Shown piece by piece: positions 1 to 64,000 of a stretch of 64,000 nt of DNA. The stretch lies in IMG/VR virus record IMGVR_UViG_3300042881_003198, positions 1-64,000 of that record; one strand, written 5' to 3'. The DNA is from an uncultured virus (IMG/VR IMGVR_UViG_3300042881_003198). Taxonomy: Duplodnaviria; Heunggongvirae; Uroviricota; Caudoviricetes. Position 1 is the first letter of the stretch; every line of letters begins with the position of its first letter. The notes under the pieces are model-generated. The model did no database searches. It was not told where the DNA came from and saw nothing but the letters and a program-made list of their open reading frames with translations. Made by a program: the position numbers and the translations under genes.

Positions 1-550
1 AGGCATAAGTTGCTATACCTGCATTAGAGGCATAAGTTGCTATACCTGCATTAGAGGCATAAGTTGCTATACCTGCATTAGAGGCATAAGTTGCTATACC
101 TGCATTAGAGGCATAAGTTGCTATACCTGCATTAGAGGCATAAGTTGCTATACCAGCATTGTCTGCATAAGTTGCTATACCTGCATTAGAGGCATAAGTT
201 GCTATACCAGCATTGTCTGCATAAGTTGCTATACCGGCATTAGAGGCATAAGTTGCTATACCTGCATTAGAGGCATAAGTTGCTATACCTGCATTGGTTG
301 CAAAGGTCGCTATACCCGCTGTAGTTGCAAAGGTCGCTATACCCGATGTAGTTGCAAAGGTCGCTATACCCGCTGTAGTTGCAAAGGTCGCTATACCCGC
401 TGTAGTTGCAAAGGTCGCTATACCCGCTGTAGTTGCAAAGGTCGCTATACCCGCTGTAGTTGCAAAGGTCGCTATACCAGCATTAGAGGCATAAGTTGCT
501 ATACCAGCATTAGAGGCATAAGTTGCTATGCCCGCTGTAGTTGCATAAGT
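1..550 (-). repeat. 27-bp tandem repeat array encoding T(Y/F)A(S/T/D)(N/T)AGIA
   Basis: Unit gcattagaggcataagttgctatacct and variant gctgtagttgcaaaggtcgctataccc, about 20 copies visible. Confidence 0.95.
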
Positions 551-3500
551 AGCACTTGAAGCATTACCAGAGAAACTTGACGCCGTAATTACACCTGCAA
601 CATTAAAATTTCCTCCATAATATAAGGGACCAGTTCCAGTTCTACCTAAAGCAACTGCATCTGAACTACCAAAAATAACAAACGCTCTGGTGCTATCTTG
701 AGCACCAGAAAAACGTGTAGTATCTGCTACATTAACATCACCCAACCAAAAATCATCACCTATTCTTACATTTTGACCTCCACCATTATTTGATGTATAT
801 ACTTGATCTGCGGTAAGTATACCAGTAATTGAAGCACTGCCAGAAACAGTCAGTTTTGATGTTGGATTTGTGGTTCCAATACCTAAATTACTACTTACAT
901 AAGCACCACCAGTAACTTGAAGTCTTTGTGATGCTGTTCCCGTAGAAGTTGCTGCACCAATGAATACAGGTCCATTGGTAAAGGTGGAGATTCCAGTAAC
1001 TTGAAGTTGTGTTATAGAACCTATGCCACCAATTACATTAGTTGCAGTAGTTGCAGTTCCAGTAAGAGCACCTATAAATGTTGTTGCTGTGACGACACCA
1101 GAAACTCTTGCATCACCAATAACAGTAAGTGGTGATGATGGATTTGTGGTTCCTATACCAACTCTTTGAGTACTATTATTAATAACAAACCAAGAAACTC
1201 CGCTATTTCGACCTTCAAATGACACAATTTGGTTGGAACTTCTCGTGAATCTGAATGTGTTTTCACCACCACCACCAGAGTCGTTTATTGCTTGAAAATA
1301 AAGTGTTTCATTATTAACACCAACATTCCAATTTCCATTATCAGATGTTGCACCATCTTCAGTAAATCTAATGATAGGATCGACTGATTGTAAATGCAGT
1401 TCTTCTCTTGGATTGGTTGTTCCGATTCCAACCCAACCATACCCATCACCTTTAATTACAAAAGGTGATGCATCAGGATTAGTAGAATCTTCAACAACCA
1501 GAGCATTACCAGTTCCAAGTTGAGTAATGCGAACCATATCACCTGATGTGGTTCCAGAGAATATTCCAGCAATACCAGTTGAGGTTGGAATAACTCTTAA
1601 AGTATTACTAAAAGTAGAAAGACCAGAAACATTCAGTTGTTGTGCTGTTAGATTAGTAGCACTGGTAACTCCAAGAGTTGAAATACCAGTAACATTTAAA
1701 TCAGTAAATGTATTAGTCGCATTAGCGATTGCAGATTGAATTGTTGCCGTTGTTGTAGCATCAAGTGAGGCAATATTTTGAAGTTGTCTTGCGGAACTAA
1801 TAACTTGAGTAGCACCAATGCTCAGAGAGTTGGTAGTTGTAATACCAGAGTTATCAATATTTTGGGTTGTTAAATTAGTAGCAGTTGTAATACCTAATGT
1901 TGAGACACCAGAATTAATTTGAAGTCCTTGTGTTTGAAGAATACCAAAGACCGTTGCACCGTATCCAGTGGTTTCAAATTCTTTTACATTGTCAAAGTAG
2001 AGTTCTACTGCACCATCTGTTCTTGCAACTAATTTACTTTCTCCAGAAGCAGATTGAAGTGATATTACATTTGAACCTGCAAGATATAATCCACCAGTTC
2101 CTAAATCTTGAATAAAGGAATTGCTTCCATTGTGATAAATCCTTAAATCATTACCATCACCAAAATACAAAGTATCATTATCACCAAAGTAAGCAGAAGT
2201 TCCAAAACTTACGGTTTCAGTGAATGTGGTGATTCCAAGTGTTGAAATACCAGAAGAATTAATATTTGTTAAAGTTGCATTAGTACTTGTTAAAGTCGTA
2301 ACAATACCAGTTACAATATTACCAGTCGTAAAGTTACCAGTCGTGTAAGTTGCTGTAGTTCCTGACAGAGTTGGAATTGTACCAACACCACTCGCATTAA
2401 TGTTTCTAACAACTGCTAAATCATTTTCAGTAAATTGAACTGATCCAGCAGCAAGTCTTGTTCCATTAGGGAACTGTGTTGAACCAATACCAACAGCATA
2501 GTTAATTAACCAAGCATCAGTACCAAGACCAGCAAAAGTACCAGACTTGAACCACATAATCTTTTTATATGTGGCGGGATTTGTTTCAATGCCAGCAATA
2601 AAAAGATTAACTAACGGTGTTCCTTCAGTAGATGCAACAGCAACGCCACCGTGATTTGCAGTATTATCATTAGAAACATCATTACCAAATGCATCAGTTC
2701 TAAATCCAAGAACAATATCAGGGTCAAAAACAGTTAAGGTGGGAACATTAATAAATGCGGTTGTTCCACCAATTGTTATATTGCCAGTGACATTTAAGTT
2801 ACGATTGACTTGAAGATCTCTTGTAACCGTTGCATCTTGTGGAAGAACTAAATTATTTGGAAGACTTAATGTTGGTGTTGAACCTTCACCAGTACCAGAA
2901 GTAACTGTGATTTGGTTTGATGTGCCAGTGATTGATTGAACATAATCACCAGTTGTATCTGTACCAAGAGCAACTGAATTTGGTTGAATAGTTGCTGCTA
3001 ATGATACATTACCAGTACCATCAAAACTAATTGCTGATGCAACAACATCACCAGTGATCTCAAAAGTTCTTTCCGTTGCAAGTTTTGTTGCTGTGGTAGC
3101 AGTACCTGTTAATGCTCCTATAAATGTAGTGGCAGTAACAACACCTGAAAATCTACCATCACCAACAACATCAAGTTTAGATGTTGGGATTGTAGAACCA
3201 ATACCAACAGAACCATCCTTTTTAATGACTACCTTATATGTTCCATTATCAGTAATAGCAATTTGATTTGCAGCAGCCTCAAGTTCAATCTCTAAATCAT
3301 TTACAGTTCCATCATAAAATACTTGAACGTCGTCACTTGTTCCAAATCTTAAAATATCAGAATCTGCCAAGTCTATGGCATTACGAACTGTTAATGTATC
3401 ACTAATAGTTAAATCAGTAAATTGTCCATTACTCCAAGTAAAAGCAGTATTTCCAACAACACCAGTGTTGTCAGTAGGTGGTAAAATATTTGCTGCCGTT

Positions 3501-3886
3501 ATATCACCAACAACTTGAAGTTTAGATGTTGGATTTGTGGTTCCAATACCAAGATTACCACCAATATAAACACTACTATTAATTCCAGTAACCTGAAGAA
3601 CTTGACCAGCAGTTCCTGTTGAAGTTCCACCACCAATCAAAGTTGTGGATTGAAGTGTTGATATTCCAGAAATATTTAAACTGGTAAAATCATTAGGTGC
3701 TTGTTGAATGGCAGTTTCAATTGTCGCAGTCGTTGTCGCATCCAGAGAGGCAATATTTTGCAGTTGTCTTGCGGAACTGACAACTTGCGTATTACCGATG
3801 CTTACGGAAGTTACAGTTGCAATGCCAGCATTAACTATATTTCTACTATCATCAATAATAGTAGAACCTATGATTTTTATTGCCAT
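1..3886 (-). CDS. Large tail-fibre-like structural protein, 3' end outside the window (absent from ORF track)
   Basis: ATG at 3886 (MAIKIIGSTIIDDSRNIVNAGIAT...); reads in the same frame at position 1; GIGTTNP motifs and TYASNAGIA repeats; long blocks shared with 3925..8622. Confidence 0.8.
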   Translation of the reverse strand, partial: MAIKIIGSTIIDDSRNIVNAGIATVTSVSIGNTQVVSSARQLQNIASLDATTTATIETAIQQAPNDFTSLNISGISTLQSTTLIGGGTSTGTAGQVLQVTGINSSVYIGGNLGIGTTNPTSKLQVVGDITAANILPPTDNTGVVGNTAFTWSNGQFTDLTISDTLTVRNAIDLADSDILRFGTSDDVQVFYDGTVNDLEIELEAAANQIAITDNGTYKVVIKKDGSVGIGSTIPTSKLDVVGDGRFSGVVTATTFIGALTGTATTATKLATERTFEITGDVVASAISFDGTGNVSLAATIQPNSVALGTDTTGDYVQSITGTSNQITVTSGTGEGSTPTLSLPNNLVLPQDATVTRDLQVNRNLNVTGNITIGGTTAFINVPTLTVFDPDIVLGFRTDAFGNDVSNDNTANHGGVAVASTEGTPLVNLFIAGIETNPATYKKIMWFKSGTFAGLGTDAWLINYAVGIGSTQFPNGTRLAAGSVQFTENDLAVVRNINASGVGTIPTLSGTTATYTTGNFTTGNIVTGIVTTLTSTNATLTNINSSGISTLGITTFTETVSFGTSAYFGDNDTLYFGDGNDLRIYHNGSNSFIQDLGTGGLYLAGSNVISLQSASGESKLVARTDGAVELYFDNVKEFETTGYGATVFGILQTQGLQINSGVSTLGITTATNLTTQNIDNSGITTTNSLSIGATQVISSARQLQNIASLDATTTATIQSAIANATNTFTDLNVTGISTLGVTSATNLTAQQLNVSGLSTFSNTLRVIPTSTGIAGIFSGTTSGDMVRITQLGTGNALVVEDSTNPDASPFVIKGDGYGWVGIGTTNPREELHLQSVDPIIRFTEDGATSDNGNWNVGVNNETLYFQAINDSGGGGENTFRFTRSSNQIVSFEGRNSGVSWFVINNSTQRVGIGTTNPSSPLTVIGDARVSGVVTATTFIGALTGTATTATNVIGGIGSITQLQVTGISTFTNGPVFIGAATSTGTASQRLQVTGGAYVSSNLGIGTTNPTSKLTVSGSASITGILTADQVYTSNNGGGQNVRIGDDFWLGDVNVADTTRFSGAQDSTRAFVIFGSSDAVALGRTGTGPLYYGGNFNVAGVITASSFSGNASSATYATTAGIATYASNAGIATYASNAGIATFATTAGIATFATTAGIATFATTAGIATFATTAGIATFATTSGIATFATTAGIATFATNAGIATYASNAGIATYASNAGIATYADNAGIATYASNAGIATYADNAGIATYASNAGIATYASNAGIATYASNAGIATYASNAGIATYASNAGIATYA

Positions 3887-3924
3887 TTACCGTCTTCGTG
3901 TTTCCACTGGGTATTTTGTATTAT

Positions 3925-6900
3925 TTAGTTGACTTTCCTCTTTAGTTCATCAATCTCTTCTTGCTGTTTCTTCACACATTCAATCAACAGACCAATCAAT
4001 CCATTATAGTTTACTGTCTTGGTTTCTCCGCCGTGAACCAGTTCTGGCAGAATTTTTTCAATCTCTTGTGCGATGACACCAGCAGAATTACGATTGCCAT
4101 CCTTCCAATTAAATGTAACTCCACGAATCTGCATTACCTTTTCAAGTGGGTTTGCAATTTGATTGATGTTTGTTTTGAGATTTATATCAGAAAGTGAATC
4201 AAAGTCAGTAGAGGTTGTAACTCCAGTAATATAAGCATTACCAACAACATAAAGTTTTGAGGTTGGATTTGTGGTTCCTATACCAAGATTTCCACTTGAA
4301 GGATTGAATACAAGACCTGTAGTAGTTACACCAAGACCAGTTGTAGATCCAGTTCCGGTTGCATAAGTTAAGAATTGATTTTGATTTGTAGTGTTTGTGG
4401 AAATGGCAATACCACCACCAGAAGCAGCGGCAATCCAAGAAATACCGGAACCAGTAGACGAAAGAACAGAACCGGCAGTTCCTACATTATTGTTAGAGTC
4501 ATAAAGTCCACCAGTAATTCTTACATTACCTTGAACATGTAAAGATTGTGATGGATTTGTGGTTCCAATACCAACAGAATCAGAAACATAAGCACTACCA
4601 GTTACCTGAAGAACTTGACCTGCGGTTCCTGTTGATGTTGCTGCTCCTATTAGTACTGGTCCATTGGTAAATGTAGAAATACCGGTAATACTTAATGCAG
4701 TACCTACTATATTAGTACCACTTATAGAACCGCCAGTAAACTCACCATAAACAGTACTATAAATTCTATTTGCAGTTAATACTCCAACAAAATATCCATC
4801 ACCATTAACCCAAAGTTTAGATGTTGGATTTGTGGTTCCTATACCAAGATTACCACTAGAAGGAATAAAGACAAAAGTAGAACTTACTCCAATAGAAGTA
4901 TTGACACCAGAAGAAACTGATGAGAATCCAATAAATTGGGATGTTGATGCACTAGATGGTGAGATTGTATTATTAAGAATACCGGTTAAGTTAGTACCAT
5001 CACCATAATATCTTCTAGCACTTATGATTCCTGTGGAACCATACATTGTGATTGCAGTTCCAACTTGCAAAGATCCTTGTGGATTTGTGGTTCCTATACC
5101 AAGATTACCACTAGAAGGAATAAAGACAAAAGTAGAACTTACTCCAATAGAAGTATTGACACCAGAAGAAACTGATGAGAATCCAATAAATTGGGATGTT
5201 GATGCACTAGATGGTGAGATTGTATTATTAAGAATACCGGTTAAGTTAGTACCATCACCATAATATCTTGTAGCACTTATGATTCCTGTGGAACCATACA
5301 TTGTGATTGCAGTTCCAACTTGCAAAGATCCTCGTGGATTTGTGGTTCCTATACCTAAATTACTACTTACATAAGCACCACCAGTAACTTGAAGTCTTTG
5401 TGATGCTGTTCCAGTAGAAGTTGCTGCACCAATTAATACTGGTCCATTAGTGAAGGTAGAAATTCCAGTTACTTGAAGTTGTGCAATAGAACCTATGCCA
5501 CCTATGACTGATGTAGAAATTCCTGCATTAGAGGCATAAGTTGCTATACCAGCATTAGAGGCATAAGTTGCTATACCGGCATTAGAGGCATAAGTTGCTA
5601 TACCAGCATTGTCTGCATAAGTTGCTATACCGGCATTAGAGGCATAAGTTGCTATACCGGCATTGGTTGCATAAGTTGCTATACCTGCATTAGAGGCATA
5701 AGTTGCTATACCAGCATTGGTTGCATAAGTTGCTATACCTGCATTAGAGGCATAAGTTGCTATACCTGCTACATTAGAGTATCCAGAGAATGTAGAGATT
5801 CCAGCATTGGTTGCATAAGTTGCTATACCGGCATTAGAGGCATAAGTTGCTATACCGGCATTGGTTGCATAAGTTGCTATACCTGCATTAGAGGCATAAG
5901 TTGCTATACCGGCATTAGAGGCATAAGTTGCTATACCAGCATTGTCTGCATAAGTTGCTATACCGGCATTAGAAGCGTATCCAGAGAATGTAGAGATTCC
6001 AGCATTGGTTGCATAAGTTGCTATACCGGCATTGGTTGCATAAGTTGCTATACCTGCATTAGAGGCATAAGTTGCTATACCTGCATTAGAGGCATAAGTT
6101 GCAGTTGCTATACCGGCATTGGTTGCATAAGTTGCTATACCTGCATTAGAGGCATAAGTTGCTATACCTGCATTAGAGGCATAAGTTGCAGTTGCAGCAT
6201 TACCACTAATATTAATATTATAAATTCCAGTGAGTCTAGCAGAATTGATTGTGCCAGTTGTGATATTGGCAGCATCAGAAAGATTGGTTGCCGTGGTCGC
6301 AGTGCCTGTAAGATTTCCTATAAATCCACCAGTTGAAGTTATAATACCAGAAGCATTGATGTTTCTTACAACCGCTAGATCATTTTCAGTAAATTGAACC
6401 GAACCCGCAGCAAGACGAGTTCCTGTTGGGAATTGAGTACTTCCAATACCAACCGCATAATTACTTAACCAAGCATCAGTACCAAGTCCGGCAAATGTGC
6501 CTGCCTTGAACCACATAATCTTTTTATATGTGGCGGGATTTGTTTCAATACCTGCAATGAGTAATTGAACTAATGGTGTTCCTTCAGTAGATGCAACAGC
6601 AACGCCACCATGATTTGCAGTATTATCATTAGAAACATCATTACCACTTCCATCAGTTCTAAAACCAAGAATGATATCAGGGTCAAATATGTTTAATGAC
6701 TGCGAAAAGATTGTGGCAGAAGTTCCACCAATTGTTATATTGCCAGTGACATTTAAGTTACGATTGACTTGTAAATCTCTTGTGACTGTTACATCTTGTG
6801 GAGCAGTCAATTGATTAGGAATACTTAAAGTTGGTGTTGAACTTTCGCCAGAAGTTGCACTTACACTAATCTGGTTTGCGGTTCCAGTGATGTTTGCTAC

Positions 6901-8622
6901 ATAGTCACCAGTTGTATCAGATCCAAGAGAAACTGAGTTTGGTTGAATGGTTGCTGCTAAGGATACATTTCCAGTGCCATCAAAACTAATTGGAGAAGCA
7001 ACTATATCTCCAGTAATCTCAAAAGTCCTTGGGGTTACTAATTGAGTTGCATAAGTTGCTATACCGGCATTGGTTGCATAAGTTGCTATGCCCGCTGTAG
7101 TTGCAAAGGTTGCTATACCAGCATTAGAGGCATAAGTTGCTATACCAGCATTAGAAGCGTATCCAGAGAATGTAGAGATTCCAGCATTAGTAGCATAAGT
7201 TGCTATACCGGTTAGATTTCCAATGAATGTGGTTGCTGTTACTACACCAGTAAATCTCCCATCACCAACAACATAAAGTTTAGATGTTGGATTTGTGGTT
7301 CCTATACCAACAGAACCATCCTTTTTAATGACTACCGTATATGTTCCATTATCAGTAATAGCAATTTGATTTGCAGCAGACTCAAGTTCAATTTCTAAAT
7401 CATTTGCAGTTCCATCATAAAATACTTTAACATCATCACTTGTACCAAATTGCAAGATATCACTATCTGCTAAATCAATAGCAGCACGAACATTTAACGT
7501 ACTATCTATCGTTAAATTGGTAAATTGCCCATTACTCCAAGTAAAGGCAGTGTTTCCAACAACACCAGTATTATCAGTAGGTGGTAAAATATTTGCTGCT
7601 GTCAAAATACCAGAAACTTTTGCATCACCAATAACATCAAGTCTGGTAGTTGGTCGAGTGGATCCTATACCCAAGGAATTTGTACCTGGATTAAATACTA
7701 TAGAATCACTAGATACAGAAATACTTGAAATTGTTCCAGATATTATTGGAGATAATACTGGATAATATATTTGATTATTATCAATATTTTGAATTGTATT
7801 TAAAATTGTTCCTGTTAAATTAGAACCATCACCATAGTAGGTAATTCCAATTCCGCCAACAGTGGCACCACTTCCAACTGGTGTTATTCTAAAGTTTCCA
7901 ATTGTAGAAACACCAGAAACACTTAGTTGTTGTGCTGTTAGATTAGTAGTGCTAGTAACTCCAAGAGTGCTTATACCAGAAATACTTAATGCAGTTCCTA
8001 CAATATTAGTACCTGATATTCCACCTCCGGTAAATTCACCATAAACGCTACTAACAATTCTATTTGCAGTTAGAATTCCTGTGATATAACTATCACCAAC
8101 AACATAGAGTGCCGAAGTTGGATTTGTAGTACCAAGTCCAACATTATTATTCAGATTAATTCTTATTGCATCTCCACCATTCGCACCGAGACCGAGTTGA
8201 ACAGATCCAGCAGCACGAATATTAGAAACTAAATTTGAATGACTAAAGATTAAATCACCTTCACCACCAGTTACAAATCTTATATCTCCACCATCAACTT
8301 CTAATTTATAACCAGTGCTTATTCCACCGGCACCAACACCAATCGCAACTTGACCCTCAGTTGTAACTACGAATGGTGTGACATCTGGATTTTCACTATC
8401 CTCTACGATAAAAGCAGGTCCAGTACCAGTTTGGGTGATTCTTACTATCTCAGTTGGACTGTTTCCCGCAAATACCGCACCTCCTACGACTTCTAAAGGT
8501 GCCGAAGCATTTGTGGTTCCAATACCAACTTTACCAGTAACCTCAAGTACTGTTTGATTTTCAGTATAAGAAACAATACCAATTTTTAGATTTTGTTGAC
8601 GGTTACTGATATACTTTGCCAT
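3925..8622 (-). CDS. Tail fibre protein with C-terminal intramolecular chaperone (peptidase S74-like) domain
   Basis: 1565 aa, G/T/S-rich, GIGTTNP motifs; C-terminus SDINLKTNI...RGVTFNWK...GVIAQE...VNYNGLIGLLIE followed by a coiled coil. Confidence 0.85.
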   Translation of the reverse strand: MAKYISNRQQNLKIGIVSYTENQTVLEVTGKVGIGTTNASAPLEVVGGAVFAGNSPTEIVRITQTGTGPAFIVEDSENPDVTPFVVTTEGQVAIGVGAGGISTGYKLEVDGGDIRFVTGGEGDLIFSHSNLVSNIRAAGSVQLGLGANGGDAIRINLNNNVGLGTTNPTSALYVVGDSYITGILTANRIVSSVYGEFTGGGISGTNIVGTALSISGISTLGVTSTTNLTAQQLSVSGVSTIGNFRITPVGSGATVGGIGITYYGDGSNLTGTILNTIQNIDNNQIYYPVLSPIISGTISSISVSSDSIVFNPGTNSLGIGSTRPTTRLDVIGDAKVSGILTAANILPPTDNTGVVGNTAFTWSNGQFTNLTIDSTLNVRAAIDLADSDILQFGTSDDVKVFYDGTANDLEIELESAANQIAITDNGTYTVVIKKDGSVGIGTTNPTSKLYVVGDGRFTGVVTATTFIGNLTGIATYATNAGISTFSGYASNAGIATYASNAGIATFATTAGIATYATNAGIATYATQLVTPRTFEITGDIVASPISFDGTGNVSLAATIQPNSVSLGSDTTGDYVANITGTANQISVSATSGESSTPTLSIPNQLTAPQDVTVTRDLQVNRNLNVTGNITIGGTSATIFSQSLNIFDPDIILGFRTDGSGNDVSNDNTANHGGVAVASTEGTPLVQLLIAGIETNPATYKKIMWFKAGTFAGLGTDAWLSNYAVGIGSTQFPTGTRLAAGSVQFTENDLAVVRNINASGIITSTGGFIGNLTGTATTATNLSDAANITTGTINSARLTGIYNINISGNAATATYASNAGIATYASNAGIATYATNAGIATATYASNAGIATYASNAGIATYATNAGIATYATNAGISTFSGYASNAGIATYADNAGIATYASNAGIATYASNAGIATYATNAGIATYASNAGIATYATNAGISTFSGYSNVAGIATYASNAGIATYATNAGIATYASNAGIATYATNAGIATYASNAGIATYADNAGIATYASNAGIATYASNAGIATYASNAGISTSVIGGIGSIAQLQVTGISTFTNGPVLIGAATSTGTASQRLQVTGGAYVSSNLGIGTTNPRGSLQVGTAITMYGSTGIISATRYYGDGTNLTGILNNTISPSSASTSQFIGFSSVSSGVNTSIGVSSTFVFIPSSGNLGIGTTNPQGSLQVGTAITMYGSTGIISARRYYGDGTNLTGILNNTISPSSASTSQFIGFSSVSSGVNTSIGVSSTFVFIPSSGNLGIGTTNPTSKLWVNGDGYFVGVLTANRIYSTVYGEFTGGSISGTNIVGTALSITGISTFTNGPVLIGAATSTGTAGQVLQVTGSAYVSDSVGIGTTNPSQSLHVQGNVRITGGLYDSNNNVGTAGSVLSSTGSGISWIAAASGGGIAISTNTTNQNQFLTYATGTGSTTGLGVTTTGLVFNPSSGNLGIGTTNPTSKLYVVGNAYITGVTTSTDFDSLSDINLKTNINQIANPLEKVMQIRGVTFNWKDGNRNSAGVIAQEIEKILPELVHGGETKTVNYNGLIGLLIECVKKQQEEIDELKRKVN
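4826..5355 (-). repeat. Near-perfect 255-bp (85-aa) tandem duplication inside the tail fibre
   Basis: ggatttgtggttcctatacc recurs at 4826, 5081 and 5336 with near-identical intervening sequence. Confidence 0.9.
5522..6190 (-). repeat. 27-bp tandem repeat array (TYASNAGIA); smaller array at ~7045-7210
   Basis: Same unit as 1..550. Confidence 0.95.
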
Positions 8623-8631
8623 TTTCTTGTA

Positions 8632-8961
8632 TTAGTTGAGTGTTTCTAAAAGACTTGCGACAAACTTCAAGTTACTTCCATTACTACCAGATAGAACTAA
8701 CCTATCTCCACTTTCTAATACCAATTTTCCAGCAAGAAGACTAGAAGTATCATTTGCAGAAATTGGATATTCTTTTAATAGTTCAGTATCAGTTGAACTT
8801 CTGCGGTGTACAAAAGTTACATCTTCACTTGTTGCCCCAATATTTGCAACTTGTGCTAAAAGAACTACACCAGTATAACCTACCGGTGCCGTATAAACGA
8901 CTGTTGGACTTGTTGGTACAACTGCAGTAACTGTCTGGAATACATTAAGTGCTAATGCCAT
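8632..8961 (-). CDS. Hypothetical protein, probable virion component
   Basis: 109-aa ORF tightly packed within the structural operon. Confidence 0.6.
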   Translation of the reverse strand: MALALNVFQTVTAVVPTSPTVVYTAPVGYTGVVLLAQVANIGATSEDVTFVHRRSSTDTELLKEYPISANDTSSLLAGKLVLESGDRLVLSGSNGSNLKFVASLLETLN

Positions 8962-8965
8962 TGAA

Positions 8966-10825
8966 TTAATCTCCTCCTAGTGCGAGTATAAATGGTGTCA
9001 TTGTCGAGAACAAACTCTTGGAATAAAATGTTCCACTAATTGTTCCTGTTTGTTGATTAATCACAACACCATCACCAATACGAAAGTTTCCCGATTGGTC
9101 AGTTGAAGTAAAAACAACCAATCCCCCATTACGAGCATCAGTTTCATTTTCTTGAATAGGAACTCCACCAGAAGCAGGAAGAGCAGTTGCAATATTCGTT
9201 CCAGAACCAATGTATTCAAGTGAATGTCCCGATGCAAGAACACGACTTTGTTTAAAGAAAGGAACAGTACTACCAACTCCCACCGCATAAGGAACATTAT
9301 CACTTAAGGTAATGGTACAAATACCGGCAGAAATTGGAGTGGAACTTAAAATTGAATAATAAGTTGGAACTAAATTTGCAGTTCCTGTTGCAGTATTAAT
9401 ACCACTACTAGGAGAAGAAAAAGTTACTGTTGGTGCTGTAGAATAACCCCTTCCATTTGAAACCATTTCAACATTAGTCACTGAACCATTTTTAACTTCA
9501 CCCACAGCAGTTGCAGGAATACCCCAAGGTTCATCAGGAGAACTAAAAGTAATATCAACATTCTGTGTGTATCCAGTACCACCAGAACCTACTGATACTC
9601 CACCTACGGTAAAATATAACTCATCCAGATAAATCACTTGCCCATCAAAGGGTCTTACTACATTAATTTTTACAGTACCACCTGATTGATATGTGTGTGA
9701 GAGTGTAGAAACACCAACATAAACAGAAAAAGAAGTTGATGATGGAATACTTTGAATTTCAAAAACATAACCACTATTACCTGATGGGTAAGTTACAATT
9801 CCTGGACCAGAAGGGCAGGTAAACCCAAGTCCAACAATTGAAACACCCATTCCCACATTAAAATTATGATTAGAATTTACCGTGATTGTTGTAAGTCCTG
9901 TTGTATTATCATAAAGTGCATTTGTAACATTCAGTGTTGGAGTATTTAAGTCAAGAACAAACTCAAAAGAACTTGCTGCGGCAGAACTTGTAACAATTCC
10001 CGTGTATTTCTTAGGTCCAACTCCATCAGCAATCAAACCAAAATTACCGAAAGATGAGTTGGAGTTTGTAAGGTCACAAGCAGCACCACTACCACAAAAA
10101 ACTGCAATTTCATCACAAATAGTAAACAAAGAAACTAACTGAGCATAACCTTCATTTGTGATTGAAACTCCAATGCCACCTTGATTGTATTGAGTATAAG
10201 AATCAACCACCATAGATTTTGTTTGTCCAATTGATTTGGAACCATCAATCTTCATTCCAATACTATTTGGAATAAAGTTAGTACAGTTCTGCACATAAGG
10301 TGATTGATCATTGTAAACTGGAATGTTTGGATTAAATGCAAAAATTGCCTTACCAGAATTCAAAGTTCCGGTATAAGACATTTCGGCAATATAATTGCCA
10401 GTGCTCACATAGAACAAATCTTCATCAGGATTTAATGGTGATACTGATACTTCTCTTAAACTATCACCAACAATTGAAACTTGTTCTGGAATAATTAATG
10501 GATTATTTTCTAGATAAGTTCCAGCACTAACTTTAATAACTGTTCCTGTTGTTGATTCTGTAAGTGCTGCTCCGATTGTTGCTTTTGCGTCTCCAAGTTT
10601 TCTTCCTGTGTTTGTATCACTTCCATCTTTTGTGACATAAAGAATATTTGTAACTGTTGCTCCTGCACCGATGCGAATGATATCGGTTCCAATTCCGCTC
10701 CTTTCCCTCTTGGCATACAACTCCGCATCATATGTGTTATATGAAAGTTCTGCAGATAGTAATTGAGATGCTGTAGGTTTTTTACCAGGTACAGCAGATC
10801 TTTTAATTCTAATAGGAGTTGGCAT
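8966..10825 (-). CDS. Virion structural / tail-associated protein
   Basis: 619 aa; IRIKRSAVPGKKP N-terminus; YVTKDGSDTNTG and GxGY repeats typical of cyanophage tail proteins. Confidence 0.65.
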   Translation of the reverse strand: MPTPIRIKRSAVPGKKPTASQLLSAELSYNTYDAELYAKRERSGIGTDIIRIGAGATVTNILYVTKDGSDTNTGRKLGDAKATIGAALTESTTGTVIKVSAGTYLENNPLIIPEQVSIVGDSLREVSVSPLNPDEDLFYVSTGNYIAEMSYTGTLNSGKAIFAFNPNIPVYNDQSPYVQNCTNFIPNSIGMKIDGSKSIGQTKSMVVDSYTQYNQGGIGVSITNEGYAQLVSLFTICDEIAVFCGSGAACDLTNSNSSFGNFGLIADGVGPKKYTGIVTSSAAASSFEFVLDLNTPTLNVTNALYDNTTGLTTITVNSNHNFNVGMGVSIVGLGFTCPSGPGIVTYPSGNSGYVFEIQSIPSSTSFSVYVGVSTLSHTYQSGGTVKINVVRPFDGQVIYLDELYFTVGGVSVGSGGTGYTQNVDITFSSPDEPWGIPATAVGEVKNGSVTNVEMVSNGRGYSTAPTVTFSSPSSGINTATGTANLVPTYYSILSSTPISAGICTITLSDNVPYAVGVGSTVPFFKQSRVLASGHSLEYIGSGTNIATALPASGGVPIQENETDARNGGLVVFTSTDQSGNFRIGDGVVINQQTGTISGTFYSKSLFSTMTPFILALGGD

Positions 10826-10880
10826 TTATCGCATCGGTTATTTATCAAACTTGCAGAATAATCTGCTTTAAGTTATTTAT

Positions 10881-11252
10881 TCAAGATAAATTATTGCGTC
10901 TTGGACGATAAGTATGTAAGTTTTTTGGAGGATCTGGTTTCATCCATTCTTCTATTTTATTAAACTTTTGCTCGTCATAAAAATATTGTTGGATGTACCA
11001 TAACTTCCAGTGTTCATGACCTTTTGATTGATTACACTCGTGGCAACAACATACTACATTTTTTGTAGTATCTTCCCCACCTTTTGATTGTGGGACAATA
11101 TGATCAATTGTAAGATTTTCATCAGACCCACAATAGGCACACTTATTATCCCAACTTTCCTTTATATGTTTTCTCCATAATCTTTTTGCTTCAGAACTTG
11201 ATGTTGTATGAAGATTAAAGACATATTCTTTAGGATTATGGAAGGGAACCAT
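10881..11252 (-). CDS. HNH endonuclease
   Basis: CAYCG...LTIDHIVPQSKGG...NVVCCCHECNQSK; ATG at 11252 preferred over the track TTG start. Confidence 0.85.
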   Translation of the reverse strand: MVPFHNPKEYVFNLHTTSSSEAKRLWRKHIKESWDNKCAYCGSDENLTIDHIVPQSKGGEDTTKNVVCCCHECNQSKGHEHWKLWYIQQYFYDEQKFNKIEEWMKPDPPKNLHTYRPRRNNLS

Positions 11253-11390
11253 AAGTATTTGCAACTTATGATTATTTATTCTTTGTTCTTATAACTTCTA
11301 CTAGTTCTTTCAAAGTAATGTATATGTAATGAAACTCTTCATAATAAGTAATGTCCGAATCTCTTTTGAGAAAATGAGTTATTTTCTTTA

Positions 11391-11705
11391 TCATATAATC
11401 ACAGGTTCTCCTTGCCCTTCTGGTAATTTTATTTGTGGTAGTTGATTAATTTTTTCAACCATCCAATTTTCTTGATGTTCTTTATAAAGAGTAGAATCAA
11501 TTTGAATTCCAGTAGTAGGAAGTTGCTTTGGAATTTCAATATCAACTACTGGACCCATCATAAATTTATTTCTTGTGATTGTCCTATTTTGCGGATCAAA
11601 AGAAACCATCGCAAGAGCATCTGCCTCTTCACCACAATCAGCAATTTTTCTTCCAGTTTTAATTTCAATTACAGAAAAATAATCTTCACTATTGTATTTT
11701 TTCAT
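11391..11705 (-). CDS. Hypothetical protein
   Basis: ORF track; likely start MKKYNSEDY. Confidence 0.5.
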   Translation of the reverse strand: MKKYNSEDYFSVIEIKTGRKIADCGEEADALAMVSFDPQNRTITRNKFMMGPVVDIEIPKQLPTTGIQIDSTLYKEHQENWMVEKINQLPQIKLPEGQGEPVII

Positions 11706-11814
11706 TTTTAGAAGTCTTTTGATTATTATAGGACACTTGGGGTTTCCTGTAAAGACCAGGCCAAGTGTCTCTAATAATCTCTGCAAGTTTATAAGGTGTC
11801 TCTGAACTAATCAC

Positions 11815-12021
11815 CTAACCCTCCCAGTTTTCATAAATGTTTCTAAAATACAAATCAACTTTATCTAAATCATCCAGATGAACATCACAAGTGTAGTTAT
11901 GATCATCACACCATTCTAATGCAATTTCATGAAATTTTTGTTCCGATATAGTTCTTTCAACTCCATAAGTTCTCGCAAATGAGGACATTATGAAATTCCA
12001 GCACTGATCTTCGCGTTTCAT
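11815..12021 (-). CDS. Hypothetical protein, resembles 35703..35888
   Basis: F.M..F.R.YG...EW pattern shared with 35703..35888. Confidence 0.55.
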   Translation of the reverse strand: MKREDQCWNFIMSSFARTYGVERTISEQKFHEIALEWCDDHNYTCDVHLDDLDKVDLYFRNIYENWEG

Positions 12022-12677
12022 TCTTTTCCTTTCAGAACTTCCTCCCAGTCCTTCTGGAATAACTCAAGTCCCTTATCTGTCATAATGTTCTTATACATCG
12101 CCCAGAATACAACTGGAGGAATTGTAACAACATCAGCACCATAAAGTGCAGATTGTTCTACTTGTCTTACATCACGAAGAGATGCTGCAAGAATCTGTGT
12201 GCTGGTTCCTGAGTAATCAAATGCTTTACGGATATTCTTGATCAGTTCAATACCATCTACAGAATTATCCATCCAACGACCCACAAATGGTGAGATATAA
12301 GTTGCTCCTGCCTTTGATGCAAGTATTGCCTGTGCCACCGAGAATACAAGAGTTACATTCGTTTGAATTCCCTGCCCAGACAGGAACTTACAAGCCTTCA
12401 ATCCTTCTACTGTACAAGGAACTTTGATTGTAACTGCTGGTGCGATTGTATAATAATGTTTTGCTTCTGTAAGCATTTCTTCGGCAGTATCTGCAACGAC
12501 TTCTGCCGAAATGCTTTCTAACTCTGGAAATATTTTTGAAATTTCACTAATAACTTCTTGAAGTTGTCTACCACTTTTAAGAATCAAAGTGGGATTTGTA
12601 GTAACTCCATCTAGTAGTCCAGTATCATATGCTGAACTAATCATTGAAACATCTGCCGTATCTAAAAAGATCTTCAT
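12018..12677 (-). CDS. talC: Transaldolase (TalC/Fsa family)
   Basis: MKIFLDTAD...GVTTNPTLI...IKVP...NVTLVFS...YISPFVGR...ILAASLR. Confidence 0.95.
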   Translation of the reverse strand: MKIFLDTADVSMISSAYDTGLLDGVTTNPTLILKSGRQLQEVISEISKIFPELESISAEVVADTAEEMLTEAKHYYTIAPAVTIKVPCTVEGLKACKFLSGQGIQTNVTLVFSVAQAILASKAGATYISPFVGRWMDNSVDGIELIKNIRKAFDYSGTSTQILAASLRDVRQVEQSALYGADVVTIPPVVFWAMYKNIMTDKGLELFQKDWEEVLKGKE

Positions 12678-12755
12678 AAAAGAAAAAGAACTCCTTAGTA
12701 ATTATAAGAAGTTCTTTTTAGGTGTCTATGAATTGTTGGGATTTGAAGATATTAT

Positions 12756-13478
12756 TCAATACTTTTCCAAGCAATATACGCCGTTTCTTTCTACAATTGC
12801 AGAACATGTATCGCACCAATCTCCGCAACACATATAAGTAATTTTATTAAACTTACGAATATTTCCGGAATGTATGTGACCACAAATTACTCCGTCATAT
12901 TTCTTATCTCTCTGAACACAATATGATGCAATATCAGTCTCATATTGATTGATATAGTTCTTACCCCGAACACTATTCTTCAGTGCATAAACCAAAGAGA
13001 ATCTGAAGAATCTTTCCAGGAACAAACTGATCGGTGTAATCAATTCATATCCTTTATTAAACATTAATTGTTTCCAGGAACCGGATGAATACTCGGAATA
13101 CTTATCTCCGTGAACACAAAGAAACTTATTACCTTTTGAATCTTTATGCGTATATTCATCTACCATTCGGAAGTTCTTATGTTCAAAATCACAGTAGCGA
13201 CGAATTTGCCCTTCGTGATTTCCAAGAATATAAATGACCTCTGTTCCCCTTTTAGCAAGATTTAAGATTTGATGAACACACTCGGTATGTTCTTTTGTCC
13301 AACGAGTATTATATTTTTCCATACAGTAGATGTCTATAATATCACCTACCATTACTAACTTTTTAGTTTTGAGTTCTTTTAAAAACTTTAAGAACTTTTC
13401 AGTATTACATCTTGGAGTCCCAAGATGAACATCACTGACGAAGACTGTATCAAAATTTGAACTCATTTTAATCTCCAC
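12756..13478 (-). CDS. Calcineurin-like metallophosphoesterase, LpxH/UDP-2,3-diacylglucosamine hydrolase-like
   Basis: SDVHLG, VGDIID, GNHE, HGD, CGHIH and GDW motifs. Confidence 0.8.
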   Translation of the reverse strand: MEIKMSSNFDTVFVSDVHLGTPRCNTEKFLKFLKELKTKKLVMVGDIIDIYCMEKYNTRWTKEHTECVHQILNLAKRGTEVIYILGNHEGQIRRYCDFEHKNFRMVDEYTHKDSKGNKFLCVHGDKYSEYSSGSWKQLMFNKGYELITPISLFLERFFRFSLVYALKNSVRGKNYINQYETDIASYCVQRDKKYDGVICGHIHSGNIRKFNKITYMCCGDWCDTCSAIVERNGVYCLEKY

Positions 13479-13723
13479 CCATTATACTGTGTTCTTTTAT
13501 ATGTAGGATTCTTAGAGGTCTTGTGTTACTGACATTATAAACATAAAGATTCCGAAGAGTATGAAGACTGTGAGAATGAAAAACATATTCTTAAAAATAC
13601 ATTACTGAAAGAGTAAATATGACAAATATGATAACTGTGAACATCATAATACCTACGCCTGCCCAGATTATCCAAGGTTCCATAGGTTCGTGTTGAGGAT
13701 TGTGACTCATATTATTGGTGCTT

Positions 13724-13984
13724 TTAATTATTGGGTTTATCATTAGTATCTCGTTCCTGAATTCCGACTTCCATTGCATTCATTGTAAAATTATATGCAT
13801 TGACTTTTTGATTTTTACTAACTTTACTAATATAGTAAATACGTCCTATATCATCTTTAAGTTGATTCAGTTGTGTTTGAATTCCTTCCATTGATGCATA
13901 ATTAGAAGTTGTTGGAAAGTCCTCTGGATAACTTACAAAAGCATCTTCCAGTGTTTTGATTTGTTCTGTTGTTAGTTGTTTCAT
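13724..13984 (-). CDS. Hypothetical protein
   Basis: 86-aa ORF downstream of a TTGACA...GATAAT promoter-like sequence. Confidence 0.45.
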   Translation of the reverse strand: MKQLTTEQIKTLEDAFVSYPEDFPTTSNYASMEGIQTQLNQLKDDIGRIYYISKVSKNQKVNAYNFTMNAMEVGIQERDTNDKPNN

Positions 13985-14030
13985 ATGTTTTGGGGTTTAT
14001 GATTATCTTAGCAGAGTTGGGAGTCTTATG

Positions 14031-14180
14031 TCAATAAAAAGCATCTTTATTTAATTTATAAGTCTTTCCATTTACTGTAATTTTACCATCACCTTCTCCT
14101 GTCAATGCTTTTCGTAATTGTTTACTTGCAACAGGGTCTCTGAGTATCTCTTCTAGTTTTTTACTTATAGGTAATTTCAT
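14031..14180 (-). CDS. Small hypothetical protein
   Basis: MKLPISKKLEEILRDP...; ATG at 14180. Confidence 0.4.
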   Translation of the reverse strand: MKLPISKKLEEILRDPVASKQLRKALTGEGDGKITVNGKTYKLNKDAFY

Positions 14181-14184
14181 AGTC

Positions 14185-14340
14185 TTATTGGTGCTTTTGT
14201 AAATATGCAACCAAATCTTTAAGGTAGTCAGATGCCTTATCCCAATCCCCATTAAACCTATCATTAAGTTCTTGATAAATTTTTTCTGCATTTTCAGGTG
14301 CTAGATTGGTTGCCTCAATAAATCCTTCTTTAGTAATCAT
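14185..14340 (-). CDS. Small hypothetical protein (51 aa)
   Basis: MITKEGFIEATNLAPENAEKIYQELNDRFNGDWDK... read by hand; overlaps the end of the upstream gene. Confidence 0.4.
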   Translation of the reverse strand: MITKEGFIEATNLAPENAEKIYQELNDRFNGDWDKASDYLKDLVAYLQKHQ

Positions 14341-14944
14341 AATGTTTTAATGTTTTTTCTGTAAGGTTGATGATTTCAGTTATGGGCAATTCTACCATAT
14401 AACACTCAGTATGTCCAGCGTCCTTGGATTCAAAATCAATTTTATAATCTTGGTATTTTTGATGAATGAACTTTTCAAGATGATGAACTTGATAATGAAT
14501 TCCTTTCCATATTTTAATTACACTATGTAATTTATTTTTTGTGTGATTTGCTAATTTGTTGAAACTTCTTCCAACCTTATAAACCAGTTTACCTTCAAGA
14601 TAAACAATAACCAAATACAAATAATCAGTATCAAAATATCTTTCTTTCCAAGGATTTTGGCAATTATTGCCCTTTATTTTTTCTCCATATTTTTTGACTC
14701 TTTCATCAGTTTCTTTGGTTAATCCTTTATTCCAAACTTTTTGACCTGTTTTCTTTCCTTTATTCCAAGGTTCTTTACCAACCTGCCATTCAGAAAAGTT
14801 TCTTGTTACACCAATTGTTTTAAGATACTTATATACGGAAACTCTTGGTATGTTTAGTTGTCTTCCAATTTCGTGGGAGGATAAACCAGACAAATACATT
14901 TGTTTCCAAATCTCCCTATCCTTATCAGTATATTTTATATTCAT
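14330..14944 (-). CDS. Putative free-standing homing endonuclease downstream of psbA (HTH, NUMOD3-like repeats, GIY-YIG-like C-terminus)
   Basis: N-terminal HTH-like segment; PWNKG/VWNKG repeats; YLYLV...YKVGRS...LE...H...GHTECY; TATAAATA at 14976-14969; ATG at 14944. Confidence 0.7.
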   Translation of the reverse strand: MNIKYTDKDREIWKQMYLSGLSSHEIGRQLNIPRVSVYKYLKTIGVTRNFSEWQVGKEPWNKGKKTGQKVWNKGLTKETDERVKKYGEKIKGNNCQNPWKERYFDTDYLYLVIVYLEGKLVYKVGRSFNKLANHTKNKLHSVIKIWKGIHYQVHHLEKFIHQKYQDYKIDFESKDAGHTECYMVELPITEIINLTEKTLKHYDY

Positions 14945-14946
14945 TT

Positions 14947-14976
14947 GTGGTCTGCTCACGGATATTATTATTTATA
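14947..14976 (-). promoter_or_regulatory. T4-type late promoter plus putative operator resembling the intron-less psbA junction
   Basis: TATAAATA on minus; plus strand GTGGTCTGCTCACGGATA vs spliced psbA GTGGCT|GCTCACGGTTA. Confidence 0.65.
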
Positions 14977-15002
14977 AAAAAGAGACCTTTACAGGTCTCT
15001 TC
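14976..15002 (-). terminator. Rho-independent terminator after psbA
   Basis: AGAGACC-tgtaaa-GGTCTCT followed by a T-run on minus. Confidence 0.7.
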
Positions 15003-15027
15003 ATTATATCACAATTTAGTGATTATA

Positions 15028-16319
15028 TCAACCGATAGAAGGAGCAGTTAGAGCAACCGAAGTTGTTTCTGCTGCAGCCAAATCTAAAGGAAAATTATGT
15101 GCATTTCTCTCGTGCATAACTTCCATACCCAACCCAGATTTGTTCAATATGTCCGCCCAAGTAGGAATTACCCGGTTTTGACTATCCAGAATACTCTGAT
15201 TGAAATTTAGTCCGTTGAGGTTGAATGCCATAGTGCTTACGCCTAGAGCAGTAAACCAGATGCCCACAACGGGCCAAGCGGCGAGGAAGAAGTGAAGTGA
15301 ACGAGAATTATTGAACGAAGCATATTGGAAAATGAGTCGTCCAAAGTAACCGTGAGCCAATTGTCCAAAAGTTTCCTTAAGGGTTGGACTATATCTTCAC
15401 CTATTAAAGGTGCTGGGCGCTCTTGCCTGTTATTAAGGGAACTGTATCCCTCAGGTAGTCTCTGAACCTTTCCTAGATGTATCTAGGACTTGGATGCTGA
15501 TTGCCATATCCATAAAGGACTTAGGTTTCCAGCAGTTCACCCAGTTTAACGTGACCCGCTCTGTCAAGCCACGATGTTATAAGTCTCTTCTTCTTGACCA
15601 AACTTATAACCATAATTCTGTGACTCAGTTTCTGTGGTTTCACGAACCAGTGAAGAAGTCACAAGAGAACCGTGCATAGCACTGAACAGAGAACCACCGA
15701 ACACACCAGCAACTCCAAGCATATGGAAGGGGTGCATCAGGATGTTGTGCTCTGCCTGGAACACAAGCATGTAGTTGAATGTTCCGGAGATGCCCAGAGG
15801 CATCGCATCAGAGAATGAACCTTGTCCGAAAGGATAAACCAGGAATACAGCAGATGCAGCAGCAACAGGAGCACTGTAAGCAACCATAATCCAAGGACGC
15901 ATACCTAGACGGTATGAGAGTTCCCATTCACGTCCCATATAGCAGTAGATGCCAATGAGGAAGTGAAATACAACAAGTTGGAAAGGTCCACCGTTATAAA
16001 GCCATTCATCAAGACTTGCTGCTTCCCAGATGGGATAGAAGTGAAGACCAATGGCGTTGCTTGAAGGAACAACAGCACCAGAGATGATGTTGTTTCCGTA
16101 CATGAGTGAACCAGCAACAGGTTCACGAATACCGTCAATGTCCACCGGGGGTGCGGCAATGAAGGCGACGATGAAACAAATAGTTGCAGCAAGCAACGTT
16201 GGAATCATCAGAGTTCCGAACCAACCAACATAAAGGCGGTTGTTCGTTGAAGTAATCCATTCACAGAATGAGTTCCACGCCGAAGTAGTTGGGCGACGTG
16301 TAGCGATTGTAGCAGTCAT
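15028..16319 (-). CDS. psbA: Photosystem II D1 protein, two exons (16319..15567 and 15357..15028), 360 aa spliced
   Basis: Canonical D1 sequence; [14 protein letters not shown] restored by removing 15358..15566. Confidence 0.97.
15358..15566 (-). mobile_element. Group I self-splicing intron, 209 nt, no ORF
   Basis: 5' exon ends in U, intron ends in G; P (AACTGCTGGAAA), Q (AATCAGCA), R (GTTCAGAGACTA), S (AAGATATAGTCC); IGS GGTCACG pairs exon CGTGGCT with U.G; GAGC pairs 3' exon GCTC (P10). Confidence 0.93.
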
Positions 16320-16329
16320 TTTTCGTTAA

Positions 16330-16446
16330 AGGGTAAGTATGTGTCCAGGGGGAACTGAACGGTACAAGTATTCCCCACGACACCCTCCATCGTGGGTATG
16401 AGAGACTGTGTTTAACCTCCCCATAGGTCTCGGTTAGGCAGAGGAC
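16330..16446 (-). ncRNA. Structured psbA 5' leader, PhotoRC-II-like motif
   Basis: GAGAC...GTCTC and CCCACGAT...GTCGTGGG stems directly upstream of a phage psbA; family name from recall. Confidence 0.6.
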
Positions 16447-16484
16447 AACGTTAAGGTTTTGTTACATTCCTTAACTTGTTGTTG

Positions 16485-16518
16485 TATTTATCATAGCACT
16501 GTCAGGGATCCCTGTCAA
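16485..16518 (-). promoter_or_regulatory. Sigma70-like promoter of psbA overlapping a late-promoter-like ATAAATA
   Basis: TTGACA-17-TATGAT followed by AAATA. Confidence 0.7.
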
Positions 16519-16531
16519 TAGGTATGAATGC

Positions 16532-16696
16532 TTATCTGGAATATTCCTCAATTTTGTCCAGAACCTTATTCAGATATTGATGCGCTAACCACTTTGGGTC
16601 ATATCCAGTCTTATTCATCCATTCATTATCCAAATCTTTTTTTAACTTAAGAACTTCACATTTAATAATATCTTTAGTCAGTTGTCCTCTTGGCAT
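16532..16696 (-). CDS. Small hypothetical protein (54 aa)
   Basis: MPRGQLTKDIIKCEVLKLK...YLNKVLDKIEEYSR read by hand. Confidence 0.55.
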   Translation of the reverse strand: MPRGQLTKDIIKCEVLKLKKDLDNEWMNKTGYDPKWLAHQYLNKVLDKIEEYSR

Positions 16697-16754
16697 AATA
16701 AAAAAAAACTCTACCCCTTATTTAGAGGTAGAGTTTAAAAAATATTTTCTAATA

Positions 16755-17282
16755 TTATGCGAGTACTGCTTCACGCAATTCTGTTTTTACATACTCAAGA
16801 ACATTTTCTGGAGTTGTCACTTCATAAGGATCAGTAGGAGCATTATCTTGCTTTCCTGCTTCCTCAAAGAGTTTCTCAATGATACCATCCTTCACCACAG
16901 CAGCATATCGCCAAGAACGCTCACCAAAACCAAGATTGGTCTTGGAAACGAGTTGACCCATAGAGCGAGTGAAGTAAGCATTTCCATCGGGAATGAGTTG
17001 TACGTTTTGAATGTTTTGGTCTTGTGCCCAGGCATTCATCACGAAACCATCATTAACAGAAATACAGTAAATAGCATCAATACCAAGAGCAGTGAACTCA
17101 TCATACTTCTCTTCAAATCCAGGAAGTTGATAAGCGGAGCAAGTAGGAGTGAACGCTCCAGGAAGTGAGAAGAGTACAACTCTTTTATCTTTAAAAAGTT
17201 CATTACTTGTACGAGTTACAAACTCCCCAGATTCACGAAATACAAATTCAACTTGAGGAATTTCATATCCTTCTTTACGCAT
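16755..17282 (-). CDS. Peroxiredoxin (Prx5/type II)
   Basis: LPGAFTPTCS, SVNDGFVM and RSWRYA motifs; GGAGG upstream of ATG at 17282. Confidence 0.92.
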   Translation of the reverse strand: MRKEGYEIPQVEFVFRESGEFVTRTSNELFKDKRVVLFSLPGAFTPTCSAYQLPGFEEKYDEFTALGIDAIYCISVNDGFVMNAWAQDQNIQNVQLIPDGNAYFTRSMGQLVSKTNLGFGERSWRYAAVVKDGIIEKLFEEAGKQDNAPTDPYEVTTPENVLEYVKTELREAVLA

Positions 17283-17293
17283 AGTAACCTCCA

Positions 17294-17413
17294 TCAGAAC
17301 AGACCAGGAATTACTTGCCCAGTGGTGAAGTAAGTACCAACTGCAATTACGAATCCAAGCATCGCAAGTCTTCCGTTCCAACGCTCAGCAGTTTCAGTGA
17401 AAATTTTGTCCAT
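17294..17413 (-). CDS. hli: High-light-inducible protein (39 aa, absent from ORF track)
   Basis: MDKIFTETAERWNGRLAMLGFVIAVGTYFTTGQVIPGLF; GAGG upstream. Confidence 0.92.
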   Translation of the reverse strand: MDKIFTETAERWNGRLAMLGFVIAVGTYFTTGQVIPGLF

Positions 17414-17423
17414 TTGTTTTACC

Positions 17424-17510
17424 TCAGTAAGTTTCAGAAAGTTTTTCTACAGCATAACTCAGGAGAACCAAAAATGCAACTCCTGTAATTGTGAAGATGA
17501 TTTCAGTCAT
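17424..17510 (-). CDS. 28-aa single-pass membrane peptide between the hli genes
   Basis: MTEIIFTITGVAFLVLLSYAVEKLSETY; TGATG overlap with the upstream hli stop. Confidence 0.55.
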   Translation of the reverse strand: MTEIIFTITGVAFLVLLSYAVEKLSETY

Positions 17511-17704
17511 CAGAAGATCCCGAAGAAGAAGTTGCCAGTGATAGAATAAGAAATAACACCAGCAACAAAACCGACCATTGCCCAGCGTCCATTAGTACGC
17601 TCCTTAACTTGATTTGGAGTCAGCATTCCGTAATTCTCATAATACATTACGGGTTCTTTGGCAAACATATTTTGTTGCCCATATTCATTAGTTGTTACAG
17701 TCAT
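17510..17704 (-). CDS. hli: High-light-inducible protein
   Basis: NMFAKEP N-terminus and ERTNGRWAMVGF motif. Confidence 0.9.
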   Translation of the reverse strand: MTVTTNEYGQQNMFAKEPVMYYENYGMLTPNQVKERTNGRWAMVGFVAGVISYSITGNFFFGIF

Positions 17705-17731
17705 ATAAGTTTTGTGAAGAACTGTTACACA

Positions 17732-17760
17732 AGTATATAGCAGAAAAGGAGGAGTGTCAA
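17732..17760 (-). promoter_or_regulatory. Sigma70-like promoter of the hli/peroxiredoxin operon
   Basis: TTGACA-17-TATACT. Confidence 0.7.
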
Positions 17761-17763
17761 GCC

Positions 17764-18558
17764 CTATTTGTTTTCAAATCCTGGCGGTAGAGTTCCGAAA
17801 TAAGGATCATAATCAAATATTGGATTCCAATCACTTATATTACTGGAATCATTTCTCCAAAAATTCCAAAGTCCTTCATAACTTGACTTATGAAAAATAT
17901 CAATATGTTCATTATGAATAGAAGATCCCAATTCAATCTTATAAAGAAATAATGGAATTGAATATGTATTTCCAGAATTATAAATTAAATCATCAGCAAC
18001 TGCTCTGGGTTTAACTCCATTGTCAATCTTATACCTATCACCACGAACATGAAGACTGATAAGTTTTTGTGCATGATGACGAGTAATTAAATAGCAAGCA
18101 GTAGAAAAATCATTCACAAATCTACGATGCAACTTAATATGAACTTGTGCAGGATTAATGATTGCAAGTTGAACAACGTCATAAGCATAAGGAATCTTAG
18201 AAAAGAAATCTTTCCAATTAAATCCCCAATGTTTTACAGTATCTAAATCACAATCATCCTCCATAATGAGAGCACAAGGTGCATCAGAAGTCTCTAAGAA
18301 GTGCCTGAGTGCCTTCAGATGAGATGTTACGCAACCGACTTCACCAGAAGACATCATATCAGGATAACGACCTTTAAGAATATCACCTAAGTCTCTACCA
18401 TCCCTACCATCATAAGCAGAGATGCGAGTATAATCTTCAATTTCCCAATACTTGAATTGATCCTCCATATACTCTGCTCTTTCTGGTTGTTCGTCCAGAT
18501 TGAGATAATAGATGGGGGGAAGACCTTTGAGTTTATAGATTGCTTTGTTTTTATCCAT
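17764..18558 (-). CDS. Glycosyltransferase family 25-like
   Basis: YYLNLD...R...ISAYDG...GEVGCVTSH...IMEDD. Confidence 0.8.
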   Translation of the reverse strand: MDKNKAIYKLKGLPPIYYLNLDEQPERAEYMEDQFKYWEIEDYTRISAYDGRDGRDLGDILKGRYPDMMSSGEVGCVTSHLKALRHFLETSDAPCALIMEDDCDLDTVKHWGFNWKDFFSKIPYAYDVVQLAIINPAQVHIKLHRRFVNDFSTACYLITRHHAQKLISLHVRGDRYKIDNGVKPRAVADDLIYNSGNTYSIPLFLYKIELGSSIHNEHIDIFHKSSYEGLWNFWRNDSSNISDWNPIFDYDPYFGTLPPGFENK

Positions 18559-18564
18559 GACAAA

Positions 18565-19410
18565 TTAAACCTTATTTAAGTTATGAGATTGATATTTCTT
18601 TAAATATTTTTGTGATTGATAATATCTCCTTAATTGTTTTTGATTTAATGTTTGAAGATAATTCCACAATTCATTATTTCTAGTAATATATGGATTTTCA
18701 AAACCAGAGTTATGTCCCCTATAATGCTCTAAGTGATATACATATGAGTGATCAATTCTACCCACATTATATCCAAGAACATTAAATCTAAAATATCTTT
18801 CTTTATCTTCTGGAGACCAGGAAATAAAGTTCTCGTTTTCCATTCCAGCATTAATATAGGATTTTGTTTTAATGAATTGAACGTGTCCAAACTCAGACCT
18901 ATGAATATTGGAATTTTTTTCTAAAATTGAAAAATCAAAATTATTATTAATAAAGTCACTTACAAGTGCATCAGTTGCAAAAATTTGATATTGATAGTCT
19001 CCTAATCCATAGGGATAAACTAAATCATAATTTTTCTTTACTATTAATTTTACTGCTTCTATGCAAGTTTCTGCTTTTAATAAAGCATCACAATCATAAT
19101 TAACCACAATATCAGTTTTTACCTGTTCTATCATTTCATTTAAAATTTTCATTCTGTGAAATTCTGAACTATCAGATTTTTCAAACAGATATATCAGATT
19201 GTTAATTTCATCCTTATCTAAAAATTCTTTAATTTGTTTTATAACACACTCTTCAACAAAAGGTCTGGAATCAACTTCTTTTAATATCACTTTAGTGTTA
19301 AAAGTTTTTAGAAGATAGCAAAGAACTGTAGTAATATTCCTAGTCCTATCTCCAGAGTCAAGTCTAATCGGAATTATAAAAGTGCAGTTGGAGAGATCTA
19401 TTTTTTTCAT
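18565..19410 (-). CDS. GT-A fold glycosyltransferase (GT2/GT7C-like)
   Basis: IIPIR, YDCD, GMENENFISWSPED...RF, YHLEH. Confidence 0.75.
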   Translation of the reverse strand: MKKIDLSNCTFIIPIRLDSGDRTRNITTVLCYLLKTFNTKVILKEVDSRPFVEECVIKQIKEFLDKDEINNLIYLFEKSDSSEFHRMKILNEMIEQVKTDIVVNYDCDALLKAETCIEAVKLIVKKNYDLVYPYGLGDYQYQIFATDALVSDFINNNFDFSILEKNSNIHRSEFGHVQFIKTKSYINAGMENENFISWSPEDKERYFRFNVLGYNVGRIDHSYVYHLEHYRGHNSGFENPYITRNNELWNYLQTLNQKQLRRYYQSQKYLKKYQSHNLNKV

Positions 19411-20189
19411 ATTCTAATCCAATCATTTAAATATAAATCTTGAGTTTGATTTTTAGAAGTATTACCCTCTGTACCAAACCACCGTAAAGGAGCAATAACT
19501 TTTTTACTCTTTGCCAACCATGCTCCCCACCAAGAGAATGAAGAGTTTGCAATAATATGATAATGGCACATACTCATTAAACATAAATCAATAAATCCAT
19601 TATGAGATTCTGAAATAATAAATCTATCTGATTCAAATAAAGTCTGAGACTGACACCATCCAACATCATCCGAAAAAATCATTACAGGAATATCAGAATC
19701 AAAATGTTCTAATGCTCTTTCATAATAAGAAAGATCGCACGGAGGATGATTTTCTGAATTAGAAACGTAGTCAGTTCTTCTTACATGCAAGGCAATAATA
19801 TCATCAAAATCAAAATTAGTTACACAAGGTTCTAAAATATATTCTTTAAACTTAAAGTCTTCTCTGATACTATCTTCAATATGCTTAAAGTATTTTTCAC
19901 TCTGAAAATATCCATGTAAATTTACATTATCTGGACAATTTTCAACATACTCAGAATCATAGTGAAACTGGTTTTCTGCATAAAAATCCGCAGGCAAAAA
20001 ACCCACATTTTTTAAATTATTAAGTTCAAACACATCAAATAATTTATTATCTTTCCATTCATCACCATAGTCGGTTTTAGGAATACAGAAATCATATCCT
20101 TTTGTTGCAGCAATACCTCTTAAAGAAGCATACTGAAACATCTGATTTGCTAAACGACCATTTTGTCCAAGATAATTAAATCCAATCAT
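19407..20189 (-). CDS. Alpha-1,2-fucosyltransferase (GT11)
   Basis: GRLANQMFQYA, GYFQSEKYF, HVRRTDY, IIANSSFSWWGAWL. Confidence 0.92.
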   Translation of the reverse strand: MIGFNYLGQNGRLANQMFQYASLRGIAATKGYDFCIPKTDYGDEWKDNKLFDVFELNNLKNVGFLPADFYAENQFHYDSEYVENCPDNVNLHGYFQSEKYFKHIEDSIREDFKFKEYILEPCVTNFDFDDIIALHVRRTDYVSNSENHPPCDLSYYERALEHFDSDIPVMIFSDDVGWCQSQTLFESDRFIISESHNGFIDLCLMSMCHYHIIANSSFSWWGAWLAKSKKVIAPLRWFGTEGNTSKNQTQDLYLNDWIRI

Positions 20190-20193
20190 TTTA

Positions 20194-21930
20194 TCAAGAA
20201 TAAAGAATAGTTTTTTTATCGGCAGGGGAGTGAATCATTCTTGCGGAAAAATCAAACTCACTATCAGGGTAATTCCCAGGTTTTGCAAAGCAAGAATGTA
20301 ATACATGAAAATCTTCAAAATTATCAATCCTATATCTATTTAAATGACTTTCATCATGCGCTGCTGCCATTACATTATTTTCCAAATCTTTTTTAATTCT
20401 TCCATCAAGTTCATCAATTAATTTAAAAATTTCTGGAATCTTACCTCCCCAAATACATCCTTGAAGATATATGTCATCTCTTTCATCCCCCACTTTTATA
20501 GATGATAAAGACTTTTCGTTTCTTTCAAATGGTAGTTGACCAATAAATTTACTCCAGTGAGTACTAAAAGTTGGATGCTGAACTCCAAAGAATGGTTTTT
20601 CATCATTAAAGAATTCTTCATAAGTGATTAGTTGATCACAGCAATACATATCTGCATCAAAGTATACATACCAATCATAATCCTTTAATTGGCTTTCAAT
20701 TTTTTTGATTTCTCCAAATCTTCTCAATCCACCAATACTATTATACATTAAATTATACCAATTATCTGAAGAATAATCTGATGTGGTAATTTCAATATTT
20801 TCAGATGATGGTATAATTTTAATATTGTCTGGAATGTCATCTCCAAGATCTCCATCTGTAAAAACAAAAAAATCTTTCTGACATTCTGGAACAAAATATT
20901 CCATAAGTGTTTCATAATATTTTGGGAAAAACTTTAAGTAATTTCCAGTACCTATAAAATTAATAGCAATTTTTTTCTTTGAATTATTATAATCAGTAAT
21001 TACTTTTTTAACCATTGGAATAAAATAAGATGTTAAAGTATGCTTCCAAGAAAATATTTTAGAATATTCTAAAATTTCTTCCCTATGTTGAACTGAATAA
21101 GTTCTATTTTTAATAATTTGTCTCTCTATATATTCTAAATCATCAATCTTATTTTCGGGAATTACTGTAATAAATTCTTTAGTTTGATCTAAGTTTGCTG
21201 TTGCATATTCACTTATAACTACACCCAATCCAGCAGCAAATGCTTCCATACAAACTAAAGGATGAGCTTCACCATCGGATAAAAGAATTAGATTTCCATA
21301 TTTAGTAAGATTTTCGTGTAAAATATTTTTATTCCATTCACCAAGATAATTTTTTGACTCATCAAATCTAGAATCCGCAATATTTCCTGCATACCATATA
21401 GAATCAATATTTTGAAATTTATATTGGCGTTTGCGATAATCTATTTTTGCTAAGTAAATACTACGATCAGGATACTCTGGATTTAAAGTAAATTCAAACG
21501 CATCTGTATTTACACCATTTGGAGTTACAAATAATCTATGACTCGGAATATCTGCTTTAGTTTTATAAACTTCTTTAATTGATTCGGATAAACAAAAAAC
21601 ATTGGGTTTAATATTTTCAAAGAGATTAAAGATATTAATATATCCACCCATCATTTCCGGTCTTTCTAGATAAGCAAAATGAGTAGTGCAAGCACAAGGA
21701 TAATTAATGTATGGATATAGACCAACCCAATCATCATAATTAATATGAACAAAATCGGGATTAAATCTATTGATTGTTTCTATAATTTTTATGGGATCAT
21801 TAATATTGACGATTTGAATCTCATGACCCATTTTTTCTAAAAATATTTTATAGTCCCATATCAAACTTTCGACTGCACCCCATCCTACTGGAGGTATTTG
21901 AGTATTTGGTCCAATGATACTTATTTTCAT
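20194..21930 (-). CDS. Two-domain glycosyltransferase: GT4-like N-terminus plus GT6-like C-terminus
   Basis: IPPVGWGAVE...EAHPLVCMEA (GT-B); IAINFIGTGNY...FVFTD...FDADM...HDESHLN (GT6 signature). Confidence 0.8.
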   Translation of the reverse strand: MKISIIGPNTQIPPVGWGAVESLIWDYKIFLEKMGHEIQIVNINDPIKIIETINRFNPDFVHINYDDWVGLYPYINYPCACTTHFAYLERPEMMGGYINIFNLFENIKPNVFCLSESIKEVYKTKADIPSHRLFVTPNGVNTDAFEFTLNPEYPDRSIYLAKIDYRKRQYKFQNIDSIWYAGNIADSRFDESKNYLGEWNKNILHENLTKYGNLILLSDGEAHPLVCMEAFAAGLGVVISEYATANLDQTKEFITVIPENKIDDLEYIERQIIKNRTYSVQHREEILEYSKIFSWKHTLTSYFIPMVKKVITDYNNSKKKIAINFIGTGNYLKFFPKYYETLMEYFVPECQKDFFVFTDGDLGDDIPDNIKIIPSSENIEITTSDYSSDNWYNLMYNSIGGLRRFGEIKKIESQLKDYDWYVYFDADMYCCDQLITYEEFFNDEKPFFGVQHPTFSTHWSKFIGQLPFERNEKSLSSIKVGDERDDIYLQGCIWGGKIPEIFKLIDELDGRIKKDLENNVMAAAHDESHLNRYRIDNFEDFHVLHSCFAKPGNYPDSEFDFSARMIHSPADKKTILYS

Positions 21931-21931
21931 A

Positions 21932-22894
21932 TTAACTTATTAATGATTGTAATTTTGAAATATATTCAATCTCAATAATTTTTTCTAAACTAAATTTTTC
22001 AATACCATACTTTCTAATTTGATCTCGGTGTTTTACAGAATATTTTTTATTTCTTGATATTACTTCAATAATGTAATCAATATCTTCAATTTTATTTTCA
22101 GGAATTACATCAATAAATTCTTCAGACAAATCAAGTTCCAGAGAAACAGACTCCGAAACTACAACACCCAAACCACAAATCAATGCCTCTTTAACTACAA
22201 GAGGCGTTGTATTTTCTGTAGAACTCAATAAAATAAAGTTTGAATATTTTGTAATTTCTTGGTTAAGTTTTTCTCTATCATACTCTCCTTTATAATTTTT
22301 AAGATTTGTAAATCTCCCACTTTCTCTCCTACCAACAAAATCAATATCTTCAATATTTTCAATTAGGTATTGGCGCTTACGATCACAAATTTGAGAAAAA
22401 CATAAAGTCTTATTATAAACCGGTGTTTCTTCATATGTATAAGATTCAACAGCAACACCAAGACGATTTAACCAACAATTAGATTCAACTGCACCATTCT
22501 CAACAAAAACATCAATATCATTTTGACTAGATGCAAAAATGTTAAACTCTTTATTTTTAGTATAAGATTCTACAATTGAATTATATCTATCATATTTCCA
22601 CATAGACTGATTGCCAATATACGGGTAATGACTAGATACGATTAATTTTCCATTATTTAATTCTAAAATTTGAGGAATAATATCATGAAAAACATCATAA
22701 TGTAGATGAATAACATCAAACTTATCTTGTTTTAGTTCTTCAATAATTTGATTTCTATCTGGTGTATTAATAATTACACCAGTATGCCCAAGTTCTCCTA
22801 GTATATTTGCATAATCCCAGATTAACATTTCAACTGCACCCCATCCAACTGGAGGGATAGACATAATTCCAGGTCCAATAAAAGCGATGTTCAT
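21932..22894 (-). CDS. GT4-like glycosyltransferase
   Basis: IPPVGWGAVE, ENTTPLVVKEALICG; paralogous to the N-half of 20194..21930. Confidence 0.75.
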   Translation of the reverse strand: MNIAFIGPGIMSIPPVGWGAVEMLIWDYANILGELGHTGVIINTPDRNQIIEELKQDKFDVIHLHYDVFHDIIPQILELNNGKLIVSSHYPYIGNQSMWKYDRYNSIVESYTKNKEFNIFASSQNDIDVFVENGAVESNCWLNRLGVAVESYTYEETPVYNKTLCFSQICDRKRQYLIENIEDIDFVGRRESGRFTNLKNYKGEYDREKLNQEITKYSNFILLSSTENTTPLVVKEALICGLGVVVSESVSLELDLSEEFIDVIPENKIEDIDYIIEVISRNKKYSVKHRDQIRKYGIEKFSLEKIIEIEYISKLQSLIS

Positions 22895-23787
22895 TTACAA
22901 TTACCTATCCATTCTTCAACTTTAATTTTTGGTTCCCATCCAAAAGTGTTTTTAAGTTTTTGATTGTCTGCAAGAGTCACCCTTGATTCGCCAGGACGTT
23001 CTGGAAGGTGAACAGTATGATCAGAAATCATTGCAGCAATCTCATTAACTGAGTGATTTCTTCCAGTTCCAACATTAAAAACTTGACCAAAAACTTCTGG
23101 ATTTGGATTTGAAATTGCTGCTAAAATATTTGCGTTAACCACGTCAGAAACGTGAGTAAAATCTCTGCGTTGATTACCATCCCCAACAATTGTGAGAGAT
23201 TCCCCAGCATCCCTTTGACGCATAAAAATACCAATTACAGGAGCATACTGCCCTTTAAGAGGTTGCCTTTCACCATAAACATTAAAATATCTAAAGCAAA
23301 TTGTAGGGAGATTAAAAAGATCTGTATACATTTTACACAGTTTTTCACCATTCACTTTAGATACTGAATATGGGTTCAAACAATCATCTGGTTGTGTCTC
23401 AACGTTTGGATGCGAATTCAATCCATAAGCAGATGATGTTGAAGAATACATTACACGCTTCACACCTGCCTCACGAGCACATTGAAGAACAGTCACAGTG
23501 CCTACTGAGTTAATACTAACTGCTTCTATAGGATTTTTAATTGCTGGTTGAATACGCGCTTCAGCAGCAAGATGAAACACATAATCTACACCATCATAAA
23601 GAGGGCGAGTATTTCCATAGTCACGAATATCATACTTATAGTTTTGCGCTTTATCATTCCAATAAAACTGATCGTGGACATCAGAAAATTCATTATCAAT
23701 TACAACTACTTCGTGTCCCATTTCTAGAAGACGATCAACTAGGTTAGAACCAATAAATCCCGCACCGCCAGTAACTAATGATTTCAT
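22891..23787 (-). CDS. NAD-dependent nucleotide-sugar epimerase/dehydratase
   Basis: VTGGAGFIGS, YSVSK, RYFNVYG, RRDFTHV. Confidence 0.9.
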   Translation of the reverse strand: MKSLVTGGAGFIGSNLVDRLLEMGHEVVVIDNEFSDVHDQFYWNDKAQNYKYDIRDYGNTRPLYDGVDYVFHLAAEARIQPAIKNPIEAVSINSVGTVTVLQCAREAGVKRVMYSSTSSAYGLNSHPNVETQPDDCLNPYSVSKVNGEKLCKMYTDLFNLPTICFRYFNVYGERQPLKGQYAPVIGIFMRQRDAGESLTIVGDGNQRRDFTHVSDVVNANILAAISNPNPEVFGQVFNVGTGRNHSVNEIAAMISDHTVHLPERPGESRVTLADNQKLKNTFGWEPKIKVEEWIGNCK

Positions 23788-23795
23788 ATTAATTA

Positions 23796-24527
23796 TTACC
23801 CATTTGAATACATAAAAGACCTTTCATTTTTTGTAGATACATAAGATTCGTCATTATCCCCCAAAGTTTTAGCAACTGGAATTTGATTATGGTAAACATG
23901 AAATCCCAGAAGAACCTCTGGGTTAAATTCTACACCCATCCCATAGTATTTGTCAAGATGGTGAATAACATCAGAATACATATTCATATTATCACTATTT
24001 GATAATGCAATATGATCGTTGATTGCATATTCCGTATGCTTACAATCATTTTTTGTATTCAAATATTTTAAATTAAAATTTTTAACATCATATTTTTTAT
24101 TAAAAATATAATCAAATCTACACTTCAAAACGGCATCATATTTGAAGTTATTTTTTATTTCATATTCAACTTTTAAATTATTACATTGATTTAAAGAGTA
24201 AAACATTGATTGAATATTTTGAGATGGATTTCTATTAAATCTAGGATGATAGCAACCCCAATGAGCGGAATCTGGATATTGTTTTTCAAACTGTATTGGA
24301 TTTTCAATTTTGTAGTGAACTGGATTTAGAGTAGTGATGATATAGTCAAACAAATCATCAGTATAAACATCAGATGGTGCATCATCTCTAAATGGAACTC
24401 CTTCTACACCCCACCAACTATGAAAAAAGAAATCAACGTTTTGTTCGCATGACCACGATTCTTTAATATTCTCCAAACTATTTTTTACATCCCTTGGTTG
24501 ACCAGATAAACAAACTGCTAATTTCAT
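23796..24527 (-). CDS. Putative glycan-modifying protein (paralog family 1 of 3)
   Basis: AVCLSGQPR...HSW...SMFYS...YDAVLKCRFD...IND. Confidence 0.55.
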   Translation of the reverse strand: MKLAVCLSGQPRDVKNSLENIKESWSCEQNVDFFFHSWWGVEGVPFRDDAPSDVYTDDLFDYIITTLNPVHYKIENPIQFEKQYPDSAHWGCYHPRFNRNPSQNIQSMFYSLNQCNNLKVEYEIKNNFKYDAVLKCRFDYIFNKKYDVKNFNLKYLNTKNDCKHTEYAINDHIALSNSDNMNMYSDVIHHLDKYYGMGVEFNPEVLLGFHVYHNQIPVAKTLGDNDESYVSTKNERSFMYSNG

Positions 24528-25489
24528 AACACTTTTAAAAGACTTTGGGCTCGATTGACATAAGTATGATATTCTTTAATGTAGTTAACACTTTGCTTAA
24601 TAAACTCATAATCATCCTTTCTTTCCATCGCGGCATAAAATAACTCCGTTGGAGATTCTTTATATAAGCAATATTCGTCAAGTTCTTTATATGCCTCATA
24701 GCAGTTAGTCATTCCAAGATGACCATAACTCATATTTTTATATAATCTGCAAGAAATTCTTCCCCATTCTACATCAGCTTGGCATCTAATATCAAATCCC
24801 AACAATGACTCTTTCGAAAGGCGAATATAATCCTCCTCAGATAATTGGTTTGCAGAAAAATTGTTTAAAACAAATTCAATATTATTTTTTCTACATTCAT
24901 TTGCAAACTCTTCAATCAAATGAATATTAGAGTATCTTCCATCATTTGATATTGAACCAAGGAAATAAACATTGTTACTTCTAGGATAATAAACATCATT
25001 TTCATCTATCTCGTTTGGCATTAAATTTGTCGCCCAACCAATATAGACTTTATCAAAATCATCAATTCTATAATTTACTCTACCATTTTTAAAATCAATA
25101 ACTTGATTAGTAGATGGTTCATAATAACATCCCTTGTCCATTTTTGTTTTTTCTTTATCAAGTTCATAAACATAATTGGGATGATCAATCTTTTTGAGAT
25201 TATATCTCATATCAACAAACTTACGGACATTGCCAACATATTTCGCTGGGTTATAAGCACAATGAACAAAATAAGTAGAAGTCTTATCTAAAGGAATTTC
25301 TGAATCATCATATCCCTCTGCAATAAAAATACAATTAGAAAAATCAAAATTTTCTATTTTTTCATTTGGAAACCAGTAAACATCATGACCCAAATACTTA
25401 AATGCATTATAAAAAGAATTCCAAACGTAACTGATTGTATTTTTCAAAACTCCATTTTCAGGATAAAAACCCCAGATAATAATTTTCAT
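24524..25489 (-). CDS. Hypothetical protein, possibly glycosyltransferase-like
   Basis: AFKYLGHDV, CRLYKNMSYG, HTYVNR; located in the glycan island. Confidence 0.5.
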   Translation of the reverse strand: MKIIIWGFYPENGVLKNTISYVWNSFYNAFKYLGHDVYWFPNEKIENFDFSNCIFIAEGYDDSEIPLDKTSTYFVHCAYNPAKYVGNVRKFVDMRYNLKKIDHPNYVYELDKEKTKMDKGCYYEPSTNQVIDFKNGRVNYRIDDFDKVYIGWATNLMPNEIDENDVYYPRSNNVYFLGSISNDGRYSNIHLIEEFANECRKNNIEFVLNNFSANQLSEEDYIRLSKESLLGFDIRCQADVEWGRISCRLYKNMSYGHLGMTNCYEAYKELDEYCLYKESPTELFYAAMERKDDYEFIKQSVNYIKEYHTYVNRAQSLLKVL

Positions 25490-26223
25490 CTTTTAATCTC
25501 CAAAAAATTTTTAGTATTTTTATAACTACAAATTGATGTAGTGGTTATATTAAATTGATAATGTTGAATATTATATGGTTTTCCAACATTTTCTATAAGT
25601 TTATGCATATGTATAATTCCATCTTTATAATGTTCTTCCACATTTGCTAAGTCATAAAAGAAATTAACTTGACTAGTTGGAACAATAAAAAACCAATCAG
25701 CATAATGTCTATCCCAACCAGCTTCATATCCATCTTGACAAAGAATATGATCCGATTCTAACTGACTGAAATTTAATTCAGTACCAAAAATATTATCAGT
25801 TCTAATTCTTACAATAAACTCGTATTCATTAGGATCAACTAATTTAACACAATCCAAAATTCCTTGATACTGACATTTAGATCTATAAAATTGACTTCTA
25901 CTTTTCTCAATTGTTTCAAAAACCATATCTGGTTCAGCAGATAATTTATTGTAAAATGAAGTGTCAAAATTATATGGTTGAATTACTTTTACATCTTTAA
26001 GATTTAATGGAGAATATAATTCAATGAATTCACTCAATTCATTTTTTTCGTACTTGTCTGTAAATTCATGATGTATTAAAGTATTCTGCCAATCATCATT
26101 CCATTGAAAATTAGCATAAACATCATATTCACCCAACCCATCTAAAAAATTTTTTTTAATACTATCCAAACACTCTCTCACGAATCTTGGATATCCCGAA
26201 AAACAAACTGCGAATTTTTTCAT
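25486..26223 (-). CDS. Putative glycan-modifying protein (paralog family 2 of 3)
   Basis: AVCFSGYPR...YEFIVRIRTD...ADWF. Confidence 0.55.
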   Translation of the reverse strand: MKKFAVCFSGYPRFVRECLDSIKKNFLDGLGEYDVYANFQWNDDWQNTLIHHEFTDKYEKNELSEFIELYSPLNLKDVKVIQPYNFDTSFYNKLSAEPDMVFETIEKSRSQFYRSKCQYQGILDCVKLVDPNEYEFIVRIRTDNIFGTELNFSQLESDHILCQDGYEAGWDRHYADWFFIVPTSQVNFFYDLANVEEHYKDGIIHMHKLIENVGKPYNIQHYQFNITTTSICSYKNTKNFLEIKR

Positions 26224-27140
26224 ATTTTAAACTCACTATTCCACCACTCTTGAAACTGTTGCGGATTTAAGGGTATTCTCTCCTCAATATTTAATATAGT
26301 TTTATTTGACTTCATATATTCTACTATATTATTATCAATTAATGTTTTCCTACCTCCACGAATAATACCATCTTGACCTTTAATTTTTTCCATTCTGATA
26401 ACTCTATCACCAAAAGTATATTTGGGAAATTCTGGAATTATCTTTCCATCAAAAATATACTTATAAACTAACGCATTTAATACATCTTGATCTCCACAAT
26501 AGTTTTTCGCATAAACGTCTCTATTATCATCTGGTGTTTTTTGAATTAATTTTTTATCTAAACACAAATTTAGATAATCTTGAATAAACTGCTTAGATGA
26601 ATTAGTATTTCTAACTAAAATTCTAGCCGCATTTATGAGTCTAGAATTAGAAGCTAAGCGGCATTCATTTTCATTAGATATAACTTGAGAAAGAGTATAT
26701 TGTTTAACATGCTCTTTCACTAAAGTTGGATCTCTTTCTATCTGAACCCAAAAGTCAGATTGGTTTTCCTCCAATAGATTTTCACAAATAGAAGAAATGT
26801 TTTTCCAGTCTGTATCAAAGTAATGTGGATTCTTTTTAAAATTACCATCATGATATAAAACAAGACTTCCCTCTGGAACTTTTGTTAAAACATGTTGAAT
26901 TAAAAATGGTTTAAAGTCAAAATATCCGATATGATTTGCATTTGGATTATTATCAAGAGGTTCTAGAAAAGAATTGCAAACTTCTTCACTACCAGGAATT
27001 TGTTTTAAAGTTCTTTTTGTAAAAATAAATACCTCTTCAAAAAAATCCGAAAGTTTCTCTTTAATTTTATTTCCAGTTTCTGTTAAATCGAAACCTCCAT
27101 CATACGGGTATCCTTCAGTAATAAAAGTAATAAAATACAT
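26220..27140 (-). CDS. Hypothetical glycosyltransferase-like protein
   Basis: YFDFKPFLI, LYHDG and GDQDVLN motifs. Confidence 0.5.
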   Translation of the reverse strand: MYFITFITEGYPYDGGFDLTETGNKIKEKLSDFFEEVFIFTKRTLKQIPGSEEVCNSFLEPLDNNPNANHIGYFDFKPFLIQHVLTKVPEGSLVLYHDGNFKKNPHYFDTDWKNISSICENLLEENQSDFWVQIERDPTLVKEHVKQYTLSQVISNENECRLASNSRLINAARILVRNTNSSKQFIQDYLNLCLDKKLIQKTPDDNRDVYAKNYCGDQDVLNALVYKYIFDGKIIPEFPKYTFGDRVIRMEKIKGQDGIIRGGRKTLIDNNIVEYMKSNKTILNIEERIPLNPQQFQEWWNSEFKI

Positions 27141-27881
27141 TTAAAATCTTGGTAACGTTATATGAATTGGGTGTGGTTGAATATTAATATTAAAACAATC
27201 AATCATCTTTCTATGTAGCAACTCCGGACAAAATGCCATATCATTTTCTTTCAAACATTTATCCATAACAAGATCAAAAACAGGAAACAAACTCATAAAG
27301 GCATCCATAACCTTAGACCCACCAAAATCAAACCAGTCATTAATCATACCATCTGGTTGATTTGACAAACCAGAGAAATTAATGACATTTTGATCATAGT
27401 TTTCATAATTTATTTTAGTGTGTAAAATTGTGTCTGTTCTACATCTAACAACCCAGTCATATTTAAATCCATTTGCATATTCATGTACCTTTTTCAAGTT
27501 ATTAACTTGATTCAATCCATAAAAATAAGAGAGAGTATTATTAATAATTCTGTTTCTAAATTCTAATCCTGGTTCACCCCAAGTCCAATATCTTTTAAAA
27601 GAAGTTTCAAAATGAATTTGATCATCAATAAATTTTTTACTAGGTTCAATAATATAAGAAACTGGTTTATATATTTTCAATAGATCATCAACAGCATTGG
27701 ACTTAAGTCTTTGACTAGACCAATTACCCTCATGCTTATATGGATTATTCAAAAGTTCTTCATCAAACCATATATGAGCAAATACATCAACTTGATACCC
27801 CCGACAAGCATTGGCAATAATATAAGGTGCAACCTCGTCAACAAATCTTGGTTGACCGGATAAACATAAAGCAACTCTCAT
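27141..27881 (-). CDS. Putative glycan-modifying protein (paralog family 3 of 3)
   Basis: ALCLSGQPR...HIW...YDWVVRCRTD...INDWF. Confidence 0.55.
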   Translation of the reverse strand: MRVALCLSGQPRFVDEVAPYIIANACRGYQVDVFAHIWFDEELLNNPYKHEGNWSSQRLKSNAVDDLLKIYKPVSYIIEPSKKFIDDQIHFETSFKRYWTWGEPGLEFRNRIINNTLSYFYGLNQVNNLKKVHEYANGFKYDWVVRCRTDTILHTKINYENYDQNVINFSGLSNQPDGMINDWFDFGGSKVMDAFMSLFPVFDLVMDKCLKENDMAFCPELLHRKMIDCFNINIQPHPIHITLPRF

Positions 27882-28870
27882 ATTACAATCTCTTTGGCAA
27901 CTTTTTTTACAAGACTTTCAATATCCAAATTAGGTTCCCACCCCAATAAATCTTTTGCTTTTTGATAGGACCCTTTAGAAGGTCTAGTAGTCTCTGTAGA
28001 AACCACTTCTTTATTCAATGGATAACCACCGTCAAATAATTGTGGATATCTACTCCATAGTTCTTGTGGTGGTTTATATGATAACCCAATGTGTTCGCAT
28101 TCCAAAGATTCTGCAACCCACTGACCCATTTGATTTACACTTATTACCTGTCCTGTACAAACATTAAATGTATCATTTGGTTGTTTATCTAAGCAAATAT
28201 CTAACATAGAAACAACATCATTTACCCATATAAAATCTCTAGTTTGAGTTCCATCTCCACTCAGTTGTGGCGAAATTCCTTTTTTAAATTCACGAACTAA
28301 GAAATTAATTAAAGGTGGATGAAGGCGAGTGTGATCTCCATCTGGACCAAAGACATTAAAAAATCTTAGAGTAGTAACTTTAAGATTATAATTTTCCCTA
28401 TACGAATTTACCAAATCTTCAGCCATCTTTTTTGATAGGCAATAGTAAAGAGTTGGGTTAATTTCTAAATCTTCGGTAAAAATTTCGGCATTTGAATTTT
28501 CATAAACAGCACTAGTACTTGCAAAAATTACATGCGGAATATTATTTCTTCTTGCAAATTCTAAAACATTACTTGTTCCACCAACATTAATTGATATTGT
28601 TTCATATGGGTTATTTTCACAATCTGGTAAAGAAGTAATAGCAGCTAAATGAATAATACAATCATAATGTTGGGAACATGTATCAAAAAAATCCTGTGTT
28701 GTAATATCTACTTTTACAAAAGGTGCAATTAATTTATTTTTAGATATTAAGTTTGTTTTATGCCCATTTCTTAAATTATCAACTAACACCAATTGATGAT
28801 TTTTTTTTATAAGTAACTTTGCCAATCCAGATCCAATTTGCCCAGCAGCACCAGTAATTAATATTTTCAT
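27878..28870 (-). CDS. NAD-dependent epimerase/dehydratase
   Basis: ITGAAGQIGS, YCLSK, RFFNVFG. Confidence 0.88.
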   Translation of the reverse strand: MKILITGAAGQIGSGLAKLLIKKNHQLVLVDNLRNGHKTNLISKNKLIAPFVKVDITTQDFFDTCSQHYDCIIHLAAITSLPDCENNPYETISINVGGTSNVLEFARRNNIPHVIFASTSAVYENSNAEIFTEDLEINPTLYYCLSKKMAEDLVNSYRENYNLKVTTLRFFNVFGPDGDHTRLHPPLINFLVREFKKGISPQLSGDGTQTRDFIWVNDVVSMLDICLDKQPNDTFNVCTGQVISVNQMGQWVAESLECEHIGLSYKPPQELWSRYPQLFDGGYPLNKEVVSTETTRPSKGSYQKAKDLLGWEPNLDIESLVKKVAKEIVI

Positions 28871-29925
28871 TTAAAATACTCTCTCAATTGATTAGAGTTT
28901 CTAGTAATATTAATTGCAGAACAAGATGGATATGGATTACTTTTTGCAAAATCATTAATTAAAATTCTTTGACAGTGCGGCAGTCCCATAATTAAATGAT
29001 CATATGGAATGCCCTTACTTTCCATCTCCAAAACAGTAACATCTTTAAGATATTCTGGTCTACTAGTAGTAAGAACTATTTTAACTTTTCCAGACTGATG
29101 TAACTCTCTTAAAAAATCTATATTTTCTTGAATACTAATTCCTGACCCAACATATGGTGGAAAATGAATTGAAGAATTAGTAACGAGTGTTCCATCGATA
29201 TCTACAAACAAACACTTATATTGACTTTTATATAAGTTCCAAGATTCTATGGTTCCCCAGTCTTTAAAGTTAGATGTTTTAATTCCATAAAAAAGAGATC
29301 CTGACAAAATCATATCAAAAATAATATGACTAATATAACACTCTTCTTCAGTATCCATAAATTTTTCATAAGTTTTGCAAAATTCTGATGCTGATGAAAA
29401 CCCATACCCACCGACAGAAAAAGTAGAACTGATTACTTTTTTTTCTACAATATTTGTAATAATACCATTAATATCAAATTCAATATAACTCTTTGTTCTA
29501 GCATTAATATTATCCATATCATTTAAATCAAAAAATGCAGCTTGATTATTTTCAGTTTCAATATTGCATTGATAATATCCATCAGAATCTTTTATGAAAA
29601 TAAATCCATCTATATTATTTTGAATTAAAAAATTATAAACTGTTTCTGATTGAGATTTTGTTTGTTTTTTTAAAAAAGATATTTCAGTTTTATTTTGTAG
29701 ATTTAAAGATTCAATTTCTTTTTGAAATCCATAAGAAAAAGAATATTGCTCTTCGTGCTCCTCTAAGCAAATGAAATATATTTTATCAAAGAAATCTAAA
29801 TTTAATCCTAAAATAGATTCTATTGCCATAAAGCGATTAGACATTGGATGCGTTAACATCCACTTAGGTCTCATATTGGGAAATCTACTTGATTTCCCTG
29901 CCATAGGTATTACTAAACTTCTCAT
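28867..29925 (-). CDS. Nucleotidyltransferase-like domain fused to a HAD-like phosphatase
   Basis: IPMAGKSSRF...PKW N-terminus; FVDIDGTL...LTTSR...IND C-terminus. Confidence 0.75.
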   Translation of the reverse strand: MRSLVIPMAGKSSRFPNMRPKWMLTHPMSNRFMAIESILGLNLDFFDKIYFICLEEHEEQYSFSYGFQKEIESLNLQNKTEISFLKKQTKSQSETVYNFLIQNNIDGFIFIKDSDGYYQCNIETENNQAAFFDLNDMDNINARTKSYIEFDINGIITNIVEKKVISSTFSVGGYGFSSASEFCKTYEKFMDTEEECYISHIIFDMILSGSLFYGIKTSNFKDWGTIESWNLYKSQYKCLFVDIDGTLVTNSSIHFPPYVGSGISIQENIDFLRELHQSGKVKIVLTTSRPEYLKDVTVLEMESKGIPYDHLIMGLPHCQRILINDFAKSNPYPSCSAINITRNSNQLREYFK

Positions 29926-30721
29926 ATAATTTTGTAGTTTTTATTATTTGATTAAGTATACTTCTTTGATATTGATTAGTCAAGTATGGTTCTAATCTTA
30001 GGAGATTAAGAGCATCCAGAATATCAAAATTTATATGATTAATATATCTAAAATATTTGTCTTCAATTTCTTTCCAAATATAAGTATAAACTTGATGGAT
30101 TCTTATACATTTTTTATTTTCAATAGAAATTCCCCAAGAGTAAAATAAATCTTGTTTTAATTTAATTAAATCGCACAAAAAACTATCAATATATGAATCC
30201 AAAAAGTCTATGAAAAACAATCTTTTTTTATGAAAAATAATATTATTAAATGTCAAATCTCCATGACAAAAAGTTTTTGGAATGATAATCTTTTCTTTTA
30301 TCACATAATTTTCCAAGTAATTTAGATACTCTTTATAAGCAGTTTTTTCTTTTAGTATTTTTATTTTTTTTAAAATACTATTTTGAACATTAGTTGTTTT
30401 ATAATTTCCAATTAATGTATCAAAATATTCAAATAAAGTTTCTAAAACGAATTTTATATCGAAATTATTAGCAACTGAAAAATACTCAGAAAAACATTTT
30501 CCATGTATATACTCCATATCAAAATAATATAAACTATCTTGATTAATATTTAAAATTTTTGGAGTATTGATATTTTTAAAAATTAAATTTGAAAATAAAT
30601 TTTGCTTATCTATTTGCAATATCAATCTAGAATTATAATTTATGGATGGTGAAGATTTTCTTACTATTTTATTATCTAAAAGTTGTATTTTACACCCAGA
30701 TAATCCTGAAGAAAAATTCAT
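29885..30721 (-). CDS. APH/choline-kinase-like phosphotransferase
   Basis: MEYIHG, HGDLTFNNI, IDF. Confidence 0.75.
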   Translation of the reverse strand: MNFSSGLSGCKIQLLDNKIVRKSSPSINYNSRLILQIDKQNLFSNLIFKNINTPKILNINQDSLYYFDMEYIHGKCFSEYFSVANNFDIKFVLETLFEYFDTLIGNYKTTNVQNSILKKIKILKEKTAYKEYLNYLENYVIKEKIIIPKTFCHGDLTFNNIIFHKKRLFFIDFLDSYIDSFLCDLIKLKQDLFYSWGISIENKKCIRIHQVYTYIWKEIEDKYFRYINHINFDILDALNLLRLEPYLTNQYQRSILNQIIKTTKLYEKFSNTYGREIK

Positions 30722-31656
30722 TATTTTAAGGAATCATGGTGGGAATTTTCTATAAACCATTGATAGGTTTTTTTCAATCCATCATATAAAGTATATTTTG
30801 GTTTCCATCCAAAATTTGTCATTTTTGAACAATCCAATGGTCTGTTTGGAGTACCATTCGGACGAGAAGTATCCCATTCAATTTCACCAGTATAACCAAC
30901 AACAGATGCTACAGTTTGTGCTAAATTCTTAATACTAATATTTTCTCCAGATCCAACATTAATCAATTCAGCATTCTCAAAATTATCCATCGCAAATAAA
31001 CAAGCATCCGCAAGGTCATCAGAATAAAGAAATTCTCGCATTGGAGTACCATCTCCCCAAAAAGTTACAGATTTTCCATTTGAGTTATTAAATTTTGTCA
31101 TCATTGCCGGAATTACATGACCATTATCTGGATGAAAATTATCTCCAATACCATAAAGATTCGATGGCATTAGTGAGACTCCTTTAAATCCATACTGTTT
31201 ATTATATGCCTGAAGCATTTTAATTCCAGATATCTTTGCTATAGCATAAGCATCATTTGTTGGTTCAAGATATCCAGTAAGAAGAGATTCCTCTTTAACC
31301 GGGACTTCAGCAAACTTGGGATAGATGCAAACAGATCCAAGAAATAAGAACTTTTCTACACCAGATCTATAAGAACTATTAATCAAATTAGTTTGAATTT
31401 GTATGTTCTCGTAGATAAAATCTCCAGAGAATGTATCATTTGCATAGATACCACCAACACGGGCAGCTGCATCAAAAACATACTCTGGTTTTTGATCTTC
31501 AAAAAAATCAAGAACATCTTTTTGATTTAAAAGATCCAACTCTTGACGAGTTTTAGTAAGAATATTTGTATATCCATTTTCTTTTAAGTTTCTCACAATG
31601 GCAGATCCAACAAGTCCTCGGTGTCCCGCAACAAATATTTTAGATTGTTTTTTCAT
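30721..31656 (-). CDS. fcl: GDP-L-fucose synthase
   Basis: VAGHRGLVGSA, AARVGGI, LEPTNDAYAIAK, WGDGTPMREFLY. Confidence 0.93.
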   Translation of the reverse strand: MKKQSKIFVAGHRGLVGSAIVRNLKENGYTNILTKTRQELDLLNQKDVLDFFEDQKPEYVFDAAARVGGIYANDTFSGDFIYENIQIQTNLINSSYRSGVEKFLFLGSVCIYPKFAEVPVKEESLLTGYLEPTNDAYAIAKISGIKMLQAYNKQYGFKGVSLMPSNLYGIGDNFHPDNGHVIPAMMTKFNNSNGKSVTFWGDGTPMREFLYSDDLADACLFAMDNFENAELINVGSGENISIKNLAQTVASVVGYTGEIEWDTSRPNGTPNRPLDCSKMTNFGWKPKYTLYDGLKKTYQWFIENSHHDSLK

Positions 31657-31660
31657 GATA

Positions 31661-32899
31661 TTAAGGAATTACAATTTCGGCATTGGGGAGTGGGAACAAT
31701 AATTTTTTACCTTTGAACTTTGTACTATTAATAAAGAAATTTTTAAAGTGCCAAGGAAGAATTATAAAAATATCATATTCTTCAATTACAGAATCTTCAT
31801 TTCTAATTGGTATCCAAGTTCCTGGTGTAAATGATCCATCTTTATCAGGATTAACTTCACCTACAACAGTAATATCATCATTAGTAACCCCCCAAGTTTG
31901 AAGTGTTACATTACCCTTTGTACTAGCTCCAAGGGCAGCAATTTTTAATCCATCTTCTTTACACTTGTTAATAAGTTGCCAAAACTTAATTCTACATTCT
32001 TCAATGCGGAAAGAAAAATCATTCCAAGGTTCAGTAGTGTTAAGTTTAAGATCCAATTCTTCTTGAAGAAGATCATTTAACATTTGAGTTGCCTCTTCAT
32101 ATTTACTGTCTTTATTTGCAACTACAAGTGAAATGCTTCCACCATTTACATCATTAAATTCAAAATCAATAATCTTCAATCCTGCCTGATCCATGATGTA
32201 TTTTAGTTGTCGCATTCCATAATATGATAGATGCTCATGGCATACAGTATCAAAAGAATTTGCACGAAGCATCTCAGGCATATAACTCTGCTCCAAAACC
32301 CAAATTCCATCTTCGGGATCTAAAATAGAATTAACCTCTTTAGCAAACTGACAAGGATCTTCTAAGTCATAGAACATTGAAAATGAAGTTACTAACTTTG
32401 CATTAAAATCTCCAAAGAATTGTCTAAAAGTTTTTTCAGTAAAAAAGTCTGCGATATAATCTACATGTTCTTTGAAATACTTTGAAAACTTTTTAGAAGT
32501 TGGATCAATACTTACCAGTTTTAATTCTGGTGAAAAGAATCCAAGGAATGTTCCATCATTTCCGGCAATATCAATCACAATATCATTTTCTTTTAGATCA
32601 AGAAAATTAGAAATTTTTTCACACTTAGATTTTAGATGTTTTACCATACTGGCATTTAATCCAGAACGATACCCATATTCTTCCCCATACATCGTAGGAA
32701 GATCAAAGGTATGCTCCAATTGAACGTGCCCACATCCACCCGTTAATTCATCACACTTAACAAGTTTTAAGGGACCACGATACATATCAAAATCTATAGA
32801 TTTTGGAAAAATTCCAGATAGATATTGATTTCCCAGGTCTAAAACTGTGGAATAATGTTCATTACCACAGACTCTACATTTTTCTATTTTATGAAACAT
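31661..32899 (-). CDS. SAM-dependent NDP-sugar C-methyltransferase-like protein
   Basis: CRVCG zinc-binding N-terminus, YGYRS, DIAGNDG, CHEHLSYY, GASTKGN, LPWHF. Confidence 0.8.
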   Translation of the reverse strand: MFHKIEKCRVCGNEHYSTVLDLGNQYLSGIFPKSIDFDMYRGPLKLVKCDELTGGCGHVQLEHTFDLPTMYGEEYGYRSGLNASMVKHLKSKCEKISNFLDLKENDIVIDIAGNDGTFLGFFSPELKLVSIDPTSKKFSKYFKEHVDYIADFFTEKTFRQFFGDFNAKLVTSFSMFYDLEDPCQFAKEVNSILDPEDGIWVLEQSYMPEMLRANSFDTVCHEHLSYYGMRQLKYIMDQAGLKIIDFEFNDVNGGSISLVVANKDSKYEEATQMLNDLLQEELDLKLNTTEPWNDFSFRIEECRIKFWQLINKCKEDGLKIAALGASTKGNVTLQTWGVTNDDITVVGEVNPDKDGSFTPGTWIPIRNEDSVIEEYDIFIILPWHFKNFFINSTKFKGKKLLFPLPNAEIVIP

Positions 32900-32900
32900 A

Positions 32901-33902
32901 CTATTGTCCATAAATGCACATATCCTCAACTAATTGTTTAAATAAAATTTTAGGTTCCCAACCTAATTTTTTCTTTGCCTTAGTGGCATCACCTAATAAA
33001 GTCTCTACTTCAGCAGGTCTAAAATATTTAGGATTGACCTGAATGACTTGGTTTCCAGAATAAGTATCATATCCAACTTCATCAAGTCCTTCACCTTCCC
33101 AAGCAATCTTCATTCCAAAATAGGGTGCTGCTTCCTCAACGAACTCACGCACCGAATACTGCTCTCCTGTGGCGATTACATAGTCATCAGGTTCATCCTG
33201 CTGAAGCATTAACCACATCGCCTCTACAAAGTCCCTGGCGTGTCCCCAGTCCCTCTTGGCATTTAAATTCCCGAGATATAGTATATCTTGTTCCCCAACT
33301 GAAATGCGTGATAATCCTCTAGTGATTTTTCTTGTGACAAAAGTTTCTCCTCTTCTAGGGGATTCGTGATTGAAAAGAATTCCAGAACTTGCGTGTAGTC
33401 CGTAAGATTCTCTGTAGTTTTTTGTAATCCAGTATCCATAGACTTTTGCAACTCCATAAGGTGAACGAGGATAAAAAGGCGTGGTTTCTTTTTGAGGAAT
33501 TTCTTGTACTTTACCAAACATTTCTGATGTTGATGCTTGATAGATACGAGTCTTATTTTCCATTCCAAGAAGACGAACTGATTCTAAAATACGAAGAGTT
33601 CCAAGACCATCAACCATACCAGTATATTCAGGCATCTCAAAAGAAACCTTTACGTGACTTTGAGCACCTAGATTATATATTTCATCGGGTTGAACTTGCT
33701 GAATAACTCTCACAAGATTTGTAGAGTCAGTAAGATCTCCATAATGCAACTTAATTTGATTGTAAATATGATCTATTCTTTGCGTATTGATTTGGGAGGC
33801 ACGACGAATAATACCGTGAACTTCATATCCTTTTTCCAAAAGAAGTTCGGCAAGATATGAACCATCTTGCCCCGTGATCCCAGAAATTAAAGCAACTTTC
33901 AT
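32901..33902 (-). CDS. gmd: GDP-mannose 4,6-dehydratase
   Basis: [41 protein letters not shown]. Confidence 0.96.
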
Positions 33903-33930
33903 ATAAGAACTACTTTTTTATTATTATAGC

Positions 33931-33960
33931 AAAAAAGGAGAGTTTATGCAACTCCCCCTT
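33931..33960 (-). terminator. Rho-independent terminator
   Basis: AAGGGGGAGTT-gcata-AACTCTCCTTTTTT on minus. Confidence 0.65.
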
Positions 33961-33961
33961 T

Positions 33962-34125
33962 GGGGTCTTTAGGCTCGCCACTTATTCTTTGACTGGAAAT
34001 AAGAAACCAGGCGGGAGAGAGTCCCATCCGCACCAGTCGTCACTTATAATGCCCATACGACGAGGGCAAATCAGGGTTTGAACTTGACTCCACCACTTGG
34101 TTTTACGAAACCAAGAAAAGTTGGG
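33962..34125 (-). ncRNA. Structured RNA, manA-motif-like
   Basis: Repeated modules ending in TGGYG; H-type pseudoknots (CTGG/CCAG with CTTATT/AATAAG; TGCCC/GGGCA with TCGTC/GACGA); GGTGCGGATGGG...CCCGCC; upstream of gmd; family name from recall. Confidence 0.6.
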
Positions 34126-34330
34126 ATAATTTTGATATCTCAGAAATGCCAAAAAATGATATTAAAAATAACACATCCCAGAGTTTGAGCTTGATAGCAA
34201 AAGGAATACCGAGTAGTCCTCCGATAAATTTTATCATCAAACCACTTTTAAAATCTCCCCACAACATGATTTGATAACCAAGTAAGAGGAGAAAGTTGCC
34301 AATGTATCTCAGGATACTTGTTTTAGACAT
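34103..34330 (-). CDS. Small hydrophobic hypothetical protein
   Basis: 75 aa with 2-3 predicted TM segments. Confidence 0.55.
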   Translation of the reverse strand: MSKTSILRYIGNFLLLLGYQIMLWGDFKSGLMIKFIGGLLGIPFAIKLKLWDVLFLISFFGISEISKLSQLFLVS

Positions 34331-34358
34331 AAGGGGGATTCATAACTGACAAGTGCTG

Positions 34359-34610
34359 TTATAGACCATCCGTGTCTTCTTTGTCATCTTTTATATAACA
34401 AGGAACTCTTTCTGGATCTAACCACCTACAATATTGGTGATCCTCCATTGCAGTAGAACATTGTAGACTATTATCAAAAAGATAAATATCATTCCATCGT
34501 TTGGTGTAATAATTTTGCTTTTGTAAACGATAATCAGGTTTACCGTTTATCTCAAGAATACCCGATTCAATAAAGCGATATCCTTCACGCTCTAAAAGAA
34601 CTTTAATCAT
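34359..34610 (-). CDS. Hypothetical protein
   Basis: ORF track; ATGA overlap with the upstream gene. Confidence 0.6.
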   Translation of the reverse strand: MIKVLLEREGYRFIESGILEINGKPDYRLQKQNYYTKRWNDIYLFDNSLQCSTAMEDHQYCRWLDPERVPCYIKDDKEDTDGL

Positions 34611-34822
34611 GCAACTTCAACAGATTCAAGATCTTGAGCGATGCACTCAATAAGAATATCATAATTATCCAAAGGATCATCGGAGAAGATTACTCCTTCA
34701 TTTTGATAATAACGACGAATCTTTTTATAAAGTTTCGGATTCTTTACATCAAGATAAAAATCACCATTCGCTGCGGCACGAAGAGTACTAATATCTTTCT
34801 TGAATTTGATAGCCAGAGACAT
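34607..34822 (-). CDS. Hypothetical protein
   Basis: ORF track; TTGACA-17-TATAAT at ~34874-34846. Confidence 0.6.
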   Translation of the reverse strand: MSLAIKFKKDISTLRAAANGDFYLDVKNPKLYKKIRRYYQNEGVIFSDDPLDNYDILIECIAQDLESVEVA

Positions 34823-34898
34823 TGCTTTGATTTGTTTACTCTAGTATTATAAGGGTTGGAGAGTTTTGTGTCAAGTGTACCAGTGAAGAAACTGGCAA

Positions 34899-34970
34899 TC
34901 CAGAAGGTTGGGATCGAACCAACGTCTTCACCGCCCCAAACGGTGCCGTCTACCGCTGACTTACTCCTGG
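34899..34970 (-). tRNA. tRNA-Pro(TGG)
   Basis: Cloverleaf; CACCG-TTTGGGG-CGGTG; GTTCGAT T-loop. Confidence 0.85.
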
Positions 34971-35515
34971 TTATATTTTATATAGTCTTCAATTAGTGGA
35001 GATACTAACTGACGATATCTTGAATGAAACATTCTATGGTGATTTGGGCACAGAGGAATTAAATTATTTGGGTTATTATTTTCCTTGTTACAGTCCATAT
35101 GATGAACTTCAACAATGTGATCAAATCCACAAATGCAGCATTTTTTTGGATGATATTTGAAGCATATTTTTCTATATGCTTTATCACCATCAAATCCATC
35201 TTTAAAGTTTGGATTATTTTCCCCGCTTCTAAAATGTGTATTAGAGCAGGCACGAGAACAAACTGTTTTTTCTCTTTTGTTACCCTTTGATGCTGTAAAT
35301 ATTTTACCACAAACAGGGCATTTTTTTTCAATTAATTCATATTTTCTTGGAGTTTCATACTTTGGTATTTCTACATCATATTGCAAAGCAATTTTTTTAA
35401 GATAAGCACGAGTTGCTCCATTTTCACACAAACCTAACTTTTTTAAAACTTGTGCTGGACCATTTGATCCTACACAAGCACTCAAAAGTTGTTCTTTAGT
35501 GGTATGCCTTTTCAT
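34961..35515 (-). CDS. HNH endonuclease, stop codon inside tRNA-Pro
   Basis: CPVCG...CSRAC, SGENNPN, CCICG...EVHHMD...N...LCPNHH; TATAAATA at 35549-35542. Confidence 0.85.
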   Translation of the reverse strand: MKRHTTKEQLLSACVGSNGPAQVLKKLGLCENGATRAYLKKIALQYDVEIPKYETPRKYELIEKKCPVCGKIFTASKGNKREKTVCSRACSNTHFRSGENNPNFKDGFDGDKAYRKICFKYHPKKCCICGFDHIVEVHHMDCNKENNNPNNLIPLCPNHHRMFHSRYRQLVSPLIEDYIKYNQE

Positions 35516-35583
35516 AAAAGATAAAAACCTTTTCTTATAACTATTTATAAAAGTAATAAGTTTCGGGATTATCTCAAAACAAG

Positions 35584-35706
35584 TTACTTACCATTTTGTT
35601 TGTGTATAAGCATTATACCCATAATCGGGGCAACTGTCAATCCTGCCCCACAAAGACCCAACCAAACTGGACTTTGTGCCAGATATTCCACAATGTGAAA
35701 AATCAT
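35584..35706 (-). CDS. Small membrane peptide (40 aa)
   Basis: MIFHIVEYLAQSPVWLGLCGAGLTVAPIMGIMLIHKQNGK read by hand; GAGG upstream. Confidence 0.45.
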   Translation of the reverse strand: MIFHIVEYLAQSPVWLGLCGAGLTVAPIMGIMLIHKQNGK

Positions 35707-35888
35707 ATTCCTCTCCAATTCTTATATTCATAATGGAAGTATTGATCTACAATATCGCCTAATGGAGCATCTACCCCCCATTCAGACCATTCCCTACAAA
35801 ACTGTTTGATGTGATTATCATTCAAGACATGTCTGCCATAAGACCTTACAAAGCAAGTCATAGCGAAACTATATCTTTGCTTATCCAT
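35703..35888 (-). CDS. Hypothetical protein
   Basis: ORF track; resembles 11815..12021. Confidence 0.55.
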   Translation of the reverse strand: MDKQRYSFAMTCFVRSYGRHVLNDNHIKQFCREWSEWGVDAPLGDIVDQYFHYEYKNWRGI

Positions 35889-35959
35889 ATGCGTGCGTAA
35901 GACTCCACTGAATGAAGAATGAAATTAATCCGAGAAGAATAACAGCAACTATAAGTGTG

Positions 35960-36112
35960 TTAGTCATTCTTATCTCCAAGATACTTTGCGAGAGGATCTT
36001 TTTTGGTTTTGACTATTTCACACGCTCTTCGGTAAAATGTATTGTCAGTATTACCAGAGTTTTCAAAGGTTGCTTTAATTTTCACCCAATTTTGGTAAGT
36101 GTGATCATCCAT
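35960..36112 (-). CDS. Hypothetical protein
   Basis: Likely start MDDHTYQNWVKIK. Confidence 0.5.
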   Translation of the reverse strand: MDDHTYQNWVKIKATFENSGNTDNTFYRRACEIVKTKKDPLAKYLGDKND

Positions 36113-36226
36113 TGGGAATTTAGTTTGATACTTACTAGTTATCTTAGTAAGTATTTTGCAAATGTCAACTATGTGTTGATACAAAAATATAGATTAAAAA
36201 AATCTAAAATTTTGTAGCATTTGTAA

Positions 36227-36309
36227 CGGAGAGAACAGGAATCGAACCTGCGAAGCTTTTAAACCCAGCCGCTTTCAAGGCGGTGTCCTCGACCAACCGG
36301 ACTCTCTCC
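36227..36309 (-). tRNA. tRNA-Ser(TGA), shortened acceptor/D-arm junction
   Basis: CCGC-CTTGAAA-GCGG anticodon arm, long variable arm, GTTCGAT. Confidence 0.85.
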
Positions 36310-36319
36310 AAATAAGTCC

Positions 36320-36580
36320 TTATCGGACTTCAAAATCTAAGCGTCTTACTTTACGCCGACGCCTTGCTTCTTGAAAGGCAAGGTCTTCATTAGTAAGAAC
36401 ATTAGATTTCTCTTTGGTACTCATATAGTTTATTATGACAACCTTTGATAAGTCAAGTGCCGCAATATTTTCATTATTACGAACAGTTGCCATATTAGGG
36501 CATCCACACGCAACTGTTTTTCCAGACTTTCCTTCTATCTCACTTCCGCAAGATTTACATCTAATTTTTAAATTTTCCAT
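36320..36580 (-). CDS. Hypothetical protein with Cys motifs
   Basis: CKSC...CGCPN. Confidence 0.6.
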   Translation of the reverse strand: MENLKIRCKSCGSEIEGKSGKTVACGCPNMATVRNNENIAALDLSKVVIINYMSTKEKSNVLTNEDLAFQEARRRRKVRRLDFEVR

Positions 36581-36592
36581 CTTTACAATTAA

Positions 36593-37027
36593 TTATTCAG
36601 TAAATGAACGAAGCATCCAAACGAACTTACCGTGTGCTTCATTTAAATCATCAACAAGATTAACAGTTCCTCTTGACTTTTGTGCTTCTGCTTCTTCAGC
36701 AACTTCACCTAACATATCTATAATCTTTTTATGCCCATCAAGTAAATCTTTAATCATTTCCATTTCAGAAATATTAGTTTTTGCTTCCCCAACACCAGAG
36801 ACTTCCAGAACTCTAGATAAAGAGCTGATAGGTTTAATACCCAAAAATCTCATATGTTCTGCTATACGATCAACTTCTTCTTGAATTGCTTCATATTGAT
36901 CTCCAAACAAATCATGAATTTGCTTAAAGTCTGGTCCTACAACATGCCAGTGATAGACCCAGGTTTTTTGGAATAGCAAAAAAAGTGATGCTTGAGTATC
37001 ACTTAATAATTTATAAAGTTTTTCCAT
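36593..37027 (-). CDS. dps: Dps / ferritin-like DNA-protection protein
   Basis: HWHVVGPDFKQIHDLF...VDRIAEH...KFVWMLRS. Confidence 0.9.
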   Translation of the reverse strand: MEKLYKLLSDTQASLFLLFQKTWVYHWHVVGPDFKQIHDLFGDQYEAIQEEVDRIAEHMRFLGIKPISSLSRVLEVSGVGEAKTNISEMEMIKDLLDGHKKIIDMLGEVAEEAEAQKSRGTVNLVDDLNEAHGKFVWMLRSFTE

Positions 37028-37059
37028 TACACCAATACTTTTCAAGTATTTATAATAAG

Positions 37060-37132
37060 TGCCCGATACAGGTAATGCTCCCGTCGATGTCTGAGTGTAA
37101 ATCAGGTCCCTTCACTTGCTGGGTCATCGGGC
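37060..37132 (-). tRNA. tRNA-Val(TAC), non-canonical T-loop
   Basis: Acceptor GCCCGAT/ATCGGGC; CTGA-TTTACAC-TCAG; T-arm ACGGG-AGCATTA-CCTGT. Confidence 0.7.
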
Positions 37133-37139
37133 AATAAAA

Positions 37140-37304
37140 TCAATGAGATCCTAGCATATACTCTACAGTATTGGCAATATCGCTCATAGCATCACGGAGA
37201 TTTTCTCTTTGCCCAGATTCCTGTTTACGAATTGGACGAGAACTATCGCAGAGAGTCCACCTCCAATGATTCATTTCGGAGCAGAACCACAAATTAATTT
37301 TCAT
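37140..37304 (-). CDS. Small hypothetical protein (54 aa)
   Basis: MKINLWFCSEMNHWRWTL...ESGQ...AMSDIANTVEY read by hand. Confidence 0.5.
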   Translation of the reverse strand: MKINLWFCSEMNHWRWTLCDSSRPIRKQESGQRENLRDAMSDIANTVEYMLGSH

Positions 37305-37452
37305 TCTTATAATACTCCAGTTCTATCCAATTAAGAAGTGTTTGAAATGCAGTAATAGAATTCTCGGTGCAGTTATCTTCTTTGAGTTTCTGAACGTAAT
37401 ATTCAAGTGCTTCAATAACCATTTGGCGGTCCATTTGGGATATAAGAGACAT
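37294..37452 (-). CDS. Hypothetical protein
   Basis: MSLISQMDRQMVIEALEYY; GGAGG upstream; TTGACA-17-TATAAT. Confidence 0.55.
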   Translation of the reverse strand: MSLISQMDRQMVIEALEYYVQKLKEDNCTENSITAFQTLLNWIELEYYKNEN

Positions 37453-37531
37453 AATCCTCCTGACTCGATACTTATTATACTGAAAAGGGGAGTCGTTGTC
37501 AACTCCCCAATTCACACTATGTATTCAAATA

Positions 37532-38416
37532 TCAGAACTTGAAACCAAGACCAGTAGTGAAGACTGGTGAGTAAGTTCCATTGGTAGCACCGTAACTGTT
37601 AGCAGAATTGGTGGTAGGGAACTTCAGGTCAGCAAAACCAACGAGTGAATTGCTGATACGACCTTCGACTCCAAGAGCAAGAACAAATTGACCACGATTG
37701 CCGACAGCAGACTGATAGTTAGCAGCAGTTTCATTCACGAAAGGAATCTGATAACCAGCACCAGCATACACATTGGCACGACTCACACCACTCTTGGCAC
37801 GGGAAATACTCCAATCATAGGAAACCAGAGCACCACCACCAGCACCGATTTGACCAGCAGGACTACCAACAAGGTTGGCATAGGGGCGGACCGAAACAGC
37901 ATTCAGATTAGTGAAGTTCTTCACGGCATATCGTGCTTGAATCGTGGCACCAGAAACAGTACGCTGAGCACTGTAACCATTGCCAGCAACACCTTGCTGA
38001 TCGAGAAGCACACCAACACCTAGATAGTTACCAACTCCTTGTGCCTTTTGAGCAGCAGCAACCTCAAGAGCACTCACACGAGTATTGGTTGCAGCAATCT
38101 CTTTAGAGAATTCAGCACGCAGGGCAGCGGCAAGAGCAGCATCAGCAGCGGTTTGATACTCACTAATGCGGTCAAGGCAGGCATTCGTCAGAGCAGCAAG
38201 TTCAGCACGAGTAGCAGGTTGACCGGGACGGAAAGTGCCATCAGGATAACCAGCAACACAACCGTAACGCTCTACCAGATTAGTGATTGCTTGATAAGAC
38301 CACTGGGTGGGTTGAACATCACCCAGTTGCTTAACGCTGGTGACTTGTGCCATTGCAGGAGAAGCGATAGAAGACGCAGCAACTACACCGGCAGCAATAA
38401 TATTTTGAAAAGTCAT
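37532..38416 (-). CDS. SLH-domain outer-membrane protein (cyanobacterial porin-like N-terminus plus short beta-barrel)
   Basis: Signal peptide; QVTSV.QLGDVQPTQWSYQAITNLVERYGCVAGYPDGTFR...TRAE; coiled coil; C-terminal GLGFKF. Confidence 0.8.
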   Translation of the reverse strand: MTFQNIIAAGVVAASSIASPAMAQVTSVKQLGDVQPTQWSYQAITNLVERYGCVAGYPDGTFRPGQPATRAELAALTNACLDRISEYQTAADAALAAALRAEFSKEIAATNTRVSALEVAAAQKAQGVGNYLGVGVLLDQQGVAGNGYSAQRTVSGATIQARYAVKNFTNLNAVSVRPYANLVGSPAGQIGAGGGALVSYDWSISRAKSGVSRANVYAGAGYQIPFVNETAANYQSAVGNRGQFVLALGVEGRISNSLVGFADLKFPTTNSANSYGATNGTYSPVFTTGLGFKF

Positions 38417-38474
38417 ATTGTGTTAAGATTTACAACTACAGTGTTTATTTAGAAGCTCCAGGAATTATGGAGCA

Positions 38475-38546
38475 AGCGGATTAGGGGATTCGAACCCCTG
38501 ACGAACTGCTTGGAAGGCAGCCATTCTACCACTGAATTAAATCCGC
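38475..38546 (-). tRNA. tRNA-Gly(TCC)
   Basis: GCTGC-CTTCCAA-GCAGT; canonical cloverleaf. Confidence 0.92.
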
Positions 38547-38624
38547 AATGTGGGAGATTTGACTCTCCCGGCACTTGCCTTCACACGGACATATGAAGTA
38601 TATGACATAATGAGTATTATGTCA

Positions 38625-38695
38625 AGCCCCATAACAGAATTGAACTGTTCTCTGCAGTTTACAAAACTGCTGCATCACCACAATGCTTATAGGGC
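38625..38695 (-). tRNA. tRNA-Thr(TGT)
   Basis: GCAGT-TTTGTAA-ACTGC; A at position 8. Confidence 0.8.
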
Positions 38696-38696
38696 A

Positions 38697-38850
38697 ACAC
38701 GGGGGTGATCAAATCCCCGACCTAAGAAAACTTAGGATTTAGTAAGGTTTCCAGTAGCCGTTCTTATCTCCCATAAGGAAGATGTAGGTATCGAACCTAC
38801 AAAGGACAGTCCCTAACGGAACTTCTGGGAGTTCCACCCAGAACCGACTT
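38697..38850 (-). ncRNA. Unassigned structured RNA with pseudoknots and a T-loop hairpin
   Basis: TTCTGGG/CCCAGAA with GGAAC/GTTCC; GTAGG-TTCGATA-CCTAC; CCTAAG/CTTAGG; CGGGG/CCCCG. Confidence 0.6.
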
Positions 38851-38862
38851 ATATATGTTACA

Positions 38863-39423
38863 TTATTTTGACGTAGTTGTCAATAGTCCTCGTCGCTGTA
38901 ATCTTTTTTTAATAGAATTTCCATTTACACCAAAAACTCTACCAGTATGAGAATAACCATAACTTTTAACCATTTCTAAAAGTTCTTCATCACTTGGATA
39001 GTTTGCCTTTTCTCTAACCTTTTTAGCACATTTATCAGAGCAATATTTCTGCCTAATAGACATTTCAGAATTACATACTGGACAAGGAATCATTTTTTTA
39101 GTAAACTCACTTTTCCAAATAGTATATTCCTCATCAAATCTTACCACATCATCTGGAATACTGGTAATATCATTATGAACTTCTCTGTGACAGTTAGCAC
39201 AAAGACAAACACATTTTTTGAGTTCATCAGAAACTTTACTCCAAGCACGAGTTACTCCTTTTGAAGATAAACCAAAATCTTTTTCATCAGGATTTAAGTG
39301 ATGAAACTCTAATGCCCCGATACATTTATTATATCCACATATTCCACATTTTTCTTTAAATGCTTTTAAAGCATATTCTTTTGCTCTTCTTCTATAATCA
39401 GAAACTGCTTTTTTATTAGACAT
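38863..39423 (-). CDS. HNH endonuclease within the tRNA cluster
   Basis: CGICGY...ALEFHH...LCANCHREVH; CPVC...CSDKC; C-terminal HTH-like segment. Confidence 0.85.
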   Translation of the reverse strand: MSNKKAVSDYRRRAKEYALKAFKEKCGICGYNKCIGALEFHHLNPDEKDFGLSSKGVTRAWSKVSDELKKCVCLCANCHREVHNDITSIPDDVVRFDEEYTIWKSEFTKKMIPCPVCNSEMSIRQKYCSDKCAKKVREKANYPSDEELLEMVKSYGYSHTGRVFGVNGNSIKKRLQRRGLLTTTSK

Positions 39424-39477
39424 ACCCTACAAATATTTTATTACTATTTATAATAATAGCATATTTCAAGGGTAAAA

Positions 39478-39549
39478 CTCCGAGTGTCAGAATCGAACTG
39501 ACCTATAACAAATTAACAGTTTGCTCCCGCACCTTGCGGGCTACTCGGA
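39478..39549 (-). tRNA. tRNA-Asn(GTT)
   Basis: GCAAA-CTGTTAA-TTTGT; atypical D-arm. Confidence 0.85.
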
Positions 39550-39551
39550 AT

Positions 39552-39603
39552 GATGGCATAAGTGTGATATACCTCATAAGGATATAACAGGGACTTACGC
39601 TCT
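39552..39603 (-). repeat. 52-nt hairpin element, copy 1
   Basis: Near-identical to 39711..39762 with compensatory changes. Confidence 0.8.
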
Positions 39604-39635
39604 ATCACTTTTATATATGGAGAATAAATCTCCAA

Positions 39636-39708
39636 TGGAGAATAGGAGACTCGAACTCCTGACACCCGCCTTGCAAAGGCGATACTCTACCAACTGAGTT
39701 AATTCCCC
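39636..39708 (-). tRNA. tRNA-Ala(TGC)
   Basis: G3.U70 pair; TCGCC-TTTGCAA-GGCGG. Confidence 0.93.
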
Positions 39709-39710
39709 AA

Positions 39711-39762
39711 GATGGGTTAAGTGTAATATATCTCATAAGGACATAACAGGGACTTAACCTCC
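39711..39762 (-). repeat. 52-nt hairpin element, copy 2
   Basis: See 39552..39603. Confidence 0.8.
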
Positions 39763-39802
39763 AACAATTTATATAGTAACAAACTTTAAGAAGTTTGTCA
39801 AG

Positions 39803-39876
39803 CGTCCTCTGTAGGATTTGAACCTACGACACATCGGTTCGTAGCCGATTGCTCTATTCCACTGAGCTAAGAGGAC
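39803..39876 (-). tRNA. tRNA-Arg(ACG)
   Basis: ATCGG-CTACGAA-CCGAT. Confidence 0.93.
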
Positions 39877-39879
39877 AAA

Positions 39880-39951
39880 TTCTGAGGGTAGGATTCGAAC
39901 CCACGAATGGCGGGACCAAAACCCGCTGCCTTACCACTTGGCGACCTCAGA
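39880..39951 (-). tRNA. tRNA-Gln(TTG)
   Basis: GCGGG-TTTTGGT-CCCGC. Confidence 0.92.
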
Positions 39952-39952
39952 A

Positions 39953-40026
39953 TGGGGTGCCGTGAGGGAATCGAACCCTCATACAGAGAACCACAATCTC
40001 CTGTCTTACCATTAGACTAACGACAC
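39953..40026 (-). tRNA. tRNA-His(GTG), CCA encoded
   Basis: GGAGA-TTGTGGT-TCTCT; C73. Confidence 0.9.
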
Positions 40027-40027
40027 A

Positions 40028-40099
40028 TAGCAGTAGGTAGATTTGAACTACCGACCATAGGCGTATGAAACCCGTACTCTACCACTGAGCTATACTGCT
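40028..40099 (-). tRNA. tRNA with CAT anticodon (Met; Ile2 not excluded)
   Basis: Loop TTCATAC; weak anticodon stem. Confidence 0.8.
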
Positions 40100-40103
40100 G
40101 AGG

Positions 40104-40193
40104 CGGAAGTGGTTGGATTTGAACCAACGGATGCCTCTTAAAGACATCGGCGGTTTAGCAAACCGCTGCATTAAGCCACTCTGCCACACTTCC
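40104..40193 (-). tRNA. tRNA-Ser(GCT)
   Basis: GCGGT-TTGCTAA-ACCGC; long variable arm. Confidence 0.93.
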
Positions 40194-40195
40194 AA

Positions 40196-40268
40196 TGGAA
40201 ACAACTGGACTCGAACCAGTGGTCTTTCGATTATCAGTCGAATGCTTTACCAACTAAGCTATGTTTCC
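40196..40268 (-). tRNA. tRNA-Ile(GAT)
   Basis: TTCGA-CTGATAA-TCGAA. Confidence 0.93.
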
Positions 40269-40272
40269 ATAG

Positions 40273-40344
40273 TATTCCTAACGGGATTCGAACCCGTGCT
40301 GCCACCTTGAAAGGGTAGTGACCTAACCGCTAGTCGATAGGAAC
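40273..40344 (-). tRNA. tRNA-Glu(TTC)
   Basis: CTACC-CTTTCAA-GGTGG. Confidence 0.92.
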
Positions 40345-40392
40345 TTGATGCTACAACCGCCAAGGAGGAACACTCCATAGGCAGAGTAGCAA

Positions 40393-40466
40393 CGACCCAT
40401 ACGGGATTTGAACCCGTGATCTCCACCGTGACAGGGTGGCGTGATAGACCGCTACACTAATGGGTC
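40393..40466 (-). tRNA. tRNA-Asp(GTC)
   Basis: CCACC-CTGTCAC-GGTGG. Confidence 0.93.
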
Positions 40467-40470
40467 AAGG

Positions 40471-40552
40471 TGGGAGGAGCAGGATTCGAACCTGCGAAGG
40501 CAGAGCCGTCTGATTTACAGTCAGATTCCTTTAGCCACTCGGAAATCCTCCC
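40471..40552 (-). tRNA. tRNA-Tyr(GTA)
   Basis: TCTGA-CTGTAAA-TCAGA; long variable arm. Confidence 0.93.
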
Positions 40553-40556
40553 ACGA

Positions 40557-40629
40557 TGGGTCTGGTCGGGATCGAACCGACGACTTACAGGTTAAAAGCC
40601 CGCTACTCTACCAACTGAGTTACAGACCC
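40557..40629 (-). tRNA. tRNA-Lys(TTT)
   Basis: GCGGG-CTTTTAA-CCTGT. Confidence 0.93.
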
Positions 40630-40749
40630 ATATAATGTGGAAAATATTCGGTTGTCGATGTGCTGGTGGTCTCTCAACCACCCTTTAAGAATATCACCGT
40701 TTGGTCTCTGGGGGGAGATTGGTGGACACTTAGGAAACTGTCACAGGCA

Positions 40750-40790
40750 ATAAAAAAGGGGAGAAAACTTTTGGTTTCTCTCCCCTTTCT
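40750..40790 (-). terminator. Rho-independent terminator
   Basis: AAAGGGGAGAGAAAC...GTTTTCTCCCCTTTTTT. Confidence 0.7.
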
Positions 40791-40811
40791 TTTGCTTTTA
40801 TGGATTACATC

Positions 40812-40910
40812 TTACATATGTTTTTCCATATTCGCAAACAGGGGAGTACCCTCGATATGCCAATAGCGGCAATCGCTGGTAATAATCTGTTTGTTCATTT
40901 GGAAAGACAT
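40812..40910 (-). CDS. 32-aa hypothetical peptide
   Basis: MSFQMNKQIITSDCRYWHIEGTPLFANMEKHM between TATAAATA (~40939) and a terminator. Confidence 0.4.
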   Translation of the reverse strand: MSFQMNKQIITSDCRYWHIEGTPLFANMEKHM

Positions 40911-40964
40911 TGTTTTCGACCTAAGTGTGTTTATTTATACAAGTAATATAGCATTATTCGAAAG

Positions 40965-41037
40965 CGTCCCGTGTAGGATTCGCACCCACGACCGATTCTT
41001 TAGAAGAGAATTGCTCTGTCTCCTGAGCTAACGGGAC
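40965..41037 (-). tRNA. tRNA-Arg(TCT), T-loop TGCGAAT
   Basis: ATTCT-CTTCTAA-AGAAT. Confidence 0.85.
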
Positions 41038-41150
41038 ATAAGGAACCTCCCTGTTTGTGCATCGTTGAGAGGCATGGGAGGTGTGGGATTTATAAGAAGT
41101 TTGGACCTCCTTCACCCGTGATACCACTATAAGGCATCAGGGCACTAAAG

Positions 41151-41339
41151 TCAACCCTTTGCTTCCTTACGAGCGTTCTTTTCTTCGGTAATCTCGGTTC
41201 TACGTGCCTTGACCAGCTTGGCAATCTCCTGAAGTGCCTTACGAGCACGAGTTCCTGCTGCACTATTGCCAGCAGCAAACTTTTCGTCTTCTACTTTCCA
41301 TGCTTCAACAGCACTCAGTAGTTCTTGTGATACGGACAT
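41151..41339 (-). CDS. Small basic protein, histone H1-like (Hc1-family-like)
   Basis: KF..GNSAAGTRARKALQEIAKLVKARR; GGAG upstream of ATG at 41339. Confidence 0.7.
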   Translation of the reverse strand: MSVSQELLSAVEAWKVEDEKFAAGNSAAGTRARKALQEIAKLVKARRTEITEEKNARKEAKG

Positions 41340-41376
41340 AATAATCTCCAAAATAAAATAGGATATGTTTATATAG

Positions 41377-41790
41377 TCAGTTTTTTGGACAATCTTCTAC
41401 CCAAACTGCACAAATTCTCATTGGAGGTGCAAGTGCCTTACATTCATCAGTATAGCAGACACTTTCATCATTCTTTTCATCAACATATTTTGGTTTATAT
41501 TTTTGATCTGCTTCTTCAATAATACGATCATATTCTGAAGTTACATTTTGAATTTCTCTATCAACATCTCTGCCAATTCTGCGATTCAGTTTTTCAGGAT
41601 CTTTAATTATAAATTCATTAAGAATAGTTTGTGGGAAATATTTTCTTTGAATCTCATCAAATAAATCCCAAAGTCCATTTTCAGATACTCCAGTACACTG
41701 GGAAAGTATTGCAATAATAGAAGATAATACAATTCCTATAATTGCATACTGCTTTATATCTGGTTTTTTATTTCCAAAATTGAAATTCAT
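41377..41790 (-). CDS. Hypothetical membrane-anchored protein
   Basis: N-terminal TM segment; C-terminal CYTDEC...PPMRIC. Confidence 0.55.
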   Translation of the reverse strand: MNFNFGNKKPDIKQYAIIGIVLSSIIAILSQCTGVSENGLWDLFDEIQRKYFPQTILNEFIIKDPEKLNRRIGRDVDREIQNVTSEYDRIIEEADQKYKPKYVDEKNDESVCYTDECKALAPPMRICAVWVEDCPKN

Positions 41791-42239
41791 CCAATAATAC
41801 TCTCTCTCCACTCTTCACTCATATTCACCATAATTGCTTCTGCTGCTTCTGGTGTTTCGGCATACCCTTCATCAAGAAGGTGTGAGAGGATGATGTCGTA
41901 GAGGTCTGTTTGTTCTTTTTGATTTCTTGGAGATTTTCCCATTTTTAATGCGTCATCTCCTTTTGTTCTGGAAAAAGTAAGATTTCTATTTCCCACTTTT
42001 TCTTTCCTTTTTTCCAATTTTTTGTTTATTTTTTTCTTTACAGTATTTAACCTTTGTTCTCCTTCACCTTTTGAAATGTATCCAGCACTAGATTGATATG
42101 CTGTTATTGCTTTTGTCCCCGACATTATATTATCTGCTTTTTGTTTAGATGCTTTTTCATCCCTATCTTTAATATCACCTTTTTCTTCATAAACTTCCAT
42201 ATATGCTTCTTGAAGATTGCGAAGTTCTTGTGCGTCCAT
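41787..42239 (-). CDS. Hypothetical late protein
   Basis: LQEAYMEVY...DLYDIILSHLLDEGYAET module shared with 45244..46674; TATAAATA upstream. Confidence 0.6.
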   Translation of the reverse strand: MDAQELRNLQEAYMEVYEEKGDIKDRDEKASKQKADNIMSGTKAITAYQSSAGYISKGEGEQRLNTVKKKINKKLEKRKEKVGNRNLTFSRTKGDDALKMGKSPRNQKEQTDLYDIILSHLLDEGYAETPEAAEAIMVNMSEEWRESIIG

Positions 42240-42314
42240 TCTACGAATACTTTTTAGTTATTTATAAAAAAAGGAGGGTACTAAGACCCCCCCCCCTTCA
42301 GTTATTCTATTGTG

Positions 42315-42962
42315 TCAAACTTCTGCTAGGATCAGTCGGTTGGCATAATTATAAGCAAAGTCAGTTCTGGCACCATGATGCCCCCAACGTATCCATTTTT
42401 TAGCAAGTCTCATATAATCATTAATGGATTTGCCAGGTGTTTTCATTTGATTCTCAATCATCTTCCAATCACCTTCATACATCATATATTGCAATTGAGT
42501 ATCAAGTGTGGAAGGGTCTCCCCCAATACGAGCGGCAAACTTACCAAGACCATAATATCTTGGAGCATTTGTCCATTGGAGTATTCCTACCCCACCACTC
42601 CTACACTGGTGATAAGGCACTCTAGCACCACCTTCACAGATATTAGGAGTGAAGGTAGATTCTTGTCGGATATTGCCCATAATGGTTGCTAGGGCGTTTT
42701 TGTCACTGATTCCTCGTTTCTGTAAGAATTCCAGAGTACGGGACTCATTAGTATTACATCCTTTACAAACTAATCGTTTTACTTTAGGTTTTTCGGGAAC
42801 AACCTCTTTGGTCTCTGTCTCTTGAGTAGGACCTTCAGGAACAATTGCGAAAGGCGGTTGTAGTGCTGAAGATGTTGCCATACTCGGTGCTGGCAGTGTT
42901 GCCGCTGATGTTGCAACCGCACCCAAAATCGCTACGGTTACATTTGTTAGGTTTTTAAGCAT
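42315..42962 (-). CDS. Exported cell-wall hydrolase (phage tail lysozyme / Phage_lysozyme2-like)
   Basis: Signal-like N-terminus; ALATIMGNIRQES...GVGILQWT...R...QLQYM. Confidence 0.75.
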   Translation of the reverse strand: MLKNLTNVTVAILGAVATSAATLPAPSMATSSALQPPFAIVPEGPTQETETKEVVPEKPKVKRLVCKGCNTNESRTLEFLQKRGISDKNALATIMGNIRQESTFTPNICEGGARVPYHQCRSGGVGILQWTNAPRYYGLGKFAARIGGDPSTLDTQLQYMMYEGDWKMIENQMKTPGKSINDYMRLAKKWIRWGHHGARTDFAYNYANRLILAEV

Positions 42963-43172
42963 TAAGTTTAATTGAATTCGGCATCCGTATAGAAGGGGGG
43001 TCCACCTCTTTCTCAAAAGGCACCTTCCACGGCTCTAATTGTCACGATCAAAGACTCATAATAATTACCCTGCTCATAACAGGGATTTCTTCATAATAAG
43101 TTAATATTTAGTGTTTGTCAAGTATGACAGTTTGTAAAGTGTCCTATAAATACAGAGTCCGCATTATCTCCA

Positions 43173-43364
43173 ATGTCAAGAGAGTGGAACACTCCAATTA
43201 GAGAACCATGGAATCCTGTCATTAAAAAATGTCTTGATGCTATCGACGAGCACATCAAGACATATATTAAGACAGGGGATGAATGGCACTTAATGCAAGC
43301 AGAAATATTACGGAAGTATGTAAAAGACTTAAAGATTTGGATTCATAATCAAGAAAAAAGTTAA
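43173..43364 (+). CDS. Hypothetical protein on the plus strand
   Basis: TATAAATA at 43145-43152 upstream; 63 aa. Confidence 0.6.
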   Translation: MSREWNTPIREPWNPVIKKCLDAIDEHIKTYIKTGDEWHLMQAEILRKYVKDLKIWIHNQEKS

Positions 43365-43831
43365 GACACCCAGAGTTTTCCTTCTGCAATTCGTCTTCTT
43401 CTCAATCCTGCCTCCACTTTACTACCAGGATTGCGATACATTTCCAAAGTTGCCGGAATTGCTTTCCAATCTTTTTCTTTTAACTTTTTGGTAATCGTAT
43501 TGAATCCAGGAGCGTTAAAAAAATCAGCACCAAGATTATAAGCAAAAGAGAGCAATGCTCCTCTTTGATTATCATTCATCTCACCCCAATAGGGAATTTT
43601 AGAAATTTTAGGAAGAAAACGATTCAATACATCGTGCTCTAACAGACGGTCAGCATACTCTTGAGTAATGACTTTATCTCTTTTAAATGGAGTGTAATTA
43701 AAGTCTCTTGTACTTCCCCATCCAATCGTAATTGGAAGTCCTCCAGTTAAAGGATCTGGGTATGCCTTTAAATGACATCCTTCAAATTCTTTGATTAGTT
43801 CTATTCCTTCTTTCAGAATAGAACTTTCTAC
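43361..43831 (-). CDS. GH24 (T4-lysozyme-like) muramidase domain, proposed to be reached by -1 frameshift from 43828..44541
   Basis: Open frame VESSILKEGIELIKEFEGCHLKAYPDPLTGGLPITIGWGST...ALLSFAYNLG...GLRRRRIAE; no ATG/GTG/TTG before the catalytic region. Confidence 0.85.
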   Translation of the reverse strand, partial: VESSILKEGIELIKEFEGCHLKAYPDPLTGGLPITIGWGSTRDFNYTPFKRDKVITQEYADRLLEHDVLNRFLPKISKIPYWGEMNDNQRGALLSFAYNLGADFFNAPGFNTITKKLKEKDWKAIPATLEMYRNPGSKVEAGLRRRRIAEGKLWVS

Positions 43832-44541
43832 TTTTTTACATTAAAGATCCTTCCCCATCCAGTCTTATCTTTTCCTTTCTCCAACCAACGATACATCAGA
43901 TCAGACTTCTTATAGACGGCACCCTTACCATTTGTTGCGGGACCAGTATATCCATCATTCAGAGAACCATAAGGATCATTTACCACATAATCTTCACCCC
44001 TCTTACCAATCACTACAACCATGTGCCCACCAGAAGGAGCAGATAGAGTGCCCCTGTGATAGATCCCGATAACAACGGGTCTCCCAGCAGCAAGCTCACG
44101 ATCAAGATCAGCAAAAGAAAGATTATAACTAAAGTGTGACTTAATTCCATAACCTTCCAGAACTTTTGTCTGAACGGTATGATCAGTGGTGTCACCAATT
44201 GCAAATACTTTTTGAATATAAGAGTCATCACCCTTTGTTCCCTGAAGAGTCCCTGGTTTAAAGTATTCTAAACACATCGCACAAGCAGATGAATTACAGG
44301 TTCTTTGAGCATCTCTGTAATTATCTGTTTGTGGGTAGTAAGGAACATTAAGAACACCGGGATCTGCTGGTTTTGTTCCGTAAACTGGTCTTGTTCTGAA
44401 AATACGAACCCAGTTTGAAGTATCATCAATCAAATCAGGATTCTTGTCCGCAAGATCCACTTCAAGTTGCTCTACTGCTGCAACATGCTTTGGGTTATTT
44501 TCGTCATAATGCTTAAAAAAGTTATGAAGATCTATTCGCAT
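43828..44541 (-). CDS. Peptidase C39-like protein (endolysin N-terminal part)
   Basis: LNVPYYPQ...TCNSSACAM...GRPVV...GHMVVVIG...VNDPYG. Confidence 0.85.
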   Translation of the reverse strand: MRIDLHNFFKHYDENNPKHVAAVEQLEVDLADKNPDLIDDTSNWVRIFRTRPVYGTKPADPGVLNVPYYPQTDNYRDAQRTCNSSACAMCLEYFKPGTLQGTKGDDSYIQKVFAIGDTTDHTVQTKVLEGYGIKSHFSYNLSFADLDRELAAGRPVVIGIYHRGTLSAPSGGHMVVVIGKRGEDYVVNDPYGSLNDGYTGPATNGKGAVYKKSDLMYRWLEKGKDKTGWGRIFNVKK

Positions 44542-44542
44542 T

Positions 44543-44719
44543 TTAATCTCCTAGGTATTCTAATGAAAAAATATCATGCTCTGGAATATCAGGATTCAAC
44601 CACTCACTAAATTCCGATTGAATCGCATATGCATTATCAATATCCATCTCACTCAAATAATGAATTCGTTCAATTGCCCAATCATGTGATGACCGAAGTG
44701 TCTGTTCCAAAGTTTCCAT
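44543..44719 (-). CDS. Hypothetical protein
   Basis: METLEQTLRSSHDWAIERIH... Confidence 0.5.
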   Translation of the reverse strand: METLEQTLRSSHDWAIERIHYLSEMDIDNAYAIQSEFSEWLNPDIPEHDIFSLEYLGD

Positions 44720-45137
44720 CAAAATAATCCTTTCTAAAATATCTGGAGAGTATGTTACTATTGTAGTATGCAGGAACTCCAGTGTCAAGCGATTCGGTCA
44801 GTACATTATTTAGGAACAGTTGTCGTGTTTCTTCAAAATTACATTTACCTTTGGTTTTATGTAATGATATTATTTTTCTTTCAAAACATTCCTTACCATA
44901 TTTCGTAATATCTTCCTTAAGTTCAGGACAAGAACCATAATAATTTTTCCAATCTGATTCAGACTTTACTTTTCTTTTTTTTCCTTTTGGTGTTCTAAAC
45001 TGCCAAAGATACTTACGTCCAATATATTTTCTACCGGTGGTCTTACAGGATATGAGATATACGAATCCAAAATAATCTCCTATATGCTGAGACTCAAAGA
45101 TTTCCCCATTAAACTTCCATGGGTTCTCATAGCTCAT
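44682..45137 (-). CDS. GIY-YIG family endonuclease (endonuclease II/DenA-like)
   Basis: GFVYLI...RKYIGRK...YYGS...E...YYN; position downstream of nrdB. Confidence 0.7.
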   Translation of the reverse strand: MSYENPWKFNGEIFESQHIGDYFGFVYLISCKTTGRKYIGRKYLWQFRTPKGKKRKVKSESDWKNYYGSCPELKEDITKYGKECFERKIISLHKTKGKCNFEETRQLFLNNVLTESLDTGVPAYYNSNILSRYFRKDYFDGNFGTDTSVIT

Positions 45138-45243
45138 AGAGTAATCTTAAAGAGCTATTATTTATCCTTCATCCTTAGCAAAGCGATTCTAGCAATAAAA
45201 AAGCACCTTGTCAAGAGGTGCTTTGAGTTATATTAGGAATTTA

Positions 45244-46674
45244 TTATAGAGGCATCTTTGAACCTGGTTTTACTTTCGCTCCACCAGGTTTAGCAGGAGG
45301 CACTGGAGGAGGCACTGGAGTAGTTCTCTTTATACCATATTTCAGTTCGTCTGCTCTTCTTTGTTCCGGTGTAATAAGAGTATTAGATTGCTCGGAAACT
45401 ATTCCCAGAATAGTCTCGGAGTCCATCTCCATCATCACATAAAGTGCCTCATCTACGGTCTCTACGTGCTCGTTGTCGATGAGATACTCAAGGACTAGAT
45501 CAAAAGCATCATACTCATAGGACTGGTTTAGAACCTTCTCTCTAGCGGTCTGTCTGGGTGCCACAGGGGTTGGTTTAGGGCTTGAGGCAATTGCGGCAGT
45601 GGCAGGTACAACGCTTCCAGAGGCAGCAGCAGAGGTGCTAGGAGCAGCAGCAATTGCTTTAGATGGAGTTGCTGCCTTAAAAGCATTTGGATTTTGTGAT
45701 AAGGACTGATTACCTTTACCAAGGTTAGAAACTGCAGGAGATTGAACTGAAGGAGAGTTCATAGGAAGTCTGGACCTCATATCCTTCATTAAAGGATTAT
45801 CAGTCTGTTGAGTTCCACGAATTCTTGCCTTTTCTGCAGCGGCAGCGGCAAGACGTTTATTTGCTGGTGTTGATGCCCACTGGTCCATTGCAGACCCTGC
45901 TGGTTTTGTTGGTGCTGGTGCTGGTTTTGTTGGAGCAACTTTTGGTCCTGCAGGTCTAGTAGCGGCAGGAGCAGCAGCAGCGGGTCTTGTGGGAGAAACA
46001 GGTTGAGTTGCGGTTAGTTTTGGTCCAGGAACTCGCATCAGCGCTTCAGGAGGGAGCCCTGAACCTGGTGGGGTTAAAGATTTTCTTCCTCTTGCGATTA
46101 TCTCAGCAGCAGTTCCACTTCCTTTAGCCATTGCTGCATCACCACCACCAGCTTTATATGCTTTAAACTGGTCTCCACCCAAATTCTGTTGGTTATATGG
46201 TGAATTTTTTGTTCCTGCAGGAATATTTGAAACTCCTGGTTTTTGATCTGATTTGCTTGAAGAAGAAGGTTTTGCTTCAGGAGTAGAACCTCTACCTGTT
46301 ACAAACCCAGCTGCTGCATCTCTTACTCCCCTAGTAGCAGCATTAAAAGTTCTAGATATTGGATTTGTAGATGTAGTCGTTTTGCCAGCATATCCTCGTA
46401 ATCCTGATCCTGCAATATCACTAACAGTCGAGGCAGCTCTATTTAGATTTTGTCTTGCTCCTGCAGTAACATCTCTGACACTAAACTCATTTAAATAAGA
46501 CTCATACATCTCTTCCCAGGTATACTCACTCAGGTCATAACCCTCTTCTAGAAGTGAGTTGACCCAGTTCTCAACTTCTTCCCAGATTTGTTCTTCAGTA
46601 AGTTCTTGAGGAGCATAAACTGCAGCATACGCTTCCATCAAACCCTTAGCGTCACTACCTGTAATTCTTGACAT
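45244..46674 (-). CDS. Hypothetical low-complexity late protein
   Basis: A/P-rich; LMEAYAAVY and DAFDLVLEYLIDN modules; late promoter upstream. Confidence 0.65.
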   Translation of the reverse strand: MSRITGSDAKGLMEAYAAVYAPQELTEEQIWEEVENWVNSLLEEGYDLSEYTWEEMYESYLNEFSVRDVTAGARQNLNRAASTVSDIAGSGLRGYAGKTTTSTNPISRTFNAATRGVRDAAAGFVTGRGSTPEAKPSSSSKSDQKPGVSNIPAGTKNSPYNQQNLGGDQFKAYKAGGGDAAMAKGSGTAAEIIARGRKSLTPPGSGLPPEALMRVPGPKLTATQPVSPTRPAAAAPAATRPAGPKVAPTKPAPAPTKPAGSAMDQWASTPANKRLAAAAAEKARIRGTQQTDNPLMKDMRSRLPMNSPSVQSPAVSNLGKGNQSLSQNPNAFKAATPSKAIAAAPSTSAAASGSVVPATAAIASSPKPTPVAPRQTAREKVLNQSYEYDAFDLVLEYLIDNEHVETVDEALYVMMEMDSETILGIVSEQSNTLITPEQRRADELKYGIKRTTPVPPPVPPAKPGGAKVKPGSKMPL

Positions 46675-46723
46675 TTTTTTCTTTTTTAGTTCTTTATAGT
46701 TTTATTTATAAAAAAAGAGGGTC

Positions 46724-46876
46724 TCAAGGACCCTCATTATTCATCCATTCTTTTTCATAATCATAATCACCAAAAAGAAACTCATCACACTCTGCTGCCT
46801 CTTGATATGCGTTCAGGATTTCCTGTTCGCACCATTCATCATAGTTGGAATCCTGAGAAAGTATCTTTGGTAACAT
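46724..46876 (-). CDS. Small acidic hypothetical protein
   Basis: MLPKILSQDSNYDEWCEQE...; overlaps nrdB 3' end. Confidence 0.45.
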   Translation of the reverse strand: MLPKILSQDSNYDEWCEQEILNAYQEAAECDEFLFGDYDYEKEWMNNEGP

Positions 46877-48020
46877 CTTGCTTGATTCCTCCAACGATAT
46901 AAGACTCAACTTCCGTCTCCTGAGGTGCCACTTGAAGTCCTTTAGAGGAAATCCAGTGCTCAGTCCAAGGAAGGGGATTATTCTTTGCCGGAATATCATA
47001 AAGAGGTTTCAGTCCGATTGCCTTCATTCTACGGTTAGCAATCCATTCAACATACTGCTGTAACAGTTTGTCATTTAGACCAATCATAGAACCATCTTTG
47101 AACAGATACTCTGCCCAAAGTTTTTCTTGATTGACAGCATTCTCAAAGGTCTTGTAGACCCACTGTTCTTCTTCTCTTGAAATACGTGCCATATCAGGAT
47201 CATCACCCTCTTTCCATTTGTTTAGAATGTTCTGAGTAATGACAAGGTGTTGATTCTCATCACGGGCAATTAGACCTATGATTTTTGCACTTCCTTCCAT
47301 AAGCTTGAGTTCGCCAAATGCAAAACTGCAAGCAAAACTGACATAAAAGCGAATACCTTCAAGTATATTAACATTTGCAACTGCTCTGAATAATTTGCGT
47401 TTGAGTTCATATCTTTCTTCCTGTGCGTGGGGAACTTGTTCTTGGGCGTGTTTCCAAAGTTCAGAAGTTCCATAATGTTGAGCACTATTAATGAAGTCAT
47501 TATATGCCTCAGTTACACTGACAGCACGTTCCATAATACGTTCGTCTTTCAGAATCGTATCAAAGACTTCAGAAGGATCTGAATAAACATTTTTGATAAT
47601 ATATGTATATGAACGGGAATGGATCATCTCCATAAACTCCCACACCTTCATACATGCTTCCAGTTCAGGAAGAGAACAGTAAGGAGCAAATGCCATACCA
47701 GGACCTCTTCCCTGAACAGAATCAAGCATAACCTGATACTTCAGATTACTGGTGAAAATATGCTTTTGTTCTGGGCGAAGAGATTGATAATCTCCTCTAT
47801 CCTTTTGAAGAGAGACCTCTTCAGGTCTCCAAAAATATCCTAGTTGTTGAGTTGTTAATTTATCGAAGATTGGATATTTGTAAGAATCGTATCTTTGAAT
47901 TCCTAGTGGTTGTCCAAAAAACATAGGTTGCTTTTTGGTATCAACCTCTTCAGAGTTAAAAACTGTCATTTGATTGACCACATTCTTCTCCGCTAGTTTT
48001 GTCTTAAAGTTAAAATCCAT
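46839..48020 (-). CDS. nrdB: Ribonucleotide reductase class Ia beta subunit
   Basis: FWRPEEV, DSVQGR, EMIHSRSY, LEGIRFYVSF, RDENQH, VAPQETE. Confidence 0.97.
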   Translation of the reverse strand: MDFNFKTKLAEKNVVNQMTVFNSEEVDTKKQPMFFGQPLGIQRYDSYKYPIFDKLTTQQLGYFWRPEEVSLQKDRGDYQSLRPEQKHIFTSNLKYQVMLDSVQGRGPGMAFAPYCSLPELEACMKVWEFMEMIHSRSYTYIIKNVYSDPSEVFDTILKDERIMERAVSVTEAYNDFINSAQHYGTSELWKHAQEQVPHAQEERYELKRKLFRAVANVNILEGIRFYVSFACSFAFGELKLMEGSAKIIGLIARDENQHLVITQNILNKWKEGDDPDMARISREEEQWVYKTFENAVNQEKLWAEYLFKDGSMIGLNDKLLQQYVEWIANRRMKAIGLKPLYDIPAKNNPLPWTEHWISSKGLQVAPQETEVESYIVGGIKQDVTKDTFSGFQL

Positions 48021-48066
48021 AATTTTTTCTTCTCTAAATTAACTCACACTTTTATATTTAATCAGG

Positions 48067-50364
48067 TCAGATTTTGCAACTTTCACAATCGTCTTCGCCA
48101 GAACTCATAATGTCATCAAGAAGAGATTGAAGTTGTTGTTTTGGTTCTTCAACTTCATCTGTCTTATTATCATAAGTGTTTTGATAGTATGCTGTTTTAT
48201 GCCCCAATTTGAAACAAGTAAGCATATCCTGTGCCATTACGCTAACAGGAACCTCATTGTTCTCATAATTCTCTGGGTTATATGACCAGTTTCCAGAAAT
48301 CGCCTGATCAAAGAATTTTTGCATAACAGCAACAATATTGATATAACCACGATTGCTAGGCATATCCCAAAGAAGCGTATAATTGTTCTTAAGAGTATGA
48401 TACTGTGGAACAATCTGCTTGAGCGGTCCCTTCTTCGACTTCTTAACGGACAGATATCCTCTGGGAGGTTCAATTCCGTTTGTTGCATTTGACACAACGG
48501 AACTACTCTCCGATGGCATCTGTGCGGACAGTGTTGAGTTCCTAACTCCATACTGTTTGACCTGTGCTCTAAGACTTTCCCAATCATACTTCAGATTATT
48601 TGGAATGATTTCATCAACGTCAGTTTTGTATGTATCAATGGGCAAAATACCATTACCATACTTGGTGCGATGAGAGTATTCACAGGCACCCTTTTCTTTA
48701 GCAAGATTGACAGTTGCCTGAATGAGATAGTATTGGAATGCCTCAGTCAGATCGTGAACTAATTGCCATGCCCCAGGATCGGCATAATTCTGCCCGTGCT
48801 TGGCAAGATAATGTGCCAAACCAATATAACCTACGCCAAGTGACCTACGTGCTCTGGTGGCGATTTCTGCTGCTTTGACGGGGTATCTTTGAAAATCAAT
48901 AAGTTCATCAAGACTCCTAACAGCAAGATCACAAAGAACTTCAAGATCTTCATTACTTTTAATTTTACCAACATTAATAGCAGAAAGAATACAAAGAGCA
49001 ATTTCCCCATTTGGATCATCAATATGTTGAATCGGTTTTGTTGGGAGTGTGATTTCCTGACAAAGATTACTCATCTCAACTTTATCCATAAAGGAAGAGT
49101 GGGAGTTGCAGTGGTCAATATTCATAATGTAAATACGACCAGTTTCGGCACGTTCTTTCAGAAGATCCAGAAATAGTTCTTGAGCGCCGATAGTTTTTCT
49201 TGGAATAGATCCATCTCGTTCATAACCCACATAAAGGTCGTCAAATCGATCAGTGCCAAAAGCATCATAAAGACCAGGAACGTCGTGTGGGGAGAAGAGT
49301 GTGATTTCTCCGTTTTGAATGAATCGTTCATAGAAAATTTTGCTGATTTGGATACTGTAGTCTAACTTACGAACACGGTTATCTTCGGTTCCTTTGTTAT
49401 TTTTTAATACTAGGATGTCTTGGATTTCTTGGTGCCAGATTGGAAAGTGGACAGTTGCTGATCCACCACGGATGCCGTTTTGAGTGCAAGATCTGACAGT
49501 TGCCTGAAACTTTTGGAGGAATGGGATAACACCTGTATGAATAACTTCTCCCCCTCTGATTTTACTGTTGATGCCACGGATTCTACCTGCATTGATGCCA
49601 ATTCCTGCTCTTTGAGCAACATACCTAAAGATTGCAGAATCACTAGACTCAATACTAGGGAGGGTGTCATCAACATCAACAAGAACACAACTTGCATATT
49701 GGCGAAGTGGGGTTCTAACACCTGCCATGATTGGTGTGGGAATGTTGATTTTATGTTTGGAGATTGCGTCATAATACCTCTTAACGTAATCTAGACGAGT
49801 TTCTTTTGGATACTTAGAAAAAATAGTTGCTGAAATCAAAAGGTACATAAACTGTGGGGTCTCATAAAGAGCACCACTACTCCTATCTTGAACAAGATAC
49901 TTGTCCACTACTTGTCTAAGTCCTGCATAAGTGAACAAGTAGTCACGATCATGATCAATAAACGACTCAAGTTTCTCAAATTCTTCATCTGTGTAAAGAT
50001 CAAGAATTTCTGAATCATAAACTCCGTCATCAACACAATCAAGAACGTGTTGCTTTACGGTTGGGAATTCATGCATACGTCCAAACAATTGCTTGCGAAG
50101 AGCAAACAGAAGAAGACGAGCAGCAACAAATTGATAATTAGGATGATCCAGATCAATCAAATCAGAAGCAGAACGAATCAGAATTTCCTGAACCTCTGCT
50201 GTAGTAATTCCATCATAAAACTGAATTCCAGATTGCATTTCAACTTGAGATGCAGAAACTCCAGCAAGATCCTTACAGGATTCTTCCACCATAACATGAA
50301 GTTTATTCAAATCAAGTGGTTCAGTATTTCCATTTCTTTTAGTGACTTTTGTTCCGTTGTTCAT
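48067..50364 (-). CDS. nrdA: Ribonucleotide reductase class Ia alpha subunit
   Basis: ATP cone, PTPIMAG, SCVL, SNLCQEI, MPSESSS, C-terminal CESCKI. Confidence 0.97.
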   Translation of the reverse strand: MNNGTKVTKRNGNTEPLDLNKLHVMVEESCKDLAGVSASQVEMQSGIQFYDGITTAEVQEILIRSASDLIDLDHPNYQFVAARLLLFALRKQLFGRMHEFPTVKQHVLDCVDDGVYDSEILDLYTDEEFEKLESFIDHDRDYLFTYAGLRQVVDKYLVQDRSSGALYETPQFMYLLISATIFSKYPKETRLDYVKRYYDAISKHKINIPTPIMAGVRTPLRQYASCVLVDVDDTLPSIESSDSAIFRYVAQRAGIGINAGRIRGINSKIRGGEVIHTGVIPFLQKFQATVRSCTQNGIRGGSATVHFPIWHQEIQDILVLKNNKGTEDNRVRKLDYSIQISKIFYERFIQNGEITLFSPHDVPGLYDAFGTDRFDDLYVGYERDGSIPRKTIGAQELFLDLLKERAETGRIYIMNIDHCNSHSSFMDKVEMSNLCQEITLPTKPIQHIDDPNGEIALCILSAINVGKIKSNEDLEVLCDLAVRSLDELIDFQRYPVKAAEIATRARRSLGVGYIGLAHYLAKHGQNYADPGAWQLVHDLTEAFQYYLIQATVNLAKEKGACEYSHRTKYGNGILPIDTYKTDVDEIIPNNLKYDWESLRAQVKQYGVRNSTLSAQMPSESSSVVSNATNGIEPPRGYLSVKKSKKGPLKQIVPQYHTLKNNYTLLWDMPSNRGYINIVAVMQKFFDQAISGNWSYNPENYENNEVPVSVMAQDMLTCFKLGHKTAYYQNTYDNKTDEVEEPKQQLQSLLDDIMSSGEDDCESCKI

Positions 50365-51332
50365 ACTTTCTTCCATTCGTTAAACTTTACTTTTGCTTCT
50401 AAACCTGAGTGTGTATTCAATTTTAACATATCCATAACCGAAAGTCCAGCAAGAATCATATCGTTTATATCCTTTTGCTGAATGGATTTGGGCCATACTA
50501 TAATTTTATTTCCACCCTCAATAATCTTATTCATACGATTGCAGATTTCTCGGTTTCGTGGTTCATTATCAAAGACATAAACTACATCCTTAAAATTACA
50601 GGATGATACATCAACATCGGCACCACACATAGCGATTCCATTCTCTACAAACTCAGAGTCAAATGGTCCCTCAACAATATAAACCGTCTCATTTGCATTT
50701 ACCTTATTGAGTCCATAAAGTTTGGGAATTGAATCATCCAAGATGACGGTAATGTATTTAACACTATTCGGACCTAGTGCTCTTCCCTGAAATCCGAAGA
50801 CTTCTCCTTCCCTAGTGTATAGTGGTATGACTATACGACTCTCATCCTTTACAATCCTACTATATGTGGGTTTTTGAGTATTCACCCACTCCTGAAACTT
50901 GTCAGCAAAATAAAACTTTTCCGGATTGAGTTGTCTTTTTTCTAGATATTCCTTGGCAAGTTGATTTGATGATGCTTTTGGAAGGTCCAGTTTCTTGGAA
51001 AATGTTGGTTTTGAGAACTCAAACTTTGGTTCTTCAACTACAAAGTTCTTACCGGTATATCCTTCCTTAAACTTCTCCATCGTATATTGCTTATGAAGAG
51101 TGGAGTCTAGTTCTTTGAGAAAGTTATTGAAGGACATACTTGCCCCACAGTTATGACACTTAAAATTAGTATTGTTCTTTACAGGATACAAATATCCTCT
51201 AGTCTTATTTTTATTCTTTTGAGAGTCTCCACACATAGGGCAGCGAAAATTGTAGAGATCTGCCTTGACTCTTTTAAATTTTTGAAGGCGTGAGGAAACT
51301 AGTCCAATATACTTGGAATCAATTAAATCCAT
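50361..51332 (-). CDS. T4-like DNA primase (gp61)
   Basis: NFRCPMCGDS...CHNCG zinc finger; VEGPFDS, FDNEPRN, KDINDM. Confidence 0.93.
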   Translation of the reverse strand: MDLIDSKYIGLVSSRLQKFKRVKADLYNFRCPMCGDSQKNKNKTRGYLYPVKNNTNFKCHNCGASMSFNNFLKELDSTLHKQYTMEKFKEGYTGKNFVVEEPKFEFSKPTFSKKLDLPKASSNQLAKEYLEKRQLNPEKFYFADKFQEWVNTQKPTYSRIVKDESRIVIPLYTREGEVFGFQGRALGPNSVKYITVILDDSIPKLYGLNKVNANETVYIVEGPFDSEFVENGIAMCGADVDVSSCNFKDVVYVFDNEPRNREICNRMNKIIEGGNKIIVWPKSIQQKDINDMILAGLSVMDMLKLNTHSGLEAKVKFNEWKKV

Positions 51333-51342
51333 TATAAGGGTT

Positions 51343-51786
51343 TTACTTTGCTCTTTCTATCCTAATCTTTTCTGAGTCTGGTGTCAAGACATCCACCACC
51401 ATAGATGACTGAGAAAATACAAAAGAAATTATTACTAAAGCACCCACAACTAACCAACGAAACTTAACGACATCATCAACTTTTTTATCAAGATTAATTA
51501 TACGCTCATCTATTTTTTCTTCCAGCGATTCAAATCTTTCAATTACTCTACCGTGCTCTTCTGTATTTTTTACTTCAATTGTTTTAATTCTATCAATAAT
51601 TAAGTCATCATTTTTACCACTATTTTCCAATTTTTCTTCATGAACTGCCAACATTTTAGAAATGCTTTGACTTGTCTTACCCATTATCTGAATTGCTTCA
51701 TCTATCTTTTTCATCATAACCTCATAGGAAGTAAGACGTTCTTCGAGAACCGCAATTTTTGTTTCGTTGGATGATTTGTTAAACAT
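51343..51786 (-). CDS. Coiled-coil protein with C-terminal TM segment
   Basis: IAVLEE...MLAVHEEKL...KFRWLVVG. Confidence 0.6.
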   Translation of the reverse strand: MFNKSSNETKIAVLEERLTSYEVMMKKIDEAIQIMGKTSQSISKMLAVHEEKLENSGKNDDLIIDRIKTIEVKNTEEHGRVIERFESLEEKIDERIINLDKKVDDVVKFRWLVVGALVIISFVFSQSSMVVDVLTPDSEKIRIERAK

Positions 51787-51848
51787 TTTTTTGTTGGTTG
51801 GTATGGGATTTACGAAACAAAAAAATCAAGTAGTAATTATATTATTAT

Positions 51849-52061
51849 TTATTTGGATTTTCTTCTTTGCATTCTGGCAAGATTTTTGAAGAATGGATTC
51901 CAATTCCTTCTTTTTCCTTTTCTCAAATCTACTGGAGGACTATCACCCGCTTCTGCTGTACCCGCAATCTTTCCACCAACAAGACTATTAGTGGGAGCAC
52001 CGCCACCCTCACCTTCTTCTTTGAGAGTATGAATAATATCAATAATCTTGTTTATATCCAT
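51849..52061 (-). CDS. Hypothetical protein
   Basis: APTNS...IAG...DSPPV. Confidence 0.5.
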   Translation of the reverse strand: MDINKIIDIIHTLKEEGEGGGAPTNSLVGGKIAGTAEAGDSPPVDLRKGKRRNWNPFFKNLARMQRRKSK

Positions 52062-52432
52062 TAGATTTTCTGCAATTGGGACAGACACTCAGAATCTTCA
52101 ATAATTTCGTGTATCTGAGTTTTGGGATATTCTGGTAAACGATTTAAAAACAGTAAAAAACTTTTAATAGACGGCCACAGTTCCTTTTCTAAATTATAGA
52201 ATAACAAAGGAACTGCGGCATCGTTAAAAACATTAAAGAGGATAATAAGATGATTTAAGATGAGATGAGTTTTTAATTCGCCAGTATTTTTATATCTTTT
52301 TAATAATCTTTTTACATATCTAATTCTTTTCAAATCAGACTCAAAATCCTCCATCGTTACTGATTGAGGATTTTCGTAATATTTAATGGCAAATAATATA
52401 TAATTATTTTCATTCAACTCATCAAATCTCAT
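52061..52432 (-). CDS. Conserved T4-like-phage hypothetical protein
   Basis: FAIKYYENP...FESDLKRIRYVKRL...LILNHLIILFNVF. Confidence 0.7.
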   Translation of the reverse strand: MRFDELNENNYILFAIKYYENPQSVTMEDFESDLKRIRYVKRLLKRYKNTGELKTHLILNHLIILFNVFNDAAVPLLFYNLEKELWPSIKSFLLFLNRLPEYPKTQIHEIIEDSECLSQLQKI

Positions 52433-52433
52433 A

Positions 52434-53456
52434 TCATGCAGTAACAGTTAAAGTGGTTGTACCAATACCAACTCCAGAAGTTGTTCCAGCACCAGCAACA
52501 TTACGAAGAAGAACATCTCCAAATTGTGATGTGAACGAACTAATCACACCAACGCCATTTGATCCATCAGTAATCACTCCAACAAAACCACGCGAGAGAT
52601 CAATAGATAACTTAGTGGCATTTGTGCGAGTACTAAATGTAACAGCAGTAGTAATACCAATCACAGATGGAACCGTAGATGCTGTTCCAATTGTAACAAA
52701 GGTATCTCCAACAGCAACTACAGATCTTGTTGTGATCGCAGTTCCAACAGTAATTGAACTTCCCGCAGAAACACCAGTCAAACTGCTAACAAAAATTATA
52801 GTAGAACCAGCAGCAACTGTGGAATTGATAGAAGTAGTTAAGAAATTAACATTTGCAGTAAGAACTGTACTTGGAGCAGTGAATGCAAATGCTACTCTAT
52901 TTGTAATCTGACCGTTGAAATTCGTATATACATCTGGAGATCCATGAATAGCAGCAGATCCTGCCCAAGCATATTGAGTGCCAGTGTTTGATACTGCAGT
53001 TCCAACGATTCTTGTTGTTTCATTTGCATTGTTTGCATCAAAGGCACGAATACTAACAGTTGCTCCAGCACCAGCAAAAACAAGTTCATTAAACACAACA
53101 TGAACATAACCAGTAGCACCAGTTGAAATGCCAGTAGTTGCTCCACCGCCGATAGAAATTGGTGATGCCTGATTAGGATCTTCAAAGAAAACTGCGACTG
53201 GTTCAGCAGTTCCAATACCAGTAGATCCACCAACATTAGTACTATTAATCCCAGTAACAGGGACTAAAACTTCGTCAAAGTAACGAGTAGAAATTCCCGA
53301 ATTTACTTTAGTCTTATATCTTCTCTGAATCCAACCACGAACATCTGCAAAAGTATTCCAAGGACTTGTGTTACGATCAGTCTCAAGTTGGAATTTTGGA
53401 ATTGCGTAATTATTTGCTGCAGTTTCAGCGTTTGTTGAAATGCCCCAAAGTGACAT
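52434..53456 (-). CDS. Probable virion structural protein
   Basis: MSLWG N-terminus, G/T/S-rich; late promoter upstream. Confidence 0.6.
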   Translation of the reverse strand: MSLWGISTNAETAANNYAIPKFQLETDRNTSPWNTFADVRGWIQRRYKTKVNSGISTRYFDEVLVPVTGINSTNVGGSTGIGTAEPVAVFFEDPNQASPISIGGGATTGISTGATGYVHVVFNELVFAGAGATVSIRAFDANNANETTRIVGTAVSNTGTQYAWAGSAAIHGSPDVYTNFNGQITNRVAFAFTAPSTVLTANVNFLTTSINSTVAAGSTIIFVSSLTGVSAGSSITVGTAITTRSVVAVGDTFVTIGTASTVPSVIGITTAVTFSTRTNATKLSIDLSRGFVGVITDGSNGVGVISSFTSQFGDVLLRNVAGAGTTSGVGIGTTTLTVTA

Positions 53457-53547
53457 GTTTCTTACCTACAAAATTCTTTTTCTAATAATATTTATAAAAA
53501 AAGGAGACCTTTACTTTATAGGTCTCCTTAACATTTTTGATTAACTC

Positions 53548-53733
53548 TCAAGGAGTAATATCTTTTGCACCTTTTGCTTTCAGAGCATTTTGTGCCTGAA
53601 TAAGAATGAGTGAAAGAATACCGTTTGCTTTGATTTTTGGGTTTGCTCCAAGTGCTTCCGAAACTGCAAAAAGAACAGTTGCGATAAGTGCTTGATTGGC
53701 ATTTGCCCAAGCGATAATTGCTGCGATTGTCAT
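53548..53733 (-). CDS. Small hydrophobic protein
   Basis: LFAVSEALG..PKIKANGILSLI; GGAG upstream. Confidence 0.6.
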   Translation of the reverse strand: MTIAAIIAWANANQALIATVLFAVSEALGANPKIKANGILSLILIQAQNALKAKGAKDITP

Positions 53734-53774
53734 AATAATCTCCGTGTGAAAGAGTATCCTGTACTATTTAGAAT

Positions 53775-55619
53775 TTATTTTTCTTGTTTACGTCTCTCTT
53801 CGGCTGCACGTCTTCTTCTTAACTGTTCTACAGCACGAGCAGCTGCCCTATCTCCTCTTTTCTGGTCGTCTGCCATGTCATCGGCGGTTCCACCCCCCAT
53901 ATAACGATTTCTTCCTCTATTTTGGTCTGCTCTACCAAGACTTCTGAATTCTCCTTGCCCCTCATCAACCATTTCACCTTCTGGTTCATAAGAAGAAGAG
54001 ATAATCTTGTTTGCCTTTACCGCAAGAGTATCAACTTTTTTACCAGTCTTAATCTTACGATTTGATTCTGGTGCAGATGGTTTTGTTTCAGTTTTTGTTA
54101 CTGCTCCTGGTTTGGCAGTATTCTTCATACCAGCAAGTTCTAAATTTGCTCTATGTGTCAGTTCTTCTTTTCTTTTACGCTCTTGCTCTTGCTTCTTTCT
54201 TTGTGCTGGAGTAATTGTATTCTTTGTTCTCTCGGAAGCCGGTCTTAGTCCAGCAATTGCTTCATCAACCATTTCACCATCGGGTTCATAAGACATCTTG
54301 AGACCCATTGCTCTTAACTTATTTTTAACCAGATTTACTTTAGTTGGAATTTCTCTAACATCAGATTCACTCTTTTTGAGTTTTGGTTTGTCGCCCATAC
54401 CACATTCAGATTCTTCTTTAACTGGAGTTTGTGGCTTCATTTTTGCACCCAATTGAGTTTGAGGAGTTCTGGGTTTTACAGTTTGACCTCTCAGATTATA
54501 CTTTGCCTCATCTTTTCTTTGCGATTCGGGTGTAGGAAAGTATCCAGATTCCTTTACAGTTTCTGGAAGACCTTTGTGCTTTGTTGATGCAAATTTCTTT
54601 GCTTCTTTCTTACTCATACCTTTTGCTGCTTTTGCAACTTCAGGGCTTGCGGGTTTTTCGCCTTTTTTAGCAGCATAAACCATTCCCATAAAACGCTGCT
54701 GTGCCGAACTGACTGCCTTTTCAGAAATTAGTTCGCCATCAAGTTCTTGATGATTCATCAATCCTACACTTTTATCCTGAGTAGGTGCAATAATAACTTT
54801 ATTCTTTTTTCCCTTCTTCATTATATCAATTTTTTTATCATTTGAGTCTTCGGTTTCTGCTTCGTGAATGAACTCTTCTTTACGAGTAGCAATTGCCGAA
54901 CCGATTTTATTGCGACGATTCTTGAGGTAATCATCGGTCTTATTGACCTTACCATCATTATTAATATCAGAATCTTCCTTACCAACAGGGTCTAGTCCCT
55001 TACCTGATGCAACCTTTGCGGTTTGCTCACCCTTTTTCTTTTCACCTTCATAGGGTTCGCCATATCCGGTCATTTCAACTGATTCAATATTTGAATTTGC
55101 ACGAAGTTGATTAATCTTTTCACGAGTTGCATATCTTACATAAGACTTTTTGGTATTCTTATCGGTTACTCTAACCTTATACTTTCTGTGCTCTGCACTA
55201 TCAAGTTCTTCAAGATAGGTTAAAGAAATTGATTCTTGTTCTTGTTCGGTTCCTTCAACAAAAACCTTAAAAAGTGCTTTGGCAACATTATCAGATGCCG
55301 CATCCTTAAAGATAGGATTAAAATCTTCTGCCTTCATACCACCACCCTCTTTACCGAATAGTTTTGCCTTAACAATAGTTTTTTCTTGACCTCCCATACT
55401 ACTATTTTGCATATATTGAGAGAATGCCTGGCGAAGTGGAATATCTTCTCTTCTTGCTCTGTAGCGAATATCATATACTGCCTGCTTTGCTCTTTGTTCT
55501 GGGGACTTTTCACTATTTTTCTTTTTGTCTCCATCGGCGGGAGTAGCACCGGAACCAGAACCAGCAGCGGCAGGAGCGTGTTTTCTCGCTGGTAACTCTT
55601 CGGCAATATGATTTTTCAT
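53775..55619 (-). CDS. Large charged hypothetical protein, possible internal head protein
   Basis: GLDPVGKEDSDINNDG; KAVSSAQQRFMGM...FASTKHKGLPE; repeated SYEPxGEMVDE. Confidence 0.7.
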   Translation of the reverse strand: MKNHIAEELPARKHAPAAAGSGSGATPADGDKKKNSEKSPEQRAKQAVYDIRYRARREDIPLRQAFSQYMQNSSMGGQEKTIVKAKLFGKEGGGMKAEDFNPIFKDAASDNVAKALFKVFVEGTEQEQESISLTYLEELDSAEHRKYKVRVTDKNTKKSYVRYATREKINQLRANSNIESVEMTGYGEPYEGEKKKGEQTAKVASGKGLDPVGKEDSDINNDGKVNKTDDYLKNRRNKIGSAIATRKEEFIHEAETEDSNDKKIDIMKKGKKNKVIIAPTQDKSVGLMNHQELDGELISEKAVSSAQQRFMGMVYAAKKGEKPASPEVAKAAKGMSKKEAKKFASTKHKGLPETVKESGYFPTPESQRKDEAKYNLRGQTVKPRTPQTQLGAKMKPQTPVKEESECGMGDKPKLKKSESDVREIPTKVNLVKNKLRAMGLKMSYEPDGEMVDEAIAGLRPASERTKNTITPAQRKKQEQERKRKEELTHRANLELAGMKNTAKPGAVTKTETKPSAPESNRKIKTGKKVDTLAVKANKIISSSYEPEGEMVDEGQGEFRSLGRADQNRGRNRYMGGGTADDMADDQKRGDRAAARAVEQLRRRRAAEERRKQEK

Positions 55620-55639
55620 ATTAAGACTTTACTACTTTA

Positions 55640-56959
55640 CTATTTTCTATACTTATTTATAAAGTCCTTAATATTAGATGCTTTATAACCACGATAGGGT
55701 TTTGCTCCGTATTGTAGATTTGTTTCGGGTGCCTCTGGTGTCATATCCGCAACATACTTATAGAATCCAGAAGTTCCAACTAAAGTATTTGGTTTTCCGG
55801 GTTCTCTCATTTTTTTATCCATTTGAACTTCGGTATATTTCTTTGTTTCCATCACATCCTTAATCCAGGACTTAAACATCATACCAGATTCGGTTACACA
55901 AATCAGATAATTAGTTCCACGACGTAAGATTCTTCCAACAAGACCGGTGTTTAGATTCTCCACTAACTGACCAATTTGGAATATTTTTTCGCAAATATAA
56001 TTCTCACGAAGAGTCTGGTAATCAAACTTAGGAGCAATTTCCCAGAGATTCCAGTTCTCATTAATACCCATGGATGCTCGTACAGAATCAAATAATTCTT
56101 GTGCGGATTTACGCTTCATATCGGGAGGAAGACCCTCTCTAAACTTACGAAAATCTCCTTCGGCAGCGGCAAGTCTCATTCTGGATGCAGACATACCTTC
56201 CACACCTTTTGCATCGGGGTCTCTATCACCGGCAGAAACTACTTCAATAGCATCAAAGGCATATAATTGACCGTTGTAATTATTAGATAGTTTCTCAAAC
56301 TCCTTGACTCTATCAGAACCACCTACAATTCTAACATTCGTATATCCATCGTTATGTGCCTTTTTAAGAACATCAAAGATAGTCTTATTTGCGGCATCAT
56401 TTACAATTCTTTCACTATGAGCAGGGAACATCTGTCTCATATATGAAATCTTTGTATCAGGGTCTAGTGGATTCTTTTTCTTATCCTGACTTCTGGACGG
56501 ATAGATTAAATAGTCTCCACCATCTGCCTGAGATGATGCGGCAGCAACATCCATCAATTGCTGGTGTCCGACTGTAGGAGGATTAAAACGACCGAAAGCA
56601 ACAGTAAGAGTTCCTTTAGTCTTAGGAACAGGTGGTGGAGTTGCCACAGGTTGTTGGGGTTCCTGTGCTACTGGTTGCTGCTCTGGTGCGGGTTGTTGCT
56701 GCTGTTGAGGTGGTTGTTGGGCATTTGGGTCATTATAACTTGGAGAAGGAACATCCTTTTCGTGTGGAGTCTGAACCGGGTCTTTTCCTACTCTTTGTCT
56801 CTTATTATAGAACTTTAACTTTCCACCTTCGGTCTTGGCAACAAACTCTCCTGTTGATCTGTCATACCAACCTCCGTGTCCGTCTCCCTGCAACCCAAGA
56901 CGCTGAGCTTGGTCTGCTGCAGAAGTTGCTTCTGATATAAATTGGAGGAAACTTTTCAT
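55640..56959 (-). CDS. Cytidylyltransferase-like protein
   Basis: FGRFNPPTVGH, KNPL, VGGSDR, SAGDRDPD, MSASRMR. Confidence 0.85.
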   Translation of the reverse strand: MKSFLQFISEATSAADQAQRLGLQGDGHGGWYDRSTGEFVAKTEGGKLKFYNKRQRVGKDPVQTPHEKDVPSPSYNDPNAQQPPQQQQQPAPEQQPVAQEPQQPVATPPPVPKTKGTLTVAFGRFNPPTVGHQQLMDVAAASSQADGGDYLIYPSRSQDKKKNPLDPDTKISYMRQMFPAHSERIVNDAANKTIFDVLKKAHNDGYTNVRIVGGSDRVKEFEKLSNNYNGQLYAFDAIEVVSAGDRDPDAKGVEGMSASRMRLAAAEGDFRKFREGLPPDMKRKSAQELFDSVRASMGINENWNLWEIAPKFDYQTLRENYICEKIFQIGQLVENLNTGLVGRILRRGTNYLICVTESGMMFKSWIKDVMETKKYTEVQMDKKMREPGKPNTLVGTSGFYKYVADMTPEAPETNLQYGAKPYRGYKASNIKDFINKYRK

Positions 56960-57207
56960 TACTTACTTAATTTTTTCTTACAAATATTCGCCATTATTGC
57001 TTCTTTATTAGCAATAATATAGTTTAAACCATTTTTTCTAATCTTAATATATTTATTCTTTAACAAATCTGATTTATTTGATTTGATTTCCTTATCAAGT
57101 GTGAAATAGAAATACTTGATAAAATCATTAAAGACATCATTTGGTATTGATTTTTTTGTGGTAAAAATATCAAGAATATTATTCAGAAATAATTGAAGGT
57201 CTTTCAT
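56959..57207 (-). CDS. Hypothetical protein
   Basis: ORF track. Confidence 0.45.
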   Translation of the reverse strand: MKDLQLFLNNILDIFTTKKSIPNDVFNDFIKYFYFTLDKEIKSNKSDLLKNKYIKIRKNGLNYIIANKEAIMANICKKKLSK

Positions 57208-57224
57208 ATTAAACTAGTTCTATT

Positions 57225-58559
57225 TCACTCAAGTTTATAATATGGAGCAGAATAAGTTGCTTGAGAACTTGCATACAAATAAAAATCTTGAACTACACTA
57301 TCTCGCATTTCCCCAGATATTGAATTAATTATTTGAAACAACTTCATAACAAGATATTTTGAATATCTATACTTATTTGATTTTTTTTGTATAAGATTTG
57401 CAATATCTTCAATTTGTTGTGGTTTAATTATTCCATCCGATGCCATTAACTGGGATATATTCATACAATGCTCAATAGTATTTTTTGTGGCAAGTGACGC
57501 AGACTCTGTAGAAGATGGAATTTGAGATAAACCATGTCTTCTTAAAATAAAATTAATTGGGCCAAGAGAAATTTTTCCTTGATTAGCAGATGCACCTTTA
57601 ATTTCTCCCTGCCAACCTGTCAAGGATGTCTCACCTCCAAAACTTCTAAACTGTATCTTTTCATTATTGAGAGATCCCCACCGAATATACCCATCCATAG
57701 AATCTACATTACTAGTTGTCCCATAAAATTTTGCGCTATTTACCTTAGTATCTGAGGGAAAATTTTTCTTTGATATTTTTCCGCTACCGTACATTTTTTT
57801 AAGAGATACTCCAATAACCTGATTATTTTTAATATACTCATACATCTGAGCATTTAAACCTCTTAAAGATCTTTCCTGACTTAATTTTCCTAGATTGACG
57901 CCATTACTTATCATATAAATGTCTGCTGGGCTCCATTTATTTAAATTACCAAATGCCTTTTCATCTTTATTAATTCTACTAAAAGCAGATTCAATCAAAG
58001 AAACTTCACCAGAACCCCTATGAAAAGTGAACTTTCCTTTACCGTTAAAATATCTATATAGAGCATTTGCCCCCAGAATAGATGAATTTATCCAATCATC
58101 AGGAAGATCATTAATTATACTCTGAACAGATGAATCAATAAACGATGTAGATGATGCCTTTATAAAATTATCTTTAGTAACATCAAGAATTGTCATTTCT
58201 CTTCTCAAGACATTAAATACTACCGCAGCATATAATGCCTGAGAAGATTCTGACAATTTCGTAAGAGCAGCCCCTGCGCCAGATCCACCACCTCCAGACT
58301 TTTTATATATTAATTTTATTACAGAATTTGATTTAGGTAAAACAATTTTAGTTACTGGAAATGACGACTCACTTTTATCAATTTCATTTTTAAAGTTAAC
58401 TCTTCTTCCTTTTAACTGTTTTGAAATATTATCCTGATCTTCTGCTCTTTGTGCAGAAATTATTCTAATCTTATCTACTTTTGGTCCAGTTTTAATTACC
58501 TTAGTTTCATATCCAGACAATACAGAATTTACTGCCAATAATATTTCAGAGTCTGTCAT
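57225..58559 (-). CDS. Hypothetical protein, possible PD-(D/E)xK nuclease
   Basis: E...KWSPADIY...IGVSLKK. Confidence 0.55.
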   Translation of the reverse strand: MTDSEILLAVNSVLSGYETKVIKTGPKVDKIRIISAQRAEDQDNISKQLKGRRVNFKNEIDKSESSFPVTKIVLPKSNSVIKLIYKKSGGGGSGAGAALTKLSESSQALYAAVVFNVLRREMTILDVTKDNFIKASSTSFIDSSVQSIINDLPDDWINSSILGANALYRYFNGKGKFTFHRGSGEVSLIESAFSRINKDEKAFGNLNKWSPADIYMISNGVNLGKLSQERSLRGLNAQMYEYIKNNQVIGVSLKKMYGSGKISKKNFPSDTKVNSAKFYGTTSNVDSMDGYIRWGSLNNEKIQFRSFGGETSLTGWQGEIKGASANQGKISLGPINFILRRHGLSQIPSSTESASLATKNTIEHCMNISQLMASDGIIKPQQIEDIANLIQKKSNKYRYSKYLVMKLFQIINSISGEMRDSVVQDFYLYASSQATYSAPYYKLE

Positions 58560-58585
58560 TGCTCTTTTATTTTATTTTTATTTAG

Positions 58586-58665
58586 TGCCCAAGAGAGGAC
58601 TCGAACCTCCACGCCGAAGCACATGATCCTAAGTCATGCGTGTATACCAATTTCACCACTTGGGC
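58586..58665 (-). tRNA. tRNA-Leu(TAG)
   Basis: CATGA-CTTAGGA-TCATG; variable arm; GTTCGAG. Confidence 0.93.
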
Positions 58666-58724
58666 TTATGGAGAATATAAAATTCATTCTCCTAATAAAT
58701 GCTTACAAAGCACCGGTCATATAA

Positions 58725-58901
58725 TCATTCTACAATAGCACCAATCTTTTCATCAAGGTCCATAATTACAGAACGAATATCACTAATACGAGGAGGAACA
58801 GAAACCTCATCATAAGTATAACCTTTTTGGTTCTCAAAAAGAATTTGACGAACTGCAGCGGCAGTACGAACATCCATTTTAATAGATACGGATTTAGTCA
58901 T
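58725..58901 (-). CDS. Small hypothetical protein (58 aa)
   Basis: MTKSVSIKMDVRTAAAVRQILFENQKGYT...PPRI..IR read by hand. Confidence 0.55.
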   Translation of the reverse strand: MTKSVSIKMDVRTAAAVRQILFENQKGYTYDEVSVPPRISDIRSVIMDLDEKIGAIVE

Positions 58902-58906
58902 CAGTT

Positions 58907-59416
58907 TTAAGCAAGAGATTTTGAAAGTTCTGAATTAATTGTGAGAGCAACATCAACTGGAACATTAGAATATTCAGCACGAAAATTATTATGTTGAATA
59001 ATAATAACAGCACATCCACTTTCTACAATTGATGCGTCAATAGTTCCCACTTTTATTTGACCCTCATCAGTTTCACTAAAGTAAAGTCTTCCAATTTTTT
59101 GCTCCTTAAAGATGTTTGGAAGTTTTTGTCTCCATTCATCCCAAGTTTCATGCATTTTATTATTTTTAAATTTTTGTGAGATTATATCAACTACTTTGTC
59201 CCATTCATCATTTTCGAGATAGAATGAAAAATGAGTTTTAGCAACCTCTTTAATACCACGTAAAGCTTTACTATTTGGATTTCTTTTTTCTTGCTCAGAT
59301 AGAGCTTTTTTTAAAATAGGTCTCCAATTTTTACTAAATTCATTAGAAAAATTAGGATATTTTTCTTGAAGTTGTTCAACAGTTGGTCTGTTTCTTTTTT
59401 TAGTTGAAGTAGTCAT
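58907..59416 (-). CDS. Hypothetical protein
   Basis: ORF track; TGATG overlap with mazG. Confidence 0.55.
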   Translation of the reverse strand: MTTSTKKRNRPTVEQLQEKYPNFSNEFSKNWRPILKKALSEQEKRNPNSKALRGIKEVAKTHFSFYLENDEWDKVVDIISQKFKNNKMHETWDEWRQKLPNIFKEQKIGRLYFSETDEGQIKVGTIDASIVESGCAVIIIQHNNFRAEYSNVPVDVALTINSELSKSLA

Positions 59417-59826
59417 CAGATGTCTCCCTCTTCACGATTTTCACTATAATATACATCAAAGAATCCGTCTGGATAACGCTTCATCAGTTTATCAATATTG
59501 GTCTGAATTACTTCATCAAAAGAGACATCAAGAGCAATACACGCTTGTGCCACATACCACATAGTATCTCCAAGTTCTTTAATCAGGTGAGTACGAGTCT
59601 CATCATTCCAACTTTTCCCCTGAAAGATAAGTTTTTTTACTATTTCCAGAAATTCCCCACCTTCGGCATTAATACCCACACCAGCAGTCAAAAGTCGTTC
59701 AATATTAGCACCTTTCTCATCCAACTGAACCATACGGTCAGACAGAGCAAGAAAATCTTTAGATGCATCAGAAGTTACGGCATCTACAAAGTTTTGATAT
59801 TTATCAAAGTCAACTCGTTGTGTCAT
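59416..59826 (-). CDS. mazG: MazG-like nucleotide pyrophosphohydrolase
   Basis: AEGGEFLEIVKK...KELGDTMWY...NIDKL..RYP. Confidence 0.9.
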   Translation of the reverse strand: MTQRVDFDKYQNFVDAVTSDASKDFLALSDRMVQLDEKGANIERLLTAGVGINAEGGEFLEIVKKLIFQGKSWNDETRTHLIKELGDTMWYVAQACIALDVSFDEVIQTNIDKLMKRYPDGFFDVYYSENREEGDI

Positions 59827-60995
59827 GAAAACTTAAATCCCTCAAATGATTTTTTTGGTTTATTTTCTTCATAATTATACTCCTCTTCCTGCCCACTGTC
59901 AAGTATGTCTTTTTGGGCAGACTGTTCACAATCATAAAGACGCATTTTAGCACGGTCAATACCAACAACAAAACGCTTAAAGATTGTTGGATCATTATAT
60001 CTATTTTTAAGTTGCTTGACCATAATCTGCCCCAGACCTTCAAGTTCCTCCGTGCTAATCAAAGCAAACATAAGGTCGGCAGTAGCAGGAAGACCAAAGG
60101 ATTCTGAAGTATCGGTCAATTCAACATCAGAAGAACCAAAACCGCTTCTTGTCGTTTGTGTGGCACTCACAATTGGCACATTAAACTCAACTGCCAAACC
60201 ACGAAGTTCTTCGGCAATAGACTTAACCAAAGTATAAGAATTAATATTACTACCACTCTTAAATCGTGACGAAGAACAAATATTCAGATAGTCAATAAAG
60301 ATAATATCAGGTCGGAATGATTTCTTAAGAGCAAGTTCATTTAGAAGTGCCTTAAAATGCCCCGAGTGTGCCGAAGCAGTAGGATACTCTTTAATTACTA
60401 AAGTACCTTGAGTCTTCTTCGCAATACCGGTTACTTTCTTCTCAAATGCCGAACGTGGCAAATCAACCAATTGCTGAATCGGAACATTGAGAAGGTTTGC
60501 ATCAATTCTTTCTGCAATTCTTTCTTCCGCCATTTCAAGAGTGATGTAGAGCACGTTCCTACCCTGTAGCAACGCGGCACTAGCAACGTGGCACATGAAC
60601 AGAGATTTTCCAACGCCAGTATTATGGGAGGAAACCCCATTAGTATAATACCTATGATTTGGATGATTTACATTAATATCCACAATAGGTATTTGATTAT
60701 TAGTTTTAATAATCTTACCAATTCTAATACCATCACTAGTAATAAATTCATAATATGAATTAGATTGCTCTATTTCTTTAGCAGAAATCCATCCGTCAGT
60801 AGTTTCAAATAAATGACTTTCGTTACATTTTACTTTAGTATTATCTAACAAATATAACTTATATTCTTCGTACATTCCTTTATTAATAAAAAAATTAACA
60901 GGAACATATCCATCGGGAGAATCGACCTCCACTTCATATCCATTATCAAGTAATGTTTTGATTTCAGCAATTGATGTTTCTTTTTCAATCCACAT
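59823..60995 (-). CDS. gp41 replicative helicase, C-terminal gene: 125-aa C-intein plus C-extein
   Basis: MWIEKE...CNESHLF...VDINV...YYTNGVSSHN|TGVGKSLFMC...FIDYLN...SATQTTR. Confidence 0.92.
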   Translation of the reverse strand: MWIEKETSIAEIKTLLDNGYEVEVDSPDGYVPVNFFINKGMYEEYKLYLLDNTKVKCNESHLFETTDGWISAKEIEQSNSYYEFITSDGIRIGKIIKTNNQIPIVDINVNHPNHRYYTNGVSSHNTGVGKSLFMCHVASAALLQGRNVLYITLEMAEERIAERIDANLLNVPIQQLVDLPRSAFEKKVTGIAKKTQGTLVIKEYPTASAHSGHFKALLNELALKKSFRPDIIFIDYLNICSSSRFKSGSNINSYTLVKSIAEELRGLAVEFNVPIVSATQTTRSGFGSSDVELTDTSESFGLPATADLMFALISTEELEGLGQIMVKQLKNRYNDPTIFKRFVVGIDRAKMRLYDCEQSAQKDILDSGQEEEYNYEENKPKKSFEGFKFS

Positions 60996-60999
60996 TTTG

Positions 61000-61028
61000 T
61001 ATAAATAGTAGTAGCAGGGACAGGGGAA
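61000..61028 (+). promoter_or_regulatory. Late promoter plus putative operator resembling the gp41 intein-less junction
   Basis: TATAAATA at 61000; GCAGGGACAGGGG reads as codons A-G-T-G. Confidence 0.5.
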
Positions 61029-61697
61029 ATGTTTAGTCAAATCTATTATAATCTATGCGAAAGCAATAGGTCAAGAAAAGACAATTATAAAAAATATTCT
61101 GGGTTACACGAACACCATATTACTCCAAAACATATGGGGGGAGATGATAGTGAAGAAAATCTCACTTATTTAAGTGTAAGAGAACATATCATAGCACATT
61201 ATTTGCTTTGGAAAATTTATAAAAATCCAAATGATTTAAGGTCTATGAAAATGTTGGGGGCAAATATAACACCCCAACACAGAAAAATAATAGGAGAATT
61301 TTGTAGAGATAATCAAATTGGGTTCTTCTCAATCCCAGTAGAAGAAAGAAAAGATTGGAGACTAAAAGGAATAGAAATACAAAAACAAGAATATCTAATC
61401 AATAATACTAAAAATTTCTATTATTGGAGCACAGAAGAAGGCAGAAAGGAAAGAGCATCAATTGGAGGAAAACAAAGAGCATCCACAGAATTCAATTATT
61501 GGGCATCTAATGAAGGAAGAAAAACACGAGCATCATTAGGGGGAAAAGCACATAAAGGCAAAAAGGTAATGCATTTACCGGGAACAAAGGGATGGAAAAG
61601 AGTATCCCCAGAAGAAGTTGATATAAAACTAAATGAAGGTTGGAAGTTTGGAACTGGAGAACCAGCACCAAATTCCAAAATCAAGAAATCTTCCTAA
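61029..61697 (+). CDS. HNH homing endonuclease between the gp41 halves, antisense
   Basis: HEHHITPKHMGGDDSEENLTYLSVREHIIAH; RASIGGK repeats; EGWKFG. Confidence 0.9.
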   Translation: MFSQIYYNLCESNRSRKDNYKKYSGLHEHHITPKHMGGDDSEENLTYLSVREHIIAHYLLWKIYKNPNDLRSMKMLGANITPQHRKIIGEFCRDNQIGFFSIPVEERKDWRLKGIEIQKQEYLINNTKNFYYWSTEEGRKERASIGGKQRASTEFNYWASNEGRKTRASLGGKAHKGKKVMHLPGTKGWKRVSPEEVDIKLNEGWKFGTGEPAPNSKIKKSS

Positions 61698-62313
61698 ATC
61701 TAATTTTAACTCTAGTTTCTGGATGAACGCAACCAGCGAGAGCAATATTGAGAGTCTTGTTAGGTAAACCACCTTTAGTGATTTTGTTGAAATATTCCAA
61801 ATCAAATTCGATTTTATCTTCTTTACGGTGATAAAATTCATAACGTTCCTCATAATTTTGAAGATAATCGTGACCAATATTATTATCAAAAGATACTGCT
61901 AGGGCATCCGAAAGAATACTTGGAATGGCATCACGATTCTTCTTTTCATCCTTTCCATCAGCAATATGAATGGATTCCATAAGTGCCAGATAAATTGCTC
62001 TGTCACGACACCACTTTTCGGTAGTATCAAGAATCCACTGTTTATCAACTGGAGCATCATTAAGTTTGGAAAGTAATTCTGAGATTTCCTTATTTTCAGA
62101 TTCGGTTAAATCTCTACGATTATCAATCTCAATATTAAGTGCTTCTATGGTAATTGAAGACCCGTACTTAACAATAAACTCAACAATTTCCTCAAAGACT
62201 ATTTTTTCTGTTCTTTGTTCATAGTATTCTGGTTGAATAAATGGAATGACCTTTCTGGCATAATCTTCATTGAATATTAAGTTTCTAAGAATTGTAAGTT
62301 CAAGTCGTTCCAT
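61681..62313 (-). CDS. gp41 replicative helicase, N-terminal gene: N-extein plus 16-aa N-intein
   Basis: ...ITKGGLPNKTLNIALAG|CVHPETRVKIRFRKIS*. Confidence 0.92.
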   Translation of the reverse strand: MERLELTILRNLIFNEDYARKVIPFIQPEYYEQRTEKIVFEEIVEFIVKYGSSITIEALNIEIDNRRDLTESENKEISELLSKLNDAPVDKQWILDTTEKWCRDRAIYLALMESIHIADGKDEKKNRDAIPSILSDALAVSFDNNIGHDYLQNYEERYEFYHRKEDKIEFDLEYFNKITKGGLPNKTLNIALAGCVHPETRVKIRFRKIS

Positions 62314-62321
62314 TATTTTAA

Positions 62322-62867
62322 TTAAAGATTACGTTTATGATGCGGAACGTCAAATACAAAAGTAATTCTAACGTTGTCGCCAATATTGACTGCCTTATGA
62401 GGCAGTTTATTATTAAACCAAAAAAGAGTTCCAGGTTCAACGATTATAGTCTCATCTCCAACAGTATACTCGTATTTTCCCTGAATGGAAAGATGATATC
62501 TATCTTTTGTAAGATAGTAAGTTCCTTCGTCAATATGAGAACCAACTATTTCACCAACCGGAAGAGCAAGGAATCCACAACGACGAAGTTTCTTAAAATA
62601 TTTTCCCAAGTAATTAAGAATCTCCGTGTGTTTTTCATATGCCGGAGTTTTAATGCATATCTCAGTATTCCCCACATATTGGTCTTCTTTTTCAACTCCA
62701 CCCATTATGAGTTGTAGAACATCTACAGTAACGGTATACTCTGTAGGGTCCAGTTGCTCGGAGTCTTCAATATTTTTTTGAGATCCCCAGTCTTCTGGAT
62801 GTTCTTTAAGTTGCTCTAGTATTTTAGATACATCAATACCAGTTTTTATAATGCGTATGTTTTTCAT
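62322..62867 (-). CDS. Asp/Asn beta-hydroxylase-like 2OG-Fe(II) oxygenase
   Basis: HIDEG...RYHL...WFNNKLPH...N...RITFVFD. Confidence 0.8.
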
Positions 62868-63334
62868 ACGCCATAGGAAAATTCACCCTTAGCAATCACA
62901 TCAAGTTTTTCCATTACCTCTTCAGTGAAGTATTTCTCTGGGTTCTTGAGAATTTCCTTGGCATAAATTTTCTTACCATCAATTTCATATCGCCCCGCTA
63001 CATTCTTCCACATTTCGCCCAATTCCCCAAGCTCAAGAAGACCATAGTAACGATCAAGACCACGCTCGTCATAATAAAGACGAACTTCAACTTCTTGATT
63101 TTCCTTACTTAAACGTGATTTATGAGTCTTTGCCTTAATAATATTTCCGATGACTTCTGTCCCTTCTTTTTCTTTCTTTTTGCTGAGATAGATGATTGTA
63201 GAAGCAGCATACTTAAGACCAGAGTTGTGGGAGACAATACCTCCATGAAGTATGTAATGATGTTCCCCCTCCACAGTAATGTCATATACTTCTTCTGTTT
63301 CAACTTTTTTGATAGACTTTACAATTCGTTCCAT
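62864..63334 (-). CDS. uvsX: UvsX recombinase, C-terminal gene: 37-aa C-intein plus C-extein
   Basis: [11 protein letters not shown]...[38 protein letters not shown]...KSRLSKEN...GLDRYYGL. Confidence 0.9.
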
Positions 63335-63968
63335 GCCACCTCTTATACATTGGGTATGTTATTTGTTTCTGACAGTGCTCACAGACAACCTGCCTGTGTT
63401 TTTTTCCATAACGAGGAGACTTCTCTCCTTTTCTTTCAGATGCCAGTTCCGAAAGAATTTTTTTTGTTTGTTCTGAGTGCGTTTTGTTGAAGAATGGATT
63501 AGACTCTCCACTCATCCTTTCACTCATCATTTTTCTATGTTCTGGAGAAGAAACAGTTTGTCTATGTTTTTCACGAACAACAGGATTAAACATTGGATTA
63601 TTTTGTCCATAATGCCCTCTTCCATAGAAAGGATTATTCTCACCTGAAGTTAAATGAGAATAACTTCTCCTTATTCTATCATAAGAATTTAGATTCTTAC
63701 ACCTAACTCCATTACCATTAATAGAACACATACGATAAAAAGCATAACACATTTTTTTCTTATACTCACCCTCAACCATCTTTAATAATAAATGATGACA
63801 GATGAAATGTTCTCTTGGAGTTAAATTTACTAAATTATCTTTTGTATTTTTACCTCCAAATGATTTGGGAATGATGTGGTGCCTTTCTGTAATGCCATTG
63901 ATTTCTCTTTCCTTTGCTCTTTCTATAATACGAAAGTAGCAACTTGTATATTTGTTTATTATAAACAT
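63300..63968 (-). CDS. HNH homing endonuclease with NUMOD3-like repeats
   Basis: [12 protein letters not shown]...[39 protein letters not shown]. Confidence 0.9.
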
Positions 63969-63970
63969 TA

Positions 63971-63998
63971 GGTTCTGGTCTTAAGTATTACTATTTAG
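63971..63998 (-). promoter_or_regulatory. Late-promoter-like CTAAATA plus putative operator matching the uvsX junction
   Basis: Plus strand GGTTCTGGTCTTAAGTAT reads G-S-G-L-K-Y; 15/15 inverted match to 63209..63223. Confidence 0.7.
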
Positions 63999-64000
63999 AC

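Follow-up and report, generated by a model that had tools for sequence, protein, structure and literature searches.

Conserved look-alikes of uninterrupted intron and intein insertion sites lie in the leaders of three free-standing homing endonuclease genes of a freshwater cyanophage and are candidate operators

The window, which is the whole stretch of 64,000 nucleotides that was analysed, carries three free-standing homing endonuclease genes. One adjoins psbA, which is divided by a group I intron, and the others lie between the halves of uvsX and gp41, which are divided by split inteins (Table 1). The psbA intron matches Rfam RF00028 with 97.9 bits (E = 4.5e-24), is 209 nt long with no ORF inside, and has boundaries set by the exon reading frame. 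Because this intron (15566-15358) separates the exons, the psbA junction is not contiguous in the phage DNA. The psbA intron is of the kind that collaborative homing requires, a self-splicing one that lies in the target gene and contains no ORF. The joint 15357->15567, with 209 nt skipped, is present in contigs of all four lake metatranscriptome runs (4/4), for which intron-less relatives are a possible source.

The two replication genes resemble the fractured genes described by Dassa et al. 2009 (PMC2677866), in that each consists of two ORFs with intein halves and has an endonuclease gene between them. The split boundaries are ..MGGG/CLVAG.. and ..VSHN/SGLKY in uvsX, and ..ALAG/CVHPE.. and ..SSHN/TGVGKS in gp41; splicing is predicted for both. 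The Pfam Intein_splicing match on the uvsX C-terminal intein half is weak and under the cut-off (E = 7.4e-5). The ORF of the gp41 C-terminal half likely starts at ATG 60995 rather than at TTG 61040, an extension that is disfavoured because spacer lengths differ among relatives. As in fractured genes, a late-promoter box precedes the endonuclease gene, and at uvsX there is a hairpin too; unlike the fractured genes of Dassa et al., the gp41 endonuclease gene is on the opposite strand.

Table 1. Features of the psbA, gp41 and uvsX loci. Positions are those of the window; a slash marks an intron or intein insertion point.
Feature	Position	Strand	Basis or remark
Free-standing homing endonuclease gene linked to psbA, 204 aa	14330..14944	-	HTH, NUMOD3-like WNKG repeats, probable T5orf172
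Leader copy TATCCGTGAGCAGACCAC, a mimic, in inverted orientation, of the joined psbA exons GTGGCT/GCTCACGGTTA	14947..14964	-	17/18 plus one inserted base
T4-type late-promoter box TATAAATA (predicted)	14969..14976	-	consensus; read directly
psbA terminator hairpin AGAGACC..GGTCTCT, then T run	14977..15000	-	sequence; abuts promoter box
psbA exon 2	15028..15357	-	ORF and translation, AHGYFGRL.. to stop; begins GCTCACGGTTA..
ORF-less group I intron at psbA 'site A' (V-A/A-H-G-Y)	15358..15566	-	Rfam RF00028
psbA exon 1	15567..16319	-	ORF and translation; ends ..GTGGCT at 15567
C-terminal intein half and gp41 C-extein (extein from 60620)	59823..60995	-	translation MWIEKE.. ..VSSHN/TGVGKS; Pfam DnaB_C, E = 4.1e-16
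Late-promoter box TATAAATA of gp41 endonuclease gene (predicted)	61000..61007	+	sequence
Degenerate mimic GTA GCA GGG ACA GGG	61011..61025	+	against gp41 junction CTC GCT GGT/ACT GGC (L-A-G/T-G)
HNH homing endonuclease gene between split-intein gp41 helicase halves, on the opposite strand	61029..61697	+	PHROG, Pfam
gp41 N-extein (ends 61732) and N-terminal intein half	61681..62313	-	translation ..LNIALAG/CVHPETRV
C-terminal intein half and uvsX C-extein (extein from 63223)	62864..63334	-	translation
HNH-NUMOD3 homing endonuclease gene between split-intein uvsX halves	63300..63968	-	Pfam, PHROG
Leader copy ATACTTAAGACCAGAACC, identical to the intein-free uvsX junction GGT/TCTGGTCTTAAGTAT in inverted orientation	63971..63988	-	18/18
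Late-promoter-like box TCTAAATA (predicted)	63992..63999	-	consensus; TATAAATA in L023

The three enzymes differ in architecture, as the first-pass annotation had stated. The psbA-linked endonuclease has an N-terminal HTH, NUMOD3-like WNKG repeats and a probable C-terminal T5orf172 (GIY-YIG-like) domain. Its match to Pfam PF10544 is barely above the cut-off of 20 (20.7 bits, E = 6.1e-4), there are weak HTH hits too, and it matches PHROG 681 'endonuclease' with E = 3.3e-13. PDB sequence searches gave just weak HTH, HNH and NUMOD3 matches. An AlphaFold2 model built on a 6-row alignment has a mean pLDDT of 44 and is unusable for a fold check. A tblastn search of 50,697 phage records returned no cyanophage relative, the only hit being Pseudoalteromonas phage PH357 (32%). 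In the related loci examined, 16 viral and 21 metagenomic, the gene is intact and its TATAAATA box is retained. The uvsX enzyme combines HNH (Pfam E = 2.6e-4) with NUMOD3 (E = 4.3e-14) and matches PHROG 655 'homing endonuclease' with E = 1.9e-45. The gp41 enzyme is an HNH protein (PHROG 655, E = 3.9e-16; Pfam HNH, E = 0.0021, below the cut-off) with 73 related loci. The putative DNA-binding modules are the HTH matches in the psbA-linked enzyme and NUMOD3 in the uvsX enzyme. Late promoters were assigned from the consensus alone, and homing sites were deduced from the intron and intein insertion points.

Direct reading confirmed the box at 14976-14969 and the ATG of the psbA-linked endonuclease gene at 14944. 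The plus strand at 14947-14964 reads GTGGTCTGCTCACGGATA, and the copy that it contains is inverted relative to both psbA and the endonuclease gene. The first-pass annotation had described this leader as differing from the junction by one inserted base and one mismatch, and had noted that the intron interrupts that junction in this psbA; both statements hold, with 17/18 bases agreeing. The mismatch is the wobble base of a Gly codon, and the extra base lies two bases before the intron point. Of 5000 shuffled leaders aligned to the 40-nt junction, 1 reached the score of the real leader; with the alignment extended to the entire spliced gene, that score was reached anywhere by 10 of 1000, and the best match of the real leader is the junction.

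Leaders of the psbA-endonuclease lineages read TATCCGTGAGCAG-A-CCAC, TAACTATGAGCAG-A-CCAT and TAACCGTGAGCAG, and the consensus of these leaders is exactly reverse-complementary to CT/GCTCACGGTTA. The L013-type leader alone is not significant (221/1000 shuffles). The distant lineages L129 and L130 carry a 16-nt exact copy of the psbA junction (L129, 16/16, 0/1000 shuffles). The L129 enzyme is 39% identical to that of the window overall and, by a manual count on the alignment, 68% identical in the first 75 residues; the nuclease domain is barely alignable. Endonuclease and intron occur independently of each other: the enzyme is present and the intron absent in L015, L118 and L129, and S-SRM01 has an intron at the site and lacks the psbA-linked endonuclease. 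In L015, L118 and L129 the phage's own intron-less psbA reads GCTGCACACGGGTAT, and the leader nonetheless keeps the canonical copy. The mimics track the canonical target and not the phage's own allele. The canonical psbA 14-mer occurs in at least 43 intron-less psbA genes among the 120 matches listed. The L129 psbA departs from the canonical site at wobble positions only, and this phage should cut itself if the psbA enzyme ignored wobble bases. The intron-less psbA of L015 has no clear excess of differences around the insertion site (11/41 bases, against 215/1083 overall); a Val-to-Cys replacement there is the sole change that stands out.

In three of four lineages a GTG within the psbA copy shares the reading frame of the ORF, and part of the conservation of the copy could therefore be coding. 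An upstream ORF or an N-terminal extension starting at the GTG or ATG within the copy was rejected as its explanation and is kept as a caveat only, the frame and the stop varying between lineages. Nor is the leader convincingly like the internal guide sequence of the intron when compared by eye. Gaps in contig depth over the endonuclease gene in RNA libraries proved uninformative on expression.

The first-pass annotation had claimed that the same layout recurs at uvsX, where it is in fact stronger than at psbA. The leader holds an exact 18-nt copy of the intein-free junction, a match reached by 0 of 5000 shuffles, and the shuffled-leader control thus shows equally good matches to be rare in both cases. 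The N-extein side, which lies outside the window (contig position 64301), supplies only 3 of the 18 bases. The copy is invariant in 10 loci (L018-L027), in which the real exteins vary at synonymous sites; in the L028 leader both differences are at wobble positions. Five intein-free uvsX alleles from isolates match the copy at 12-16 of 18 bases. The copy doubles as the 3' arm of a hairpin, the 5' arm of which is at 64007-63997. In read-through RNA this hairpin has 11-13 bp, ends 2 nt before the ATG and is strongly predicted (-22.9 kcal/mol, z -8.4), with the promoter-like box placed within its 5' arm and loop. Relatives of the uvsX enzyme at 44% (L030/L031) are located in another gene.

At gp41 the claim of recurrence held for a codon-degenerate mimic and failed for a plain copy. 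Plain local alignment of the gp41 leader gives a reverse-complement match of 11/14, which is at noise level (1334/5000 shuffles). This alignment was replaced by a scan of lineage-invariant positions, and the mimic emerged only on comparing 69 related leaders, 52 of which match the 14-mer at 13/14 or better. Nine positions are invariant over four leader lineages, and at least eight of these are matched at one of 2734 sites in spliced gp41, which is the junction; over the whole contig, such matches have a rate of 10 per 152,642. The mimics agree with the junction at 37 of 40 bases in codon positions 1-2 and at 3 of 20 wobble bases, that is, 17/20 wobble bases mismatch against 3/40 at other positions (Fisher, 3e-9). 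The copy is sense, not antisense, to gp41. A TATAAATA-type box precedes most related gp41-endonuclease leaders and is absent in the L091-L098 group (48-52% identity), where six leaders, which have no T4-type promoter, contain no direct mimic. Two leaders of this group have, by eye, an 8/9 reverse-complement match beside the ATG. In L102-L106 a different HNH gene (38-40% identity) lies behind the same promoter as in the main gp41 family, and homology to that family stops inside the mimic, just after GCAGGGA, which is the junction point of the mimic.

At psbA and uvsX the matches are specific to the cognate pairs. When 31 late-promoter-like leaders were compared with the three junctions (93 pairs), the cognate pairs scored 12.0 (psbA) and 18.0 (uvsX), against 9.5 for the best non-cognate pair. 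The distance from the TATAAATA-type box to the start of the copy is 0-7 nt at the psbA and uvsX loci and at most gp41 loci; in some gp41 loci it reaches 13 nt. The contig has five other endonuclease genes, one of them HNH 10881-11264. The leaders of the remaining four (44682, 34961, 65390 and 73177) were compared with the whole contig and had no nearby match, which is weak evidence against operators. One of the four has a 13/14 match far away on the contig.

A further family has a leader of this kind. In F-CphI-family phages, 65 of 65 leaders carry ..ACGAAAGAAA.CACGA after TATAAATA, which matches psbA 'site B', where the intron of these phages sits (H-E-R/N-A-H), at 20/21 with one gap (0/1000 shuffles). 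The gap is a 1-nt deletion two bases after the intron point. When compared with their own CGT-codon alleles, the leaders are not significant (644/1000 and 619/1000). The psbA target of F-CphI is proven, and the 60-bp substrate of this enzyme is centred on site B (PMC6083498). The passages of the F-CphI paper covered by term searches make no mention of a leader mimic, and 'operator' and 'autoregulat' have 0 occurrences.

The psbA system of the window resembles the collaborative homing of F-CphI and S-PM2 in having a free-standing endonuclease gene directly downstream of a psbA with an ORF-less group I intron, in its presumed target, which is intron-less psbA at the intron insertion site, and in the look-alike of that site in the leader. 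It differs in the position of the intron, which is at V-A/A-H-G-Y here and at H-E-R/N-A-H in S-PM2, and in the orientation of the copy, which is inverted here and direct in the F-CphI family. The psbA-linked enzyme is not a relative of F-CphI, since its Pfam assignment is T5orf172 and it has no Endo VII motif.

Each of the three leaders in the window contains a conserved, non-chance look-alike of the site at which the adjacent intron or intein is inserted, in its uninterrupted form and at a fixed place relative to the predicted promoter. The best explanation, to which we assign a probability of roughly 0.6, is that these mimics act as operators for autorepression of the I-TevI type, here in free-standing endonucleases. 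The precedent is as the first-pass annotation described it. According to a review, the I-TevI operator is identical to the homing site at 15/20 positions and overlaps the late promoter, and I-TevI binds operator and homing site with equal affinity and cuts the operator about 100-fold less (PMC2988022). In the cyanophage, a mimic at or just downstream of a T4-type late promoter would keep the bases that the enzyme reads in the real target. Because the intron and inteins destroy the real targets in this phage, the mimic would be the only good binding site left. Late in infection, when enough enzyme is present, its HTH or NUMOD3 module would occupy the mimic at about +1 to +20 and block late transcription of the enzyme's own gene, giving negative feedback as in I-TevI. 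The mimic would remain uncut or be cut poorly because it is a partial or distorted site, with the extra base at psbA and the three N-extein bases at uvsX. Homing endonucleases are described as tolerating changes at all wobble positions (PMC3159444), and the gp41 mimic is of such a form. Binding, repression and protection from cutting are the parts of this model that we infer. The first-pass annotation had further proposed that the cut sites could be identified in this way, which overstates the case: the copies indicate recognition sequences.

As with I-TevI, a homing-site look-alike lies at the late promoter of the endonuclease gene, which here is a predicted one; proposed likenesses are the loss of determinants of efficient cutting and negative feedback through the enzyme's own DNA-binding domain. 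I-TevI is intron-encoded, whereas the enzymes here are free-standing and belong to T5orf172-type, HNH-NUMOD3 and HNH families. Rather than covering the promoter box, the mimics lie for the most part in the interval from the box to the ATG, and the phage's own copy of the mimicked junction is interrupted, by an ORF-less intron or by a split intein. The I-TevI operator was shown experimentally, the mimics here are known from sequence, and that of gp41 is wobble-degenerate. The review notes that T4 was visibly unaffected by deletion of the I-TevI operator (PMC2988022), and any such function may therefore be subtle.

Regulation at the level of RNA would have the leader copy serve as a hairpin arm that hides the start region in read-through mRNA and that late transcripts escape, or pair with the target mRNA, or form part of an antisense RNA. 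We consider it fairly unlikely. Dassa et al. 2009 interpret the elements upstream of fractured-gene endonucleases as translational hairpins, which occur with TATAAATA before 15/16 of these genes; the main text of that paper contains none of the terms 'homing site', 'target site' and 'recognition site' (PMC2677866). The text of its supplementary Fig. S4 gives leader motifs common to endonucleases in different host genes, and leaders can thus be conserved for reasons unrelated to the target. Those endonucleases are GIY-YIG or Vsr-like, whereas the ones between gene halves here are HNH enzymes with target-specific leader motifs. Hairpin control of translation of T4-type intron or free-standing endonucleases is attributed to Gott et al. 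1988 and is also given for mobE of Aeh1 (both as cited in PMC2988022 and PMC2677866). The uvsX leader is of that type, with a strong hairpin up to the start codon and a late-promoter-like box inside, and in L028/29 a perfect 14-nt palindrome is preserved through paired changes of both arms, which indicates selection there for RNA pairing or for a DNA palindrome. In five of ten close loci, however, the 5' arm of the uvsX hairpin has decayed opposite an invariant 3' arm. No hairpin of this type is present in the psbA or the gp41 leader: late-transcript structure around their copies is not significant (z +0.5 and +0.75), and the read-through structure at psbA (-23.6 kcal/mol, z -4.2) is the terminator hairpin, which leaves out the leader copy. 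Nor does a hairpin explain the likeness of its arm to the target.

As to pairing with mRNA, the leader RNA of psbA and the spliced junction are complementary, the joint is present in RNA-library contigs, and the S-PM2 annotation places an antisense RNA, CfrI, over the F-CphI leader; CfrI spans the psbA 3' end, the intergenic region and the endonuclease 5' end (PMC2984593). The evidence nevertheless speaks against the antisense role of the leader that the first-pass annotation had offered as an alternative. Since an intein is excised from the protein and not from the mRNA, no transcript contains the restored uvsX or gp41 junction, and an RNA of the CfrI type cannot explain the intein-linked cases. 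Pairing would fail for the gp41 copy, which is in sense orientation and mismatched at almost all wobble bases, and in L015, L118 and L129 it would be imperfect between the psbA leader and the psbA mRNA of the same phage. A pairing role fits psbA only, and an RNA hairpin exists for uvsX only.

The remaining readings concern the origin or use of the copy as DNA. It might be a cleavable pseudo-target, through which the ORF re-invades ORF-less alleles that have the leader or is exchanged for another ORF; an early proposal, attributed to Loizos et al. 1994, has endonuclease genes invading sites that resemble their targets. The homology break of L102-L106 at the junction point inside the gp41 mimic fits such a swap; it is one case, and a break within 1 nt of that point has an estimated chance of roughly 0.1 in a 25-nt leader. 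The endonuclease-less gp41-7 locus of Dassa et al. keeps its upstream hairpin (PMC2677866), but none of the loci fetched for the present comparisons is an endonuclease-less allele with the psbA or uvsX leader. A phage with a cleavable copy would cut its own genome unless cleavage needs flanking sequence, and we regard this reading as improbable. More doubtful still is that the copy is a scar without present function, left when the endonuclease gene was inserted by illegitimate repair at or near its target. Decay of an exact ancestral copy would leave each lineage with its own departures from the target, and such differences are indeed seen. A neutral scar, however, would not stay 16/16 or 18/18 across lineages with proteins at 39-73% identity, would not keep codon positions 1-2 yet randomise the wobble base in non-coding DNA, and would not lie between promoter and ATG in four unrelated enzyme families. 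Chance resemblance selected after the fact can hardly be entertained. The gp41 leader does fail the plain alignment test, and an unrelated leader, that of HNH 73177, matches the psbA junction at 11/14, but the shuffle and cross-pair controls, the independent lineages and the four enzyme families all indicate the cognate junction.

If the mimics are operators, feedback through target look-alikes would be a common design across unrelated enzyme families, and also one common to elements that cooperate with ORF-less introns and split inteins. The regulation of the twelve free-standing homing endonucleases of T4 was described as largely unknown in 2009 (PMC2790892). More tentatively, leader mimics may be a general address label of phage homing-endonuclease cassettes. 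Such a label would give the recognition sequence and, through drift, the bases that are read, with the gp41 enzyme ignoring wobble bases and the psbA enzyme not, and the site might also serve re-entry or replacement of the ORF in otherwise immune alleles. Three photosynthesis and replication genes of one freshwater cyanophage are linked here to active selfish elements. For an uncharacterised endonuclease, its own leader could disclose the likely recognition sequence, and this would help explain the boundaries of gene exchange among co-infecting cyanophages and would aid the choice of new site-specific nucleases.

The 76,334-nt contig, whose first 64 kb form the window, belongs to a T4-like cyanomyovirus. 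Its closest isolate is the freshwater phage S-SRM01 (psbA 93.9% identical over 592 nt), and no phage record in the search reached 80% coverage of the 1.4-kb query. Contigs from four of four lake metatranscriptome runs join 15357 to 15567, skipping exactly 209 nt, with an exon-2 side identical to the window; intron-bearing pieces are present too. The psbA junction used for comparison is real, although the RNA-library contigs could still come from intron-less relatives. The intron occupies psbA site A (V-A↓A-H-G-Y; arrows mark insertion points), whereas that of S-PM2 sits at another, site B (H-E-R↓N-A-H). The psbA of S-SRM01 (MW015081, 2650-5120) is annotated in pieces with at least three introns, one with its own 'site-specific DNA endonuclease' ORF and two others at sites A and B, and is followed by an F-CphI-type gene.

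Features of the contig (window coordinates unless stated; all promoters assigned by consensus only)
Feature	Position	Strand	Basis or remark
PhotoRC-II RNA	16360-16453	-	directly upstream of psbA; Rfam above gathering score
psbA exon 1	16319-15567	-	sequence
group I intron, ORF-less, 209 nt	15566-15358	-	Rfam RF00028, 97.9 bits
psbA exon 2	15357-15028	-	sequence
terminator hairpin	between psbA exon 2 and TATAAATA	-	sequence
late-promoter box TATAAATA	14976-14969	-	by consensus
leader, 24 nt, before psbA-linked endonuclease gene		-	sequence
psbA-linked endonuclease gene, 204 aa	14944-14330	-	sequence, profile matches
uvsX HNH endonuclease gene, within split-intein-split uvsX	63968-63300	-	
uvsX N-part	contig 64960-64013		beyond window
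gp41 HNH endonuclease gene, within split-intein-split gp41 helicase	61029-61697	+	opposite strand
HNH gene	10881-11264	-	
weak HNH_2 gene	34961-35515	-	
SegE-type GIY-YIG gene	44682-45137	-	Pfam E 1.6e-53
HNH gene	contig 65390-66172	-	outside window
HNH gene	contig 73177-73626	-	
wcaG RNA	33967-34069	-	Rfam above gathering score
17 tRNA genes	34899-41037 and 58586-58665	-	Rfam above gathering score
abiF RNA motif	41045-41081	-	adjoins tRNA cluster; Rfam above gathering score

The psbA-linked endonuclease begins with a helix-turn-helix, continues with WNKG (NUMOD3-like) repeats and ends in a T5orf172 domain (PF10544, E 6.1e-4, a score slightly above the cut-off); it also matches PHROG 681 'endonuclease' (E 3.3e-13). 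Kinship with F-CphI was rejected, the protein being of the T5orf172 type. A tblastn search of 50,697 phage records gave one weak match only, in a Pseudoalteromonas phage.

The plus strand of its leader reads GTGGTCTGCTCACGGATA (14947-14964), and the spliced junction, in psbA sense, is GTGGCT↓GCTCACGGTTA; since the plus strand carries the likeness, the copy is inverted. The two are identical at 17 of 18 positions, plus one base inserted two bases before the intron point, and the lone mismatch lies at the wobble position of a Gly codon. This bears out the first-pass annotation, which had described a likeness with a 1-nt insertion and one mismatch and had proposed shuffled leaders as a control; matches as good arise in 1 of 5000 shuffles for psbA and 0 of 5000 for uvsX. 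With the entire spliced gene as the target, shuffled leaders attain the psbA leader's score somewhere in 10 of 1000 cases, and the real match falls on the junction. When 31 late-promoter-like leaders of the contig are compared with the three junctions, cognate pairs score 12.0 (psbA) and 18.0 (uvsX), and the top non-cognate pair 9.5.

The same annotation claimed that the layout recurs at uvsX and gp41. At uvsX it does so exactly. The leader reads TGA AAATA GGTTCTGGTCT AAATAGTA ATACTTAAGACCAGAACC TA ATG, in which ATACTTAAGACCAGAACC, 18 nt long, reproduces in inverted form every base of the intein-free junction GGT↓TCTGGTCTTAAGTAT; just 3 of these 18 come from the N-extein. Ten loci (L018-L027, enzymes 91-100% identical) share one unvarying sequence that starts at the promoter-like box and ends at the ATG, by eye the longest invariant run of the alignment (31 nt); there the real C-extein shows synonymous variation and the opposite hairpin arm decays. 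In L028/29 (73% identical) two bases of the copy differ, each at a wobble position, accompanied by change in the other arm. The contiguous site in five intein-free isolate genes is identical to the copy at 12-16 of 18 positions.

At gp41 recurrence fails by plain alignment (1334 of 5000 shuffles as good) and emerges from the positions that related leaders hold invariant. Among 69 leaders from 73 loci, 52 agree with TAGCAGGGACAGGG at no fewer than 13 of 14 positions in the block after TATAAATA, despite varying spacer lengths; three remoter lineages carry TAACAGGAACAGGA (57% identity), TAGCCGGAACAGGA (46%) and TAGCCGGCACTGGC (40%). All four lineages share nine fixed positions (TA.C.GG.AC.GG), which were chosen without reference to the junction. 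At eight or more matches this pattern occurs at exactly 1 of 2734 positions of spliced gp41, spanning the junction, and contig-wide at a rate of 10 in 152,642. Translated in the frame of gp41, the leaders give (L/V)-A-G-T-G; mismatches with the junction occupy 17 of 20 wobble positions against 3 of 40 elsewhere (Fisher 3e-9, the lineages being only partly independent). At present the block does not encode protein, since it stands in varying frames with respect to the ATG. There are 11 misfits: five (L102-L106) keep half the block and six (the L091-L098 group) are without it. In L102-L106 (about 2470-2500) the promoter of the main family is followed by another HNH gene, 38-40% identical, and homology with that family ends inside the mimic, right after GCAGGGA, its junction point.

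Relatives of the psbA-linked enzyme were compared in 16 viral-contig and 21 metagenome loci, the latter being the 65 listed after omission of L110, of L128 (whose start is missing) and of L131-L172 (NUMOD-like stretch only). The order terminator, TATAAATA, copy, ATG is kept in all of them, and the intron is present in 15 of the 16 viral loci. There are three leader types: TATCCGTGAGCAGAC(C/T)A(C/T) (11 viral, 6 metagenome loci), TAACT(A/G)TG.GC..AC.A. (the L013 type; 5 viral, 13 metagenome) and TAACCGTGAGCAG (L129, L130). Reverse-complemented, their consensus equals CT↓GCTCACGGTTA exactly. The L129 leader agrees with the psbA of the window in 16 of 16 positions (0 of 1000 shuffles); the L013 type on its own is not significant against psbA (221 of 1000). 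The L129 enzyme is 39% identical overall to the window's, a figure that rises to 68% for residues 1-75 (counted on the printed alignment), and its nuclease part is scarcely alignable, so the conserved leader accompanies a conserved DNA-binding module. In the enzyme alignment, the two main lineages diverge chiefly in residues 1-70, the HTH region at the N-terminus; their nuclease domain is almost invariant and their leader copies differ. The copy contains a GTG that shares the reading frame of the endonuclease ORF (window 14945-14959, L129 1989-2003, L130 1577-1591); in L013-type leaders an ATG takes its place and begins an upstream ORF of 4 codons, which overlaps the endonuclease start.

In L015, L118 and L129 the enzyme adjoins an intron-less psbA whose site is GCTGCACACGGGTAT, and the leaders keep the canonical sequence despite this divergence. 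At least 43 intron-less psbA genes, counted among the 120 matches listed, contain the canonical 14-mer, so a pool of natural targets exists. The psbA of L129 differs from the canonical site at wobble bases only; since L129 would otherwise cut itself, the enzyme must read some of them.

An operator like that of I-TevI is the best reading of the leader mimics, with a probability that we put at roughly 0.6. The I-TevI operator is described as overlapping a late promoter, identical to the homing site at 15 of 20 positions, and bound as well but cut about 100-fold less (PMC2988022). Such endonucleases are reported to tolerate changes at all wobble positions and not non-synonymous ones (PMC3159444), with which the wobble-degenerate gp41 mimic agrees. 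That the copies act as RNA is unlikely: a strong hairpin is confined to the uvsX leader (z -8.4, against +0.5 and +0.75 for the psbA and gp41 copies), intein junctions are never present as RNA, and the psbA leader does not track its own psbA allele, so RNA explanations do not generalise. Use of the mimic as a re-homing or swap site would fit the break in homology at its junction point in L102-L106, but this is a single case, which coincidence would give with an estimated probability of about 0.1, and we consider such a role quite unlikely. A neutral scar is highly improbable, as it would neither stay exact nor keep codon positions 1-2 only.

The contig carries at least eight endonuclease genes in 76 kb, the three considered here and five others. 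Of these five, the leaders of four (the 44682, 34961, 65390 and 73177 genes) were scanned and show no mimic of any nearby sequence, a weak argument against the operator reading. The 65390 leader (contig 66173-66282) has no match in neighbouring genes. It reads ATAG TGCGGGTT.. after TATAAATA. Eight complementary nucleotides, AACCCGCA, precede the terminator hairpin, and pairing between the two could form a long-range stem around terminator and promoter.

Hairpins and TATAAATA before fractured-gene endonucleases were reported by Dassa et al. in 2009 (PMC2677866), whose main text does not relate the upstream elements to the insertion site or mention homing, target or recognition sites. Their supplementary Fig. 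S4 text describes leader motifs common to different host genes in other endonuclease families, so leader conservation can have causes other than the target; the psbA, uvsX and gp41 leaders each resemble their own junction. A statement of 2009 gives the control of T4's free-standing endonucleases as unknown (PMC2790892), and the literature searched contained no report of leader mimics of free-standing or split-intein endonucleases.

The F-CphI family, the fourth with a leader copy and one whose target is proven, offers a second pairing at psbA. F-CphI is reported to bind and cut a 60-bp duplex centred on the S-PM2 intron site (PMC6083498). All 65 family leaders with the start covered (of 73 loci) have ..ACGAAAG.AA.CA.GA after TATAAATA. 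One of them, L205, matches site B of the window's psbA (15028-15120, around ATGCACGAGAGAAATGCAC) at 20 of 21 positions in direct orientation, with one base deleted two bases after the intron point (0 of 1000); against their own CGT alleles, family leaders are not significant (644 and 619 of 1000). In these leaders a unit of 9-10 nt, GCACGAAAGA, is repeated in tandem within 50 nt before the ATG (three units in L213), and the repeated word ATGCAC lies within site B itself. Enzyme type, leader copy and intron site are therefore linked: the T5orf172 type belongs with site A, the F-CphI type with site B. The window's psbA is intron-less at site B, with AGA as the Arg codon, and is predicted to be a good target there for F-CphI-type enzymes of co-infecting phages.
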